DNA from: Naegleria gruberi
Taxonomy: Eukaryota
Assembly: GCA_000004985.1 (NCBI GenBank)
Contig: GG738886.1
DNA: 64,000 nucleotides
Direction: 5' to 3' (one strand)
In this document: piece by piece, positions 1 to 64,000 of the stretch
How positions within the stretch are numbered: the stretch's first letter is position 1
Layout of the letters: each line of letters begins with the position of its first letter
The notes under the pieces: model-generated
Told to the model about the DNA's origin: nothing
Databases searched by the model: none
Seen by the model: the letters and a program-made list of their open reading frames with translations, nothing else
Position numbers and translations under genes: made by a program

Positions 1-303
1 GGATTTGTTGCTGGTTCAACAGTTGGTCTCCTTAGAGGTAGCCCATCACTTATGGTTCTTTGGGGTTCAATCTTTGGAGTCTTATCTTGGGGATACAACA
101 AATACAGACTTGAATTTTATCCAACTGATAAGGCCAGAAGACAACAATTGTATAATGAAAAGTTTGTTCCATCAAGTGAACCAGCTCCAGAATATCTTAA
201 GGAAGACAATATCAATAGTGACAGAATGATCTCAACATTCTTTTTCGAAGAACAAGTCCCAAAGAAAAAGAATACCTGTCCAGTTAAATTCGAAGAACAA
301 TAG
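1..303 (+). CDS. 3'-terminal fragment of a gene starting left of the window; encodes a glycine-zipper membrane segment resembling the TMEM14/UPF0136 family plus a hydrophilic tail
   Basis: Frame 1 is open from nt 1 to the TAG at 301-303. The peptide GFVAGSTVGLLRGSPSLMVLWGSIFGVLSWGY matches the small-Gly transmembrane pattern of TMEM14 (GGxxGYxKxGSxPSLxAGxxFGxLxGxGAY). The family call rests on pattern memory only. Confidence 0.35.
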   Translation, partial: GFVAGSTVGLLRGSPSLMVLWGSIFGVLSWGYNKYRLEFYPTDKARRQQLYNEKFVPSSEPAPEYLKEDNINSDRMISTFFFEEQVPKKKNTCPVKFEEQ

Positions 304-348
304 ATGGGTAACTGAAATACTTAGGGACAATAAATTATTATTAAATAT

Positions 349-2945
349 TTAATTTTCATTCGTTTGATTTTTGATATGTTTCAATATTGATACCATCTGC
401 TTGTAATCTTCTAGTAAGGAATTCACATCCTTCAATCGTAGATCTTCAGCAGTGGCATTCTCAAATTTAAACTCGTTGAATATGGTTTCGTTATTCTTTA
501 CAAATGAAACAAGGTTTTCCCACTTTTTGTCATGGTTTACATGGGAAGAAACCATGTCAACTCTTGCCTCGTCTGTTGTGGTCTTGTTATTACAATTTTT
601 TACAGATTCTTCTATTGAAGATTTTGAAAGGGAATCGGATTCTTCAAGCTGTTTTGGAGGAGATTGGATTTCACATTCCATTATTGGTGACATGATGGTT
701 TCGTCTGGTGTTTTCACAGAATCAACAGTATCCAATAATAGTTTTTCAGGACTTTTCTCTTCTTTTTTCACATATTCCGTTATTTCATTCATGGCTTCTT
801 TTGGTACTTCCTTAATAATAGCTATATGAGAATTGCTTGATTGTTGTTTTGATTCTCCTGTTGCATGTTGTACGCTTTCCTTTCCAAAGACATCCTCAAA
901 GTTTATCATTTGTTGGAAGGTAGTTTCATCCATGTTAAGCATTGTATGATCACATCCTTGCCAAAATGCCATAGCAGATTCAAGTGATGTAAGGAAATAT
1001 CCAGAATGGCCTTCCAAGCTTTGTGGATTTCTGTACTCACTAATATATCTGGGTATTTCAGTTAGGAATAATTGAACAATTTGAAAAATACTTACTTGAT
1101 ATTCGAGTGCAAATGAGGAACATTTGATCTCAATACAATAAATATTAAAAGTGGTAAAAAATCGTCTGCACTTGGGGCATTTCCACCACTTCCTCCTGAT
1201 TGTTCATGCATGGATCGTTTTAAAAGATTCATTGTAAGATGACAACAGTTTGAAACACAAATAAGCTTGTCTCTTGGTGTCTTGTAAAAACTCATCTTTT
1301 TCAATTCTTCAATTGCTTTCTGGAATAGAGGATCTGTGACTAACCTAGCTGAAACATCAAGATTTGCAGGTGTCACTACTCGTTTAAATAATGCAATTCT
1401 TGATCCAATTTGATTGTCAATTTCAATATCTTCCAAAGTTGGTGAAAACACTCTATAATAACAATGATAATGCAACAGTAAAAAAGTTATGAAACAACTG
1501 AGAAAACTTACTTGGAATAAATCTTGGTCATTACATATTTCTCAATTCCTTCTCTAGCATTCATCAAATCTTGTTCGGTGGCATTCTTCCACTGCTCGTG
1601 AGATGATATTTCTCTCATGATGTGAGCTAAAAATGATTGAACTTTGTGTGGATGTTCTGGTGTATAGTCAGTATTGGAAATTTCAAAAGTAAATTTCTTA
1701 ATATCTCTGGTCAATTGTACAACTGATTTGTCTTTGAGTTTTTGTAAAAATGACTTGAAATCAAATTTGTAATCCTTCTTTTCCGAATTAAAAGCAGATG
1801 TAGTTTCCTTTGGTTCTGCCTTTTTTTCAAATAATTGATTATCATTTCCAGTATTGTGATTGTCTATAATTTGATTGATTCTTGATTCTGTTTCTTTTGG
1901 GGTTGGTGCTTTTGATTTGGTTTTCTCAAATCCATTGGTTCTAATAAATAATTTTGTTTCATCTTCATTGATTGAATATTCTACATGATCTGATATGAAG
2001 CTTTCCTCAAGGGAGGATGATCCTGATAAAGAGTTTGGTACAGAGCTTGAAAAGCTTCCAGAATGGTTTCTCGTACTAATACTAATAGGTTTGGAACCTA
2101 AAGGTGAATTTACATTATCAATTGTGACAAAATCCTTGTCTCCATCATTATCAAAAACCATAGAGTAGGATCTGGAAAATTTCCTTTGTTGGTCATTAGA
2201 TGAACGATAGGATTTTTCATCTTGAGTCCAAGCACATCCACTGTAGGTAATTGGTTGTGATATCAAATAGAGTCTGACTTGAGAGGGTATGTTTTCTGAA
2301 TCTTCGTTATTTCCAAAATCATTTTTTGGTGATGTTCCAAATATTGAGAGTGGTTGTTGTTGTTTGATAGATGTTTCTCTTTGTGACAGTGAAACAGAAG
2401 ACTTTCCAGATATATCAACTTCTCCCTTTCTCAAAATTTGAATTTTGCTTTTTACATCCAAAGGTTCATCAAATGCACAATGTCCATCACTATTCATCAT
2501 CATATGAATCTTGAAATTTCAATTTAAAAACCTACATTTTTCTAAAAGTAAACAATTTAGATGGTTCTTCAAAGAAAGCAATACATTCCTCTCCAGTTGG
2601 AGGTCCATCAATAATTAAAATTGAAACTCCATCAGGAGCAAAAACTCCTCGAATTCCATTCATTGTAATAAATTGATTCGGATTTTGTTTGTTTACTATT
2701 GCAATGTGACTCTGCAGAAAATCAATACTTGGTGCTACAATACTATTCGGAGAAGATTTTTTAAATAGAGAGGAATTATTAATATTGGACAAGCACAAGG
2801 CAACACTTTGATCATGTGGAAACAATAAGATGGCATCCTTTTCTATTATATTTCCAACAACTGATGAAAATTGTTTATTTTCCCTCAAAGATCGAATCAG
2901 TCGATTATTTTGCTTTTCATATTCAAAAAAGTTGGATGGCGGCAT
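349..2945 (-). CDS. VPS9-domain protein (Rab5-family GEF, Rabex-5/RIN-like), 4 exons: 2945..2536, 2489..1512, 1452..1096, 1048..349 (815 aa)
   Basis: The ATG is at 2945. Introns were reconstructed by hand: 2535-2490 (GTAGGT..TAG, 46 nt), 1511-1453 (GTAAGT..TAG, 59 nt) and 1095-1049 (GTAAGT..CAG, 47 nt). All keep the frame. The spliced peptide ...ADDFLPLLIFIVLRSNVPHLHSNIK|YISEYRNPQSLEGHSGYFLTSLESAMAF matches the VPS9 catalytic core (Rabex-5 ..[42 protein letters not shown]). The 47-nt acceptor was chosen over two other in-frame AGs because it restores this motif. Confidence 0.75.
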
Positions 2946-3508
2946 TTTTTTAATAATTCCATCAAATTATTTTTAGAAAATAGAACGTGTTTAGAATCAT
3001 GGGTGATTTTTAAACAAATAAAACTAGTTATTAAGGATTTAAATTAATATAATTCCCGAGCCAGTGAGAATGAATTATAAAGAATAATAGAATATATTAT
3101 CGAGATTATTCTTATTCCAGATAATATAAACGAAAATTCATTTCTTTTAATGTGGGACCTTAATTTTTTATACAACAAGGAATGGTGAAAGTGCATTATT
3201 GAAGTAAGCAAACCATAGGAGTTATATTTCCCCTAGATTCTTTATTTCTCATTAAAAAACCATTTGGTTGTTATGGGAGCTATCATAAAAAGGGCAGAGC
3301 TGTTGAGTCCTTTCATTATTTGGGCATTGATCGGCTTATTGGGAACTTTAAATGGAACTTTGATTTTTAACTACGATATCGTATAGTCGTAATGGTAAGC
3401 AGTAAGTAGTTTAATTGGGATATTGCATTAAACACTTTGATTTCTTGCCTTCACTCTTAATATTCGGAAGAATAAGGAACCTTATATTTTAAAATTTTAT
3501 TTTTTTTG

Positions 3509-4543
3509 TTAGTGTAGTATATCTGATATTGATACTGCCTTTCTAAATGTTTTCGATTGAGATGTTCCAAAAAGATCTGCAATTGAAGGAAGAGTTTGAG
3601 ATCCAACATTTAAATGATTGGTTGGTGTTGAACCTGGATATACTATTTCACTGCTGGAAATCTTACTTGGATAGGGCGAGTAATGCTCGACTGTAGGAGG
3701 GGAAGGAGGTTCATTTATATAATGTTCCTTACTAACAGCATTCTGAGTTGATATTGTTGCTTTCAGTGGACTTGAAGTTTGCTTCAAATCTGTTGAAGAT
3801 GCATTTCCCCAAATAAGGTTAGCATGTCGCGCCTTATCTTGAGGGAGATCGTAGAATTTTTCACTCAATGGTTGTGATGGCCAAATTTGTCTTACAGGGT
3901 GTGTCATTTTGTGAGTTTTCGAGATTCCGTGTGAAATACGAATTGGATATGAATTTTGAACGTTACTGCTGCGAGAATGAAGGTAGGATTGATGAGGGTG
4001 GTAATGAACGACATAATGTTGAGCAGGTTGGGGTGGAAGAGATGTAAGGGCAGGAGCTGCAATAGGATGTATAACAGTTTTAAGGTAGGCATGAGGGATT
4101 GAAGGAAGTGTTTGGGCATAGTATTGGGTTGGTTGTACGGTTGTTGTGGTTGAAATACATGCATGTGGAGAGAGTGGTTTTGTTACTTGATAAACAGGAG
4201 TGTATGGTTGCGTTGAATGGGGTTTTGTTGCTTGTTGTGGTTTAACTAGTGGTTGCACTACTGGTGGTTGTTGTATTGATGGTGGAATAGATTTCTGGTT
4301 ATGAGCATTCACTGTTTTCGTTGAAGACTTATTTGAAGTGCTAGAGCTGGATGATGCATTAGAGTGGCTTGTATTCAGTGGAGAACCTCTGTGTTGATCT
4401 CTGTTTTGAATTGTAGCTTGATTCACATCCCTTATTAAATGAATTGGAAAGGTTGAGTGACATCCTGTTTGTGTCTTTTGCAGTTTTTTGTCCTTTCCAC
4501 TTGGTTTGTATTCAAAGAATTTAATGTGAGTTGCGGCTGGCAT
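3509..4543 (-). CDS. Pro/Gln/Ser/Thr-rich low-complexity protein (344 aa), function unknown
   Basis: Single uninterrupted ORF with an ATG at 4543. Strongly biased composition (PQ, ST, H runs). No recognisable domain. Confidence 0.55.
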   Translation of the reverse strand: MPAATHIKFFEYKPSGKDKKLQKTQTGCHSTFPIHLIRDVNQATIQNRDQHRGSPLNTSHSNASSSSSTSNKSSTKTVNAHNQKSIPPSIQQPPVVQPLVKPQQATKPHSTQPYTPVYQVTKPLSPHACISTTTTVQPTQYYAQTLPSIPHAYLKTVIHPIAAPALTSLPPQPAQHYVVHYHPHQSYLHSRSSNVQNSYPIRISHGISKTHKMTHPVRQIWPSQPLSEKFYDLPQDKARHANLIWGNASSTDLKQTSSPLKATISTQNAVSKEHYINEPPSPPTVEHYSPYPSKISSSEIVYPGSTPTNHLNVGSQTLPSIADLFGTSQSKTFRKAVSISDILH

Positions 4544-5486
4544 ACTGATTGAGAGAGTAGTTTAGTTTGTTTTGTTAATGTAAATTTGTGAGGTTAGACT
4601 TTTGGAGGAAATGCTAGGTTGGTAAATATACAAATATGAATGATATCTTGATACAACTAACAATAACAATTGAAGAAATGGTATCAATTAAAGCGGTGGA
4701 TAATAGCAAAAAGTGCTGCTTGTGTTCTGGCAGAAGGCTTGTATCCGGGTTGTTATTGTTGGGTAGAAGAACTGTTGAGGAATGTATTCACTCTTAATAA
4801 TTGCTCGTCGTTTGTTTTTTTTGTTTGACTTGTTGTTGTACTGCAGTAGTAGTGAGCGGTGTTGTCTTTAAAAAACACACGCTGTTATTGTGCATCTCAG
4901 TCTGCAACCCACAACAAGCAATGCCCTCTTTGTGCAGCAATCCTCACCTAAAATCTCTAATGAGGCATTCATTTTGTCTTTTGTTTTACTGAATGGTTGG
5001 ATACTGCCGGATTCCCTAAATTTACTTATTTGAGGTTGCTTAATCCTCAAATTGATTTTTAGCTTGTTATTGTATGAGATGCAAATACACGAATTTAGTA
5101 AGATCTACCCTCATAGTGAAGTTTAACATGAGAGATTTGTGCTAATTGGTTCTGAGAATGGGTGTATTTATTAAAATGATGGGTGTGATGGTTGTAGTAT
5201 TGATGTGTGTTGATGACCAACATTACTGGACTAGATAAACTATGACCCCATTTGGAAGGAGGCGAACTTGAACTTGAGAAAGAAATCTGTCATGACATTT
5301 CATTGAGTATAATCTTTTTCTTTGGATAATGCAATAGGTGATTTACAATCTGATACAAGGCATCTACACCAAGATTCATTGTAATAGTAAATATTAGATT
5401 GGGCACATTTATTTAATAATGGAAAGTTACTTCTCGAGATAGTTCTCCTATATTCAAATCTCTCTTTCAAGGGGAAATAAGTCCAT

Positions 5487-7529
5487 TTACTTTGCAGAGC
5501 ATTTTGTACAATTACAATCGAATCTATATTGTTCCTTTAGTTTTTTCTTTCTTTCATCGGTGGAGAGATTTTCGTCAATATAACTAATGAGGATTTCATC
5601 TCCCTTAGATAATGCAGCACTAGTTGAAGAGTTACTTGTAATAGTTGTTGTAGTAGTAGTATCAGTATTACTACTGGATAGATTGCTGTCGGTTGTAGGA
5701 GTTATTGAAGAGGCATACACACTCACTTGATGTGTAATATAATCAGAGACACTGACAGCATTTGGATTACATGAGTGATTCATGCAATTGTGAATGGCAA
5801 ATGCACCCATTCCCTTCATGCTTAATGATTTGAGAGTTTCAGTTCTTGTAGCTTCCTCTTCAAAGTTTTTGCAATGCAAGAGTTCGCACACCTTGTTTCG
5901 TATTTGAACCTTCTCATGTGCAGCAAGATGCAACTCTGTAATTGGATGGATGGTCGAGCAATTTTGCAATATTAATCCATGAAGAGAACGATACTGCTTA
6001 ACACTACACAAAATATTCAATATTTGAGAAATTTGTTGGGCATGAGATTTTAAATATTCTGCGTTCTCAGCTGAATTACTGCACTCTGTGAAATAACCAT
6101 CTTGAATCGCATACTCAATGCTCTCCTTAATTAATTGAGCAGAAAGTGAGTCGAATGGATGAGGTTCTTCATGTTGAACAAACCTCTCAAATCTATGCAA
6201 TGCCTTAGAAAAAGATACGAGAAAAACATCCTCACTTGGACTCTCTAGTAATCGATTAAGGAAACAAATCCATTCGACAACGTTTTTAGATGATTGTAAT
6301 ATGAATATGTATGAATAAAATTATCCGCAACACTTACCGTTCTGTAAAGAGGAGTCAATATCTTGGTACTCACGTAATAAACTCCTTAAGAAATCCGTAA
6401 ATACTGTAGCCATGATTTTTGCAATCAGGAGTGGAGCTGTTCTGTGTTGTTTGACAGTTAATCTTTCCAGTAATGTGATTGGATGGTCTGTTGTTTTACT
6501 GGCGTTGCTGCTTGTGGCAGAGTCTGATAATTGTGGGGTTACACGATCTCTACTGCAGAGTACAGAGTGATATTGATTCCATGATTTCTCTCTGCACAAC
6601 TCACAGCAGTAGGTCACTGCTGAACAATGTTCACATGAAACAAATGTCTTGGCTGTGGTCAATTTTTCTGAGAGAATTTCCTTGCATTCCTCGTCTTTCA
6701 TTATTTGACCAATGAATGGAAATTGTTGAATTGTCTTTTCACTGAAAATTGTTTTCATACAATGATGGCAATGGTCAATCTTGGCATAGAATGGGTTTTC
6801 TGAACTGTCAGTAATGACCTGACTGCAGAGAGGTTCCTCTCTAAACAATAATTGTCCACTGTGTGCTTTATCTGCATTCAAACAGACAACCTTTCCCTCC
6901 TCCTTATTCTTAAACTTGACAGAAATGACATCTTGTCCCTCCTTGAGTAGAGAATTCATTTCCATCTTATATTCTTGTTCCATCATTAAATTGGAGAGTT
7001 TTTCCAAGAGTGGTCCAACCAATTGTTCCCAATCACTCATTGATTTTTTCAGATAATTCTCCTGAACTTGAAATCTTTGTTGTGGAGCAATTTTTTCATT
7101 ACTCATGATGGATAGACACTTTCTCTTCATCCATTCATGGAGTGGAGCCAACTCTTGCAAGATAAAATCCTGAATTTCACTCAATGAATTATTTTCCTGA
7201 TTTTGATGAGTCATTTGAGCATGCTGTTTGATAAGAGTTTCACATTTGTGAATTAATACTTTTTGAGTCAATTCGAACCATTTCAAATGTTTATCAGAGA
7301 GTGGTGCACTCAATATAAAATCGGAGGGAATTTTACTTTCGTTTGTTGTTGTGGTAGTTTCTAAAGAGGATGATGAATGAACACTTCTCAGTCTTTCCAA
7401 TAATTGATCAATCTTTTCTGATACGTTATCAGCATTGGATGATGATGATGGTGTATTATTGCTGGTGGATAATTCATTGAATTGTTTAGTGCAATTATCA
7501 ATAAATTCATCAAATGTTGGTGATGACAT
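5487..7529 (-). CDS. SMYD-like lysine methyltransferase (MYND zinc finger + SET/post-SET), 2 exons: 7529..6338, 6244..5487 (650 aa)
   Basis: The ATG is at 7529. The MYND finger reads CHHCMKT...CEHCSAVTYCCELCREKSWNQYHSVLC. The SET signature is NHSCNPN and the post-SET is FDCNCTKCS. The intron is 6337-6245 (GTAAGT...TACTAG, 93 nt), phase 1. This is the only AG in the required phase, and the splice keeps an open frame. Confidence 0.8.
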
Positions 7530-7803
7530 TTTTTTGTGATGTTTGAAAGGAAATTAAATGCAAGCTTGAAAAGTATTAGATTGGAAAATTAACATTTTGA
7601 TGCTGCTTTTCCGATCATTAATATTTAAAATATTGTAATGTTTTAATATTATTAATATTTAATTTAATACTTTTAAAAAGCAAGAACAATGAACCATGTT
7701 CTCCAAAATTACATGATCCTACGTTCTATGATTACAAAGTTATTGATGAACAAATCAAAAAAAGAACAACAATAGTAGTAATACAATCATCATCATCACC
7801 AAC

Positions 7804-8166
7804 ATGGGAAATACACAACAGTCAAAGCCTGGTGGCCATTCTTCAATGAAGGGAATTTCTTCATCAACTTCCGTATCTAATAAGAGCAATAGTGAGGTTC
7901 CTCCCTCACAGAAATCAAAGCTTCCCTTGGAGAATATAATTACCTGTTTTAATGTTGAAGAAGGACCACTCTTCATATCTAAAGAAGCAAGAAATTATAA
8001 AGCCAGCTCGTTGAATCAGCACTCCATCTTGGATTTGAGAACAAATCAAAGGCTATTAGAGATTTTACAGAAGAGAATTAAATTACCAACAACAACACTG
8101 GAAAATAGCAATCCTAATGATAATATACAAGTATCAATGGTGATAATAGTGGTGCAAATGTTGTAA
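7804..8166 (+). CDS. Small ORF (120 aa, MGNTQQSKPGG...), either an independent small protein or an upstream exon/uORF of the ADP-ribosylglycohydrolase gene
   Basis: It has an ATG start and an N/S-rich sequence. It lies in a different frame from the downstream ARH ORF, and no canonical intron could be built to join them. Its status is uncertain. Confidence 0.25.
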   Translation: MGNTQQSKPGGHSSMKGISSSTSVSNKSNSEVPPSQKSKLPLENIITCFNVEEGPLFISKEARNYKASSLNQHSILDLRTNQRLLEILQKRIKLPTTTLENSNPNDNIQVSMVIIVVQML

Positions 8167-8291
8167 ATGCTGATCAGAATGAGGAAAATAATAATGAAGA
8201 TCATCTGTTATCGGAAGAGTTATTATTGCTTTCTGAATATAAAAAGACGATAACAGAGAGGGTGAAACGATTCTATTTGGATGAAAGTGTT

Positions 8292-9558
8292 ATGGGGGTG
8301 GAGGAAGAAAGAGCATTTGCTTGCTTGTTGGGATTAATGATTGGCGATGCTTGTGGAGCTCCACAAGAATTTTCATGGTATAAAGTACCTCCAAAGGTTT
8401 CATCTGAATCTGAATGGTTAGTTGACAAGATTTGGAAGCAGGATAAGGAATTTTTCGAGTTGACCTCAATGAATGATGAGCATGTTTGGAAAAAGCCACA
8501 CCATAACAAGTTCTTTTTGAAAGTTGGTCAATTTACTGATGATTCCAGTATGGTAGGTAGTAATATTCATTTGTTTGCAATTCTAATTTCATAATCATCA
8601 AAAATTATAGGCCTTGTGTGTTATGGATACACTAGTACAAAAGGTAATTGATGAAATTCATCAAAGGGAATGTCTTAATGCGGAGCAAAATAATGAAAAC
8701 TCGTTCAATTTTGATGGAAGAGAAATGAGACTTAGATTCCTCAATTGGGTTTATTTTGGATATAATAACACATTTGGAAAGGATGATTCAACACCTGGAT
8801 ATGGATCATCATGTGGATTGGGTTCAAATGTCAGAAGTTCCATTGTTGAGTTTATGAAAGATCCTAAAAGTGAGTTAACAAATGCAGGCGATTTAAATAC
8901 TTCTGGAAATGGAAGTATAATGAGATTAGCTCCTGTGCCAATATTTTGTTTGAAACTTGTGGAGAGTTTGGATAATACCGAACAAGTGGAATCTGCTTTA
9001 AGGATGGCTCACAAGCACAGCAAGACAACTCATCAAGGTGATGAAGCAGCAGAGCTTTGCAGGTTAATGACTTTCATAATTATTAATGCTGCCAAAGCTG
9101 CACACTCTATGAAACCACTCGAAATCAAAAAGCACATCTTTGACTTGTTGGAGAGTGGGAAATTCCAAAGCACTGTGGAGAGTGTCAATTGTCTTGTAAA
9201 GAGTCAAGTTGAAAATGGAAATGTAGAGGCAAGAAATTGGAATTGGAAAGATTTAAACTATCAGTATTGTCCTGAAAGAGCAGAAAAGGATAAGGGATAC
9301 ATTGGTTCGTATGCAATGGATGCTATGGCTATGGCCTTACATAATTTGGCTTTTACAGACTCATTTGAGGATGCCATCTTGCTGACTGCTAACATAGCCG
9401 GTGATTCAGACACAGTATCTGCCATTGTTGGACAGATGGCAGGAGCAATTTATGGGCTAAAGGCTGTTCCATTAGACTGGATTGAAAAGGTTTTATTCTG
9501 GGATTACAATGAGGATATTTTATTGAGATTATCAATTATTTATAATCATAATTTTTAA
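8292..9558 (+). CDS. ADP-ribosylglycohydrolase family protein (ARH/DraG-like), 2 exons: 8292..8552, 8611..9558 (about 403 aa)
   Basis: The N-terminal motif is FACLLGLMIGDACGAPQEF (cf. GAIGDALG). The C-terminal motif is NIAGDSDTVSAIVGQMAGAIYG (the conserved GDSDT). The intron is 8553-8610 (GTAGGT...TTATAG, 58 nt), phase 0. The frame is open upstream to 8124, so the true start could be further 5'. I chose the first in-frame ATG at 8292. Confidence 0.7.
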
Positions 9559-9616
9559 TTATTTACAAATTAGTTTACAATTATTCGTCATTATCTGACC
9601 AATAAGCTGTGGAATA
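9447..9616. repeat. Copy A of a ~165-bp segmental duplication (last ~38 codons plus 3' flank of the ARH gene)
   Basis: By eye it aligns at roughly 93% identity with 11170-11338, with no gaps over about 165 nt. Confidence 0.7.
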
Positions 9617-9718
9617 AGATAAGTTTTGTAATCGTGAAATTAATTCGACGATTAAAACTATTTTAGTTATGAAAATTATGAATAGGAAAAGAATTTATTC
9701 GAATTCTCTGACATTACA

Positions 9719-11020
9719 TTAAATACCATATTTAAACCAATTATATAAAAGAGAAGATAATTTTACAGTTTGAAAGAACCATTCTTCACTTTGTAATACC
9801 GAAGAAACGATAGAAAATTCACGAAGTAATAATCGAACAGATTGATCTGAAATCATTCGATTTCTAATATGATTTTGCACAATATTTGGAAATGACAAGT
9901 TTTCAATGTTAAAAACAATTGCTTCCTCAATTGAATCATCCCACAATTTTCTTAACTTTCCTATGAATCCAAGGGTCTCTCCACTGTTCAAACAATCCTG
10001 TTTCATCAAATATTCACAATGATTCCCAATTTTAGAAAGAGCAGGATTTGAATCATTCCTCATATCGACGAATGCAAACAGAAAAAATAATGGATGTAAT
10101 AGAATGGGATCTTCAACTGTTTCCAAGAATGAATATTGACCACCTGAAAATAATTCTTCACCTCTTTTCTCTAATCTATTATATTTACATGCCATATCTA
10201 GTGTCATTTCAGGAAATTCCTCAAATCTCAATTGAATATATCTGATTAAAATATTATTAACTGCCAGTTTGGGATCAAACTTATCTAGAATTTCAAGAAA
10301 TAGTGTTGGGTAATTGCAGTTCAGAAAATAACAGCTGGATAAATTGAAGGTCTTGAAGTGTTTTTTTGGTTTGCCAAAGTTCGCAAACAAAATGATTCTT
10401 TCATCCTTTTGAGGAGATTGATTATGAAATTGTGTTCCAATAACATAATATGACCCATCGTCTGGAATATTAGAGACCAATAATTGAGAATAGTTCCATT
10501 TTGAGTCATAACTTGAAATTACATGATCTGAAATTTGTTCTGTGCAATCAGATTGTTCATGGAGAGTAAAGCTCTTCTTGGCTCTATTAGAAAATATCCA
10601 ATCTAAACTAATGAAAGAACGAGTTTCTTCCTTTTCTTTTTGTAATATCATCTTTGCACCCAATGTATTTTCGAATATGTAAGTGCCATTGATATGTTCT
10701 TCCAGAGCCCAAACAGTTTTATCAGAATTTCTAAAGTAAATTACTGGTTCTTGTTTTTCCTTAGCCATTGAGGTAATCTTCATCCTATCAACAACCGAAA
10801 CCATTCCAAATTTCATTGGTGAGGAGGTTGTTCCGTAAGGAATTCCATAATTTACAATGTTGCATAGTTGTGAAACAGGAACATGCTCTCCACAATCTAA
10901 TATTGCCAAAACCGTATAACAACTCTCATCAACACACTTCTCTAAAATCATTGGTTTCGCGTTGGTTACAGATGATGTTTGTGTGGCTTGCTTCCTTTTC
11001 CTTAATTCTTGTTGCTGCAT
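9719..11020 (-). CDS. Hypothetical protein (433 aa), no recognisable domain
   Basis: Uninterrupted ORF with an ATG at 11020. Its coding-like composition contrasts with the AT-rich flanks. Confidence 0.65.
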   Translation of the reverse strand: MQQQELRKRKQATQTSSVTNAKPMILEKCVDESCYTVLAILDCGEHVPVSQLCNIVNYGIPYGTTSSPMKFGMVSVVDRMKITSMAKEKQEPVIYFRNSDKTVWALEEHINGTYIFENTLGAKMILQKEKEETRSFISLDWIFSNRAKKSFTLHEQSDCTEQISDHVISSYDSKWNYSQLLVSNIPDDGSYYVIGTQFHNQSPQKDERIILFANFGKPKKHFKTFNLSSCYFLNCNYPTLFLEILDKFDPKLAVNNILIRYIQLRFEEFPEMTLDMACKYNRLEKRGEELFSGGQYSFLETVEDPILLHPLFFLFAFVDMRNDSNPALSKIGNHCEYLMKQDCLNSGETLGFIGKLRKLWDDSIEEAIVFNIENLSFPNIVQNHIRNRMISDQSVRLLLREFSIVSSVLQSEEWFFQTVKLSSLLYNWFKYGI

Positions 11021-11169
11021 TTTTTATTTGCTACATTATGTTTTTGATTCTTAGTGTAGTAAGTTACTATTCTATTCTGACTGAGGGAAAAACTCAACAC
11101 AATTCTTTCATTTCAGATAAGAAATGCTGGAAACAGTCATCTTCATTGATTCCAATCTAAAGTGAAAAA

Positions 11170-11338
11170 ATTTATTGGCTTGAGGCTGTGCCATTTGACT
11201 GGATTGAAAAGGTTTTATTATGGGATTACAATGAGGACATTTTATTGAGATTATCAATTATTTACAATCATAATTTTTAATTATTTACAATTTAGTTTAC
11301 AATTATTCGTCAGCATCTGAGCAATAATCTGTGGAATA
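11170..11338. repeat. Copy B of the ~165-bp duplication, a relic ARH 3' fragment whose far end now provides the last 12 codons and stop of the neighbouring H2B-like gene
   Basis: It keeps the ARH reading frame (YWLEAVPFDWIEKVLLWDYNEDILLRLSIIYNHNF*) with mostly synonymous changes. A TAA lies immediately upstream, so there is no intact ARH gene here. Confidence 0.7.
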
Positions 11339-11848
11339 GTCACTATCATCATTCTTTGCCATATCTTTCACTGCATCAACGGTAGTGCCATTGTAAACAG
11401 TAATATTCCACAATCGTTTGGAACATTGGTTGATGGTTTGGAAGGTGATTTGCTTCTTCTTATTGTATTGTGTGATTATAGAAGCATCTCTCATCAGCTC
11501 ACCCAACAGTTGATCAAACATTTCTCTTGCCTTTTCATAAACGTCTGCTGAAATTCTCTTGCATCCATGAATTTTGGCAATTTTCTGGATTGACGCCTTC
11601 TTTAAAATTCCTTTTGGTTTCTCCTTCTCAGGTTCAGTCTTCTCACTACTAGATTTTCTAATGGATTTTGATGGGGTAGATGTTGCAGATGTTTTCTTCT
11701 CCGGTTTTGGTGCCTTTGCACTTGAAGATGATGCTGTAGGTGTTGTCTTTGGTGTGGTTATTGTGTCCTTGCTTGATTTTTTGGCCTTCGGAGTGGTTGT
11801 TTCTGGTTTCACAGTTTGAGGGTGTCTTGGACTCTTTTGTGCTTGCTT
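11303..11848 (-). CDS. Divergent histone H2B-like protein (about 181 aa) with a Lys/Pro/Thr-rich N-terminal tail and an acidic C-terminal tail
   Basis: The first ATG is at 11848 (MPPKQAQKSPRHPQTVKPE...). The core ISADVYEKAREMFDQLLGELMRDASIITQYNKKKQITFQTINQCSKRL aligns to the H2B fold [47 protein letters not shown], sharing the I-S..F..AS..YNK..IT..I..RL landmarks. It lies alone, not in a histone cluster. Confidence 0.5.
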   Translation of the reverse strand, partial: KQAQKSPRHPQTVKPETTTPKAKKSSKDTITTPKTTPTASSSSAKAPKPEKKTSATSTPSKSIRKSSSEKTEPEKEKPKGILKKASIQKIAKIHGCKRISADVYEKAREMFDQLLGELMRDASIITQYNKKKQITFQTINQCSKRLWNITVYNGTTVDAVKDMAKNDDSDYSTDYCSDADE

Positions 11849-12079
11849 TGGAGGCATTTTTTTAATTTGTTTTTGATGGCAAAAGTTATTTTTGTTCTTG
11901 TAGAAATTCGAACCAAAAACATGGATTTTTGTTTTGGAAACAAACTTGTGCGATAAACAAGCCATTGTGATTAATAGTACTTTCCTTATGTGTGGAAGCA
12001 CAACAGTTAGCACCAGTGAAAACAATGAGGATTTTTACCTGAAGTTTTACAATGAAAATAAAGTGCTGTGATAAAAAGT

Positions 12080-15000
12080 TTATTCGTAAACCTCAGCAAA
12101 GATAGTGTTGGAACGACCAAATATTTCTGGTGAGTACATTTCTTCACATTTGGTTGGTGGAATAATGAAGGATCCGATTTGAGTGGCACGACACAAATGT
12201 TTGAAAGTGTGAGTTCCTTCCCAGAGCAAACTGGAGAATGCTTCAACACGTTCATCTCTACTATTGACATGTTCATACCATGGATAGTTCCACCAACATC
12301 TAGATTTCTTAACTTCACCTGAAGGAGCGTTACCTTTCAATTCAGGATTAATTGGTTCCAAACCAGCAGGTAAAAAGTCAACCAAAGCAACATGATAACG
12401 TCTACTGGTATTAGTGAATGTAATGATAACTCTAACCAATTCACCAGCTTTAAATTTCCAACAGTTTCTTGCCTTATCAAATTGAGCATGAGATGGATCA
12501 GTAACACCCTCATAGCTTCTCTCAATTTGGAATCCATAATCAAGAGCTGGTAATAATAAATTCTTAGGAGCATAGTCCATTCCAATTCTATAGTACAATC
12601 TACCAGGACCTTCCTTCAAGATGGCCAATGTTTGTGCACCTTCAGTGGTAGTAAGTTGTCTCATTGGAATAGTAAGAACATTTTCATCCTTATTTCTTCC
12701 CTTGAAAACTTGTTCTCCACAATAATCTTCTCCAAGCCACATCTTGGCAGTGAAATCAGGAGTGACACCTTCAAAGACATGGAAATAACTGTTGAGAGCA
12801 AGAAGGATGAAAACATTTTCTTGAGTATTGCCCCATCTTCCCTTCTTCTTATGAGCTAAAAGTCCCTTGACAACCTTTGGAATGAGATTATTTTGTGGTA
12901 CCATATGAATGAGCATTTCCAAACAAATTCCATCAGTTCTTCTATCACTGTGCAACATGATAAGCTTGCTGCTTTGCTCATCTCCATAGCTTGTAACAAA
13001 GTTGGCTGTTTGAGCAGTTTCATTGACTCTCATTAAAATATAATTCACAATTTCAGTCGATTTTGTTGTGGCTTCCTTTCCATTGGCAAAGAACATTGCT
13101 GAAGCAGTCCAAGACAAAGTTTCAAGACAAGTATCCTTCAATCCACATTCTGAATATAATTGGTCAGCTTTTTGTTTGGCTCTTGAATCTCCCAATAGGG
13201 CGGCAACATAATAAGCATATGATCTAATGGCATATTTTGATGAAGGAGAGTAATATGTATCACGAATATAATTCTCAATATCACAGAGGAAATTAGTGAG
13301 TTTGGAAACAACATTATTATTGAGAGAATAACCTGCAATCTTGGCTCTAGCAAAGGCATGACCTACGTGGCAAGAAAGGTAAGGACTGACTGAATAATCA
13401 CTTCTGTAAGTCCACCATCCGAATCCACCATTTGGAAATTGTCTTCCATTCAAAATACCCAACGATAATTGTACAGTAGAGTTAAGCATAATTGAGCTTG
13501 GAATATCCTTGACCTTGAATGCTTGAAGTACATCCTTGAGAGCAACAATTGATAAAATCTTACTTGACAATTGTTCACAACATTCAAAGGAATAGTTGTA
13601 AACATAAAGGAAGGCATCAGTCAAGGCAGACAATGCTGTACTACTGGTAGTGATTTGTAAGCCACCAAATTGAGGATAGATATTTTCTGGAGCCTTAACT
13701 GGTTGGAATGTAGTGCAATCACCATCCAATTCACCATAATGAGCAAATGCTTCTGTGGTTGCTGGTGTGAATACTCTGAGTTCCTTTTCAACAGCATCAG
13801 AAAAGTTGATCAATTCGGAAACAGAAACAGCAACTTGGAATTTAGAAATACCAACCTTGGTTGCTTGCATTGGGAATCTCAATTCAGCTCTCTTAAGAGC
13901 AGGGATTTTAACATTCAAACCTCTCTTGGATGGATCCAACAATTCGAGTCCATCATAGGCAACAGCAATATGAACATTCAAATCAATAAGGGTTTGATTT
14001 TGTAAAACACAAGCAAATTCTGCCTTATCACCAAAGTTCAAAAATCTTGGAAGGGAAGGTCTAATTGCTAGTGGCAATTGTGCAACAATTGAAGATTCTC
14101 CCAAGCCGTACAAACTATCTAGTTTGGTAGAAACAGCTGTAATTCTGTATCTCGTCAAATTGTCAGGTAATTTGAATGGCACTCTGGCCTTGCCTTGAGC
14201 ATCTGTTACACATACTGGACTAAAGACAGCAACTGGATTGAAATTCTTTCTGACAACAATGGCAGATCCAACTTCCTCACCTCCTTCACATCCACCAGCA
14301 TCGTCATTACATTCTTCGCACTCTTTTTCCTCACATCTCTTTTTGGATTTCTTACAACTTTTCCTTTCTTGCACTTCTTCTTGGCAATCACAATCATCAT
14401 AACAACAACAGGAACGACATAAACATCCTTCACACTTGCAACATTCACATTCATCATCATCACATTCTTCCTCATCAGAACTATCTTCAGGAGGAGATTG
14501 AATGTTGATATTATCAAAACTCTTGACAAATACGTGGTCTCTCAATGAGAACTCTGAGAAGCTTTGGCCAGTACCAACTATGAATGTGCTCAAAGGATTA
14601 GATATTCTATAGCCAGTCAATGAAAGAACAGCTTCATCAACAGCAACGAGACAAACCTCACTTCCAGCTTGTGGTTTAGAGTTTTCCTTGTCAGTTACCA
14701 AAACATCAACAAAGGTCTCAACACCTGGAGTAACAAATTGCTTCTCTGGAGTGACCAATACATCGAGTTGATGCACTTTGGATGAGACACCAATATAACA
14801 AGTTCCATTTGCGTACGCAGGTTGTTTTGGGAGGTCGAGAGGTAATCCAAGAGAATCACTTCTTGATTCACTACCTTGGAGCATTACACTAACTGTTACA
14901 TTTGGAATGTGTTCTTTGGTAATTTTGAGAGTGAATTCAGTTGATCCAACTTCTGGATCAATGGTGATTGGAATATTATCGATTACAGAATTGAGGCAAA

Positions 15001-18000
15001 CAGTAACAACACCATTAGCCTTACCGTCGAATGGAGATTGAATCAAAATTTTGGCTTCTTCTCCAATTTCATACATTCCTTTGTCTGCAACCAAGAGGGC
15101 TTGTTGCTTTGAAAGTCTTGAACCAACAACATCCTTCTTTGATTTACCACCAGTTACGTATAGGGAGTTATTTGAAGAGTTAGTTAAACCGGTTTCTGTA
15201 TCCTTAATTCTCAATGTGAACTTGTAGTTACCACCCTTATCGAAACTAATAGGATATTTGACTGGTTCAGATTCAGACTTGAATACCTTCTTGAAAACTT
15301 CAACAGATTCATGAACAACACTGAACCCCTTCTTCTTTTCAACGGTTGTTGTAGCAACCAGTTCCATATCAATACCAGGAATAGTATTACCTTCAAGATC
15401 AGTGGTAACCATGAATAAATTGGTTTGAACATTTGGTTTAACAAACATCTTTTCAATCTTCATTCCACAATAATATTTGCAAGGGTGAACAGTAAATGTA
15501 GTGGAATCATTAATAGTTTGACGATTAATATCTTGAACCGATGTTTCAACAGTAATGTTCATTGGAGATTTCTCTTGTCTTTCGGTTTCATCGAAGAGGA
15601 TTGCAATTTCATGTTCACCATCAGAATTACAAACACCTTCAAATGTAACTGGTTTGTAATTTTCACTTCCATAAGTATCATAACACCAATAACGATAAAA
15701 TGGATTTGAGATGTAAGTGGAGAAGTTGAAACCAGAAAAGTTTGGTGGGGTATAACTTGTCTTTGATTGTTTGATAACATAGGAACACTTTGAACCAGAG
15801 AGACCTCCACCTGAGTAGTATGCTGCTTGGGTCTTGAGAATTGTTAAGTTATTAACAATATATCTGCATGGTGGGACAGATGTTGAGACTGTAAATTCTG
15901 GAGTACGGAACTCTTGTACATTAAAGTTTGTATGCATTGTCCTACCGTTGAACTCAATGGAATGAGAGCCCAAGTTAACATTGTCTGGAATTGAAAACTT
16001 AATATCAAAGGAACCATGTTCTGAGATGGTGTATTTTCCAGTGTGATATTTTGCACCTCTAGAATCTTTAACAATGTATTCATAAGTTCCCTTTTTTGGT
16101 AGAGTTGGAATAGTTCTTGATCCGTACTTTTCAACCTTGAGTTCTCTACAAATACCCTTGATGAAAATCTCTTCTCCAGGTTTATAGAGTCCTCTATCGT
16201 TGAAAATATTATATGCTAATCTATCATCAATTCTGTAGTGATAAAGGTATAAATCTGGAATAAAGCAGGTATCATTCAAATAAGATCCAATCAGTGTATA
16301 TTCACTTCCGTTTGAGGTGTGACTAAGAACAGCAATTCCTGTTTCAGAGTCTGGTTTTGTGCTAAATGATGGAAGGAATTTCTTTTGTTTGAAACTAACA
16401 TCAGATTTGATGACAGTTCCATCAATTAAAGAATTGGCCCAACAGTAAACATTACCTGTTCGTGTATCGAAAAAGCCATCCATTGCCATCTTTGTCACCT
16501 GAATCCAGGAAATGTAAACTGGTCTGTATTTCCAATTATCTTTCCAATGTGTTTTGGATGGTTCAACTGCAACCAAAAGTTGACCTAACATGTCATTTGG
16601 ATGTTGTAAGTATTGGGTCAAGTCAATTTCTGTATCAACTGGTTCATCTGGTTGACCATTGGTATTTACCATAGTGTCAAGAACTTTTTTTCCAGAAAGA
16701 GATAATGTTGCATTGGAATAAGCATCATAGTAGAAAACATTGTTTGAATAATCACCTGGTTTAACTTGATAAACTTGGACATGGATAGCTTCAAGATTTA
16801 CACTGAATACGGAGAAGGATGGTTTAGTATTGACAGTAGGATCAATAACCATCATTCCGGTCTTGTAGGCTTGTAAAGATTGAGCTGCTGGTCCAACTTG
16901 GAAAGTAAAGTTATTTTCTCCTGCAAGTTTTTGTCCCCAAACATCTGTTATTTGACCAGAGAGTTGAACTTGGTATGTGGTACGTCCCTTAATATTACCA
17001 GATATTGTCAAGTAATTTCCAGATGGATTAATACGTAATCTTTCAATAGGTGGTTGAATACTTATATGTTCCTCATTTAATAATTCAATATCAATATTAT
17101 TACTAAATGTGAAAGAGAATGGTTCCAATGGAAGCTTTCCACCAGTATGGGAAGTAACTTTGAATTCTGGATAGTTTGTAGCTGTGAAGGAAATATCTTT
17201 TTCTGTTCTCAAAGGACCTTCAATAGATCTGGCTCCTTGCAATAATGTTATAGCGAGGGTTTCTGACAGGGCTACTCTCCTACTTGCTACATCAATTTCA
17301 ATCCAAACATGTCTATTTGGAGCAGAATTTTCCAATTTGTAATTTACAGAATTGTACAATGAGGATGATCTCTTTTCCAATGAAGATTCTTTAAGCTTTC
17401 CTTCAATATAACTCTTTACAACTGAAGTACGGCCATCATTTTGAACCAGCTTGCAAGAGTATCCAGGTATATTTACACTAGAAAAGATTTGGTTTGGATC
17501 AATATCTTGATCAAACTCCATATAAACAAATGGAAATTCGTTAATTGGAACTGCATGGTAACTATTTGGAAGATAGTTGAGCATTGTCAATCTAGGTGTT
17601 TCAAATTTAAAGGAAACATTCTTATCCAATACTCCTCCAACACTAGACTTGGTTTTTTCACAATCAATAGTGACTGTGTATTCCGTAGACATGTCAAATC
17701 TATAATTTGGTTCAAAGAATAAAGTCTTTGCACCCATCCATCTAAATCTACCACCATTCTTTGGGAATGGTTCAATTTTTACAAAAGAAAAATCTTGATC
17801 ATGAACATCTTCAACACCAGACACAGCAACCATTGGCTGAGAGAATGTGATGGAAATATGTGGCACTGATCGATCAACTGGACCTTCTGGCAAATATCTC
17901 ACCACTGCCAAACTTGATCCCAACAATGCTTCTTCTTCCTTTCTCACTTGTTCTGGTTTTTCCAATTTCTCTTCTGGTGGGAATGGAATTTCATTAACAT

Positions 18001-18379
18001 CAGCACTTCTTGGAGGTTTGAGGGTTTTTTCTCTCATGAAAAAGTCACCTTCTTCTGATGTTGATTTTTGAATTTGTGGCAATCTGGCCAATAATTTCTC
18101 TGTCAATTCATCACCAAGAGATTCAACACTTGCACCACTCTTTTGATCCTCATCCTTCTTGACAGAAGTTGCCTTTGATCCAAGTAAAATCATGGCAGTA
18201 GAATCTTCAGGTGTTGGCTCCCTAACATGAATATTCAACCCAACAGTGTAATCTTCATTATTTGCACCAAGAATGCTTGTCTCACTGCAAGGTTCCTCCT
18301 CTTCATAATCCATATCATCATCATAAAACACCATTTTCTCTCCTATTAAAATTAAATAAAAATTATAATTATCAATCAA
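12080..18379 (-). CDS. Alpha-2-macroglobulin / thioester-containing protein family member (2,099 codons from the TTG at 18379; 2,084 aa from the first ATG at 18334), single exon
   Basis: Uninterrupted 6.3-kb ORF. The thioester-region motif is YNYSFECCEQLSS (nt ~13571-13585), cf. PYGCGEQNM. The thioester-domain (TED) motif is RQFPNGGFGWW (cf. RQxDGSFxxW). The C-terminal motif is VALVDFLPAGLEPINPEL, which I recall as typical of bacterial-type A2Ms. A 17-Cys acidic insertion lies at nt ~14275-14500. No signal peptide follows the first ATG. Confidence 0.85.
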   Translation of the reverse strand: MIDNYNFYLILIGEKMVFYDDDMDYEEEEPCSETSILGANNEDYTVGLNIHVREPTPEDSTAMILLGSKATSVKKDEDQKSGASVESLGDELTEKLLARLPQIQKSTSEEGDFFMREKTLKPPRSADVNEIPFPPEEKLEKPEQVRKEEEALLGSSLAVVRYLPEGPVDRSVPHISITFSQPMVAVSGVEDVHDQDFSFVKIEPFPKNGGRFRWMGAKTLFFEPNYRFDMSTEYTVTIDCEKTKSSVGGVLDKNVSFKFETPRLTMLNYLPNSYHAVPINEFPFVYMEFDQDIDPNQIFSSVNIPGYSCKLVQNDGRTSVVKSYIEGKLKESSLEKRSSSLYNSVNYKLENSAPNRHVWIEIDVASRRVALSETLAITLLQGARSIEGPLRTEKDISFTATNYPEFKVTSHTGGKLPLEPFSFTFSNNIDIELLNEEHISIQPPIERLRINPSGNYLTISGNIKGRTTYQVQLSGQITDVWGQKLAGENNFTFQVGPAAQSLQAYKTGMMVIDPTVNTKPSFSVFSVNLEAIHVQVYQVKPGDYSNNVFYYDAYSNATLSLSGKKVLDTMVNTNGQPDEPVDTEIDLTQYLQHPNDMLGQLLVAVEPSKTHWKDNWKYRPVYISWIQVTKMAMDGFFDTRTGNVYCWANSLIDGTVIKSDVSFKQKKFLPSFSTKPDSETGIAVLSHTSNGSEYTLIGSYLNDTCFIPDLYLYHYRIDDRLAYNIFNDRGLYKPGEEIFIKGICRELKVEKYGSRTIPTLPKKGTYEYIVKDSRGAKYHTGKYTISEHGSFDIKFSIPDNVNLGSHSIEFNGRTMHTNFNVQEFRTPEFTVSTSVPPCRYIVNNLTILKTQAAYYSGGGLSGSKCSYVIKQSKTSYTPPNFSGFNFSTYISNPFYRYWCYDTYGSENYKPVTFEGVCNSDGEHEIAILFDETERQEKSPMNITVETSVQDINRQTINDSTTFTVHPCKYYCGMKIEKMFVKPNVQTNLFMVTTDLEGNTIPGIDMELVATTTVEKKKGFSVVHESVEVFKKVFKSESEPVKYPISFDKGGNYKFTLRIKDTETGLTNSSNNSLYVTGGKSKKDVVGSRLSKQQALLVADKGMYEIGEEAKILIQSPFDGKANGVVTVCLNSVIDNIPITIDPEVGSTEFTLKITKEHIPNVTVSVMLQGSESRSDSLGLPLDLPKQPAYANGTCYIGVSSKVHQLDVLVTPEKQFVTPGVETFVDVLVTDKENSKPQAGSEVCLVAVDEAVLSLTGYRISNPLSTFIVGTGQSFSEFSLRDHVFVKSFDNINIQSPPEDSSDEEECDDDECECCKCEGCLCRSCCCYDDCDCQEEVQERKSCKKSKKRCEEKECEECNDDAGGCEGGEEVGSAIVVRKNFNPVAVFSPVCVTDAQGKARVPFKLPDNLTRYRITAVSTKLDSLYGLGESSIVAQLPLAIRPSLPRFLNFGDKAEFACVLQNQTLIDLNVHIAVAYDGLELLDPSKRGLNVKIPALKRAELRFPMQATKVGISKFQVAVSVSELINFSDAVEKELRVFTPATTEAFAHYGELDGDCTTFQPVKAPENIYPQFGGLQITTSSTALSALTDAFLYVYNYSFECCEQLSSKILSIVALKDVLQAFKVKDIPSSIMLNSTVQLSLGILNGRQFPNGGFGWWTYRSDYSVSPYLSCHVGHAFARAKIAGYSLNNNVVSKLTNFLCDIENYIRDTYYSPSSKYAIRSYAYYVAALLGDSRAKQKADQLYSECGLKDTCLETLSWTASAMFFANGKEATTKSTEIVNYILMRVNETAQTANFVTSYGDEQSSKLIMLHSDRRTDGICLEMLIHMVPQNNLIPKVVKGLLAHKKKGRWGNTQENVFILLALNSYFHVFEGVTPDFTAKMWLGEDYCGEQVFKGRNKDENVLTIPMRQLTTTEGAQTLAILKEGPGRLYYRIGMDYAPKNLLLPALDYGFQIERSYEGVTDPSHAQFDKARNCWKFKAGELVRVIITFTNTSRRYHVALVDFLPAGLEPINPELKGNAPSGEVKKSRCWWNYPWYEHVNSRDERVEAFSSLLWEGTHTFKHLCRATQIGSFIIPPTKCEEMYSPEIFGRSNTIFAEVYE

Positions 18380-18573
18380 AAGAATGTTGCTGTATTTTTT
18401 TTGATCTGTTGGGAGTTGGAGATCGGCACCTATTTTATGCCTGTTCGGATGAACTTGTGTGGATAAGGAGGCGAACAGGGAATCATTAAAAGGAAGAACA
18501 TAATGAGCATTTCAAGATGTAATAACTCTCATTGTGTGAATGGCACACTGAGAGTAATTGATGAACGAAAAAT

Positions 18574-19699
18574 CTATTCTAAAGGTAGTCTATAAACAAA
18601 GTTATCTATTGCTGCCTGGTATCGTAGACGGTCTTGCTGAGATTGTTCTTCATAGTATTGTAATTGTTGTGTGGAGAGTTTTTCCCATGCAGCAGAGATT
18701 TCTGAATAATCAATATCCCATGTTGGATTGATTTTTCTCTTCTCTTCTGTGTACTCTTCGGTAAAGACAAGAAATGGAGCTCTAATGAAATGGGTTCTCA
18801 TTAAATAGGAAGCTTTGTCTTTTCTTGATTCTGGAATGAGTGCCATGTGCAAGTCATTGAATAATTTCACTGGTTGAGTGATTAATCCATTACAATTAGG
18901 TGATCCTGTAATTTGTAAAAAATCTGATAGTAATTTCTCATTTTGAATTTCCATATTACTAAAGGTTGCATGAGTAAGGAAGACGTTAGTTATTACGCCA
19001 TAAAATTCACCATTATCCCTCATGCAGACCAAAAATCGATGAGTACAGAGGAAACAAAATCCAACCCTGAATACATTTTGTAATCTCCACTCTTTTAACA
19101 CAAGTTTCAATTTTTCTTTTTCATCATCTAACAAGGCACCAATTGTTAATTTCATAGTTTCATCAAGATCTTTCAGTCCTATCTTTTTCAAACTCGCAAT
19201 TAAACTCAATACTTTCCAATAAAAATGTTCTTTCCAAGAATATCCCAATAAACTCAATTTTTTCACAGCAGATGAATCTTCCAATATGTTGAAAATTTCT
19301 CCTAATGGCATTGGAGATCCTGCAGACAAATCAACTCGTTGATAATTATCCAAATCACATCCAATCCTATCAAGAGAAAGTAATGGGAACTCTTCACTCA
19401 AATTCTCAACATGACACACAATATTAGAAAAGTAATATTTGCAAAACTGCTCACTCGTAATAAAGTCATTCCACTTCCGACAGACCATTCTACACGGATC
19501 AGTATTTAATGATGATGATTTAGAAACTTCTTCATGATCGGAATTCTGAATTAGTAAATGAATAAATCGATAGCTATATAAAATATTATTGATATGAAAT
19601 AAATACTAACACACAATAACAATTCACACGGATGAAAATATGTAAAGACATGAACAATAATTTCATCTTGTTCAAACCAGGCCTTTGCTTGCTGTTCCA
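18574..19699 (-). CDS. F-box domain protein (353 aa), 2 exons: 19699..19610, 19545..18574
   Basis: Exon 1 is MEQQAKAWFEQDEIIVHVFTYFHPCELLLC. The intron is 19609-19546 (GTTAGT...TTCAG, 64 nt), phase 0. Exon 2 continues NSDHEE...CRMVCRKWNDFITSEQF. The F-box spans the intron. Confidence 0.7.
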
Positions 19700-19857
19700 T
19701 TTTATTATTGTTGCTTTTCCAAGAGCGCCCAAAGTTTTCTCGTTGTTACCGTTACTATTTTTTAATTTTTAAATTTTTAAAAAAAACCTACATCATCAAA
19801 TGAAGCTTGAGGAGTACATGTTCATCATCATTCCAAGATGTGTGGAGTAAAAAGAAG

Positions 19858-20751
19858 TTATTGTAGGGAGCATCGCTTTTTCTTTCTTTTTGGTACAGAT
19901 ATTGCATGAGTCATTAATGCTGATTTTATACACAACTCTACAAACTGTGTCATAATTTCATCACCATCCTCCAATGATGAAATTTCATAATAGGTCAGGC
20001 ATTTGTGTTCCTTACAAAACTTGATAGCATTCTGTACAGTAACATCATCCTCTTTGGTTTTTAAATCCTTTTGAGTTCCTAATATTAACATTGGAGTGTG
20101 TGGCATGTAGTGATTGGCGTAGGGAAGCCACTTTGATTTGATTCTTTCTAAACCGTATACACGTCTGAATGGGAATGTTGCCACAAAGAGATCACTTCCA
20201 AACATTAAGAGAGGAATCATTCGTTCATAATCCATATCAGAAACATCTACAAAATCAATACAGAACTTTCTTCCCTCAATGGAAATGTGATATTGGAATT
20301 GATTATCTAAATTGTATTTACCCAACCTCTTCAATAGATCGGTTACACCAGAATGGTGATCACCTAAAACAGCCACTTTGAAATGAGGTAGTGGACATTT
20401 CAATTCTTCCACTGATTTTTGTAAAATTTTGTCATAGCTTTCGTATTCATAATTTTCAGTAAATTTCAATAATTCCATTCCACACACTTGCAAATAGTGA
20501 AGATAATAATTTTCTTTCGGATCTTCTTTCATTAAAATAGAATAGTGGCATGCATATCCATATTCCAATACTGGTTTTACTTTCGAATAATTTTCCAATT
20601 TCCTATCGTAATGTTTCTTCCACAATAAATCACTCGATCCAATCACATAAAACTCCTTACAAACCATCATGTAATTCACCAAACTCTTCACATTAATAAA
20701 CGAACAAATCAGCATCCACTCATCATTCGAAACACGTTGATGATGATTCAT
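19858..20751 (-). CDS. F-box + degenerate Rho/Ras-like small GTPase domain + polybasic CAAX (KRKKKRCSLQ), about 297 aa
   Basis: The first ATG is at 20751 (MNHHQRVSNDEWMLICSFINVKSLVNYMMVCKEFYVI..LLWKKHY, F-box-like). A GTPase-like core follows: VAVLGDHHSGVTDL (P-loop without Lys), DVSDMDYERM (in place of DTAGQE), LGTQKDL (NKxD retained) and a C-terminal CAAX box. Confidence 0.7.
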   Translation of the reverse strand: MNHHQRVSNDEWMLICSFINVKSLVNYMMVCKEFYVIGSSDLLWKKHYDRKLENYSKVKPVLEYGYACHYSILMKEDPKENYYLHYLQVCGMELLKFTENYEYESYDKILQKSVEELKCPLPHFKVAVLGDHHSGVTDLLKRLGKYNLDNQFQYHISIEGRKFCIDFVDVSDMDYERMIPLLMFGSDLFVATFPFRRVYGLERIKSKWLPYANHYMPHTPMLILGTQKDLKTKEDDVTVQNAIKFCKEHKCLTYYEISSLEDGDEIMTQFVELCIKSALMTHAISVPKRKKKRCSLQ

Positions 20752-20857
20752 TTTTTTGTTATCAAATTTCAACTGTCCTTTTTCTTTCTTCCAAAACTAA
20801 TTGATCTTGTAATTATTATTGATTTGAATTGTAAAATTAAGATTTATTAGCAAAAAA

Positions 20858-21061
20858 ATGAAAAGAAAGGTGGAATGCATCGAATCAGGCAGAGAGAATG
20901 ATACTTCGGAAGTTTATCAACCTAAGCAACAGTATAGAAAATTAACTTCCACTTCATCTCCTTCTGCCTCGACATTATCTACTTCTTCATCGGGGATTGT
21001 TGGGAATTCTTGTCATAATAATTATTTATTTGATGATGAATTTAATATAATGGATCGGTGA
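20858..21061 (+). CDS. Small Ser/Thr-rich ORF (67 aa), status uncertain
   Basis: It has an ATG start but no domain. It could be a uORF or small gene upstream of the DUF4116 gene. No splice joining it to the downstream ORF could be constructed. Confidence 0.2.
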   Translation: MKRKVECIESGRENDTSEVYQPKQQYRKLTSTSSPSASTLSTSSSGIVGNSCHNNYLFDDEFNIMDR

Positions 21062-21093
21062 CTGTAATTTTGAGTGATTTCTTGTTGAGAGGA

Positions 21094-22786
21094 ATGTCCT
21101 ATGATGATACTGATCATTTTCCTCAACAACATCGATGGCTAACAGGTAAATTCCAATCTCAAACCAAAGGGAAGCTTAAGTGGATGAAAAGAAGGGATGA
21201 ATTGTTTGAGAAACGTTCGTCATTCATTCCGATAGAATTTTGCCATGATAAGGAATTGGTTTTGCACATGTTTAAAACAATAGAAATAGATGCACATGTA
21301 TTTGATTGCATTCAAGCTGATGTGATAGACAATGATTTGCTTGTTAGAATTATGAATAGATTGAATGATAGTTCAGTTAGATCTGAAGCAATAGATAATT
21401 TTATAGAACTTTTCAAAAGGTATAATATTACCTTAGACGGAAATTCAAAGGAAGGAAAGGAATTTGTTTCAGCCTATGAGATGGAAAATGGCAAGTATGA
21501 AACAGCCTTAAAACTATTCATAGCAAGTGGGAACGTCTCTAATATATTAAGACAAGATGTTGATTTCATTTACGACGTATTTAAACATTTTAATGGAGAT
21601 GAAAGAATGTTACATATTGTACTTTATTTTTGTATGGCAGATAAGGATGCTTTGCTTAGGTTCGCAGAGATTAATCCACATGTGGTGGCTTGTGCATCAC
21701 AAGAATTTCAACAAGATGAGAACTTTCTTAGAGAACTCATTGATACGAACACTGACTATCTGAAACATTTAATATTTGCTACCGAACACGACAAGAATAG
21801 TGCAAAAGCAAAGAAATGCAGGGAAATATTATCAAATGATTCGTTGAGAAGAAAGATGGAGAATGACGAGAAGTTTATACTACATTATTGTGCTGTCGAT
21901 CCTGAACTTTTCAGGTTGATCTCTCCAAAATTACTAGTTGACAAGAAATTCTTATTCAACATATTGGAAAAGATAGAGAAATGCCCTTTTGCATTGTCTA
22001 CAGTTTTGAATCATATTCCAGAAGTCATGAAAAGCGATTTTGATATTATGTTAAAGGCAGTTAAGATAGATCCTATCTCTTTTATGCATGCTTCTGATCA
22101 GCTAATGCATGACCAAGAATTTGTATTGAAATGTCTTGGACGGTATTCTGATCTAATATTTCCAATGATTCCTAATGAATTCCTTCAAGATAGAGAATTC
22201 CTTATGGAGATGTTGGAAATAAATGGAAGCTTACTTGAGTATGCTCCTTCTGAATTCCAAGGTAAGTTAATAATATTACACATTCTAACAATGTTAAAAA
22301 GATGATGAAGAGATGGTTCTTCAAGCCTTAAAATCTGACGGTGGTTCAATTGATTTTGTCTCTACACGGCTTAAAAACGATAGAGATTTTCTATTAAAAG
22401 CCAAGAAGCAAACAAATCTATATGTGAACCTGCTATCGAGGGCTATTGTAAATGATGAATTCTTACTGGAATCATTAGAATCACCATTTGTGGATGATGT
22501 TTATGAAGAAATAGAAGCACGAGGCTTAAGGGACAATTATGACTTTATGAAAGAAGCCATAAAAAGAGTGTATAGTTACACTGAATTACCAGATAATTTT
22601 AAAGCGTTGAAGGAAATGTCATTATTGGCAATATCAGTTGATGGTAGAGAATTAAAGTATGTTCACCATAAGGATGACCTTGAGGTTCAAAAGGCTGCCG
22701 TGAACCAAAATGGATATTTCATTAAGCAATCACAAGAATTGTTGGACTATAGGTTAGAATGTGCATATTTTGGATGCAAGATTTGA
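21094..22786 (+). CDS. Protein made of DUF4116-like repeats (D-R-E-hydrophobic-VL-x-AV-x-x-N/D-G-x-x-L-x-Y-A), 2 exons: 21094..22261, 22302..22786 (about 550 aa)
   Basis: The intron is 22262-22301 (GTAAGT...AAAAAG, 40 nt), phase 1. The splice yields ...APSEFQDDEEMVLQALKSDGGSIDFVSTRLKNDRDFLLKA, continuing the repeat register. Repeats include DFDIMLKAVKIDPISFMHAS and DQEFVLKCL. The start may lie upstream, since the frame is open from 21058. Confidence 0.7.
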
Positions 22787-23128
22787 TAAAAAATCATTTA
22801 TTCAGTTCACTTAACAAATGTAACAAATCTCTCCTCAAAACATTACTCCTGGTCCATTTGGATTACAATCTAATATTCTAAAATAAAACCCCGCTCTTAT
22901 TAAGGAAGGGGTTGTATATTGATATTTGCCAATAAACTGTATATACAGGGGAGTTACAATCGACTGTTAGGTCCCAACATGCAGAGATTTTCAACACATA
23001 GAATATAGAGAGTGCATGTTAATAAATCTTCAAAACAGTAATGAACTCGTTACTGGGAGGATTTTATCCAAACCACTTCCACATTTCCAACCTCCATTAG
23101 TTAGCGATCACACAATTATCTTAAAAAA

Positions 23129-24220
23129 ATGAAACCATTCACCACTTCTACTTCATCACTGGTATATTTAATGGTGATAAGTTGTGTGGCATGTTCATGC
23201 GTATGTATGATGGTTCATGCAGCCTCATCCACCTCTCAGTGCAGTAACATTACCATCCAGACTCATGTTGATGAGTTGGAGAGGGAAATTGCAGAGCTCA
23301 CATGTATTCAAAACAGACTCTCCAATGTCATCTCAGCCCTCAACATGAGTGCTTCAGTGAATGGCCAAATAATTAGAACAAGACAACGACAATTAGAAAA
23401 GATTTCCACTGCCTTATCCTTACTTGTTCAGGAGAGCACGTTCCTTAAGAATGTAACAAATCCAGTTTCTACTATTGTTTCAACAACTTCAAACATTGTC
23501 TCTACAAGTCAAGGGTTTATGTTTGGTGATGGAAGAAAAGCTCCTTCTTGTAGACAATACAGATATCCTGACTATCCATATCAATACGAAAATCAAGGAA
23601 GTGGACTCTATGTTATTGAGCCATCTCCAAATTTGATCATGGTTGTGTATTGCGATATGACTACTGATGGAGGAGGGTGGACACTTATTGCAGGTATTCG
23701 TTCTGATTATGAAGGCATTCACTATCACACATTTGAGGATTCAACAGCTATTTCAAGCTCGAATGTGACTTCGTTCCATATCAAGACACAAGCTCTGCTA
23801 GCCAACTCCACTCAAGTTAGAGCTGCCTCAGATGCAACTACAAATCCACAAACTGCTTTTTATACTTCCAATTGGCCATACAGTGCCTCTTGTACCATAA
23901 CCACTAGCTTGAGAAATGCCATCCAAAATACTCCAACAAGTGTTAATGGAGATTTACCAGCAAGTTGTAAGATCCTAACTGGATTGACTCAAGTTCCCAA
24001 TATTTTCACATATGGAAAAACATGTAATGGCCATTCGACAGGTTTTCGTTTGGGTTTCGCACATGGGAATTGTGTTGGACATTTGAGTGAATCAAGTTTT
24101 ACAACATTTTCTTTCAGTGGAGCTGCAGAAGGTGGTTTAAGCAGTGCAAGTACTGAAAAAGGTGTTTTTTATAGTTTTAATGGTGAAAAAAGCAGAAATG
24201 GAGCCATTTTTTTAAGATAA
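23129..24220 (+). CDS. Secreted fibrinogen-related-domain (FReD/FBG) protein with an N-terminal signal peptide and coiled-coil (363 aa)
   Basis: The ATG is at 23129. The hydrophobic N-terminus is MKPFTTSTSSLVYLMVISCVACSCVCMMVHAAS. The FBG hallmark is SGLYVIEPSPNLIMVVYCDMTTDGGGWTLIA (cf. VYCDMETDGGGWTVIQ). Single exon. Confidence 0.85.
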   Translation: MKPFTTSTSSLVYLMVISCVACSCVCMMVHAASSTSQCSNITIQTHVDELEREIAELTCIQNRLSNVISALNMSASVNGQIIRTRQRQLEKISTALSLLVQESTFLKNVTNPVSTIVSTTSNIVSTSQGFMFGDGRKAPSCRQYRYPDYPYQYENQGSGLYVIEPSPNLIMVVYCDMTTDGGGWTLIAGIRSDYEGIHYHTFEDSTAISSSNVTSFHIKTQALLANSTQVRAASDATTNPQTAFYTSNWPYSASCTITTSLRNAIQNTPTSVNGDLPASCKILTGLTQVPNIFTYGKTCNGHSTGFRLGFAHGNCVGHLSESSFTTFSFSGAAEGGLSSASTEKGVFYSFNGEKSRNGAIFLR

Positions 24221-24376
24221 TACCCTCCTTTTGTGAATGAAACAATTCCTTTATTTGGAACTTATTTTTACAAATAAAGTAATTTTTCTCCACCACAATT
24301 CTGACTCCTTGTTCCTTTGAATAAAAGAAAATGAATTTCTTTTTGAAATCACAATAATTATAATTATTTAAAAAAA

Positions 24377-26071
24377 ATGATTACTGACGGCAGTGATGAA
24401 GTAGTCGATCAATTTTGGTTCGGTATTGATTTTGGAAATTCCTTCATCAAAGTTTCAGCCAATGCTCCCGAATGTCCATTCGATTCCATTTCCGAAGAGA
24501 AAATTATTAAATTGTCAAATCATTTCAATTCCAGTATCGTTTGTATGATGGAATCGAACCTGACACGATTTGAATTAATTGGCTATGATGATAAAGCAGA
24601 TAATGAATTTATTGATTTTACAATTATTAATATTAAAAGATTAATTGATAATCTATCGGATGAAAATCAAATGAATGAAATTGAGATATTGGGAGTGGTA
24701 CAGACTGATAATGATGATGATAAGAGGTTTATTACTCAAATAGTAATGGAGAATGTGAAATTGAGATCGAGGGATGATTTGGAGAACTTGAACAAATTAG
24801 CTCTGATTAGGATTATGGATAGAAAAACAAATTCCTCAATTGAAATTCCACTTTTTACTGTTTTGTTAAAATTGTTTGAAAAATTGAGAAGGAAAATAGT
24901 TCAAAACAATGATTCAAAACTACTTTTATGTAATATTGCTACAATTCCAGTATTTTACAATGATTTACAAAATAATTTTGTTAAGGTTGCATTTGAAATG
25001 GCTGGATTTAAGGTGGAAAGAACCATTCGTGAAACGGTTGCTGCAGCAAGAGCATACGATTTTGAAAGCAAAACAGAAAGAGACATGTTGGTTCTCGATT
25101 GTGGAGCTACCAAGACTATGCTCTCACTATATCATGTAGATGAAGGAGTTTATGAACTATTGGAATTTATTTCAGATAGCAGTGTTTCAGGAAATTCGAT
25201 AGATGAAGCACTGGTTGACTATTGTGAATTGGAGTTTAAAAAGAAAACAAAAAAGATACTTGACAATCAGAACGCACGAAAAAGACTTCGTGAGGCATGT
25301 AAGATGGCTAAAGAGAAATTAAATAGTGATAGCACACCTCTCAATGTTTCAATACATGTTGATTCATTGATGGATGGAGTTGATTTCTCTATAATACTAA
25401 GCAAACCAAAGTTTGAGCAAATCATTACACCAACATTGTCAAAGATAGCATCCTTATTGAATTCCTTTTTAGAATCTAGAACCATCCATTCTATTAATGA
25501 TTTGATATTATGTGGGGCAAGCAGCCAAATCTCAAAATTTACATCAGTAATTAGAGAATTTTTCAAATCCAATCAGCAGTTCGTGGTTCACGATAGCATT
25601 CCTCCAAAAACTATCAATGCAAGAGGTGCTGCTTCATTCTGTGAACTATTCAGAGTTGAACAAAGTTATTGGGTTAATGCAGTATTATCACTTAGTATTG
25701 GGATTGAACATGAGAGGAAAATGTTTATTTTAGCAGATAGAAATACCTATCTCCCATTCCAAAAATCATTCATTATCGAAAAGAAGGTCAACCCTGCCAC
25801 CAATCAATACCACTTTAAACTTTATATGGGTGAAAGAGCTATACCGAGTAATAATTTATTTATGGGAGAGGTTTGCATTCCTAATAGTCAATGTGATAAT
25901 ACCAATATCAAACAATTCAAATTAGATGTAATCATATCAGAAAATGAAATTCTCTTCCTCTCCATTCATGATAACTTACAAGAGTATCATTTCCAAGCAG
26001 ATTGGACCCATCTCACTCGAGAATTAGTTGAGCAGAGTATTCAATTAGGTCACCTGGATAAATCATCATAA
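24377..26071 (+). CDS. Divergent Hsp70/actin-fold ATPase-like protein (564 aa)
   Basis: Motifs align to Hsp70 landmarks: FGIDFGNSFIKVS (GIDLGTTYS), VLDCGATKTMLSLYHVDEGVYELLEF (VFDLGGGTFDVS..FEV), NARKRLREACKMAKEKLNS (RRLRTACERAKRTLSS) and LILCGASSQISKFTSVIREFF ([20 protein letters not shown]). There is no EEVD tail and no substrate-binding-domain signature. Confidence 0.65.
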   Translation: MITDGSDEVVDQFWFGIDFGNSFIKVSANAPECPFDSISEEKIIKLSNHFNSSIVCMMESNLTRFELIGYDDKADNEFIDFTIINIKRLIDNLSDENQMNEIEILGVVQTDNDDDKRFITQIVMENVKLRSRDDLENLNKLALIRIMDRKTNSSIEIPLFTVLLKLFEKLRRKIVQNNDSKLLLCNIATIPVFYNDLQNNFVKVAFEMAGFKVERTIRETVAAARAYDFESKTERDMLVLDCGATKTMLSLYHVDEGVYELLEFISDSSVSGNSIDEALVDYCELEFKKKTKKILDNQNARKRLREACKMAKEKLNSDSTPLNVSIHVDSLMDGVDFSIILSKPKFEQIITPTLSKIASLLNSFLESRTIHSINDLILCGASSQISKFTSVIREFFKSNQQFVVHDSIPPKTINARGAASFCELFRVEQSYWVNAVLSLSIGIEHERKMFILADRNTYLPFQKSFIIEKKVNPATNQYHFKLYMGERAIPSNNLFMGEVCIPNSQCDNTNIKQFKLDVIISENEILFLSIHDNLQEYHFQADWTHLTRELVEQSIQLGHLDKSS

Positions 26072-26329
26072 TGATGAGATTTAGTCTAATCAATTTTGTT
26101 ATTGTTTTTGGTTTGGATTAATAAATTCCTGATTTGGAAGTGAGGAATTCCTAATCAGTTCCACAATAATCAGATTCTGGCCTGTCTTTCAGGTAAATCC
26201 CATATATTCTCAATTATTTAATCAAAGAGTTTAATCAGAGAAATCAAATATCATATTTATTGGTCCACAATTCTTCAAATGCATATGATGAACTTGGATT
26301 GTAAAGTTATATTAAAAAATTAAAAAAAA

Positions 26330-27582
26330 ATGTCCCTCTTACCCTTTTCCCTCTTTCACGATCACACGGAAAGCATTGATTATTTTCACCAGCCATTCTT
26401 TACAGATGTTCCAAAACACTTGGTCCATAAATTTGGAAAAATCAAATTTATTCTCTGTAGAGAATCGAGCTGCTATGTAGTATCGGAACATGATGAATTA
26501 TTTGTTCGTTCATCAGCTCATCATCTTTGGGAGAGACATGTGTTGGATTTTAAATGGCCTAACGAAAGAATTGTTAAAATCAGTGCAAGTTATCATGCCT
26601 GTGTATTATTGTTACAATCTGGAAATAGAAATGTGAGAGTATTTGCATGTCAAACAAATGATTATGGAAGTGATTATGTATTTGGAGAACAGAGAGGAAA
26701 TGTTACTGTAAATGTAGAGCTAGTAAATGATGAATCTAGTTGGAATACTAAAGTTTGGTATAGAGTTGAAGATTTCGATTCATTATTGAAGGATGGAGAA
26801 TATATTACCAATATATCATGTGCTGCTTTCACATGTTGTTTCATAACTTCTCATGGAAGATTATTGGCGTGTGGATGTAATCAATTTGCTGAAATAGCTC
26901 AACCAAAACAAAATACTTCTAATTATAATATTGCTAAAATTCAAGAATGTTGCTTTGATCCTAATAATGAGTGCAAAAAACCATTCTTTGTTAAAACAGT
27001 GAACGGAGATCACAATATCATTGCCCTGACAAAGGATCACGATATATTCTATTGTGGATATACTATGGATTACAATGGTCAAGATTTACCAGTTATGAGA
27101 CAATTGGGTAGAATTCCTCAAATGGAAGATAATGAACACTTTATTGATATATCTGCAACATATTATGAAAAGTTATATTTAACAAGTAGGTTTTTATTGA
27201 TCTATTTCAATCTAATGTATTGCAATAATTGTAATTGAAATAACAAGACAAATTCAATTTATATAAGGACAATGCATTCTATTGCCACCTTCCAGAAGTG
27301 ATTGGTGAGAATGTTTTTTCATGCCAAATGAGCGCTTCAAGTTCAGGATATATCTTGGTGATTAACAATTCCATGGTTTATTCTTTGGACAGTAGTGCAT
27401 TAAATCTCATACATACAGTTGAAAAACCAAGACCATTTCAAACTCTTTGCTCAACCACATCCCAATGTTCGATTATTTATTGGGAATATTCTACAGAGTC
27501 CAAGAATTTAAAGGAGCTACGAGAAAATTTCAAACATAGGGCAAGGGATGGTTTACTTTCAGATCTTTTAATTACCATTTAA
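26330..27582 (+). CDS. RCC1-like beta-propeller repeat protein, 2 exons: 26330..27185 and 27269 (or 27296)..27582
   Basis: The ATG is at 26330. Repeat-like segments are LLACGCNQFAEI and NIIALTKDHDIFYCGYT. The donor GTAGGT is at 27186. Two in-phase acceptors are possible (..ATATAAG at 27268 or ..CCAG at 27295), and I could not decide between them. Confidence 0.55.
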
Positions 27583-27766
27583 TGTTGCAAATAAACATAT
27601 TTATCATACAAAGGCAAAAGGAAGTTAAACATATTTCTCTTTTGATATTTGGTAAAGCAAGAAAGTTGGCTGCAAAACAAAAAAGCTTGACCTGAAAAAT
27701 AAAAACCTAAAAATACTATAAAAACAGAAACACAATTCCCAACCAACAATAAAAAAACACAACAAC

Positions 27767-28639
27767 ATGATCTCACAGGAAGACTACAGCAGGGAAATGA
27801 ACAGAAGAACTGCAATGGCAGAGTTTTCAAGACGTGTGAACGGTTTGTCATCGACAGCAACTCAATGTACCATACAAACATCAACTAAAACATCAGAGGT
27901 TAGTGGTTCCTCCATAGGACCATCTCCTGACCATGGTCTTTCAAACATTAGAGCTCCACGTATCAACAAATCACCCACTAGAATTGTTAAACAAGCAAGA
28001 AAGTCAAAAATTGCTGAACAAGCTCTGAGGAAGATTGTTCTTGCTTACTTGGAGAGCAATTTCATGACCAAATCAAAAACAGAATTCCAGAAGGAAACAA
28101 GATCCAATTTCCAAAAACACATTCTCATTGGGTTCATTCTCCAAGGAAAGAATTATTTGGGTGCCTATGAATATTTTAGATCGTTCTTTACAGTCGATCA
28201 ACGATCTATCTTTACAAGGGAGGACATTCATGATATTAGAACTGTCTCTACTTTCTTGTTGGGAGCTCATTTCTGTTCATGTGTTGCCAAGTAAGTATAA
28301 TTGAATTTTAGAAAGATTACAAAGATGCTGACTAGTAAAAACAAAGGAGAATTGAAAACGTGTAATGAACTGATATCCGAATTATTAAACGAATTTTCCA
28401 ATGGAAAAGGAGATATATTCAAGTGGAGACAGAAATTAAACGCTATTGAAGAACGAGGGGATTACCAGCCAGATGTTGGAGAACTCATATTAGTCCTTAC
28501 TGTACCTATTGGTAGATTGGAGGAACGAATTCCACATTTCAATGTTATGGAACCTCTTTCTGATGAGGAAAAGCAAGCATTGGATGCTGTACTTGTGAGC
28601 AATGCAGAAGATTCTGAAGATTCTCAATCCTCTGAATAG
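27767..28639 (+). CDS. LisH/CTLH-motif protein (GID8/Twa1-like architecture), 2 exons: 27767..28290, 28336..28639
   Basis: The LisH-like motif is AEQALRKIVLAYLESNFMTKSKTEFQKE. The CTLH-like motif is FQKHILIGFILQGKNYLGAYEYF. The donor is CCAA|GTAAGTAT at 28291. The in-frame acceptors are at 28311 (a 21-nt intron, implausibly short) or 28335 (a 45-nt intron, preferred). Confidence 0.55.
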
Positions 28640-28667
28640 TTTTTGTAGGAACACTGAAATATAAAAA

Positions 28668-30425
28668 TTAATTTGAATTTCCTTTTAGAACTTGAGAGAG
28701 TTCAATAATTTCTGGTGATACTTGTAGCCGATGGGAAACATACTCCAAGGCATTATAATCCCTCTTCATTGCTTCAATGACAATTTCAGCACAATCCCTC
28801 ATTTCATTGGAGGCATACTTTAGGGCTAGACCATCATTTTGCACTGCCTTCATGACAACCTCGAATGTATTTCTCCACTCAAAGCTTGCAAATCTGAGAG
28901 CATATCCTTCAGAATTAACGGCTTCCATGATAATGTCTCTATTAGAAATTGTCTCTTCTGTGTCGTGTGTTGTTGGCTTACTTCTGTACTCTGTATTCAC
29001 ATATTCCAACATGGAGCCTTGTCGTTTCACTAATGCCAAAACAACCTCTCTGTCTTTCATCAATTCGGGGGATATATAATTGAACGAATTAGGATTAATT
29101 TCAATAAATCTCAATACAAAGGATTTGCAAGATCTTAGTCTTTCAGAGGCAAAAGTAATATTTTGGGACAGTAATACAAGTTCTTCATCTTCTCCCCAAT
29201 GTATGATAATGTCTGGATCTCTTGCTTTGTATAGGCATCCAAATGCAGTTGGATCTTGGCTAACAGCCGTCATAACAATTTCTCTATCTCGTTTGAGGTC
29301 ATCACTCGCTAAAATAAGATTATGCCCATAATTTCTAACAGCTTGCAATACAATCTCTCTATCATCCCAAAAATCTGGGGCATAGTTGAGTGATTCTCCA
29401 CGATTGGAAACAGCTTACAGTACCAAATCTCTGTTTTGCTTCAAGTCATCATGCAAGTATTGTAGTGACGAGCCAAATGACGAAACTGCTAATAATCCAA
29501 ATTCTAAAGTACCTCTAATTCTCTCTGAAAATTCCTTAATGCACATTCCATCTAATGGAAGAACTATCCTTGCCAGAGAATCATTATCTCGTAATTTTTC
29601 AGAGACCACCTTTATCACTGCAGGATGTTTCTGGGCAACTATCTGTACAATTTCTAAATCATTATTATACATATCCACAAGATATTTGAAAATAGCTGGA
29701 TTTCTTCTAACACATTTCAAAATGAAACCCCTATTCGATTTAATTTCCTTTGAAATAAAAGCAAACGGCTCTGAATCTTTCTTTATCACAAATGTAATAC
29801 TCTTATAGAGCGAACTTTTCAAGCTCATTAAATTCAAAAAATCCAAATTATTTACAGCACTATCCTTAAACATATCCTTCCTAAATCTCAAAATCCAATA
29901 CTTGAAATGTTCAAATTGCTTTCTCCAAGAAACCATTGAATCACACATTGCTATTCCATCTCCAATCGTCCACACCAACTTTCCTTCCGAATTGACTTGA
30001 CTCGTCCACTCTTCAACTGGCCATAAACTTTTACTGGGATGAAACTCTTTAATTGCCTCTTGTTTCCTCTCATGCTTTGATGGCACAATAAACAATTTGA
30101 AAAACTCTTGAGCATATAATGAATCAATTCCCATCACCTCCATTGTTTCGTTCAATTTTTCATCCTCATCTTCCAAAGTCAAATTATTGTATTTCCTTCT
30201 CTCCATTCGTTGTATGAGGAATGAATTAATAATCAGGAGCCAATTCCTAAATTCTCTCTTCTCCACCTGAATGGCCAAGTATTGAAAAAGCCTACAAGAA
30301 AGTGCAAAGCTTCTCCTCGACCTATCATCTAGAAATTCAATTATACTCTGAATCAATTCGGAAGGTAAATTGTTTACCATCTCAATCATCATTGTATTAT
30401 TATTAGCACTAACGAGTAGAGACAT
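28668..30425 (-). CDS. F-box + DUF4116-like repeat protein interrupted by a single in-frame TAA at 29415-29417 (possible pseudogene, programmed readthrough or sequencing error)
   Basis: The ATG is at 30425. The F-box is LPSELIQSIIEFLDDRSRRSFALSCRLFQYL. The DUF4116-like repeats (DREVVLALVKRQGSMLEYV, NRDIIMEAVNSEGYALRFAS, TFEVVMKAVQNDGLALKYAS) continue in the same frame on both sides of the TAA: ...KQNRDLVL*AVSNRGESLNYAPDFWDDREIVLQAVRNYG... The TAA replaces the consensus-variable residue between VL and AV, which is A/E/K/Q/T in the other repeats. Confidence 0.65.
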
Positions 30426-30582
30426 TTTTTCTTGATGGTTTTATATATGGTTGTTGTATATATTAATTCCTCATTATGTCTATCATTTGGAACCTATTGA
30501 TAACATATCAATTGATAAAATGTAATAATATTAAATAGTCGCAGTTACAAAACTATTAAATAATAATATTTAAAAAAAAAAT

Positions 30583-32829
30583 ATGCAAAAGGATGATGAA
30601 CAGAAGATATTAATTTCCGAAGAGGATTTATTTGATAAAGCCTTTGGTCTGTACGAGGAACGATCATTCGATGAAGCCATCAAAATATTGGAAAAATTGG
30701 TCAAGTCGTTTGATGAAGGAGGATTGTTGGATCGACCATTGGAAAATAACGATTCATTCGATAAAGCAACAGTTTATTATTATTTGGCCAATTGTTATAG
30801 AGAAATTAGTAGATTTAAATTAGCAAGGGAATATTATGAAAAGGCTAGAACTTGCTTGGCAGAACAAAAGGAATCGGATTTTATTGATATTCAGGATGTG
30901 TTGAATGATTATGCCCTAGGTTTGGTTAGAGATGGAAATACAGAAGAATCTAAAAAGTTATATGAAAGGTTTGTTTACTATAGTAGTATTAGTAGTATAA
31001 TTAAGTGTAATTACATTTAATAATATAATTTATAATTTAGTGTTTTGGAATTGAATTCAAAGAACGTATCTGCTTTGAGTGGATTGGCAGCTTGTTATTT
31101 ATTGCTTGGAGATATACCGGCATCGAAAAGATTAATTGAAAAAGCTTTAAAGGTCAATTCTGAATATTATCATGTTTATCATGTTCGAGGAATGATTTAT
31201 GATGAAGAAGGAGATTACGAAAATGCAATCAAAATGTATAATCAATCTTCATTTTTAAATCCAATGTATGCAAGGAGTCATTATAATAAGGCATTATCCT
31301 ATGAGAAATTATTTTTGATTGAACAAGCCATTGATGAATATAGAGAATGCATTCGTCTTGATTCAACTCATATTTCATCTCATCAAAATTTAAGTTATTG
31401 TTATTTGCAAATGGGTGAAAAAGATAGAGCTATCAAGATATTACATGAAATTTTATCAAAAAATATTGATGCAAATTCAATGGCTGATATTTCGGATAGC
31501 TTTAGAGAAATTGGAGATGATGAAAAAGCTTGTCAAGTGTTAACTTCAGCAATTTCTTTAGATCCAACAAATGCTGAAATATATATTAGGAGAGCAGATC
31601 TTTATAAACATATGGAGAAGAAAAGTTTAGCATTGATGGATTATTTAAAGGCATGTGAATTGGATCCGCTCAATGATGAATACAAGCTACTGTATAGAAA
31701 TACGAAATTAGGGCCTGACAGACATACAGTAGCATTGTTTGGTAACGATTCATTTTGTCAATTAGGAAATACATCTACGAATGAGAGAAATATTGTTTGG
31801 AAACCTGTTTTTGTCTCTGCTTGTAATGATAGAGTGAAAAATATTTATTTTGGAACTGTATTTTCTTTATTTTGGGCTGAAGATGTAGCAGGTGAATCCA
31901 ATGTTTTTGAATGTGGATTTTTGAATGGTGTGGAGTATTTGCTATTTGAAAAGTTAGTCTTTCCACCAAAAACAGGTCGTGTGAAACAAATTTCTCCAGG
32001 TTTACAATGCTACATTATTTTGACTGAGGATGGTCAATTATTTGGAAAAGGGTTTAATACTGATTATTCCATGGGATTGCCAACTAATCATTTTAACTAT
32101 ACCAAACTAACAGAAATAGATACCAGTTATTTAGACTCAAAAGTACAAACCCTCGTACAAGGATGCAATACAATGTCGGCTCTAATTTCAACAAAAGGAA
32201 CCTTGTACGTTTCAGGACTTGTAAATCACTCCAAGTTTACCATGTTGTCTGAAGACGTTCAACTTGCAGGCCTCACGAGAGATATCATATGGTATTGGAG
32301 ACAGGACAGAGTGCTAATGAACTACAAGATATCAAACATGAAAACATCATTAGTAACCACTCCATTTAAGGAAGATATAAGAAAGATAGCATGCGGAGAA
32401 ACTCACACAATATTTTTGACTAGCTCTGGAAATATTTATGGCTATAGAATTAGTTCCGTTGGAGGGATTTCTAATACCCATGAAATTTGTAAGATTAATA
32501 CTCATTTATTTTCGCCTCCTCTTTACAGCCCTATCAAGGATGTAGAATGTGGTTCCGAACATAGTCTACTTATTAGCAAAGACAATAGAGTTTATGCTTC
32601 CGGAGATAATACAAAAGGAGAGCTTGGTTTGGGAGAAATGTCAGAAGATTTTATTCAAGTTTTTACAGAATTAGAATTTTCAAATCCACTGATCAATGCA
32701 ATTTCAAGCAATGATGGATCATCAGCTTTGTTTAGATCAACTGTTATCAGTGATGAAATTTTACGCAATTCATTCAATTTCAAACGTGTGAATAGTTTTT
32801 ATGATCTGGTTATTGTCTTGGAATATTAA
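30583..32829 (+). CDS. TPR-repeat + RCC1-like repeat protein, 2 exons: 30583..30968, 31041..32829 (724 aa)
   Basis: The ATG is at 30583. The intron is 30969-31040 (GTTTGT...AATTTAG, 72 nt), phase 2. The N-terminal TPRs include AIKMYNQSSFLNPMYARSHYNKALSY. The C-terminal RCC1-like repeats include HTVALFGNDSFCQLGN, GKGFNTDYSMGLP and VYASGDNTKGELGLG. Confidence 0.75.
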
Positions 32830-33109
32830 TAATGATAATTAGAAGAACCTGTCAAACATTCGAACCTGCAGGCAAAAATGAAAAAATCCAAATGCAATAG
32901 CTCTTCTAACATTTCAGATAATTCAGATTAATACGTCCATTCTCATTCAATTTTCTGCAATCTACTTGCTAAACACACTTAAAATAGAATTGTATGTTTT
33001 CTAGCTTTAATTTTTATTATTATTTCCATTCTGTGTATGGATTAAATTGTTGGTATGATTTTAGGTTGTTACTTGTCTCGATTCATATTTTATGATTTTC
33101 TTTCAAGAA

Positions 33110-44284: not shown

Positions 44285-44356
44285 TCCCGTGTAGTCCAAT
44301 GGCTAGGATACCTGGCTTTCACCCAGGAGGTCCGGGTTCAATTCCCGGCATGGGAG
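44285..44356 (+). tRNA. tRNA-Glu (anticodon UUC)
   Basis: TCCCGTGTAGTCCAATGGCTAGGATACCTGGCTTTCACCCAGGAGGTCCGGGTTCAATTCCCGGCATGGGAG. The anticodon loop is CTTTCAC. It differs from the Glu-CUC gene at a handful of positions, with a G-U pair in the acceptor stem. Confidence 0.9.
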
Positions 44357-44608
44357 AATACTTTTTACTTTAAAATGCTAACAATATTATTGTAGACATT
44401 CAATCAATTTCCAACATTTTACAAAGTTGTACAAACTATTAGTGCTCTCGCAATTTTTCTTCGAAACCAAAAACTGTCGCGTTAAACTTTGTCCATTGCA
44501 AAATTGCGCCATTCAAAAATCTCCTTCAAAAAAAACAACAAAATACAAAAACACCCATTTCCTCTCAATAAAATTTTATAGAGTTTGATTTTAGAGTTTG
44601 ATCAAAAA

Positions 44609-46109
44609 ATGTTTCTCTTCCGAAGAAAGAATAGCACTGCCACACTGTCCTCCTCTTCCTCGACATCTTCGTTGAATGGAGGAGTACCAGCCAATAAGAG
44701 ACAATTTACATTTGCTGTGCAAGTGGAGAGCATTGGTGAGTAGAGTTTTGTGTTTTGATGATTTTAATCATGATGAAAATTATCGAAATACAATGATGAT
44801 GATGATTTTTTAATGTTTGAATATTCTCTTCCAATATTGGAAATGGATATTCTCTTGAATGATAGAAAATATACCACTCTATATGCAAATTCCACTCTCT
44901 GTTGAGGTTTATAAATTAAATAATGCATTGAATGCCAGTACAAGTCAAATGACAATCAAGGGAAAATTGTTTAGAAAGAAGAAATTAGTGGGATCAACTC
45001 CATTTAAATTGGTTGATTCATCGACACAAAAATCAAATTACATGTCGACTATGGAGTTTTTGTGTAACCTTCCCTATGATGAGATTTCTGGAAAATTAGT
45101 GAAAGGACCTGTCACATCAACAACTGTTTTTCCACCAATTAATGAGGCAATATCTAATGTTGAGGAAAATAATGATAGTAATAACTCTACATCTGCTGCT
45201 GTAGGAGATGGAAAGTTTTTGCAAATAGTTGTAAATAAGAAATTGCATACAAGTAACAAGATTGAATTCGTCAATGAAATGTTGGTCGATTTGTCACATT
45301 ACTGTTTATTGAATAGTGAATATCAATGCAGAATTTCAGTTCCTTTTGAACTTTCGAGTGGTGTAACTGTAAATATTACCATGATCATATTTTCTACAAT
45401 TGGAAATCAATTATTAGGAAGAAAATCAGGAAGTTTGGATTTGTCAAGACCAATGACTGCAACCAATACTTCACCATCACGAGAGGTGTCTGTAGATGTT
45501 TCCCCAAAGATTTCTCCTCAAATTAATCGTGTATTGAGTGCTGATCTCGATGATAGTCCTTTCATTAATAGTAATACTAGTGGTAATAATAATAATAATG
45601 GATCGTCAGCATTCTCTCCAACTAATTACTCAAATTCTACTTCATCACTCAATGGAAATAATGCTAGTAATGGTGTTCAGGACTTTTTCAAACGAAGAGC
45701 TGAATTGAATTCAGGAAGATCAAGATCGGGCTCCTCTCCAATTGCCATGCAACACACTCCATATAGTCCACAACCTTACGAACCATCAACTTTTAACAAC
45801 CCTACATCAGTCAACACCTTTACTGAAGGACAAAACAGTGGCACCCTTTCAGATCCTAGCCCTTCACTTATCGATACAGGAGTAGTACCAAACCGTGAGG
45901 AAAATATTGACGTACTCAGGCAAGAAAACCAACATTTGAAATCAGTTCTACAAAGAGCTAAAGTGAGGTTCCAAGAAGTTGTCTCTGAAAATTCCCAACT
46001 CAAAGAAAGAATCAAACAATTAGAAGAGCAAATGACCCTTCTCCAAACAGCATCATCACCCAATCCTTTCCCAGGCACTACTTCAAAGGATTTATTGGAT
46101 TTTTTCTAA
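44609..46109 (+). CDS. NT-C2 (N-terminal C2, EHBP1/EEIG1-type) domain protein with a S/N-rich linker and C-terminal coiled-coil, 2 exons: 44609..44735, 44866..46109 (456 aa)
   Basis: The ATG is at 44609. The intron is 44736-44865 (GTGAGT...GATAG, 130 nt), phase 1. The NT-C2-like pattern is QFTFAVQVESI..PLYMQIPLSVEVYK..TMEFLCNLPYDEISGKL..FLQIVVNKK. The coiled-coil is ENIDVLRQENQHLKSVLQRAKVRFQEVVSENSQLKERIKQLEEQ. Confidence 0.55.
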
Positions 46110-46465
46110 GGATTAGTATTATCTGTTTCCATTTCAATTATAATTGGACAATTTAAATGTAAATATTTGGCATTCTCACTATTTATGAAATCAATTTGCT
46201 GATTTTTAATATCCTCTATTTGTCCAATCGCACTTGGAAGCACAATAATTTTGTAAACTTTGTATCCTTGGAAAATTAAATGTATGCGATCATTCAACAA
46301 ATTGTTGTCGAATCCTATCTATTTGTTTGGTATTCGAATTGCTAGTTTCAATGGATACCTTCTCTCTAAATTGTTTCTTTCCTCCACCTTGATTATCTCC
46401 AGAGTGAGGATAAACATGATTGGTGCGATTGGATAGAATAATTGAATCTTTATTCTTTCAAAAAA

Positions 46466-48358
46466 ATGCATTCGAATAGTAATACTTCGGACCCATCGAA
46501 CAATGATCAACACCACCACGATAATGGCACAACTTTTGAAGAAATAAAGAAGTTAAGTTCTTCACCAACTCTAGCTCGAAAGGAAAAGGCACCTTCGCTT
46601 GGCACCTCTCCTTCAAACAATAATTCAATAATCCAATACTTTATTCGAAAGCGTTCAAAAAGTATTGACCTCAAGGAAAGTAAAAGCAACCATCGAGTCA
46701 TGATGCCACTCCACTGTATCCTCAAACACAATTATCATGAAAAGATTTTACGAGAATCAACTAATCCTTCTCTCCTCAATCGTTCACTTTCTCTGGCGAA
46801 TCTAACCTCAAGTCCAAATTCACCTCTCGTTCAAAGTCCATCCTCTGAAAATCATCAACCTCCTCTCCTGATTCATTCTCCACGTGGTGGTAGAAGAGAT
46901 TCAGTTTCCTCATCAGATAGTTCATCAACTGAAGATTCTTCATCCTCTTCATTTGTTACTTCATCATCTGACAGTCAATCCACACTGAAATCACCACTTT
47001 CAATGAAAGAAACAGATTTTGGAAATGTAAACTTTATCAGAGAAACATTTACTGATTATCTATCTCAAACCAAAGTACTCGGCATTAAACAAGCAAATGT
47101 TAAATTACTATTTTTGGATCATTTTTATGAAATTTCGAGACCATTCTCAAAGAAGGGATTTGAAAATGGAAAGGAGGTGATTCGATTGATGGAACAGTTT
47201 TGTAAATGTTTTGTGAATTTTAGTATTGATAGTTATATAATAGATATGGAGTTGATTGAGGAGAAAATTCATTCGGGAGTTGAATTTCCTTATTTAAGTC
47301 ACTTGTATTCGAATTCAAATTTTGGACCTGTGAGACATGAAGCTTTGGAAGCTGTCATGATTGAGGTTTGCAACAAGTTGTTAAAGAAACAAAATCAAAA
47401 TACAGAAATAGTCACAGGACATGTCGAAACTGAACTAATAACCAAAGAAGAAACTTTGCTTTTGAAAGATGTAACAGAAAAAATACAACTCGTATGTGAA
47501 ATGTTCTATACTGAGCTTCAGGATGTCTTTTCCTATTTTCAAGCTCACAAAAAGTATAGATCCATGATTAGTGTGTGGCTCAAGAAGGGCATTGATAATC
47601 AAACTATTCCACTTCATGTACTCGATCTTTACAAGAAGAAACTCGAAGGGGATGAAAAGGCTCTCAATACTTTCAAATTTTCTGATGAAGATTTCAAGGC
47701 AAAGAATATCATTGATAAGGATTGGAATTTTGCCAAGTATTTCTCTCAGGATATTTCCACTGATTGGTACGTTTCGTGTAGAGATGAGAAATATGTACAG
47801 TGGAGTACGAAAACTGAATATTCGTATAATGATAAGGATCTGAGAGCTTCAAAATTGATTGGAAATTTGAATTATCCTCTCGAAAAGATTGTAAAATCAT
47901 TCAATACTGAAAAACATTTAGCTCAATCATTTACTAACGTGAAATTTCATGAGTATAATCCAATTAATGAATCTAGCTCTTTGCAAAAGTATCCATCAGG
48001 AATTTTAACGTCTAAATTGAAATTTGGACCACTTTTGAAGAAGAGAAGTGTTAAGGTAATTTTCTCGACCAAAACGAAATTTATTGGAAATGAAATGTCA
48101 GAATTTATTCTATTCTTCAAAAGTTGTGATTATCAGGAATCAGGAAAGGACATTCCAGTCACAGTAATTGGATGCAGAGTTTTTACAAAACTTGACAAGA
48201 ATCGAACAAGATTCTTGCAAGTTCGAATGGGTAATCTGGGTGGATTATTGAATACATCTCTAATTATTCACAACAAGTTGTCATTTAAATTTGTTTCATC
48301 ACAACAATTTTTTTTTTCATTGAAGGAATATTTTAGGAAACACCTACCGCCACCTTAA
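46466..48358 (+). CDS. Ser-rich N-terminus + globular C-terminal protein (about 630 aa), function unknown
   Basis: The first ATG is at 46466. Uninterrupted ORF. The C-terminal ~200 aa might have a lipid-binding START/Bet v1-like fold (weak). Confidence 0.6.
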   Translation: MHSNSNTSDPSNNDQHHHDNGTTFEEIKKLSSSPTLARKEKAPSLGTSPSNNNSIIQYFIRKRSKSIDLKESKSNHRVMMPLHCILKHNYHEKILRESTNPSLLNRSLSLANLTSSPNSPLVQSPSSENHQPPLLIHSPRGGRRDSVSSSDSSSTEDSSSSSFVTSSSDSQSTLKSPLSMKETDFGNVNFIRETFTDYLSQTKVLGIKQANVKLLFLDHFYEISRPFSKKGFENGKEVIRLMEQFCKCFVNFSIDSYIIDMELIEEKIHSGVEFPYLSHLYSNSNFGPVRHEALEAVMIEVCNKLLKKQNQNTEIVTGHVETELITKEETLLLKDVTEKIQLVCEMFYTELQDVFSYFQAHKKYRSMISVWLKKGIDNQTIPLHVLDLYKKKLEGDEKALNTFKFSDEDFKAKNIIDKDWNFAKYFSQDISTDWYVSCRDEKYVQWSTKTEYSYNDKDLRASKLIGNLNYPLEKIVKSFNTEKHLAQSFTNVKFHEYNPINESSSLQKYPSGILTSKLKFGPLLKKRSVKVIFSTKTKFIGNEMSEFILFFKSCDYQESGKDIPVTVIGCRVFTKLDKNRTRFLQVRMGNLGGLLNTSLIIHNKLSFKFVSSQQFFFSLKEYFRKHLPPP

Positions 48359-48587
48359 GAAAATGGCAGCAGAGGAATTTTCTAAATTGATGGATATGAT
48401 TAAGAGTGCTGAAAAGGAAGGATTTCCAATGCCTCCAATTGAGAATAATCATTTAATGAGAATTTGGATTGATTATTGTAAACATTATTGTCAAGTAGAT
48501 GTTTTGGAAAAGTACAATAATAATGAATGAGTTTCATCACGAAGTTTTTGGATTTCTTAAATATTTGAGCATCTGCTTTATCATTTA

Positions 48588-51514
48588 TTACTTTTTGATT
48601 AAATGCTTCTTGTAAATGTTCACTCTCTGCTCTGGTGTTAACTCGTCGAATATTTGTGGATCCCTCTGGAGGATATCGTCATAATTCCTGGCCAAGAGGA
48701 AGAAACAATAATCCTGCAAGACAGCATCTCCAAATTCATTTGCAATTTCCAAAATATGCAATGCTGTATATTCATCAAATTCAAATTGTTTGATAGTTGC
48801 TCTGGCCTTATCTTGTAGCAATGACAATTCCAACAAGTGACTCAGAACATAAATTTCCACAGCATTTCCAGAATTTAAATCCAAAGGATAACTCGGACAA
48901 TAAATGAAACTCATCACTACCACCAAGCTCTGTATACTGATAGAGTCCATGATAAGAATTCTCTTTTGAGCTTCGAAAAATTGAGAGTTAAATGTGGCAG
49001 CAAAGTATTTCGATGAAATACAAAGGATCATTTTGTGTACATTGATGGATCTGTAAATTGGTGGGTTGTAAGTGTGATCTGGAGCTAAAATTCTAACGAG
49101 ACCTTGTTTTACATCTGGAACAGAGTTTGGATCGTTAGATAGCATTGATCTAAATTCTTCAATATCTTCAACATCTTCATTTGGACTAATCTTGAGGAAT
49201 GATGGTAATTCCTTTTCCAAAGTCTTGAAGTTATGAGAGAGGAATGAACTCAATGAAGGCTCTCTCAGTAATGATTGGACGAGTAGAGTAATTTTGAAAT
49301 GAACAGCCATTTGAAAAATATCCTTAAAATGTTCAGATTTCAAATCGGTAGCATCAAACATTCCAGAATAAATATATTGCAAGACTCTTATGAAAGCTCT
49401 CTTGAGATGTTTCACTTCTGGCACATAATTAATTCTGATATAAGTTAAATCTCCATGATTCAACTCATAGGAATCCAAATTTGAAGAATTAACATCTAAA
49501 CCTAGCTTTCTCAGTTCTGCAACCATGATCATCTTTTTTAATTCTGGAAAACGTTGAAGGATGAGTTTGTGTGCACAACATGGAAGTTTTTCTCTTTCTG
49601 TTAGGACCTCTGATTCTTCCTCTTCTGGAGTGAAAATGAAAACCAAGTCTGCATCATCTGGCTGGGTAGTTTCCAACCATTTAAAGTATGTCTCTGATTG
49701 TGCAACAACTGCTGATTTTTGACTCTTCAGAATCTTATCACTTCTAAAACATCTTACCGAGTGTTCAGATGTAATCGATTTCTTTTGGAAGAGTATTCTA
49801 TTCAAGAATGCTCCATATGAATTGAATGTTAAGGAACGAGTTGAACAACCACCCAATAGAACATAGGAGTCAGTAAGTGTCTGAATAGTACCTGCGGTAG
49901 CAGCACTATCAAAATCATTATCAGGGACAGAAGGGACAATAAGCCACCTATTTTCCTTAATGTTATATTCAAAAAAGTTAGTATTCCAATTGGAGCCATC
50001 AAATCCTCCGTACAGTACCAGTGTATTAGAATCTCTCATAAGTAGTGTGGCCATTGTAAGCTGGGGCACAAAATTAGTCTGAGTTGTTTTGTTTGTCCAT
50101 AATTTGGTTTCAATATCGTAGTAGTGCATGTCATTGAATATTTGTCCATCATTATGACCTCCAAATATGAAAATTCTTCAATAGTTACAAAATGAATATT
50201 TGTTTGATTAATTTACCAACTTACCTTCCTTGAGATTGAGTAATAGCAGCACCAGCCCTTGGTGAAATATCAGAAGCAATAGATTCCACTTTTTCAAAAC
50301 TTGTAAATCCACCATGCCATTCATAACAGTTAAAATCATTTGTATATCCAGATTTTCCATAACCTCCAAGTGTGTACAATCTATTGTCATAAACACAGGA
50401 GGAATGTCCACAAATTGGACTAGCAAGTTTACCTGCTGTTTGCCATTCAATTCCTGCACCTGTGATTCGTCCAGTATAAATTTCAGCTGAATAAGTCTTT
50501 GGATCTGTTAAACCTCCAATAATCACAAATCCACCCTTCATTCCATTGAAAGAATGGAATAACCTTGGACTACAGGTTGAACTTTGCTTGACTTTCTTTA
50601 CATTAATGTTCTTTCCTTCCTCCAAAGCAACTTCGAACATGTCATTAGAAAGAGCCCCATTATCTAATATCCATTCCATCAATCAATTCTAGAATCAAGT
50701 CAATTAAATACTTACAAATACCTCCCCAAGTATAAACCTTTGAATCCATGTTACAACTTGTCATCATCATTCTTTGCATTCCCTTCTTCTTCTCAACACA
50801 TTCCTTTGTAAATGAAAGTGATGAATAAAAACTATCCACAAATGCATAATAACCCTTCTTGGTATCTTTCTTATAGTGCAAAATAGTACGTTCCAACTTT
50901 TCAAGATCATCAGTTGGATTTGATTGCTTAACCTTTGGTTTCTGAATGTCATTTCCCTTATTCACCAATTCTGAATCAAAATCCTTGATTGCTGAACTCT
51001 TTTCCACCAGAAAATCCTCAACATCTTGAATGAGAATAAACATGACAACTTGTCCAATCGAATCCCTTGCCTTATTATTCAAAATCTCAAGTAAATCTTC
51101 AATTTCCTTCTCTTGAATTTCTTGTGCCACTCTTCTCATCTCTTTAAACTCTTCATGTTCTTCATACATTTCAGGAGGACAATAAATAAAAACCTTTTCC
51201 ATGGCTGATTGGATTTTAATTTGGGGCACATCACTAGTTGGATATCCCGAAGGAAATTCAACACTCAAAATTAAACCAGTTTGAAACAAGTGATACAAGT
51301 GATCAGTCTTCTTCGAGGTGATTATTTGTCTCTCTATTAATGATGGAATTTTCAATCGGAATGACAATAAATTATCTTCAATGTTATTGCCATGATCAAG
51401 ATTATTATTATCATCATTAGAACAAGACGGCGAGAGTTGCTGAATATCATCAGCATAAATCGACTGTAAAACTTGAAACTCTTCGAACTGGGCTGCTTGA
51501 TTGTTTTCTTCCAT
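48588..51514 (-). CDS. RWD domain + Kelch repeats + two BTB domains (LZTR1-like core with an N-terminal RWD), 3 exons: 51514..50716, 50663..50225, 50175..48588 (941 aa)
   Basis: The ATG is at 51514 (MEENNQAAQFEEFQVLQSIYADD, RWD). The introns are 50715-50664 (GTAAGTAT...TATTAG, 52 nt, phase 1) and 50224-50176 (GTAAGT...TTGAAG, 49 nt, phase 2). The splices restore Kelch motifs (KVYTWGGIY|NGALSNDMF and ..ITQSQGR|IFIFGGHNDGQIFNDMHYYDIETKLW). The BTBs are CCAHKLILQRFPELKKMI and SINVHKMILCISSKYFAATF. Confidence 0.75.
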
Positions 51515-51698
51515 ATTTTTAAATTGATTTGTTTTTTTCTTAGAAATGAACTTGAGAATTGTGAAAACGTGAGTTGTAAAACGAAATTGAAGAAGAAAAT
51601 GGTTCAAATTCAAAGATGAAAGTGAATGTGCATTTTCATGAATGCATTTGAAGTGTTTGGAATGATGAAAAAAGAAAGGTCTCTTGAAATTATTATTA

Positions 51699-53900
51699 TT
51701 ATTGAGCAGCATTCTTCATGGAAAGTAAAACATTGACAATGGTTATTCCTCCATTATCTTCAAAAGTGTAGCCAACTGAGTTTTGAATCATTCTGGATTT
51801 GGAGAGGAGAGGAAGTAAGGTCCAAACACATGGAAAGTTCTCCTGAGCAAAGCTTTCAATTTCTTTGGCAAGATGAGTGGCAATATGATTTCTCAATGAT
51901 TCAGTGGAATAATCTTTGGAATCTGAATTGCTACTGACCACTTTCTGAATGGCTTCTCTCAGAATGAGAGTCCAATCTTGGAAAACCTTTCCAATAGGTG
52001 GGAATTTATAGTAGGGAATGTCAATACCTTGATGGTGCTGTTCTGTTTTGGATTTAATTTCCTCCTCGAATCGAGTATCTATTGTCTTGATGAGCTCTTC
52101 TTGTTTTGTGGAGGTGAATTTCTTAGAGTTGAAGTGGGTGAGAAGTTGTAAGTGAGACGAATCTTTCTTATTAGTACTCATCAAATATTTCATTCTTCCA
52201 TTCAATACAGTGAGCATTTTAGTGCAGATGGATTTCATTCTCGATAAGGCCAATTCCTTCACAAAATCTGGATAGGTCGATACGATGGTTTTGGCAGCGT
52301 GCATTTCCTCAAAGCTTGATTCAATATCTGTTCCAAGCATTTTCATAATCTCGTAAATCTTGGCATGTTTTCCATTGCAAGACACAAATAAAATATCTTT
52401 GGCATGTGTTTCAATATTCTTAATCCAAAAATCGATCATTTTCTGCAAAATTTCCTCTCTAGAATCAGAGCTGTGATCGTAAAAGTTTCTCTCAATTTCT
52501 AAAAAGTGCTCTCTAGTGGGTCTCTTTTTGAAATTCTCAAATACAATATGTAGATATCTTTTCTTTTCCTTCTTTTCAAAGGTACTTCTGCAAGTACCCA
52601 TCCTAGATCCAAGATTTCCCTCCTTCTCAATGAGGATCATCTTATCGACCAATTCGTGTCTCTGGAGTGAGGTAATTCTTTCATCATTTCTCAATTCTGA
52701 GAATAGATTGAATACCTTATTCCAAAACTTTGGCCAAAACTCGATAAAAGAATCACTCACTCTATCTGAATAGTCCTTGTGAATTTTGTGACAGACTGAG
52801 ATAGTCTTTTTCAGATAGAGAATGATAATTTCCCATGTTTTCCTAGTCTTTGGTTCTATTACTTGGAGGGAACGAATCATTTCATGACAGGCATTAAAGA
52901 GGGTATCAAGAGCCTCTCCTTCAGATATGAACTCTACAACATTGTCATGCAAAGTTTCACCCGTTATGCAAGCCAAAAGTCTACTGCTTGCGTCATGAAT
53001 CGAATCCATCAATGGAAAATGTGTCAATTTCTTCTCTGCTTTCAACTGTTCAGAAAACTTTCCACTCTCAACCTCCTTAATAAAACTCAAAATCTCTTCC
53101 ACAATTTGATGTTCTGAAATTTTGTGGAAAATATGCAAAACTTTCAAATCCTTAGAAATTAGATAAGTAACAGATTGTGGTTTTTTCAACTTGGCGTCCA
53201 AACATCTAAATTCCCTACAAATCTTCAAATCCTTATCCAATATAATATCCTGTTCATACTCATTACTCTTGTCCAATGTTTTTGAATTGGAAATTCCAAT
53301 CACTGCAATCTCCTTCTCCTTAAATTTACTTAAATCCTCCGAAAAGACTTGTGAAAGATCAGTCCTTTTCAACTTTTCCTTATTATCCCTGAAAAAGTAC
53401 AACAAAATGTACTTGTGTTTCTTAGAGAGTTTTAACAAGTTAATTTTCCTAGCGTGATTGGATGAAACAGTCTTGAAATCTGGAACCGAATCGCCTTCAT
53501 CCAGCAATAAACATTCAATCGGAACGAATGATGTCTGCTGTTCAGCCATCAATATATCCTGCTTATCCAAAGTAAATCCATGATTTAAAACAATATCATA
53601 GTCTTCCTCATCCTCTTGAAAGGTATCCTCTTGAAGTTTTTCAACGAGTGGAGAAGGCTCCACCGGCTCCAAAGTCTTTTTTCTCTTAATTCTTTCCACA
53701 ATTAATTCTTGAGTTTCAAGCGAATGATTGGCTTCGGAATTGTTTTCTTTTTGCTCGTTTGTTGTTGATGATATTTCATCATGGTGAAGAGTGTTCTCGG
53801 AAGCTGATGATGATGCATGTTCATTATCTTCCTTGTACTTCCTCTTGCGAGAGGGAGTTTTTTGCTGGGAAGAATCACTCGCTTTGTTTGTTGTTTTCAT
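51699..53900 (-). CDS. Protein with an AhpC/TSA (peroxiredoxin)-like thioredoxin-fold domain lacking the peroxidatic Cys, plus a long helical C-terminal region (733 aa)
   Basis: The ATG is at 53900. The redoxin-like pattern is VPDFKTV..KKHKYILLYFFRDNKEK..EIAVIGISNS..QSVTYLISKDLKVLHIF. It has no CP motif (FRDN replaces FTFVCPTE). Confidence 0.55.
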   Translation of the reverse strand: MKTTNKASDSSQQKTPSRKRKYKEDNEHASSSASENTLHHDEISSTTNEQKENNSEANHSLETQELIVERIKRKKTLEPVEPSPLVEKLQEDTFQEDEEDYDIVLNHGFTLDKQDILMAEQQTSFVPIECLLLDEGDSVPDFKTVSSNHARKINLLKLSKKHKYILLYFFRDNKEKLKRTDLSQVFSEDLSKFKEKEIAVIGISNSKTLDKSNEYEQDIILDKDLKICREFRCLDAKLKKPQSVTYLISKDLKVLHIFHKISEHQIVEEILSFIKEVESGKFSEQLKAEKKLTHFPLMDSIHDASSRLLACITGETLHDNVVEFISEGEALDTLFNACHEMIRSLQVIEPKTRKTWEIIILYLKKTISVCHKIHKDYSDRVSDSFIEFWPKFWNKVFNLFSELRNDERITSLQRHELVDKMILIEKEGNLGSRMGTCRSTFEKKEKKRYLHIVFENFKKRPTREHFLEIERNFYDHSSDSREEILQKMIDFWIKNIETHAKDILFVSCNGKHAKIYEIMKMLGTDIESSFEEMHAAKTIVSTYPDFVKELALSRMKSICTKMLTVLNGRMKYLMSTNKKDSSHLQLLTHFNSKKFTSTKQEELIKTIDTRFEEEIKSKTEQHHQGIDIPYYKFPPIGKVFQDWTLILREAIQKVVSSNSDSKDYSTESLRNHIATHLAKEIESFAQENFPCVWTLLPLLSKSRMIQNSVGYTFEDNGGITIVNVLLSMKNAAQ

Positions 53901-54005
53901 TTTTTTTCTTGGATTTCTCTTTATTTGGAAGTTTTAAAAAGGTCATGAATAGTATTTAAATGGAATGAGTTTTACAAAATTGTGTTATTTTTATTTACAG
54001 TATTT

Positions 54006-57000
54006 TTAAACTCTCAGAGCTTGTGGGAAGGTAACACCTGGCAAGTTGAATACCAACTTGTTGAGAGAGTTGGCAAATTCTGTACCATCCTCAGAGAAGA
54101 ACCACACTGTGGAAGTGTCGCTTTCTGATACTTCTTGTTCTGGATTCATGGATTGCATACAGAAAGATCTATCGAATGACTTGAGTAACTTGATGTCACT
54201 GACTGATTCTTCATTTTCAAAGTACTTCATACCATCTAACCAGTGACAGAAATCATTCAATTCTTTTCTTGAGTTAAAAGTAATATAATCATTTTCCCAA
54301 TAGGAGCTTTCAGGATATTGTTCCTTGAGTGACTTGATAGCATCAGAGAAGTAGAACTTTCTTTCACTTCTTCCCTTTCTCAGATCTTCGAGATATCTTT
54401 CAAATGGTGAAAGAGGAGAAGTTTGTGGTTTATCACTCCACAAATTCAATCTTCCCAATACATCTGTAACAAAGTGTTGACAGTTGCACTTGAATGGATC
54501 GTAGGTCTTGGTGGCATTCCATTCAACACAAGCACTAGCAACGGTATCGAGAGCATTCTTAATATTATCAACCTTGCTAAAGCTTCCAACATCAATTACA
54601 GCCAAAGCATATTCATTTCTATAAACTCTGTAGTCTCCTCTCACTCTCACAATGGAGTGATCGTAGAAATCAAATCTCCAAGGTCCAATCAATAAACCAG
54701 TATGGAATGCTCCAAACAAATTGTCCTTATATGTTGGACGGAAGAGATCGAATAATGAATTTCTGAAATCATTGGTGCAATCTGAAACAATAATCTTGAC
54801 AGTCATGAGTGGTGGCTTTCTTTCATCTTTGTGCTTCTTGGAGAGATGTTCCATTGTCTTGCCATAGTGTTTGGCAACGAATCTATCTTTACAAATGGCA
54901 TTTTGAGCTTCAATGGTCTTATTCTCATCCAAATATAAATCCTTCCATGCTTGAGACTTTTCTTGTGATTTTCCTTGACCATGCTTGCTGGAAATCTTTT
55001 CGTCTAACTTCTTCAACTTATCCAAGTACAATTTCATACCTTGTCTTTCTTCTAGGGAAAGCAATCTTTCATCATAGGAAGTGACATTCATGTCGAGTGG
55101 TTGAGCAGATTCCTTCTCTTCAGTCAAGTCTTCATCAAAGTAAATTTGGTTTTGAGATGGAGAAGTGAAAATATTTCTAAATATACCAGAGAACCAGCTT
55201 GACTTTCTAACTGGAGAAGTTCCTGTAGAATTTGGTGGAGAAGAACCTGTAGAATCCTTCTTTGTTTGTTTGATAGGAATACTTGGACTACTTGTAGTAT
55301 AGATACCATGTCTTGGAATAGTCTTTGACTTTTCAAGATAGCTCAATTCTAAAATATTGTTTGGATTGTGAGCCAATCTACACCATTCAAGAACCGAGAC
55401 ACCCAAGTTATCCTTGTTTTCAAAGGACATACCAAATCTATTCATGAGAATTCTGCAGTGTTTCTTCATTCCTCTGAAAGCATAGTGAGTCAGGAGAGTA
55501 AAACCATAAATATCTCTACTTTCATGTCCCAGTGAGTTGACAGCATTAATAAATTCTTCTTCGTCCATTTCGGATTCATCAGTAACCACTCTGTAGTGGA
55601 GTTCTGTGAATTGTACATAAAGATTGGCGTATTGCTTTGGATGAATTCCTTCCATATCATCAAAAGTAACATTATGAATTTGGTTGGAAATCTTGTCAGC
55701 AATTAACCTTCTCACCTCATCATTGAATTGTGAACCATAAGATTGATAAAATTCGAGTAACTTGGAGGTTGCTTGATTGGAAAGTTCTTCCTTATCGATT
55801 GGTTCATAGGTGAATTTTCCTTGCTGTTTGGTTTGTGGGTTAACCAAAATAGCTTTCATATTGTAAAGAATTCTGAAGAAAATAGTCTGTGGTGTTGTTG
55901 TTTCCCTAGTTGGTCTTGGCATTCTAACAACAAGATCAACATGATCAACCTGTTGAACGACACGAACAATTTTGAAGAATCCTCTTTCAATAAAATCATA
56001 AGACATTTCAGCTTCAACAAGGAACATTTCTGACTCAATGGAAGGATCAGCTACAAACTTGCGTTTCATGCTGTTTCCTTCGAATGAGAGATCTAACTTG
56101 CAAACCACATCAACTCCACCCTTACCAACAGTAGGATTGTTAGCAATGAATTGAAGTTGATTGGCATCAGCAGTTTCCCAATCACATGTACGCTTTTGTT
56201 TAGCGCTACCTCTTGTTACTTCAGGAACAGGTTCTGGGTTGACTGGAGATCTTTGGAGTGGTCTCATTGGGCTCATATTATTAATATCCTTCTCAATGAA
56301 CAAGCTACTAATCCAAATATCATCAGTTGACATGGCAGCATTGTGATTTTCCTTTCTCAAGTTGAACAATGAATAGAATGAGTAGGCACATTCATTGTGA
56401 ACAAATCTATACTTGATAAGTAAGAGTTTCTTCTTTCTAATACCCTTGACTGGCTCAGCATATCTTGGGAATCTCATCAATAAAATTTGATCATCCTGCT
56501 TAGCTTGAACTGTACCACCTTGTTCAGTTGAAAGACGTTCAAAGCCCATGATTTGCTTTTGAGGAGGGAAGGTTCCAACAGTACTGAGAGTGTAGGAATC
56601 TTCTGGGAATCCTAAATTTTTCAATTCATCAATAAAATCAATACCCTTCGAGGTGTCTGTAATTAAAAATCCCCATACATCATCTTGTGGTTGGGATCCA
56701 ACTCTCTCTACCTTAATCAAATTGTCCTTTCCACCCTCTGTGAGAGAAATTCTAATATACTTATTTCTAAAGTCCAAGAGCAAGTCTTGAGATTCAGTAT
56801 TTGGAGGAGAGGTTGTGATTGTTGCAGGCTTACCACTCTTGGATTTCTTCTTGTCTGCTCCAGCCTTACCTGAAGAGCTATCATTGGCAATAATAACAGT
56901 AAAGAGTTCCTTCTCAGAATCTCCCTCACGTTTGTACCATGATACAACCTTTGGCCAGTAAACTTGACCTTCAGTCTTGACTCTACATGGATAGCTTACA

Positions 57001-58679
57001 GTTCCACCAATCATTGATGCTTCCATCATGTCCATTTCAGGTGAGAGTCCACCCAAATTATTGCTTGTAGTTGCATAGTGTTGCATGTTGTGATCGGCAG
57101 AATTACCAGGAGGGGAAGTGCTACTTGAAGATGAGGATGAATGTTCATAACTGGTTTGTGAAGTGGTTGGCATTTGTCTGACAAATCCTAAACCATTTAC
57201 ATTAGGTTGCACAATGTAATGACCCATCGAATCATCATGTAAGCTACTTTGAGTACTGCCCATACTGCCAGCAAAAAGACTTTTTCCACTCGATACACTC
57301 GTTGGAAGGCTACCATCTTGGTTTCTCAACAAGCTACCAATAGAGCTAGAAGATGTTCCCATTCTATTACCTGAGTGATCCATAACAACATCCATTACAC
57401 TACCAGTCGATCCGAATATATCTTGGAAAGAGTTTGTGCTAGACGATAAAAAGCCACTACCCAAACTGTTGCTGTTAACAGCAGAATTAAGGCTGGTACC
57501 TGCTATAAATTCATTCTCATGAGAATAAGAGTTTGGCTCAGTTGTAAACATGTCAGTATGGTTGACTGAATCAAACAAGTTATTGTTAAATGATGAAGAG
57601 TAAGCAAGTTGTGGCATGTTCATAACTCCATTCACATTGTTAATATTGTTAGCATTATTGGTCATTACATAATTTGGTTGATTTAGTTGTTGTTGTTGTT
57701 GAATTTGAGCAAAAAGGTTATTGACAATATTATTTTGTTGTTGCTGTTGAGAATTAAGTTGTTTTGAATTCATATTTGGAGAATTCAAACCATTCATTTG
57801 ATTGTTTGTACTATTTGAACTGTTTTGACTGACAGGAGTTACTACTTGTTGTTGTTGAATAGGAGAAGTGGTAGAATTGGAATGTTGTGAAGGAGAGGTA
57901 GAGGCAGTAGATATTAAATGTGGATGTTGCATCAAAATGTTACCAACATTTTGGGCACCCAGAACATTTGTCAACATTATAAGTTGGCTGAGTTTTTCCT
58001 GTTGATCGGCATCACTCTGTGAACCATTACTTCCCTGATCACAATTCATGTTTGGAGATTGTTGTGGTGAAGGTGTTGATTGTGGTTGTTGCTGTTGTTT
58101 GTTCACAGTATTATTCTTCTCTAACATGAATCTCTTCCACAAAAATCTTGCAAATGTTGTAGGAATACCATACTGAATAAGTTCTTCCTCTGATAGTTGA
58201 GCAAGAACATTACTGGATTTGATGTAATTCTGAGCGAATATATTGGCAATAGGATAAAAGTCATTATCACTCAAATACATGGTATTCTTGGTTTCTGATA
58301 ACATGGAAGCAAATCTAGGTGAAAAGGACAAGCTGGTTTGTTGTCCATAGTTTCTTTGATTCAATTGGGCAGTATTAATGGGCATCACTCTAGACATGCC
58401 CATATTAGACGTATTGTTGCTGTTAGTTTGTTGTTGTTGAGTAGAATTGTTTGTAGGAGAATGATACACAACTCCTCCCATAGGTGAATTATGCTGATTC
58501 GTATTGTTTGCCAGCAAGTATTGCTTTTGGAGAGCTTGTTGGTATTGGACAAGTTGTTCTGGGGAGAGGACTAGACCGTTATTGTTATTATAGATTTGAT
58601 TATTGTTGTTCATGAGTCTCATTCCATTGTTGTTGTTATTCATCATCATGGATGGTGAAAGGTTGTTGTTGTTGTCCAT
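54006..58679 (-). CDS. Very long Q/N-rich protein (1,557 aa) with a C-terminal PPPDE/DeSI-like (DUF862) cysteine-peptidase domain
   Basis: Uninterrupted ORF. The C-terminal pattern has a His in HTGLLIGPWRFDFYDHSIVR and a Cys in KCNCQHFVTDVLGRL, resembling the PPPDE NCNHF catalytic dyad. An upstream Q/N-rich ORF (58636-58875) in another frame suggests the real N-terminus may start at the ATG at 58875. Confidence 0.75.
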   Translation of the reverse strand: MDNNNNLSPSMMMNNNNNGMRLMNNNNQIYNNNNGLVLSPEQLVQYQQALQKQYLLANNTNQHNSPMGGVVYHSPTNNSTQQQQTNSNNTSNMGMSRVMPINTAQLNQRNYGQQTSLSFSPRFASMLSETKNTMYLSDNDFYPIANIFAQNYIKSSNVLAQLSEEELIQYGIPTTFARFLWKRFMLEKNNTVNKQQQQPQSTPSPQQSPNMNCDQGSNGSQSDADQQEKLSQLIMLTNVLGAQNVGNILMQHPHLISTASTSPSQHSNSTTSPIQQQQVVTPVSQNSSNSTNNQMNGLNSPNMNSKQLNSQQQQQNNIVNNLFAQIQQQQQLNQPNYVMTNNANNINNVNGVMNMPQLAYSSSFNNNLFDSVNHTDMFTTEPNSYSHENEFIAGTSLNSAVNSNSLGSGFLSSSTNSFQDIFGSTGSVMDVVMDHSGNRMGTSSSSIGSLLRNQDGSLPTSVSSGKSLFAGSMGSTQSSLHDDSMGHYIVQPNVNGLGFVRQMPTTSQTSYEHSSSSSSSTSPPGNSADHNMQHYATTSNNLGGLSPEMDMMEASMIGGTVSYPCRVKTEGQVYWPKVVSWYKREGDSEKELFTVIIANDSSSGKAGADKKKSKSGKPATITTSPPNTESQDLLLDFRNKYIRISLTEGGKDNLIKVERVGSQPQDDVWGFLITDTSKGIDFIDELKNLGFPEDSYTLSTVGTFPPQKQIMGFERLSTEQGGTVQAKQDDQILLMRFPRYAEPVKGIRKKKLLLIKYRFVHNECAYSFYSLFNLRKENHNAAMSTDDIWISSLFIEKDINNMSPMRPLQRSPVNPEPVPEVTRGSAKQKRTCDWETADANQLQFIANNPTVGKGGVDVVCKLDLSFEGNSMKRKFVADPSIESEMFLVEAEMSYDFIERGFFKIVRVVQQVDHVDLVVRMPRPTRETTTPQTIFFRILYNMKAILVNPQTKQQGKFTYEPIDKEELSNQATSKLLEFYQSYGSQFNDEVRRLIADKISNQIHNVTFDDMEGIHPKQYANLYVQFTELHYRVVTDESEMDEEEFINAVNSLGHESRDIYGFTLLTHYAFRGMKKHCRILMNRFGMSFENKDNLGVSVLEWCRLAHNPNNILELSYLEKSKTIPRHGIYTTSSPSIPIKQTKKDSTGSSPPNSTGTSPVRKSSWFSGIFRNIFTSPSQNQIYFDEDLTEEKESAQPLDMNVTSYDERLLSLEERQGMKLYLDKLKKLDEKISSKHGQGKSQEKSQAWKDLYLDENKTIEAQNAICKDRFVAKHYGKTMEHLSKKHKDERKPPLMTVKIIVSDCTNDFRNSLFDLFRPTYKDNLFGAFHTGLLIGPWRFDFYDHSIVRVRGDYRVYRNEYALAVIDVGSFSKVDNIKNALDTVASACVEWNATKTYDPFKCNCQHFVTDVLGRLNLWSDKPQTSPLSPFERYLEDLRKGRSERKFYFSDAIKSLKEQYPESSYWENDYITFNSRKELNDFCHWLDGMKYFENEESVSDIKLLKSFDRSFCMQSMNPEQEVSESDTSTVWFFSEDGTEFANSLNKLVFNLPGVTFPQALRV

Positions 58680-59742
58680 TGTTATTCATAAAGTTGGACT
58701 GTGGATAACCATTTTGTGGAATTGGAGAGTTTTTCAATGGTTGTTGTTTCTGTACATTTGGAGAGGTTGTATTTGTATGATTCATCATTCCGTTTTGTTG
58801 TTGTGTTGATTGACCAGTTGATGATGATGTAACTACTCGATTGTTTACTGTCGCTGTTGGGCCTTGATTCATCATCTAATTAGATTAGAATGTGTATATA
58901 TTCTTTGTTATATTGTGATTAATAACTTTCAACTCCTTTCTAATAATTGAAAATAATCAAAACGTTATGAAAGGATAATTGCGCTAGTTGAGAGTGGGTT
59001 TCTAATTGAACGGACGTGTCCAATTTTTTTTGTGGATACTTTGACAATCAGCTTCTCTCAAGCGCATGATAAATCACGCCTCTTCTCGGATCATGATGGT
59101 CGACAGAGGTTTGAAACTGAATTTTTCATCTCTAACAAGAAGGAAGTTGTGAACATATGTCAAGGGCTAATTAAGAGGTTTTAAAACACCAATCATTAAC
59201 TAGAAGGAAATTAAAAGGTAAGGTGGTGATGGAAGCAGTATTTGTGCTGGTTCTCCTATCGAAAACGATCCGCTCTTAAACTTCTTCGCAGTCAAATTCA
59301 TCACCTTGTCATCTAATATTCAATTATTTGTATCATGATAAACAATGAATGACTGGCCATTAGTGAATAAATAGAAATGGGGAGTTACATTCCTCTAATG
59401 GTTCCGATGTTCTTAGCACTTTGGATTTGCCTATGTAATTTATTGTTGGCATCATGATTTTGTTTGCATCTACGACTTCTAACTCAATCGTGTTAAATAA
59501 ACACGAGTGAGGTAGTTTTCTTGTTATTGAGGATTCAATAACCCGCCATTTTATTATTAAAATTTACTGTTATTAAAATAAAAAATTGAAACACAACGCT
59601 TTGTTATCATCTGCTTAATATGAAGTAGGAATATAGTTGTTATCAGAGAATTTGTAAATCCATCAAATATTTCAAGTGGAAGAGAAGGATGGATGAATAA
59701 TTTGTCAGGTTTCACTTTCACAAGGAGCATCAAAAAATTATC

Positions 59743-61539
59743 ATGAAATGTTCACGCTCTTACATCAGCAGGTCTTTGAAATTAATAATTGATTTAAATC
59801 ATCATCATATTCAACAAGAGCGATTGTGTAGGAATGTGTTGCTGTCTTCAACAAGTTCTTTTCATCAAAGCTTGTTTTTGCATAATCACGCTACTTCCAA
59901 TAGGAAAGAAAAATGTCCTCATCATCAACAAGTTGATGAACAAAGTAAGAGAAATACCTCTTCGCCAGAAACATGCTCATTTAATGATTCGGATGGTATA
60001 ACAAAACCAGTTACTTTCAAAACTTTTGAAGATATTCCTGGACCTAAAGGATTGCCAATATTGGGTAATGTTATTGACCTTGTAAAGGTTTCAGCCAATC
60101 CTTTCGATTATTTTGCTGATTTGATAAGAGAATATGGGGAAATTGTGAAAATTACAGCCTTCAACAAAAAGATGATTCTCCTGGCCAATCCAGAAATGAT
60201 GATGGAACTAATGAAGAAAGATGAAGGGAGAATAACATTGGAGGCTTTCAGGAAATTCAAATTGGAGAGAAATATGGCTCTAGCTCCAGTGGAAATGTAC
60301 TATGAGGAGAATTGGCAACAAGTGAGACAATTGTTCAATGTTGCAATGAAACCTGAATTTTTGGAAACTATAGTTATTCCACAAGTGACTGAACTAGGCA
60401 GTGAATTACTTCACTCTATAGTAAAGAATTTGAAACCTTTGGGAAATGATACTTATGAATTGTCAAATTCAATTAACGTTATCAATAGATATGCATTCAA
60501 TACAGTTATCAAAACTTTCCTTGGTGTGAAAATGAATGATGAGCTTGCTAAGCAATTACCATTTGATATTAATGGATTTGTAAATAATGTAGTGGTAGGA
60601 TTGGATCTAGTTTTGCGAATTCAAAATGGTCCCCCTCTCTTTAAATTATTCAAAACAAAGGATTATAGAATTATGGAGGAAAATATGATACAAAGCTTTG
60701 AACGAGCCCAGTACTGTATTGATTTATTTGGAAAGGAGCAACCAGTTGGGAGTAAACCGAGAATGAAAGAATTACTGGATGAAAGGTCAAAAACCATGGA
60801 TAGAGGCCAAGATAATGTGACAATGGTAATGGCTTCCTTCTTAATGGCAGGTTCTGATGTTACAAGCCGCGTTATGTCTGTCCTTTTGCATAGAATAGCT
60901 CATGAACCAGAGTATCAGGATAAACTCTATGAAGAATTGGAGGAGGTTTTTGGAGAACCAACACTCAGTGAGTACACCTCAGAGAATGGACTCGAGTTAA
61001 CCAATGAAAAATTGAAGAAATGCAAATTAGTGAGGAATTTTGTTGAGGAGAATATGAGACTCAATCACCTTGCAAAAATTTCAACAGCCAGAAGATTAAG
61101 TAAGGATATTACTGTTGGAGAGTACTTGTTCGAGAAGGATACTCAAGTAATGATGTTTGAAGATCCTCAATTCACTGAGGAATACATACCCAATAGCACA
61201 CAATTCATTCCTGAGAGACACGAGAAGGGTAATCCTAATGCAATTCTCAAAACATTTCCAGGTCCTTTTGGAAGAGGTGGTACGTTGTTAAATTCTTTTC
61301 ATATAGTTTGACGAAATATATTTTCAGCAAGAAAATGTCCAGGTGAAAGGGTGGCCTTTGTTGAAATGTGGCAATTTGTAATTAATATTGTAAGAAATTT
61401 CACAGTATCTCACAAGGAATTTCCAAAATTTGAAATTGGTACTTCACTCTACTATGTGGATATGGAAAAGTATAAGGTTGAATTCACCCCACGTAAACAT
61501 CTTGCCCAACTTGTCAGAAATAGTGAAAAATTATTGTAA
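59743..61539 (+). CDS. Cytochrome P450 (mitochondrial-clan-like), 2 exons: 59743..61279, 61328..61539 (582 aa)
   Basis: The ATG is at 59743. A basic/Ser-rich presequence (MKCSRSYISRSLKLI..) lacks a TM anchor. It is followed by FEDIPGPKGLPILGN. The ExxR motif is EENMRL. The heme loop FGRG|ARKCPGERVAF is restored by splicing out 61280-61327 (GTACGT...TTTCAG, 48 nt, phase 1). Confidence 0.85.
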
Positions 61540-61615
61540 ATATATTGAATTTATTTAACTTTTTTGATTAGTATTTACATGCATAGGGTGGTTCTGAATG
61601 AAATCACATGAATGT

Positions 61616-61852
61616 TTACAAAGAACCTCCTTTCAATTGGAGAATGAGTTGAATTATATCACCACTCTTCAATCCTACATCATTCATTGATGAATCATCA
61701 GGAAGAATTTTTCCATTCATAACCAATCTTTGTTGTGGTATGGTAACTCCAATCTTTTCCTGAATAAGCTTCTTCAAATAGATGAGCTTATCTGAAACTT
61801 CAACATCAAACTTGGAAGCACCACCTGAGAGAGTTCTTACTTGTATTTGCAT
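61616..61852 (-). CDS. Small ubiquitin-like (beta-grasp) protein, 78 aa, ending ...LQLKGG-SL
   Basis: The ATG is at 61852. MQIQVRTLSGGASKFDVEVSDKLIYLKKLIQEKIGVTIPQQRLVMNGKILPDDSSMNDVGLKSGDIIQLILQLKGGSL aligns to ubiquitin/NEDD8 (MQIFVKTLTGK...IPPDQQRLIFAGKQL...LHLVLRLRGG). The di-Gly is followed by a 2-residue tail, as in UBL modifier precursors. Confidence 0.65.
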   Translation of the reverse strand: MQIQVRTLSGGASKFDVEVSDKLIYLKKLIQEKIGVTIPQQRLVMNGKILPDDSSMNDVGLKSGDIIQLILQLKGGSL

Positions 61853-62007
61853 TCTTTTTATTCTTGTTATTGTTTAATTTTCTCCTCACCAGCATGCTCA
61901 ACCTTTTATTCATCAGCTTGTATGTTTCTACCTATAGGTTAATATTTTAAAACTGTAGTTCTTCAAGTTCATCCCTAGTGTTGAATGAACACTTTACAAA
62001 AAAAAAA

Positions 62008-62277
62008 TTAGTGTTTCTTTTGAAACTTTGATAATCCAATATTTGGCCAATACTGATTGTCATCATAAGAAATTGTTTGTTCTTCTGTTTGGTGTTGAAA
62101 GTAAATAGGTACTCCTGTTGCTTCTTCAGTCTGAATTTTCAAGTTTTCCAGGATGAGCAATAGTTCATTGACTAAGATTGCTGGCTCGCCTCCATTCCTC
62201 GTTTCCTGCACAATCGAGACCAAATCAAAAGGCATTGAAAGTCTTGGAGTGATACCTTTCATCAGTATGCCAGCCAA
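62008..62277 (-). CDS. Hypothetical small protein (84-89 aa), possibly the 3' exon of a 2-exon gene with the upstream ORF 62291..62506
   Basis: The ORF has an in-frame ATG (MKGITPRLSMPFDLVSIVQETRNGGEPAILVNELLLILENLKIQTEEATGVPI...). It is in a different frame from the upstream ORF. No clean GT-AG join was found and no family was recognised. Confidence 0.25.
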   Translation of the reverse strand: MAGILMKGITPRLSMPFDLVSIVQETRNGGEPAILVNELLLILENLKIQTEEATGVPIYFQHQTEEQTISYDDNQYWPNIGLSKFQKKH

Positions 62278-62562
62278 ATGCCACGTTTCTTTAATTTCTT
62301 GCTAAATCAGCTGAATAATCAAAGGTGGAATATTTGAGGGTGAGAAAGGCATCTAGGAAGGTTGATACATTGACAATGTGTTCTCCCATCAATATTGAGC
62401 AATATTTGATATCAAAAAACAATTTCTTGCCAGCTGTATGCAGCACATTGTAAACAAAGTATTGAAAATTATTACAAAAAAAATGAGTCAAGAGCAAAAC
62501 AACCAAATTGCTGCTCCCGAATCCGGATCAAAATTTCTGATCATCAAAATGAAGATGAAATT

Positions 62563-64000
62563 ATGATTTATGCTCGAAAACAATTTCTCAAGGAAACGAA
62601 ACGAAATTCTCTCATTCACCAATCAAGAGCAAGATTTTGTAAAATTCAACACCGAATGGATGTTCACCTCCCTGGTGAAGCAATCGTCATTTTAAATTAT
62701 TATCTCGATTTGGAAAGGAATAGTTTCGGCACTGTATTGGAATCTGTTACTAAAATTCGAAAGTTCTTATCCAGTGAAAGGGATATTATAGGGAGAATAT
62801 CAACAGTTGTTGAATCGAGAGTTTTGGAAAGGATTGTGAATTTGCTTGATGAGGAATATATTGCCAAGTTTTTTACTGTTAAAAGTGAAACGAATCAAAA
62901 CGAAACTTCACATTGTGCTAAAAGAATAATTTCTCAATCAGATTTGATTTCTATTCTGTATGAAACAAGTTGGTTGATTATTAATGTTGTGTCTGGAAAT
63001 TATGACCATACCAATTACATAGTTTCGTGTGGAGTCATTTCTAAACTTGTCAAATTGTTAAAGAAAACTAATTCTAGTTCCATAATTGATCAATGTATTT
63101 GGGCTTTGGGAAATATTGCTGGAGAATCTGTAGAATTTAGAAATTTAGTGTTAGATCACAATATTATGGAAATAATGGTGGAATTGATGCAAAATTATTT
63201 GCTACTGGATTTGAAAGTTTTAAATAGAGGTTGGTTGTAATATTTATTTACCTAACGAATACTAAGAAGAATCTGTATTGTAATGGGTCAGTTGTGTGGT
63301 GCATTTCGAATCTATTGAGTCGTACGCCTTCTCCTTCTCCTGAATATATCCAAGTTGCTGTTGCAGCACTTTTAAAGATATTTCTATCCATGGATGATAA
63401 ACCTTATAACATACGTTATCAAACTTGTTGGTCTCTTTCATATATATCTGAAACAGGACTTGACTCAATAATGGAAAATGAGGAAGCTGTTAGAAAGCTT
63501 ATTGAAATGTGCGCTGTTGAAGTTCCTGATATTAGAAAGTGAGTTTTTCAAAACTAACTGATCATTCTAATAATTTATTATAGACCTGTTGTTACAATTC
63601 TAGGAAATATTGTAGCTTATAGCGAAGAATATAGTAACAAACTACTGAGCAATGGCTTATTGGAAGCACTTATTAAAGGAGGATTGACACTTGAAGCTGT
63701 ATGGATATTGACAAATATTGATAATTGTGAAAAAATGATCAGCACAGGCATAGTTCCTCTTCTTATGGATATCATTAATGTAGATCAGTATTCAACTATT
63801 CAGACAGAGGTATTTTGGGTAATTACAAGGTTGCTACATTACCAAAAAGCAATGGAATTTATTCCCTACATGCTCGACCACAATCTTCTAAAGTGTTTTA
63901 AAAAAGGACTTAATTATTCAAATCGCAACTGGTATCCTTGCTTATCTTGCATAACATTACTAATAGGAACTCATTTGGGTGAAGGTATCTTGGAAGAATT
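62563..64000 (+). CDS. Importin-alpha-like armadillo-repeat protein (partial, continues past the right edge); exons 62563..63229, 63292..63538, 63584..>64000
   Basis: The ATG is at 62563. The ARM signatures are WALGNIAGESVEFRNLV, VWCISNLLS and PVVTILGNIVAYSEEYSN (the P..R.VGNIVTG pattern). The introns are 63230-63291 (GTTGGT...GTCAG, 62 nt, phase 1) and 63539-63583 (GTGAGT...TTATAG, 45 nt, phase 2). The N-terminus lacks an obvious IBB domain. Confidence 0.7.

Follow-up and report, generated by a model that had tools for sequence, protein, structure and literature searches.

A bacterial-type α2-macroglobulin with a cysteine-string bait region and no signal peptide in Naegleria gruberi

Introduction

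A long uninterrupted reading frame on contig GG738886.1 of Naegleria gruberi, within the window of 64,000 nucleotides analysed here, raises the question of whether an amoeba can keep a thioester protein of the α2-macroglobulin (A2M) family inside its cell. An initial annotation, made from the sequence alone, had assigned the frame to the A2M/TEP family and proposed domain searches, a phylogeny and structure prediction as checks. Here we report that the gene, NAEGRDRAFT_80736, encodes a full-length bacterial-type (type I, thioester-bearing) A2M and that it belongs to a previously undescribed group of amoeba A2Ms without signal peptides. We favor, with a probability of about 0.6, a horizontally acquired, protease-triggered thioester trap that was moved to the cytosol and whose baits were remodelled.

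Gene and domain structure

The frame at 12080–18379 (minus strand, as are all features below) is uninterrupted over 2099 codons counted from TTG in the ORF list. Its earliest in-frame ATG is at 18334, with no other found between the upstream stop and this position, and defines a complete intronless coding sequence (12080–18334; 2084 residues plus stop) with the N-terminus MVFYDDDMDYEEEEP. The product is 100% identical to the uncharacterised N. gruberi model NAEGRDRAFT_80736 (EFC41406.1, XP_002674150.1, D2VPB7) and is colinear with homologues along 96–100% of its length. The nearest non-eukaryotic relatives are bacterial, and the locus is not syntenic with its N. lovaniensis and N. fowleri counterparts, as might be expected of bacterial contamination, mis-assembly or a pseudogene. 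Such an artefact is effectively refuted by an unbroken 6.25-kb frame with eukaryotic genes on both sides (F-box/Ras, DUF4116, MYND, HSP70-like and P450) on a 358-kb scaffold, by a host-like codon composition on par with adjacent genes (GC 0.370, GC3 0.271) and by orthologues of 59–60% identity in two more Naegleria genomes, with relatives also in transcriptomes.

Pfam identifies Big_5 (bacterial Ig-like) in two stretches, the better at residues 405–479 (16898–17122; 1.9e-11) within a β-sandwich N-terminal array, followed by the MG2 macroglobulin domain (residues 710–806, 15917–16207; 4.4e-10), A2M_BRD, which is the MG domain carrying the bait region (residues 1081–1239, 14618–15094; 3.1e-17), the PF00207 'A2M' MG domain after the bait (residues 1369–1456, 13967–14230; 2e-14) and the C-terminal MG domain bMG10 (residues 1934–2070, 12125–12535; 9.5e-30, with the profile covered in full). 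Both halves of the protein were predicted by AlphaFold with a mean pLDDT of ∼81; the N-terminal half (80.9) is nearly all β from about residue 144 onwards. The α-helical thioester domain (TED; residues 1569–1854, 12773–13630) is delineated by AlphaFold helices (model residues 529–814) and by Foldseek. A phmmer search of the PDB matched only ECAM of E. coli and SaA2M of Salmonella, and the same proteins head the Foldseek results (5a42 and 4u48, ∼1e-49), ahead of A2ML1, CD109, TEP1, C5 and C3. Domain searches and structure prediction thus agree with the original family assignment.

Relatives and origin

A total of 17,283 relatives were recovered (E ≤ 0.001), and the majority of 143 new top-scoring representatives are bacterial-type. 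In neighbor-joining trees based on p-distance-derived distances, a clade of 24 tips, made up of amoebae (Heterolobosea and Amoebozoa), a single fern and uncultured eukaryotes, has a bootstrap support of 97/100 and is nested within signal-peptide-bearing bacterial proteins; long-branch attraction might have drawn the fern and other long branches into it. The closest named relatives are from Acidobacteria, mainly Pyrinomonadaceae. The best reading of these data is that a eukaryote-only clade descends from bacterial A2Ms of ∼2000 residues and that the signal peptide was lost in every member. The bacterial-type rather than metazoan-type affinity and the horizontal origin that had been suggested earlier are supported by Pfam, the homologue search and the tree.

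Thioester site

The thioester motif YSFECCEQ (residues 1581–1588, 13571–13594) aligns residue for residue with 'ypygCLEQ' of ECAM, with the first Cys of CCEQ paired with the thioester Cys of CLEQ. The thioester is predicted to join C1585 to Q1588, with Y1581 and F1583 as its shielding aromatics. Y1581, C1585, E1587 and Q1588 are invariant in an alignment of 11 eukaryote sequences, and the pattern Y-x-[YF]-x-C ahead of the thioester is conserved. The ECAM alignment and a clade-wide motif survey place ECCEQ at the thioester position, as the initial annotation had it, but its description as non-canonical was overstated: bacterial A2Ms have CxEQ with a variable x, and we reject a disrupted motif in favor of C-x-E-Q with Cys in the variable slot. 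Cys at x does set the group apart, being found in six of the 24 clade members and in none of 235 others.

Within bMG10, RDER (12248–12259) and EEMY (12134–12145) are the counterparts of the RDDR and EXMY motifs (PMC4498604). In SaA2M and ECAM these motifs cover the thioester and bind the bait once it has been cut, and two TED aromatics take part in the shielding (PMC4498604). RDER/EEMY-type motifs are kept in 24/24 clade members. Two of the 24 have lost the thioester Cys; covalent capture is therefore not a fixed requirement across the clade.

N-terminus

Where bacterial relatives carry a signal peptide, hydropathy, AlphaFold and alignments reveal an acidic, non-hydrophobic leader (residues 1–35, 18230–18334). 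The highest 12-residue hydropathy within residues 1–50 is −0.12, compared with 2.0–3.6 in most bacterial relatives, and the leader has a pLDDT of 35–41 and no helix, with residues 1–28 predicted to be disordered. Behind it, residues 57–200 are colinear with residues 53–189 of the Acidobacteria protein P0009. The motif DYEEEEP is shared with N. lovaniensis P0001, and the orthologues of N. lovaniensis and N. fowleri each consist of one exon, with the same acidic start.

By the criteria used here, hydropathy and alignment alone, all 24 members of the clade lack a signal peptide, among them the Trinity/MMETSP transcript-derived sequences of Protostelium, Cavostelium, Sappinia, Dracoamoeba and Percolomonas; the N-terminal hydropathy is below 1.6 in all 24 (bacterial representatives, median 2.3). 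In these data the first ATG is the conventional start of genome models, and TransDecoder 'complete' ORFs are not necessarily complete at the 5′ end. The Percolomonas member P0147 begins with a basic stretch rich in hydroxyl residues, possibly an organellar presequence. Judged from these sequences, loss of the signal peptide is a property of the whole clade. The reported absence of a signal peptide is thereby extended to 24 proteins, and the alternative of a mis-assembled 5′ end is contradicted by its conservation and by the alignment of the acidic start with both orthologues. The hydrophobic uORF (MLIMFFLL...GIK, 18430–18510) and the A8 run (18395–18402) pointed out in the initial annotation both exist, but the uORF is not conserved at orthologous loci and terminates ahead of the A8 run, which means that no indel in the run could join it to the gene; the idea that a 1-nt indel would create a signal peptide is rejected.

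Could the protein nevertheless inhibit proteases in the conventional way, outside the cell or in a lumen (for example the phagosome, contractile vacuole or cyst wall), with disulfide bonds in its Cys-rich bait? It would then need unconventional secretion, or a 5′ exon missing from the annotation, to get there. All characterised bacterial and animal A2M/TEP proteins function outside the cytoplasm, as described in PMC4498604 and PMC8712716. Secreted proteins often have Cys-dense segments, a setting in which the present one could likewise be disulfide-bonded, and the model start is a first ATG chosen by default. We nonetheless consider this explanation unlikely: beyond the hydropathy of the clade, including the transcript-derived members of five genera, the upstream gene has its stop only ∼240 nt from ATG 18334, the sole hydrophobic uORF in this space is out of frame and terminated, and the orthologues are single-exon. 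Clade proteins contain 9–49 Cys (at least 16 in 22/24; bacterial median 5), yet the thioester Cys is the sole invariant one in the 11-sequence alignment, so a conserved disulfide framework is absent. High Cys numbers without conserved disulfides are consistent with a reducing compartment.

Bait region

The bait region (residues 1249–1361, 14252–14590) is hypervariable among homologues and is flanked by conserved anchors in an alignment of 103 sequences. AlphaFold predicts residues 1271–1355 to be disordered (pLDDT 28–36, no secondary structure); metal clusters are beyond its modelling, so 'disordered' may be wrong for a holo-form. Within this segment is a Cys string in an acidic matrix (residues 1291–1349, 14288–14464), with 17 Cys in 59 residues (∼29%; three CC, five CxC and five CxxC), a net charge of −9, few aromatics, and adjacent Lys/Arg that include a KKSKKR basic patch. 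The cluster has P ∼1e-15 relative to the Cys frequency elsewhere in the protein, and the remaining ORFs of the window (34 in total) have at most nine Cys per 75 residues. It falls between A2M_BRD and PF00207, equivalent to ECAM residues ∼920–973, which enclose the experimentally defined ECAM bait (Arg923–Asn963; PMC4498604). The ECAM alignment, the 103-sequence alignment and structure prediction therefore all locate the Cys/acidic segment at the bait, as had been proposed. The label 'metallothionein-like' holds for composition, and family membership finds no support: Pfam searches of eight Cys-rich baits (E ≤ 10) matched no family, metallothionein families included.

Baits with at least 12 Cys occur in nine of the 24 clade members, and none of the 235 bacterial-type others has more than two Cys in its bait. 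Among the Naegleria proteins, Cys richness is kept in the three orthologues (N. gruberi, N. lovaniensis, N. fowleri), whose matrix is strongly acidic, as well as in NAEGRDRAFT_45966 of N. gruberi and P0093 of N. fowleri, a distant pair of paralogues, and in a third paralogue of N. lovaniensis. It is also seen in two unrelated uncultured/transcriptome lineages. The Cys-string bait is a recurrent invention within the clade.

As to its role, a thiolate metal or redox cluster that would gate bait access is our leading, if tentative, choice, followed by the rather less probable S-acylated membrane anchor or decoy. Third and somewhat more doubtful is a functionless segment, fast-evolving, slippage-prone and of low complexity, tolerated because bait sequences are unconstrained. 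Such a segment would account for the hypervariable baits of all relatives, a 15-nt tandem repeat (14445–14477) inside the string, Cys positions that do not align across orthologues and the lack of a Pfam match, but not readily for Cys richness that persists across orthologues, paralogues and unrelated lineages, is absent from all 235 bacterial-type relatives and is kept in composition though the sequence changes. Conserved composition without conserved sequence is a pattern known from metallothioneins and cysteine strings.

Proposed mechanism

In the trap that we favor, NAEGRDRAFT_80736 would be synthesised on free ribosomes and remain cytosolic. The Cys1585–Gln1588 thioester would form in the TED and be buried by Tyr1581/Phe1583 and Met2066/Tyr2067 against the C-terminal MG domain; these residues are present, and their chemistry is proposed. 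The bait loop (residues ∼1271–1355), rebuilt as a Cys string, is predicted to be exposed by its disorder and position. By homology to ECAM and SaA2M, a protease cutting it would untether the bait and free the TED from the C-terminal MG domain, whereupon the thioester would react with the protease and capture it covalently. The role may be cell-autonomous cytoplasmic control of proteases, for example pathogen or viral effectors or endogenous enzymes, although this is speculative. We know of no precedent for a thioester staying reactive in a cytosol rich in glutathione, which weighs against a cytosolic trap. In its favor, the relative P0008 carries a whole ubiquitin, a cytosolic substrate, in the bait position, which suggests a cytosolic-type bait and speaks against an extracellular inhibitor. 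Clade proteins, we infer, probably act inside rather than outside the cell.

The fold might alternatively serve without trapping proteases, with the Cys string sensing metals, oxidants or electrophiles, the thioester tagging non-proteases or the protein acting as a type II-like scaffold. This has a low probability in our view, comparable to that of the extracellular inhibitor. The bait composition is unlike known protease baits, two clade members have dispensed with the thioester Cys and type II bacterial A2Ms (MagD) operate without a thioester within a multiprotein complex (PMC5764988). Set against this, NAEGRDRAFT_80736 keeps CxEQ, the shielding aromatics, EXMY and RDxR together with an extended disordered loop that offers basic and acidic sites prone to cleavage, and the P0008 ubiquitin bait ends in LRLRGG, the sequence that deubiquitinating proteases recognise, an indication that proteases are the trigger in this clade.

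Comparison with known systems

The bait shares CC/CxC/CxxC spacing, few aromatics and adjacent Lys/Arg with metallothioneins and cysteine-string/S-acylation motifs; it differs from metallothioneins in being a loop embedded in a 2084-residue protein in lacking a Pfam profile match and, in the three orthologues, in its strongly acidic matrix. Paralogue baits such as RCCCKKSCAVPCCSCCGACK are similar to CKKSCCSCCPVGCAKC of vertebrate MT and to CSP-type strings.

Close counterparts are uncharacterised A2M-family proteins of ∼2000 residues from soil bacteria such as Acidobacteria of the Pyrinomonadaceae (e.g. P0009–P0092), with 35–37% identity and colinearity over ∼96% of the length that reaches the N-terminal region right behind the signal peptide. 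Their Pfam domains are the same and the CxEQ motif is present, but they differ in their classical hydrophobic N-termini, a median of five Cys, Cys-free baits, and bMG3 and DUF6049 signatures that are undetected in NAEGRDRAFT_80736.

ECAM (YfhM) and SaA2M (type I; 5a42, 4ziq, 4rtd and 4u48) similarly combine an MG array, a bait-region domain and a helical TED with CxEQ, and share bMG10 with EXMY and RDDR-type motifs, two aromatics ahead of the thioester Cys and the bait position, at ∼17–18% identity by structural alignment. NAEGRDRAFT_80736 is ∼430 residues longer, with additional N-terminal Big_5/Ig-like domains, has neither signal peptide nor lipobox, and has 17 Cys in its bait and Cys rather than Leu as x of CxEQ; as it resides in a eukaryotic nuclear genome, the pbpC-type operon context is also absent.

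Metazoan A2M, A2ML1, CD109, insect TEP1 and C3/C4/C5 have the superfamily fold (Foldseek 1e-42 to 1e-29), a TED thioester and a bait or anaphylatoxin segment in the equivalent place, but are secreted, carry GCGEQ and have a receptor-binding C-terminal domain instead of bMG10. In eukaryotic A2Ms the C-terminal MG domain supplies all four thioester-shielding residues, whereas NAEGRDRAFT_80736, like the bacterial proteins, draws two from the TED (PMC4498604). Type II A2Ms of bacteria (MagD of P. aeruginosa and YfaS of E. coli) share the MG-domain architecture and, with many relatives of NAEGRDRAFT_80736, the COG2373 label (JGI), but are described as thioester-less (PMC5764988), in contrast to the motif retained here.

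For bacterial-type A2M-like proteins in amoebae, our literature search found one published precedent, Dictyostelium CPRas2, which is not among the homologues recovered in our searches and whose report contains no thioester or bait analysis (PMC2430557). CPRas2 exceeds 3000 residues and has a COG2373-like region into which a circularly permuted Ras GTPase is inserted (PMC2430557); it likewise represents a bacterial-type A2M-like protein in an amoeba, joined to a cytosolic-type domain.

Gene model and genomic context

NAEGRDRAFT_80736 occupies a single frame on the minus strand (12080–18379) that is open for 2099 codons counted from a TTG. The first in-frame ATG lies at 18334, with no in-frame ATG between the preceding stop and this position, and gives a predicted product of 2084 residues that is identical to EFC41406.1 (XP_002674150.1, D2VPB7). 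The 6.3 kb intronless ORF described in the initial annotation is thus genuine, as both the open frame and the public model confirm; the gene is already public but uncharacterized, its annotation reading 'predicted protein' and nothing more. The window is N. gruberi nuclear DNA, with seven of ten intronless ORFs that were looked up matching exactly N. gruberi proteins encoded on a scaffold of 358,576 bp. The GC content (0.370) and GC3 (0.271) of the gene resemble those of the flanking genes, and the neighbours are all ordinary eukaryotic ones: an F-box-like and Ras-family fusion (19858–20772, minus strand), a DUF4116 repeat protein (21058–22305, plus strand), an HSP70-like protein (24377–26071, plus strand) and MYND, ADP-ribosylglycohydrolase, VPS9, BTB/Kelch and P450 proteins. 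The HSP70-like neighbour covers positions 117–487 only of the HSP70 profile, and a 1557-residue intronless ORF elsewhere in the window (NAEGRDRAFT_58837, 54006–58679, minus strand) has no Pfam matches. Host-like GC and GC3 together with the eukaryotic neighbours exclude contamination and mis-assembly and rule out a pseudogene, and we consider it extremely improbable that the gene is an artefact. A tblastn search with 18 flanking ORFs detected no synteny to the corresponding loci of N. lovaniensis and N. fowleri, so that the orthology of the Naegleria genes rests on the tree (100% bootstrap).

Domain organization and predicted fold

Pfam detects bMG10 (9.5e-30, profile positions 1–131 of 131), A2M_BRD, A2M, MG2 and Big_5 in the protein, a search of NCBIfam gave no matches, and a sequence search of the PDB retrieved bacterial α2-macroglobulins (A2Ms) only, namely ECAM (YfhM) of E. 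coli and SaA2M of Salmonella. AlphaFold models of residues 1–1040 and 1041–2084 have mean pLDDT values of 80.9 and 80.8, respectively. With the latter model, Foldseek ranks ECAM (5a42, 1.8e-49) first and SaA2M (4u48, 6.6e-49) second, followed at lower ranks by human A2ML1, CD109, frog oocyte A2M, mosquito TEP1 and complement C5/C3. The architecture comprises an array of β-sandwich macroglobulin (MG) domains, a bait-region domain, a helical thioester domain (TED) and a C-terminal MG domain. Taken together, the Pfam, PDB, AlphaFold and Foldseek results place the protein in the A2M/TEP superfamily and specifically in its bacterial type. The family call made from sequence alone is thereby upheld, as is the suspected bacterial affinity, which is evident from bMG10 in place of A2M_recep in Pfam and from the leading Foldseek ranks of ECAM and SaA2M.

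Phylogenetic distribution and origin

Relatives were gathered by a word-indexed search and by HMMER run exhaustively over 1.84 billion representatives, which gave 17,283 matches at E ≤ 0.001, 3,502 of them at E ≤ 1e-30. NAEGRDRAFT_80736 is absent from the word-indexed search, its 90% cluster being represented by a 165-residue metagenome fragment, and a profile search from 11 eukaryote sequences added no eukaryotic members owing to word-index and representative effects; the exhaustive search recovered them. Most of the top-scoring representatives examined are bacterial-type proteins of ∼2000 residues with hydrophobic N-termini, a median of five Cys and no bait Cys.

By neighbour joining on 259 full-length sequences (1820 columns), the protein falls in a clade of 24 tips (bootstrap 97/100) that takes in every sequence that is both devoid of a signal peptide and Cys-rich overall. 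The nearest neighbours of this clade are bacterial-type proteins, nearly all of which carry signal peptides. Named heterolobosean members come from N. gruberi (two, NAEGRDRAFT_80736 and NAEGRDRAFT_45966), N. fowleri (two), N. lovaniensis (three), Willaertia magna (three) and Percolomonas cosmopolitus, amoebozoan members from Protostelium nocturnum, Cavostelium apophysatum, Sappinia pedata and Dracoamoeba jomungandri, and one member from the fern Adiantum capillus-veneris; the remainder belong to uncultured eukaryotes or unnamed transcriptomes. The nested position of the clade and the far larger bacterial diversity indicate, at the level of sequence, that the gene moved from bacteria to eukaryotes, in line with the horizontal acquisition that the initial annotation had thought conceivable. 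The gene may have crossed once or more than once (by eukaryote-to-eukaryote spread, or in the fern).

The N. gruberi paralogue NAEGRDRAFT_45966 (P0286 in our set of homologues) is a distant protein of 2266 residues encoded on a 712 kb scaffold, with N. fowleri FDP41_008308 as its orthologue; it has no signal peptide, the thioester motif YECNEQ and a 15-Cys bait. A third N. lovaniensis paralogue (P0288) combines FECCEQ with a basic 12-Cys bait. The fern member (8001–14216 of L005, a stretch of A. capillus-veneris CM043943.1) is intronless and encodes 2071 residues with YECNEQ and no signal peptide. It is isolated on a chromosome of 181 Mb, with no called genes within 8 kb on either side. It may stem from a separate or secondary horizontal transfer, and its placement may be affected by long-branch attraction.

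N-terminus

The N-terminus of NAEGRDRAFT_80736 is acidic, with a peak 12-residue hydropathy of −0.12 over the first 50 residues, and residues 1–28 are predicted by AlphaFold to be disordered. Residues 57–200 align colinearly with residues 53–189 of an Acidobacteria homologue that has a classical signal peptide, and the bacterial signal peptide and linker have thus given way to an acidic leader of similar length. The orthologues in N. lovaniensis (60% identity) and N. fowleri (59%) are single-exon genes with the same acidic start MMDEIDYEEEEP, and hydropathy, a heuristic measure, together with alignment reveals no signal peptide in any of the 24 clade members. In the Percolomonas member the N-terminus is basic and might represent an organellar presequence. 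Since the amoebozoan and Percolomonas sequences derive from transcripts, the family is expressed and its signal-peptide-less N-termini are independent of genome gene-calling. The reported lack of a signal peptide therefore extends from this protein to its orthologues and the whole clade. The alternative that the 5′ end is mis-assembled fails, as the orthologues share the acidic start and the public model is identical.

The hydrophobic uORF that had been reported, with 26 codons (MLIMFFLLMIPCSPPYPHKFIRTGIK, 18430–18510, minus strand), lies in the 240 nt spacer that separates the A2M start from the stop of NAEGRDRAFT_70799. Its proposed conversion into a signal peptide by an indel in the adjacent A8 run (18395–18402) is ruled out: the uORF is out of frame with the A2M gene, its stop (18430–18432) lies upstream of the A8 run so that an indel there cannot join the two, and the genes of N. 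lovaniensis and N. fowleri have nothing comparable upstream.

Thioester site and shielding motifs

The segment ysfeCCEQlss aligns with ypygCLEQtas of ECAM, which places C1585-C-E-Q1588 on C1187-L-E-Q1190. By this alignment C1585, the first Cys, is the predicted thioester Cys, and the 'extra' Cys, which had led to the motif being called non-canonical, is present but occupies the variable x of an intact CxEQ. Cys at this position occurs in six of the 24 clade members versus none of 235 bacterial-type relatives, in which x is Ser, Ala, Thr, Asn, Val, Leu, His or others; judged from these sequences, it is unusual yet non-disruptive. Four of the five distinct CCEQ lineages in the clade also have a Cys-string bait, a suggestive association counted without phylogenetic correction.

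In bacterial A2Ms the thioester pocket is formed by two TED tyrosines (Y-x-Y-x-CLEQ) and the Met and Tyr of an EXMY motif, and an RDDR motif in the C-terminal MG domain touches the TED and later holds the cleaved bait (Fyfe et al., PMC4498604). The corresponding set in NAEGRDRAFT_80736 is Y1581-x-F1583-x-C1585, E-E-M2066-Y2067 and R2026-D-E-R2029, and Tyr1581, Cys1585, Glu1587, Gln1588, Met2066 and Tyr2067 are invariant in an alignment of 11 eukaryote sequences. Two clade members, a Sappinia pedata transcript (P0167) and a Logan contig (P0221), have lost the thioester Cys and Gln (FESTEG and HHSSEY) and retain EEMY and RDER; the clade thus includes thioester-less forms, parallel to type II bacterial A2Ms.

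A second tetrapeptide, CGEQ (residues 1872–1875; 12710–12721, minus strand), is identical to the canonical metazoan thioester motif, lies ∼290 residues past the real site; Naegleria and Willaertia both conserve it. As a second thioester it was rejected, and it is judged a coincidence, because it is outside the TED and bacterial relatives carry Ala or Val at the position of its Cys.

Bait region

Residues 1291–1349 (14288–14464, minus strand) contain 17 Cys in 59 residues, with three CC, five CxC and five CxxC motifs, one Tyr and a net charge of −9. The enrichment relative to the remainder of the protein is significant (binomial P ∼ 1e-15), and the remaining ORFs of the window reach at most nine Cys per 75 residues. 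In Pfam the segment is flanked by A2M_BRD on one side and the next MG domain on the other, and on ECAM coordinates it maps to ∼920–973, spanning the experimentally defined bait Arg923–Asn963 (PMC4498604). Residues 1271–1355 have pLDDT values of 28–36 and no secondary structure in the AlphaFold model, in which a metal-bound form cannot be represented; such predicted disorder is expected for a bait. Position and predicted disorder thus fit an exposed, flexible bait region, and the three lines of evidence agree with the location that had been suggested for the insert. The composition also agrees with the 'metallothionein-like' label that it had received (∼30% Cys, CC/CxC/CxxC motifs, few aromatics). 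Membership of that family is not borne out: Pfam returned no family, metallothioneins included, at E ≤ 10 for this bait and seven related Cys-rich baits, a search in which HMMER bias filters may suppress matches, and the label is therefore compositional only. A 15 nt tandem repeat (TCACATTCATCATCA, 2.2 copies, 14445–14477, plus strand) lies within the Cys/acidic coding segment and suggests that the bait grows or changes through replication slippage.

At least 12 bait Cys are found in nine of the 24 clade members, and the 235 sequences beyond the clade have two at most. Paralogue baits can be basic rather than acidic (e.g. KECAKRCCCKKSCAVPCCSCCGACK and ARCCRKCCCNCCNCCCKCC), so that what is conserved is the Cys string and not its acidic matrix. 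Other baits in the clade are poly-Glu, Met/Gln-rich or Ala/Ser-rich. In P0008, a clade member with 38% identity (10001–16096 of stretch L001), a complete ubiquitin (Pfam 1–72 of 72, 7.6e-25; ∼13700–13915) sits exactly at the bait position and ends in LRLRGG directly before APIEE. Its 146 kb metagenomic contig carries eukaryotic genes (eukaryotic-type RdRP, RGS/GPS and Tudor-SN). From its sequence, this ubiquitin resembles an internal bait aimed at deubiquitinases or ubiquitin-like proteases, and would suggest a natural design for covalent deubiquitinase traps.

Three speculative roles may be considered for the Cys string. A Zn or Cu thiolate cluster, with bait accessibility following metal or redox state, is a possibility that we take seriously while holding it short of even odds; apo-metallothionein is labile to proteases and the holo form resistant. 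S-acylation, by which the string would act as a membrane tether or lipidated decoy, is rather less likely; the paralogue baits resemble cysteine-string and S-acylated anchors in sequence. That the string is simply tolerated low-complexity bait is somewhat less likely again.

Proposed function

All of the trap parts of a type I bacterial A2M are intact in NAEGRDRAFT_80736 in structure and sequence, and we favor, with a probability of about 0.6, a cytosolic protease-triggered thioester trap. By analogy with ECAM and SaA2M (PMC4498604), cleavage of the bait would untether it, the freed bait and the TED would compete for the C-terminal MG domain, and the TED would swing out, so that the exposed thioester could acylate the attacking protease. 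That the same fold serves a task other than protease trapping seems improbable to us. The trap would operate in the cytosol, a site to which the absence of a signal peptide, the abundance of non-conserved Cys (the thioester Cys alone is invariant among the Cys in the 11-sequence alignment) and the ubiquitin bait of P0008 all point; the competing idea of an extracellular or lumenal inhibitor that arrives by an unconventional route is given a similarly low weight.

To our knowledge, the characterized thioester proteins (A2M, complement C3/C4, insect TEPs, CD109 and ECAM) are all extracytoplasmic, their sites of action being blood, haemolymph or the periplasm of bacteria. A clade that is conserved and expressed, with intact trap parts and no signal peptide, would bring thioester chemistry inside the eukaryotic cell, with trigger loops remade out of cytosolic-type modules, here a Cys string and in a relative ubiquitin. 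If so, the clade is a candidate for cell-autonomous anti-protease defence or regulation in amoebae, both free-living and pathogenic, among them N. fowleri, in which two such genes were found. Amoebae host Legionella, chlamydiae and giant viruses, which makes such a system plausible. More tentatively, and with the odds against it, Heterolobosea and Amoebozoa may own bacteria-derived cytosolic thioester traps whose baits are decoys of host structures hit by pathogen proteases: ubiquitin in one lineage, trapping deubiquitinases or ubiquitin-like proteases, and in Naegleria the Cys strings, as motifs that might carry metal or lipid. Were this decoy proposal true, it would amount to complement/TEP-like immunity of an integrated-decoy kind that acts inside the cells of unicellular eukaryotes. 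Which way A2Ms passed between bacteria and eukaryotes is debated, and in this clade the indicated path is from bacteria to eukaryotes.

Comparison with known systems

No paper was found on NAEGRDRAFT_80736 or its orthologues, on protist or amoebal thioester proteins or on ubiquitin or deubiquitinase baits, and a 2026 review of A2M evolution mentions neither protists nor signal peptides nor horizontal transfer. The nearest precedent is Dictyostelium CPRas2, which holds a COG2373/A2M-like region according to a 2008 note (PMC2430557). Metazoan TEPs, A2Ms and complement proteins have GCGEQ, a signal peptide and A2M_recep, whereas the N. gruberi protein has ECCEQ, no signal peptide and, by Pfam, bMG10. 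Its closest likeness is to ECAM and SaA2M, which it would resemble in its working by analogy and with which sequence and fold group it, both in the superfamily and in the bacterial type. It has the bMG10 domain with EXMY and RDDR-type motifs and the two TED aromatics of bacterial type I A2Ms. These bacterial proteins, however, carry a signal peptide or lipobox that is missing here, are periplasmic and membrane-anchored, and are encoded in bacterial genomes, often beside pbpC, whereas NAEGRDRAFT_80736 lies on a nuclear scaffold of N. gruberi.

Follow-up and report, generated by a model that had tools for sequence, protein, structure and literature searches.

An N-terminal F-box, a degenerate Rho-like GTPase domain and a polybasic CAAX tail in a single protein of Naegleria gruberi

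Introduction

What is left for a Rho-like GTPase domain to do once its phosphate-binding and switch residues are lost, when it shares a polypeptide with an F-box and a candidate lipid anchor? This question is raised by a gene on the minus strand of a 64,000-nucleotide stretch of Naegleria gruberi contig GG738886.1 (assembly GCA_000004985.1; hereafter the window, to whose positions all coordinates refer). An earlier note, made from the letters of the window alone, had read the gene as an F-box fused in one open reading frame to a degenerate Rho-like GTPase with a polybasic CAAX end, and this core reading held in every test run. Here, we describe for XP_002674152.1, using profile searches and structure prediction complemented with motif alignments and comparisons between paralogues and strains, the gene identity, the domain architecture, the fold and the state of each motif, as well as purifying selection on both domains.

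Neither the gene nor its type of fusion is new to the literature. In the available parts of Herman et al (2021; BMC Biol 19:142, PMC8296547), XP_002674152.1 is listed as "Rac" with the F-box as additional domain (Table S8), at least a dozen further Rac and F-box rows and dozens of Rab and F-box rows are given for N. gruberi (Additional files 4 and 10), and among the domains added to Rab, Rho, Ran and Gα GTPases in Naegleria the F-box is stated to occur most often. The supplementary text reports fusions of the F-box to each of these four GTPase types and puts forward ubiquitination linked to GTPases, and an F-box subgroup with a CaaX motif is noted within the Rab-like clades (PMC8296547). The architecture, called unusual in the earlier note, is indeed so across eukaryotes but not within Naegleria, where dozens of F-box–GTPase genes have been published, XP_002674152.1 among them. 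The same parts of that study hold no comment on the loss of G1, G2, G3 or the Rho insert in XP_002674152.1 or in the ACER01000199.1 paralogue, and a literature search for "pseudoGTPase" together with "F-box" found nothing, with no F-box pseudoGTPase described there. The observation is thus correct, not new: gene and architecture were already catalogued, and beyond the detail of the losses in the G domain we claim no discovery.

Results

Gene and domain architecture

The locus is a real single-exon nuclear gene of N. gruberi and a member of a lineage-specific expansion of F-box–GTPase fusions. A viral or bacterial origin of the window is excluded by its exact match to the N. gruberi NEG-M scaffold. 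The coding sequence runs from an ATG at 20751 to a stop codon at 19858-19860 with an intact frame of 297 codons, and in the NCBI protein comparison XP_002674152.1 is 100% identical to its product. As had been proposed, this one reading frame combines an F-box with a small-GTPase domain (Pfam F-box-like and Ras); from the N-terminus, the F-box is followed by a helical linker (~70 residues, poorly ordered) and then by a G domain derived from Rho/Rac, and the protein ends in a polybasic tail with the CAAX box CSLQ:

19858..20751, minus strand: complete single-exon coding sequence, XP_002674152.1 / EFC41408.1, "rho family member" (open reading frame and 100% NCBI match)
20608..20727, minus strand: F-box or F-box-like motif, residues 9-48, three predicted helices (Pfam, profile search, AlphaFold2)
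20392..20607, minus strand: linker, residues 49-120, helical, low-confidence (AlphaFold2; identity and dN/dS per region)
19903..20391, minus strand: Rho-derived small-GTPase-fold domain, residues 121-283 (Pfam Ras, PDB, AlphaFold2, Foldseek)
19861..19890, minus strand: polybasic stretch and CAAX box KRKKKR-CSLQ, residues 288-297 (sequence, alignment)

All strings quoted earlier are present in the translation, namely EWMLICSF...LWKKHY (residues 11-48), GDHHSGVT (130-137), DVSDMDYE (169-176), TQKD (226-229) and KRKKKRCSLQ (288-297), and so is SSL (258-260). A 98%-identical allele lies on a metagenome contig (L003), and in a second strain the coding sequence has diverged by 1% and the adjacent intergenic DNA by ~5%, with indels.

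Could the F-box and GTPase parts be two genes or transcripts that share a frame by chance? The linker, weakly conserved and modelled with low confidence, is what such an annotation artefact would lead one to expect. However, a single frame runs through both domains without an intervening stop, the intergenic DNA that flanks the coding sequence measures only 158 nt on the downstream and 106 nt on the upstream side, and the same F-box–linker–G-domain layout recurs in the paralogue P0003 and in many other proteins (P0008, P0019, P0040 and P0041), with a linker dN/dS of ~0.4 in the paralogue comparison. An artefact of this kind is therefore highly improbable. A 1408-bp ENA contig, considered as transcript evidence, was rejected; it is genomic, containing intergenic DNA and the intron of the neighbouring gene, and therefore has no bearing on co-transcription.

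F-box, linker and neighbouring gene

The N-terminal F-box-like motif proposed earlier was recovered both by Pfam and by profile matching. Pfam F-box-like (PF12937) covers residues 13-48 with E=1.5e-5 and 25.1 bits, marginally (0.8 bits) above its cutoff of 24.3, and PF00646 reaches 15.8 bits, under its cutoff of 20.5. In a search of the PDB, an N-terminal profile of the protein and its paralogue matches the F-boxes of beta-TrCP1/2 and FBXO3 (E=2.6e-5 to 6e-3), with the F-box of beta-TrCP1 as best match (E=2.6e-5), and nearly all others among the matches listed are F-box proteins as well. The three F-box helices lie at residues 9-17, 21-25 and 27-40 of the AlphaFold2 model, with a modest pLDDT of 52-70.

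A Leu-Pro pair at the start of the F-box is important for contact with Skp1. The present F-box starts without it, having S-N-D-E-W where Skp2-type F-boxes have L-P-D-E-L, and the paralogues P0003, P0008 and P0019 likewise lack Leu-Pro, with Q/N-D/E-D in its place. Judged by its sequence, the motif may bind Skp1.

The linker is the least conserved region, with 29% identity to the paralogue, and its residues 59-99 are modelled at pLDDT <50. In linker and F-box, the confidence of the AlphaFold2 model is too low to read from it any contact of the F-box with the G domain.

Downstream lies a gene that the earlier note had described as a second F-box gene, at 18574-19699:

18574..19700, minus strand: neighbour XP_002674151.1 with a putative 5' exon (19611-19700) and a putative intron (19546-19610), from splice enumeration; not part of the fusion gene

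An adjoining gene is present, with its start at 19700 rather than 19699; its F-box is doubtful, requiring the putative intron and scoring 20.4 bits, below the Pfam cutoff of 24.3, with both of two splice models falling short. A PDB search with the spliced N-terminus of the neighbour gave no F-box match. The public model XP_002674151.1 starts at MVCRKW, without the upstream exon, and neither spliced model is present in the protein collection; the allele of the second strain has indels inside the putative intron. Possibly, the neighbour contains a split F-box and a weak HMG-box-like region at its C-terminus.

Fold and descent of the GTPase-like domain

The G domain is of Rho descent, closest to Rho/Rac/Cdc42 rather than to Ras, Rab, Arf or Ran. 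Pfam Ras matches residues 125-272 with E=6e-9 and 36.1 bits (gathering cutoff, 21.6), and phmmer finds Cdc42 and Rac in the PDB at E ~3e-12, the best 60 sequence matches all being Cdc42, Rac or Rho-like. AlphaFold2 predicts a canonical small-GTPase fold for residues 121-282 with pLDDT >90 and the topology b1-a1-b2-b3-a2-b4-a3-b5-a4-b6-a5, that is, a six-stranded sheet with five helices. The best Foldseek matches are EhRho1, Rac3 and RhoA (target-normalised TM ~0.8), and the best 50 are all Rho-family proteins. The GTPase fold put forward in the earlier note for residues ~120-290 is therefore upheld by Pfam, PDB, AlphaFold2 and Foldseek alike.

State of the nucleotide-binding motifs

The P-loop Lys, the switch I Thr and the Gly of DxxG contact the beta and gamma phosphates and Mg2+. 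We determined the state of the corresponding motifs from alignment A2, which includes Rac1, Cdc42, RhoA and HRas:

20341..20364, minus strand: degenerate P-loop (G1) GDHHSGVT, residues 130-137 (sequence and alignment A2)
20224..20247, minus strand: degenerate switch II (G3) DVSDMDYE, residues 169-176 (alignments)
20065..20076, minus strand: retained G4 guanine-specificity motif TQKD, residues 226-229; TQID in Cdc42 (alignments)
19972..19980, minus strand: retained G5-like motif SSL, residues 258-260; SAL/SAK in Rho (alignment)

The P-loop does not match GxxxxGK[ST], Val136 replacing the Lys (K16) whose absence had been pointed out before, with Thr137 kept. Switch II has DVSDM in place of DTAGQ, so that both the Gly and the Gln are missing, as previously read (G60/Q61 to D/M), with Asp169 (D57) kept. 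The guanine-base motifs G4 and G5 are kept; TQKD, correctly named earlier as a retained specificity motif, and SSL align to TQID/TKLD and SAL, respectively.

Two further losses, of the switch I Thr and of the Rho insert helix, had been overlooked. In switch I (G2), the YxPT segment is lost, the region being ~9 residues shorter and without an aligned Thr (Rac1 T35). The Rho insert comprises ~13 residues between beta5 and alpha4. Here, alignment A2 has a gap of ~17 columns relative to Rac1, Cdc42 and RhoA, and the AlphaFold2 model has no extra helix between E221-226 and H239-248, where the insert would fall.

Because catalytic and phosphate-binding residues are lost, hydrolysis of GTP by this domain would be very unlikely. 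Some binding of nucleotide may still be possible, given G4, G5, the P-loop Thr137 and Asp169. Does nucleotide then still govern the protein? The P-loop might hold GTP, as in Rnd and RhoH, or another nucleotide, as in RhoBTB3, which has been described as using ATP, and thereby gate SCF assembly or partner binding. The four retained features, which have their counterparts in the P0003 paralogue (TKLD, SAL, Thr and Asp), are consistent with such dependence; in addition, most other F-box–Rac paralogues of Naegleria keep GxxxxGK[ST] but often lack Gln61 (e.g. DSTGSD, DTAIHED and DTSGAD), which suggests a graded series of GTPase-deficient, nucleotide-bound proteins. In the present protein, however, the three phosphate- and Mg2+-contacting residues named above are missing at once and switch I is shortened, and we consider it quite unlikely that its function depends on nucleotide.

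C-terminal tail

The sequence up to the stop codon ends in KRKKKRCSLQ, the polybasic and CAAX end that had been read before. The tail Cys lies at position -4 from the C-terminus in a column that is invariant in alignment A2, and the CAAX boxes of paralogues are CFLQ, CSIQ or CLIQ; in CSLQ, the a1 residue is non-aliphatic. A Gln at the X position of CAAX favours FTase, and the protein is accordingly a candidate for farnesylation.

Paralogues, distribution and selection

The P0003 paralogue (approximately the ACER01000199.1 model) is 44% identical, has the same lesions in G1 and G3 and likewise ends in a CAAX box; its P-loop reads GEG-NGVT. Comparison of the two gives pN=0.36 versus pS=0.71 and a dN/dS of ~0.2 or lower, an approximate value as dS is near saturation. 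By region, dN/dS is <0.45 in each of F-box, linker and G domain. The persistence of the same lesions in a 44%-identical paralogue at such a ratio argues that the degenerate domain is maintained by selection. The dN/dS between the two strains is 0.47 and, coming from only 9 differences, uninformative.

An exhaustive HMMER search among 1.8 billion representatives gave 1164 matches, only two of them below E=1e-30; no orthologue outside N. gruberi-like genomes was detected in this search, nor was an N. fowleri orthologue visible among its matches. Word-indexed searches, run both with the protein alone and with a profile of three sequences, found only the protein itself and P0003 and no series of orthologues. 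A related copy in another sample (L004) is a decayed pseudogene with an in-frame stop and a frameshift. The lack of orthologues beyond N. gruberi-like genomes together with this decayed copy suggests a young, fast-turnover subfamily, which may be dispensable.

Is the gene itself then a decaying, non-functional member of a birth-and-death family, its motif losses a sign of relaxed constraint? The restricted distribution and the L004 copy are in line with this idea, as would be the two-strain ratio if it were informative, and the available parts of Herman et al describe recent birth-and-death evolution in F-box–Rab-like clades (PMC8296547). The 297-codon frame is nonetheless intact in two strains, the degenerate motifs and the CAAX box are kept in the paralogue despite a nearly saturated pS, and the table entry of Herman et al for XP_002674152.1 has no pseudogene flag (PMC8296547). 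On balance, decay is improbable.

Discussion

How could such a protein work? We favour, with a probability of roughly 0.55, a farnesylated, membrane-tethered SCF substrate receptor that does not switch, a Cul1 counterpart of RhoBTB–Cul3. The farnesylated tail and the basic patch would anchor the protein to a membrane, which is plausibly the plasma membrane, while the F-box would dock it onto Skp1–Cul1. The Rho-like domain, no longer able to switch between GTP and GDP, would bind proteins constitutively and in this way choose targets at the membrane. Prenylation, Skp1 binding, the absence of a nucleotide switch and the recruitment of substrates are all steps that we infer from sequence and model.

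The GTPase-deficient Rho proteins Rnd1-3 and RhoH and the pseudo-G domains of p190RhoGAP show that a small-GTPase fold with substituted catalytic residues can form a constitutive binding module. Rnd and RhoH are GTP-binding proteins whose P-loop is intact, whereas the domain described here lacks the Lys of the P-loop, the Thr of switch I and the Gly of DxxG but has G4 and G5. A Rho-family protein without the insert helix is EhRho1 of Entamoeba histolytica. Although EhRho1 (PDB 3reg/3ref) is the best structural match to our G domain, it has canonical G1-G3, functions as a GTPase and lacks an F-box.

Yeast Rcy1 is one of several prenylated F-box proteins. Others, FBXL2 (PMC9988375, PMC5627969) and FBXO10 (PMC11042265), bring SCF to membranes. 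In contrast to the Naegleria protein, FBXL2 and FBXO10 bind substrates via LRR or other repeats and are geranylgeranylated (X=L), whereas here X=Q predicts farnesylation.

Similar to the Naegleria protein, RhoBTB1-3 combine an atypical Rho-derived G domain and a cullin-docking module in one polypeptide; no classical GEF/GAP cycle is known for them, they undergo auto-ubiquitination, and RhoBTB3 has a C-terminal CAAX box (PMC4931677). The adaptor of RhoBTB is a C-terminal BTB domain (Cul3), whereas that of our protein is an N-terminal F-box (Skp1–Cul1); the fusions are independent, and Naegleria also has true RhoBTB genes. TbFRP, a FYVE–F-box–Ras-like GTPase of the Euglenozoa, a related excavate lineage, likewise has an F-box upstream of a small GTPase together with a membrane-targeting device. 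That device, however, is a PI3P-binding FYVE domain and not a prenyl tail, and the G domain is Rab18-like and not Rho-like; the authors of the TbFRP study found no Naegleria orthologue (PMC3593210).

Both systems bear on a further explanation, in which the F-box links SCF to the very protein that bears it; ubiquitination would then determine how much of this Rho-like protein is present at the membrane, and the G-like domain would be cargo or effector, not receptor. The same idea was proposed for TbFRP, which is rapidly proteolysed (PMC3593210), Cul3 complexes containing RhoBTB proteins take these same proteins as substrates (PMC4931677), and the combination of F-box and Ras domain fits self-directed turnover equally well. 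A G domain without G1-G3 and the Rho insert, on the other hand, would have little obvious signalling output that needs regulation, and auto-ubiquitination and substrate recruitment can coexist. We regard control of its own turnover as a possible, if unlikely, main role.

Returning to the reading as a substrate receptor, what might the Rho-like surface recognise? The protein and its paralogue could be a small clade, specific to N. gruberi, of "decoy Rho" E3 receptors that act independently of nucleotide, that is, farnesylated SCF adaptors at the plasma membrane whose dead Rho-like surface captures regulators and effectors of Rho (GAPs, GEFs, GDI and kinases) for ubiquitination. We offer this idea tentatively and hold it to be rather doubtful; if true, an SCF ligase would prune the Rho-signalling machinery with a pseudo-Rho as bait.

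In conclusion, F-box–GTPase and BTB–GTPase fusions are strikingly abundant in Naegleria and suggest an extensive link between small GTPases and cullin-RING ubiquitination in a deep-branching eukaryote. To this picture, the gene adds modestly a pair of F-box–Rac paralogues that have lost phosphate-binding and switch residues, are under purifying selection and have kept a predicted farnesyl/polybasic anchor. Because these G-domain residues are lost while selection and anchor remain, the pair is well suited to testing if the G domain of such fusions acts as a switch or as a mere scaffold.

Results

Gene model and domain architecture

The window has a GC content of about 34% and is tightly packed with long open reading frames. 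The earlier note had placed a 297-residue F-box–GTPase fusion at 19858-20751 and named no strand; its coordinates are right, the frame lies on the minus strand, and every motif string that it quoted is found in the sequence:

20751 to 19858, minus: coding sequence, ATG at 20751, TAA at 19858-19860, unbroken frame of 297 residues
residues 11-48, minus: F-box-like string, EWMLICSFINVKSLVNYMMVCKEFYVIGSSDLLWKKHY
residues 130-137, minus: P-loop string, GDHHSGVT
residues 169-176, minus: switch II string, DVSDMDYE
residues 226-229, minus: G4 string, TQKD
residues 288-297, minus: C-terminal string, KRKKKRCSLQ

Mechanical ORF calling extends the frame to a TTG at 20772, upstream of the biological start. 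The protein matches XP_002674152.1 (EFC41408.1; 'rho family member [Naegleria gruberi strain NEG-M]') with 100% identity; that record places it on a 358,576-bp contig with precomputed Pfam domains F-box-like and Ras, and the window is accordingly nuclear DNA of N. gruberi. One rival explanation is a mis-joined gene model; the frame is continuous across both domains. A genomic contig from metagenome ERR1078381, representing a second strain, carries a 98%-identical allele with six amino-acid and three synonymous changes.

Pfam-A places Ras (PF00071) at residues 125-272 (E=6e-9, 36.1 bits versus a gathering score of 21.6) and F-box-like (PF12937), marginally, at residues 13-48 (E=1.5e-5, 25.1 bits versus a cutoff of 24.3); PF00646, the classic model for the F-box, scores under its Pfam-A cutoff. 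Because the F-box call is marginal, we searched all PDB sequences with an independent profile built from the first 60 residues of the protein and its closest paralogue. This profile matched the F-box regions of beta-TrCP1 (E=2.6e-5), beta-TrCP2 and FBXO3, and its weaker matches are also F-box proteins, nearly without exception. For the C-terminal half, the best 60 PDB matches by phmmer are Cdc42, Rac and an Entamoeba Rho (E about 3e-12 to 2e-10). In an AlphaFold2 model based on an alignment of 58 sequences, residues 121-282 reach pLDDT values above 90 and follow the canonical order b1-a1-b2-b3-a2-b4-a3-b5-a4-b6-a5; pLDDT is just 52-70 in the helices of the F-box (residues 9-58) and below 50 in residues 59-99. 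The top 50 Foldseek matches in the PDB are exclusively Rho-family structures (EhRho1, Rac3, RhoA, RhoC, Cdc42), with target-normalised TM scores of about 0.8 for the top matches. Given these sequence matches, the predicted fold and the structural matches, together with the Pfam hit, the small-GTPase fold proposed for residues ~120-290 holds.

State of the GTPase motifs and the tail

We aligned the protein with Rac1, Cdc42, RhoA and HRas (the Cdc42 stretch matches the PDB alignment) and with three F-box-Rac relatives. In G1, Val136 takes the place of the Lys in GxxxxGK[ST] and the following Thr137 is retained; in G3, Asp169 is retained and Gly60 and Gln61 are replaced (DVSDM). G4 (TQKD; TQID in Cdc42) and G5 (SSL versus SAL) are retained, and the CAAX Cys lies in an invariant column. 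The lesions and retained motifs described in the earlier note, including the polybasic CAAX tail, are thus borne out. The note had overlooked two further losses: switch I is about 9 residues shorter, leaving the YxPT Thr of G2 without a counterpart, and the Rho insert helix is missing (a gap of about 17 columns).

By established Ras-superfamily enzymology, a domain that lacks the P-loop Lys, the switch I Thr and the DxxG Gly/Gln all at once is very unlikely to hydrolyse GTP or to work as a classical switch. Since G4 and G5 are retained, the G domain might bind nucleotide, the sequence being compatible either way, and a rival reading is that the protein is still nucleotide-dependent. By the classical rule, a CAAX box with a terminal Gln is a farnesyltransferase substrate, as is predicted for CSLQ, and the six basic residues directly upstream appear to resemble the second membrane signal of K-Ras4B.

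Paralogues and selection

At E<=1e-3, an exhaustive HMMER search across 1.84 billion representatives found 1164 proteins, which are essentially GTPases of the Rho/Ras family. Just two have E values under 1e-30: one is the query protein, the other P0003, a paralogue with 44% identity. P0003 is nearly identical to a manually built model on ACER01000199.1 that the table of Herman et al. gives for N. gruberi. P0003 has the same lesions (GEG-NGVT, DLSDIGY), with TKLD at G4, SAL, and the tail KPKKCFLQ. By parsimony, the degenerate state is older than the duplication.

Could the gene be a decaying paralogue? Between the two copies, pS is 0.71, near saturation, and pN is 0.36 (Nei-Gojobori). The resulting overall dN/dS, about 0.2, indicates purifying selection; by region it is about 0.33 in the F-box, about 0.41 in the linker, and well under 1 in the G domain, whose dS is saturated. 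Between the two strains, 1.0% of coding sites differ, compared with about 5%, indels included, in the 158 nt of intergenic DNA downstream. The paralogue dN/dS and the low strain divergence of the coding sequence argue against neutral decay of this copy.

Separately, a Logan contig (SRR25266747) carries at 1002-1396 a decayed relative of the GTPase half: its switch II region contains an in-frame stop, the frame is shifted (+3/+2) and G4 has been deleted, but its C-terminus still reads KRCLIQ. This points to pseudogenisation inside the subfamily in a related organism, in keeping with the birth-and-death dynamics that have been described in this family.

Neighbouring genes

The public model of the downstream neighbour may be incomplete on the 5' side:

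18574..19488, minus: XP_002674151.1, 'predicted protein', 304-aa ORF starting MVCRKW

An upstream ATG at 19700 opens a 30-codon exon (19611-19700, MEQQAKAWFEQDEIIVHVFTYFHPCELLLC), which can be joined to the ORF in frame via a 65-nt (19610..19546, GTTAGT...TTCAG) or a 125-nt intron. In the second strain, two single-base indels both fall inside both candidate introns. The added exon would supply the N-terminal half of an F-box-like motif. For both splice variants, Pfam F-box-like scores only 20.4 bits (E=4e-4), under its 24.3 cutoff, and the spliced N-terminus has no F-box match in the PDB; a C-terminal HMG-box-like match is weak (18 bits, under cutoff). That this is another F-box gene, as had been suggested for 18574-19699, is plausible and weakly supported, with the start corrected to 19700. 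Because F-box genes are frequent in the window, the adjacency carries little weight.

Other features of the window are:

1508-2503, minus, and 36775-38829, plus: a DUF5601 domain and a VPS9 domain, both Rab5-GEF-type modules, in two separate genes
12080-18379, minus: 2099-aa intron-less ORF with alpha-2-macroglobulin domains (bMG10, A2M_BRD, A2M, MG2, Big_5), the MG10 being bacterial-type; may be of bacterial origin
20858-22786, plus: DUF4116-repeat gene, ORFs 21058-22305 and 22313-22786 separated by a single stop or short intron; start probably ATG at 20858
28668-30425, minus: two DUF4116-repeat ORFs, one (29415..30425) with an N-terminal F-box over cutoff (24.2 bits versus 20.5), a further F-box fusion in the N. 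gruberi genome
33110-33180, plus: tRNA Gly-tcc
38938-39009, plus: tRNA Glu-ctc, overlapping the start of mechanical ORF 38944-41232, whose true start therefore lies further downstream
44284-44357, plus: tRNA Glu-ttc
48588-50682, minus: Kelch repeats (50221-50682), then a Kelch plus BTB ORF (48588-50129); probably one intron-split Kelch-BTB, Cul3-adaptor-type gene

The first DUF4116-repeat gene is divergent from the F-box–GTPase gene, and because only 106 nt separate their start codons, a common bidirectional promoter is likely.

Discussion

The best-supported reading of the fusion protein is a membrane-tethered SCF receptor. A farnesylated Cys294 and the basic patch would anchor it on a membrane, the F-box would dock onto Skp1-Cul1, and the Rho-derived domain, presumably unable to cycle and hence a constitutive binding module, would select partners. 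The analysis shows the architecture, the fold, the motif states and the purifying selection; prenylation, Skp1 binding, the loss of switching and the recruitment of substrates are inferred. Functionally close precedents exist: FBXL2 and FBXO10 are prenylated F-box proteins that bring SCF activity to particular membranes (PMC9988375, PMC5627969, PMC11042265), and RhoBTB proteins, which have no known GEFs or GAPs, combine an atypical Rho domain with a Cul3 adaptor in one fusion, with a CAAX C-terminus in RhoBTB3 (PMC4931677). RhoBTB proteins are also auto-inhibited and auto-ubiquitinated (PMC4931677); self-directed turnover is a rival explanation for the protein studied here. The main doubts about the receptor mechanism are the marginal F-box score, the replacement of the canonical Leu-Pro at the F-box start (the sequence there reads S-N-D-E-W), a feature common to the closest paralogues, and the retained G4 and G5.

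Both the gene and its architecture have been published before. The whole set of Ras-superfamily genes in N. gruberi and N. fowleri was curated by Herman et al. (2021, BMC Biol 19:142, PMC8296547); their Table S8 lists XP_002674152.1 as 'Rac' with additional domain 'F-box' and no pseudogene flag, directly followed by the ACER01000199.1 paralogue, along with at least a dozen more Rac+F-box rows, some also with Kelch or BTB, and dozens of Rab+F-box rows. Our scan of the top HMMER matches likewise finds F-box plus Ras-family combinations to be common among these relatives: F-box-Ras (P0008, P0019, P0040), 2OG-Fe(II) oxygenase-F-box-Ras (P0041), Ras-F-box (P0014) and Ras-Kelch-F-box (P0046, P0119). 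One of these last two continues into Vint (Hint-like), giving Ras-Kelch-F-box-Vint. Beyond Naegleria, Euglenozoa have the FYVE-F-box-GTPase TbFRP (PMC3593210). The architecture is therefore not new; the description of it as unusual applies to eukaryotes in general, but not to Naegleria, where this very protein is documented. The observation itself is confirmed and its structural interpretation supported.

Most other F-box-Rac paralogues keep GK[ST], and several lack Gln61. In the parts of Herman et al. covered here we found no comment on the G1-G3 and Rho insert losses of this pair, and our literature search found no paper combining 'pseudoGTPase' with 'F-box'. The only increment is a pair of putative pseudo-GTPases among the Naegleria F-box-Rac proteins, namely this protein and its paralogue, both of which bear a CAAX and are maintained by selection.

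What the first reader, a model, noticed from the sequence alone, without database searches (positions are those of the whole stretch)
29380..29450. Single in-frame TAA inside an F-box/DUF4116-repeat gene (nonsense pseudogene, readthrough, or error)
The minus-strand reading frame runs uninterrupted from the ATG at 30425 to the stop at 28668, except for one TAA at 29415-29417. The repeat register continues unchanged across it: ...KQNRDLVL*AVSNRGESLNYAPDFWDDREIVLQAVRNYG. The stop occupies the one variable position of the repeat, which is A/E/K/Q/T in sister repeats. A single transition from CAA (Gln), AAA (Lys) or GAA (Glu) would create it. A GT-AG intron through this point (CT|GTAAGC...CCCCAG) breaks the frame, so splicing does not rescue it. 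This is either a very young pseudogene in an expanding family, a stop-codon readthrough site, or a base-call error.
Basis: seen in the sequence. Interest (0 to 1): 0.6.

Follow-up and report, generated by a model that had tools for sequence, protein, structure and literature searches.

The report
Nonsense codon hidden by doubtful intron
A Naegleria gruberi F-box/DUF4116 repeat gene carries one real in-frame TAA, which the public gene model hides inside a 60-base "intron" that looks like coding sequence, so this is most likely an ordinary recent nonsense allele or a sequencing error.

Summary
The minus-strand frame from ATG 30425 to the stop at 28668 is open except for TAA at 29415-29417. An F-box lies upstream, and DUF4116 repeats stay in register on both sides.

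The window is Naegleria gruberi, a eukaryote. The locus is already annotated as NAEGRDRAFT_70806 (565 aa).

That intron is probably a gene-model artefact:
- Its GC is 0.43, against 0.15-0.29 in 14 credible local introns.
- Its donor is GTAAGC, whereas all 14 use GTNNGT. GTAAGT never occurs in 49 kb of exon, while GTAAG[A/C/G] occurs 21 times.
- Its 20 codons add 22-26 bits to the DUF4116 Pfam score.
- 101 alternative in-frame GT/GC-AG deletions could also bridge the stop.

Readthrough is unlikely. TAA ends 19 of the 22 complete ORFs tallied here, the context is TAA-G, and no downstream RNA structure is predicted.

My ranking is: recent nonsense allele (0.5), base-call error (0.25), nascent intron created by the same mutation (0.12), readthrough (0.03). 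Interest is low.

The parts
28668..30425 (-). The whole F-box/DUF4116 reading frame: ATG at 30423-30425, terminal TAA at 28668-28670. It corresponds to the annotated N. gruberi gene NAEGRDRAFT_70806.
   Evidence: translation. P0001 is identical except for a 20-aa deletion; exact spliced mapping.
30273..30374 (-). F-box motif (aa 18-51).
   Evidence: PF00646 scores 23-24 bits against a cut-off of 20.5. PF12937 scores 21.5-22.4 bits, below its cut-off of 24.3.
29433..29735 (-). DUF4116 repeat units 1-4 (aa 231-331), upstream of the stop.
   Evidence: 84.6 bits, 4 stretches. (unit table). (AF2 pLDDT above 90, with helix triplets).
29361..29432 (-). Repeat unit 5 (aa 332-355, RDLVL*AVSNRGESLNYAPDFWDD), which contains the stop at its variable sixth position.
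   Evidence: 18.3 bits in the leave-one-out HMM, with 0 of 2000 shuffles as high; these codons add 22-26 Pfam bits; residues 6-11 are called helical by DSSP, as helix B of a unit, and 13-15 are marked helical but fall below the element-length cut-off.
29415..29417 (-). The in-frame TAA (codon 337), in the context CTG TAA GCT.
29359..29418 (-). The 60-nt GT-AG interval (GTAAGC...GATGATAG, phase 2) that the public gene model uses as an intron. It is judged a probable gene-model artefact.
   Evidence: mapping of P0001. (GC 0.43 against 0.15-0.29 in real introns). (donor +6 is C, against T in 14 of 14 real donors). (the interval encodes repeat sequence).
29375..29418 (-). It is not a multiple of three and breaks the frame.
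   Evidence: sequence. It is absent from the list of in-frame solutions.
28716..29360 (-). DUF4116 repeat units 6-12 (aa 356-570), downstream of the stop. They are fully intact.
   Evidence: 220.4 bits, 6 stretches. (AF2 mean pLDDT 94.5, pTM 0.86).

Best explanation
The window is nuclear DNA of the amoeboflagellate Naegleria gruberi. The gene encodes an F-box protein whose substrate-binding part is a DUF4116 alpha-solenoid of about 13 units of 24-25 residues. By inference from the F-box family, it is an SCF ubiquitin-ligase substrate receptor.

In the NEG-M reference, one point substitution changed the variable sixth residue of unit 5 into TAA. The ancestral codon was CAA, AAA or GAA.

The stop is not removed by splicing. 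The 60-nt 'intron' in the public model is what a gene predictor produces when it must bridge a stop, and the sequence is ordinary coding repeat.

The stop is not read through either. The allele therefore encodes a 336-residue truncated protein with the F-box and four repeats, or nothing useful.

The lesion is very recent, and possibly heterozygous or strain-specific, because the 248 codons downstream show no further damage.

Shown here: the stop, the repeat register, the coding nature of the 'intron', and its poor fit to local introns. Inferred: that it is not spliced, that it is a true mutation rather than a consensus error, and the SCF function.
For: Identity of the locus:
- P0001 (NAEGRDRAFT_70806, 565 aa) matches the frame exactly, minus the 20 codons at 29359-29418.

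The 20 'intron' codons are coding sequence:
- The DUF4116 score is 266.3 bits unspliced against 244.6 bits spliced. For the local segment it is 107 against 80.5 bits.
- Unit 5 scores 18.3 bits against an HMM of its sister units, and 0 of 2000 shuffles reach this.
- AF2 places the usual helix B on these residues (6-11); 13-15 are marked helical but are too short for the element list.

Poor fit to local introns:
- I compared 14 credible introns in the window. Five come from the annotated neighbours P0049, P0050 and P0051. The rest come from ORF-joining scans.
- Those introns are 40-93 nt long, with GC 0.15-0.29 (mean 0.24).
- Their donors are GTAAGT (7), GTAGGT (4), GTATGT, GTTTGT and GTGAGT, so T is at +6 in 14 of 14.
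- The candidate has GC 0.43 (z = +5.2 against the 13-intron set). Its donor is GTAAGC. Its composition LLR is below that of every real intron.

The donor type is common and tolerated in exons:
- In 49 kb of exon sequence GTAAGT occurs 0 times. GTAAGA occurs 9 times, GTAAGG 9 times and GTAAGC 3 times, all inside continuous ORFs. One of these lies at 28981 in this same gene.

An in-frame bridge is expected by chance:
- 101 GT/GC-AG deletions of 30-400 nt restore the frame.

A recent real mutation is quantitatively plausible:
- 5.35% of substitutions in this gene create a stop.
- An environmental N. gruberi contig (L001) differs from the window by 1.0%. At that divergence a neutral copy expects 0.94 nonsense hits, and it has a 67% chance of no second stop in the downstream 744 nt.
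- The same comparison shows another ORF-truncating difference in the reference, a 70-nt insertion at 48285-48354.
Against: - No read, EST or RNA-seq data were available, so neither the base call nor the absence of splicing is shown directly.
- The interval has a perfect GTAAG donor core, a typical length (60 nt) and a TAG acceptor.
- AF2 predicts that the spliced product still folds. The junction helix is 14 residues instead of 10, with pLDDT about 91.
- The intron sample is small (14) and comes from a single 64-kb window. Nine of the 14 were chosen by my own criteria.
- The 21 exonic GTAAG[A/C/G] sites are assumed to be unspliced, not shown to be.
- A single lesion with perfectly intact downstream repeats is also what a sequencing error would look like.
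Confidence: 0.5

Rival explanations
1. Base-call or consensus error. The true NEG-M sequence has a sense codon (CAA, AAA or GAA) at 29415-29417, the gene is an intact intronless 585-codon ORF, and the annotated intron is an artefact built on the error.
For: - There is only one lesion. The downstream 248 codons are fully intact, with 220 bits of DUF4116 and AF2 pLDDT 94.5.
- The read-through translation fits the family better than the spliced one.
- No independent copy of the locus exists in any searched collection to confirm the T.
Against: - From general knowledge, substitution errors are rare in a multi-fold Sanger consensus, and there is no homopolymer or repeat context at CTGTAAGCT.
- Real strain-level variation of about 1%, including another ORF-truncating difference, is demonstrated in this same window. 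A true nonsense allele is therefore at least as likely a priori.
Confidence: 0.25
2. The annotated intron is real but newborn. The same substitution that made TAA also made GTAAG, a 5' splice-site core, from G|CAAG, G|AAAG or G|GAAG. The spliceosome now removes 60 nt in frame, at least partly, using the AG inside GAT AGA. This rescues a 565-aa protein that lacks most of unit 5. It would be the first step of the intronization model, in which a premature stop is removed by latent splice sites.
For: - The G-TAA-G context creates GTAAG.
- 60 nt is a multiple of three and lies within the local intron length range of 40-93 nt.
- The spliced protein is predicted to fold, with a 14-residue junction helix at pLDDT about 91.
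- The public model uses this intron.
- There is a precedent for a C>T 'nonsense' variant that in fact creates an exonic donor and an in-frame deletion: MAP3K1 c.2254C>T (PMC7567082).
- The model predicts short, 3n, stop-containing segments in regions that tolerate loss (PMC2586383).
Against: - The donor has C at +6, where 14 of 14 local introns have T.
- GTAAGT is completely purged from exons, while 21 GTAAG[A/C/G] sites sit in continuous ORFs. This implies such sites are not efficient donors.
- The -1 and -2 positions are CT, where G or A is usual at -1 (11 of the 13 donors listed).
- By my reading of the sequence there is no YTRAY-like branch motif in the 3' half and no T-rich tract before the AG.
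- A G-TAA-G context arises by chance in roughly 3-5% of TAA nonsense mutations (my estimate from the base frequencies).
- Gene predictors routinely invent such introns, and there were 101 in-frame options.
Confidence: 0.12
3. Programmed or high-level stop-codon readthrough. Ribosomes decode the UAA as a sense codon and make the full 585-residue protein.
For: - The downstream frame is open and well conserved as repeats.
- The stop lies at a position that tolerates many residues.
Against: - TAA ends 19 of the 22 complete ORFs tallied in the window, and three of those end in TAA-G. The code is therefore standard and this context terminates.
- From general knowledge, UAA followed by a purine is among the least leaky contexts, and known readthrough motifs follow UGA or UAG.
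- The 121 nt from the stop onward show no unusual structure (z = -0.51).
- No reassignment or readthrough system is known to me in Heterolobosea.
Confidence: 0.03

Closest known systems
NAEGRDRAFT_70806 (Naegleria gruberi NEG-M predicted protein, 'F-box domain-containing protein', 565 aa)
   Same: It is the same locus. Every residue is identical to the window's frame.
   Different: The public model deletes codons 337-356 as a 60-nt intron. The evidence here indicates that these codons are repeat-coding sequence, and that the model hides an in-frame stop.
Unitary (non-duplicated) nonsense pseudogene or null allele, masked by a gene-predictor intron
   Same: There is a single disabling substitution in an otherwise intact ORF. 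The predictor bridges it with the nearest in-frame GT-AG pair.
   Different: There is no second lesion and no measurable decay, so it cannot be told apart from a segregating null allele or a consensus error. No intact orthologue or allele was found for comparison.
Intronization and nonsense-associated altered splicing (Catania & Lynch model, PMC2586383; MAP3K1 c.2254C>T, PMC7567082)
   Same: The substitution that creates the stop also creates a GTAAG donor core. Removal would be a multiple of three, short, and in a repeat region likely to tolerate it.
   Different: There is no transcript evidence. The donor departs from the local consensus at +6, a position that appears to be discriminating in this genome.
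F-box proteins with C-terminal repeat domains (SCF substrate receptors) and the DUF4116 (PF13475) alpha-solenoid repeat family
   Same: The F-box motif scores above the Pfam cut-off. About 13 DUF4116 units are present. AF2 gives a regular solenoid with three short helices per unit. DUF4116 has been modelled before as an alpha-solenoid (PMC8078820).
   Different: No solved structure resembles it closely: the best Foldseek PDB E-value is 4.5e-3, and the hits are generic helical repeats. Function and substrates are unknown. The nearest homologues are only 29-34% identical.

Membership tests
F-box protein (PF00646) | An F-box motif of about 40-50 aa that scores above the curated threshold. | tested here: met
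   PF00646 scores 23.1-24.2 bits against a cut-off of 20.5, at aa 19-51.
F-box protein (PF00646) | Binds Skp1 and assembles into an SCF ligase. | not testable with these tools
   This needs biochemistry. AF2 confidence over the N-terminal 200 residues is low (pLDDT 40-60).
DUF4116 repeat family (PF13475) | Tandem repeats that match the Pfam HMM above threshold. | tested here: met
   266.3 bits (cut-off 24.9) in 8 stretches, with matches on both sides of the stop.
DUF4116 repeat family (PF13475) | Alpha-solenoid architecture. | tested here: met
   The AF2 models have pLDDT above 90 over the repeat region, with helices of 10, 6 and 4 residues in each 25-aa unit. This agrees with PMC8078820.
Spliceosomal intron of the local N. 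gruberi type (for 29359-29418) | GT...AG termini, length within the local range, and a reading frame preserved after removal. | tested here: met
   GTAAGC...ATAG, 60 nt (local range 40-93), and in frame.
Spliceosomal intron of the local N. gruberi type (for 29359-29418) | A donor hexamer of the form GTNNGT, with T at +6. | tested here: not met
   The candidate donor is GTAAGC, whereas 14 of 14 credible introns have T at +6. GTAAGT occurs 0 times in 49 kb of exon, against 21 GTAAG[A/C/G].
Spliceosomal intron of the local N. gruberi type (for 29359-29418) | AT-rich, non-coding composition. | tested here: not met
   GC is 0.43, against 0.15-0.29 in real introns (z = +5.2). The Markov LLR is -0.213 bits/nt, below all 14 real introns.
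Spliceosomal intron of the local N. gruberi type (for 29359-29418) | The sequence does not encode part of the protein family in frame. | tested here: not met
   The 20 codons add 21.7-26.5 Pfam bits, and the unit scores 18.3 bits in a leave-one-out HMM.
Spliceosomal intron of the local N. gruberi type (for 29359-29418) | Spliced transcripts exist. | not testable with these tools
   No EST or RNA-seq data were reachable. Neither the spliced nor the unspliced product is on record in the assembly index.
Programmed stop-codon readthrough | A leaky stop codon and a stimulatory 3' context. | tested here: not met
   The stop is UAA-G. TAA ends 19 of the 22 complete ORFs tallied in the window, and three of those are TAA-G.
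Programmed stop-codon readthrough | A stimulatory downstream RNA structure. | tested here: not met
   MFE is -26.7 kcal/mol, against -24.95 +/- 3.46 for shuffles, giving z = -0.51.
Pseudogene | A disabling lesion in a formerly coding frame. | tested here: met
   One TAA at codon 337 of 586.
Pseudogene | Accumulated further lesions, or relaxed constraint relative to an intact orthologue. | tested here: inconclusive
   There is no second stop or frameshift. No orthologue or close paralogue exists for a dN/dS test, since the best hit is 29-34% identical. Intact downstream sequence is expected if the lesion is younger than about 1-2% divergence.

The most novel reading that the evidence does not exclude
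One point mutation simultaneously created a premature TAA and a GTAAG splice donor inside a repeat-coding exon. The cell now splices out 60 nt in frame. This would be a newborn spliceosomal intron caught at the first step of intronization, while it still has fully exonic composition and still encodes a recognisable protein repeat.
Probability: 0.1. Interest if true: 0.6.

Novelty: new member of a known kind. Interest (0 to 1): 0.15.

Why it matters
Mostly this is an annotation correction. NAEGRDRAFT_70806 and its UniProt and EukProt copies probably describe a protein that is not made. The true allele is either truncated at residue 336 or, if the T is an error, 585 residues long with an extra repeat.

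It also gives a practical rule for N. gruberi gene models. In this window, real introns are AT-rich and 40-93 nt long, and they start GTNNGT. GTAAGT is purged from exons. Annotated introns that break these rules and encode in-frame domain sequence should be suspected of hiding stops.

Only the minority reading, a nascent intron, would be of wider interest, as a natural snapshot of intron birth.

Tried and rejected
Initial misreading:
- I first read the window as bacterial or giant-virus DNA, because it has dense ORFs, 34% GC and a bacterial-type alpha-2-macroglobulin. One search showed it is N. gruberi.

Searches for an independent copy of the locus, all empty:
- A genome-contig scan. This collection holds only prokaryotes.
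- Exact-product look-ups for the spliced protein and for the 336-aa ORF.
- A metagenome DNA pattern around the stop.
- A metagenome protein-pattern scan.
- A literature search for the locus tag.
- The genome paper (Cell 2010) is not held.

Attempts to recover annotated neighbour proteins:
- A 4.7-kb chimeric protein query timed out.
- Two shorter chimeric queries returned only three N. gruberi models and one environmental homologue. The intron reference set therefore had to be completed by ORF-joining scans.

Structure and other checks:
I used the C-terminal window ORF instead.
- AF2 of the spliced product did not discriminate, because it is also predicted to fold.
- The Foldseek PDB search gave no specific relative.
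- Three other single in-frame stops between long ORFs (at 6321-6323, 36304-36306 and 36694-36696) are ordinary AT-rich 3n introns, not further examples of this finding.
- RNA editing and stop-codon reassignment were rejected on general knowledge and on TAA usage.

Full report
**1. The observation**

On the minus strand the frame opens at ATG 30425-30423 and runs to TAA 28670-28668. It spans 586 codons and has exactly one internal stop. That stop is TAA at 29417-29415 (codon 337), in the context CTG TAA GCT.

Pfam finds an F-box at residues 18-51. It finds DUF4116 repeats on both sides of the stop: 84.6 bits upstream and 220.4 bits downstream.

I cut the C-terminal part into twelve of its 24-25-residue units. 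The stop falls at the sixth position of unit 5. Sister units have K, Q, T, A, E, L or R there.

Unit 5 scores 18.3 bits against an HMM built from the other eleven units. The best of 2000 composition-matched shuffles scores 10.6.

Two details are wrong. Only CAA->TAA is a transition. And the frame-breaking 44-nt GT..CCCCAG interval is not the only GT-AG option.

**2. What the locus is**

A search of 5.8 billion proteins returned NAEGRDRAFT_70806 of Naegleria gruberi, named 'F-box domain-containing protein'. It is 565 aa long and lies on a 358,576-bp scaffold. It is identical to the window's frame except for a 20-residue gap.

The window is therefore eukaryotic nuclear DNA, not bacterial or viral as the dense ORFs suggested.

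Exact spliced mapping shows that the public model removes 29359-29418 as a 60-nt phase-2 intron: ACT|GTAAGC...GATGATAG|AGA. This joins ...RDLVL to EIVLQAV....

The next-best homologues are only 29-34% identical, so there is no recent paralogue.

**3. Is the annotated intron credible?**

I assembled 14 credible introns from the same window as a local reference set.
- Five come from the annotated neighbours P0049, P0050 and P0051.
- The rest come from scans for GT-AG intervals that are needed to join long ORFs.

The reference introns have these properties:
- Length is 40-93 nt.
- GC is 0.15-0.29, with a mean of 0.24.
- Donors are GTAAGT (7), GTAGGT (4), GTATGT, GTTTGT and GTGAGT, so T is at +6 in 14 of 14.

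The candidate compares as follows:
- Its length (60 nt) and its GT-AG ends fit.
- Its GC is 0.43, which is z = +5.2 against the introns (13-intron set) and in the top 10% even of exonic 60-mers.
- Its donor is GTAAGC.
- Its first-order Markov composition score lies below that of every real intron.

In 49 kb of exon sequence GTAAGT never occurs. GTAAGA (9), GTAAGG (9) and GTAAGC (3) all sit inside continuous ORFs, and one of them is at 28981 in this very gene. This implies that +6 T matters for donor recognition here, and that GTAAG[A/C/G] is tolerated as non-spliced exon sequence.

The most telling evidence is that the 20 'intron' codons are repeat-coding sequence:
- The DUF4116 score falls from 266.3 to 244.6 bits when they are removed. 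On the local segment it falls from 107 to 80.5 bits.
- AF2 of the downstream window ORF (pLDDT 94.5) puts the usual helix B on residues 6-11 of these codons; 13-15 are marked helical but are too short for the element list.

Finally, 101 different in-frame GT/GC-AG deletions of 30-400 nt would bridge the stop. A predictor finding one therefore carries no weight.

An old, established intron can be excluded. The choice is between an artefactual intron and a newborn one.

**4. Readthrough**

TAA ends 19 of the 22 complete ORFs tallied in the window, and three of those end in TAA-G. The 121 nt from the stop onward fold no better than shuffles (z = -0.51). Nothing supports readthrough or codon reassignment.

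**5. Real mutation or error?**

This cannot be settled here, because no independent copy of the locus was found.

Indirect evidence favours a real, recent allele.
- An ENA metagenome contig (L001, run ERR1078381) is 99.0% identical to window 47308-51571 and retains the introns. A second N. gruberi strain therefore differs from the reference by about 1%.
- In the F-box gene, 5.35% of possible substitutions create a stop. At 1% divergence a neutral copy expects 0.94 nonsense hits. It keeps a 67% chance of no second stop in the 744 nt downstream.
- The same strain comparison shows another ORF-truncating difference in the reference. It is a 70-nt TTAA-flanked insertion at 48285-48354, which ends ORF 46442-48358 57 codons short of the end of the L001 reading frame.

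According to PMC9928731, which cites the genome paper, Naegleria is assumed to be a heterozygous diploid. The reference may therefore carry one null allele of a heterozygous pair.

**6. The minority reading**

The substitution that made TAA also made GTAAG. Removal of 60 nt is in frame. AF2 predicts that the spliced protein still folds, with a 14-residue junction helix in place of the usual 10 (pLDDT about 91).

This matches the first step of the intronization model (PMC2586383). It also resembles a human case in which a C>T 'nonsense' variant acted as a new exonic donor (PMC7567082).

Against it stand three points:
- The +6 C in the donor.
- The CT at positions -2 and -1.
- The 21 apparently unspliced GTAAG[A/C/G] exonic sites.

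By my own reading of the sequence there is also no branch-like motif or T-rich tract before the AG.

By my rough estimate from base frequencies, 3-5% of TAA nonsense mutations would fall in a G_G context by chance. I give this reading about 0.1.

**7. Function**

By family membership, the intact protein would be an SCF substrate receptor with a DUF4116 alpha-solenoid. No solved structure is specifically similar: the best Foldseek E-value is 4.5e-3, and the hits are generic helical repeats. DUF4116 was previously modelled as an alpha-solenoid (PMC8078820).

The truncated allele would keep the F-box and four units.

**8. Verdict**

The TAA is real in the assembly. The public model conceals it with an intron that fails three of the tested features of local introns. 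The most likely explanation is an ordinary recent nonsense allele (0.5). A consensus error follows (0.25), then a nascent intron (0.12) and readthrough (0.03).

The finding is of low general interest. It is useful as an annotation correction and as a rule for spotting stop-hiding introns in N. gruberi.

Noticed in passing
window 48285-48354 (+), compared with L001 at about 3208-3211: The reference carries a 70-nt insertion flanked by TTAA on both sides. It is absent from a 99%-identical environmental N. gruberi contig. The insertion is 3n+1 in length and ends ORF 46442-48358 prematurely; in L001 the ORF runs 57 codons past the junction. No GT-AG boundaries are possible, so it is not an intron. 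It may be a TTAA-target transposon footprint or a microhomology indel.
   Followed up: partly
L001 (ENA ERZ929261 / ERR1078381, PRJEB11402, contig k127_61845), matching window 47308-51571: A metagenome assembly contains genomic DNA 99.0% identical to the NEG-M reference, with the introns retained. This is a second N. gruberi strain, and its raw reads could genotype the TAA.
   Followed up: partly
all exons of the window (49 kb): GTAAGT, the main 5' splice-site hexamer, occurs 0 times in exon sequence. GTAAGA occurs 9 times, GTAAGG 9 times and GTAAGC 3 times. By my estimate about 9 GTAAGT would be expected. This suggests strong purging of cryptic donors and a decisive role for +6 T.
   Followed up: partly
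window 12080-18379 (-): An intronless 2099-codon ORF encodes an alpha-2-macroglobulin with the bacterial MG10 domain (PF17973, 104 bits), inside a eukaryotic scaffold. It is a candidate horizontal transfer from bacteria.
   Followed up: no
window 6245-6337 (-), 36265-36315 (+), 36662-36709 (+): Three other places have a single in-frame stop separating long ORFs. They are ordinary AT-rich introns whose lengths are multiples of three (93, 51 and 48 nt), with GTAAGT, GTAGGT and GTATGT donors. They are useful contrasts to the candidate.
   Followed up: yes
window 21094-22786 (+): A second DUF4116 gene lies 6 kb away (P0049, 550 aa). It has a genuine 40-nt intron at 22262-22301 (GTAAGT, GC 0.20, CTAAC branch motif) inside a repeat. 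It has no F-box hit.
   Followed up: partly
window 51683-51776 (-), the junction of ORFs 50660-51715 and 51699-53933: These two long ORFs overlap by 17 nt in different frames. No GTNNGT donor was found to join them; the only candidates were GTTGGC, GTCAAT and GTTTTA. It could be an unusual intron, a frameshift, or two separate genes.
   Followed up: no
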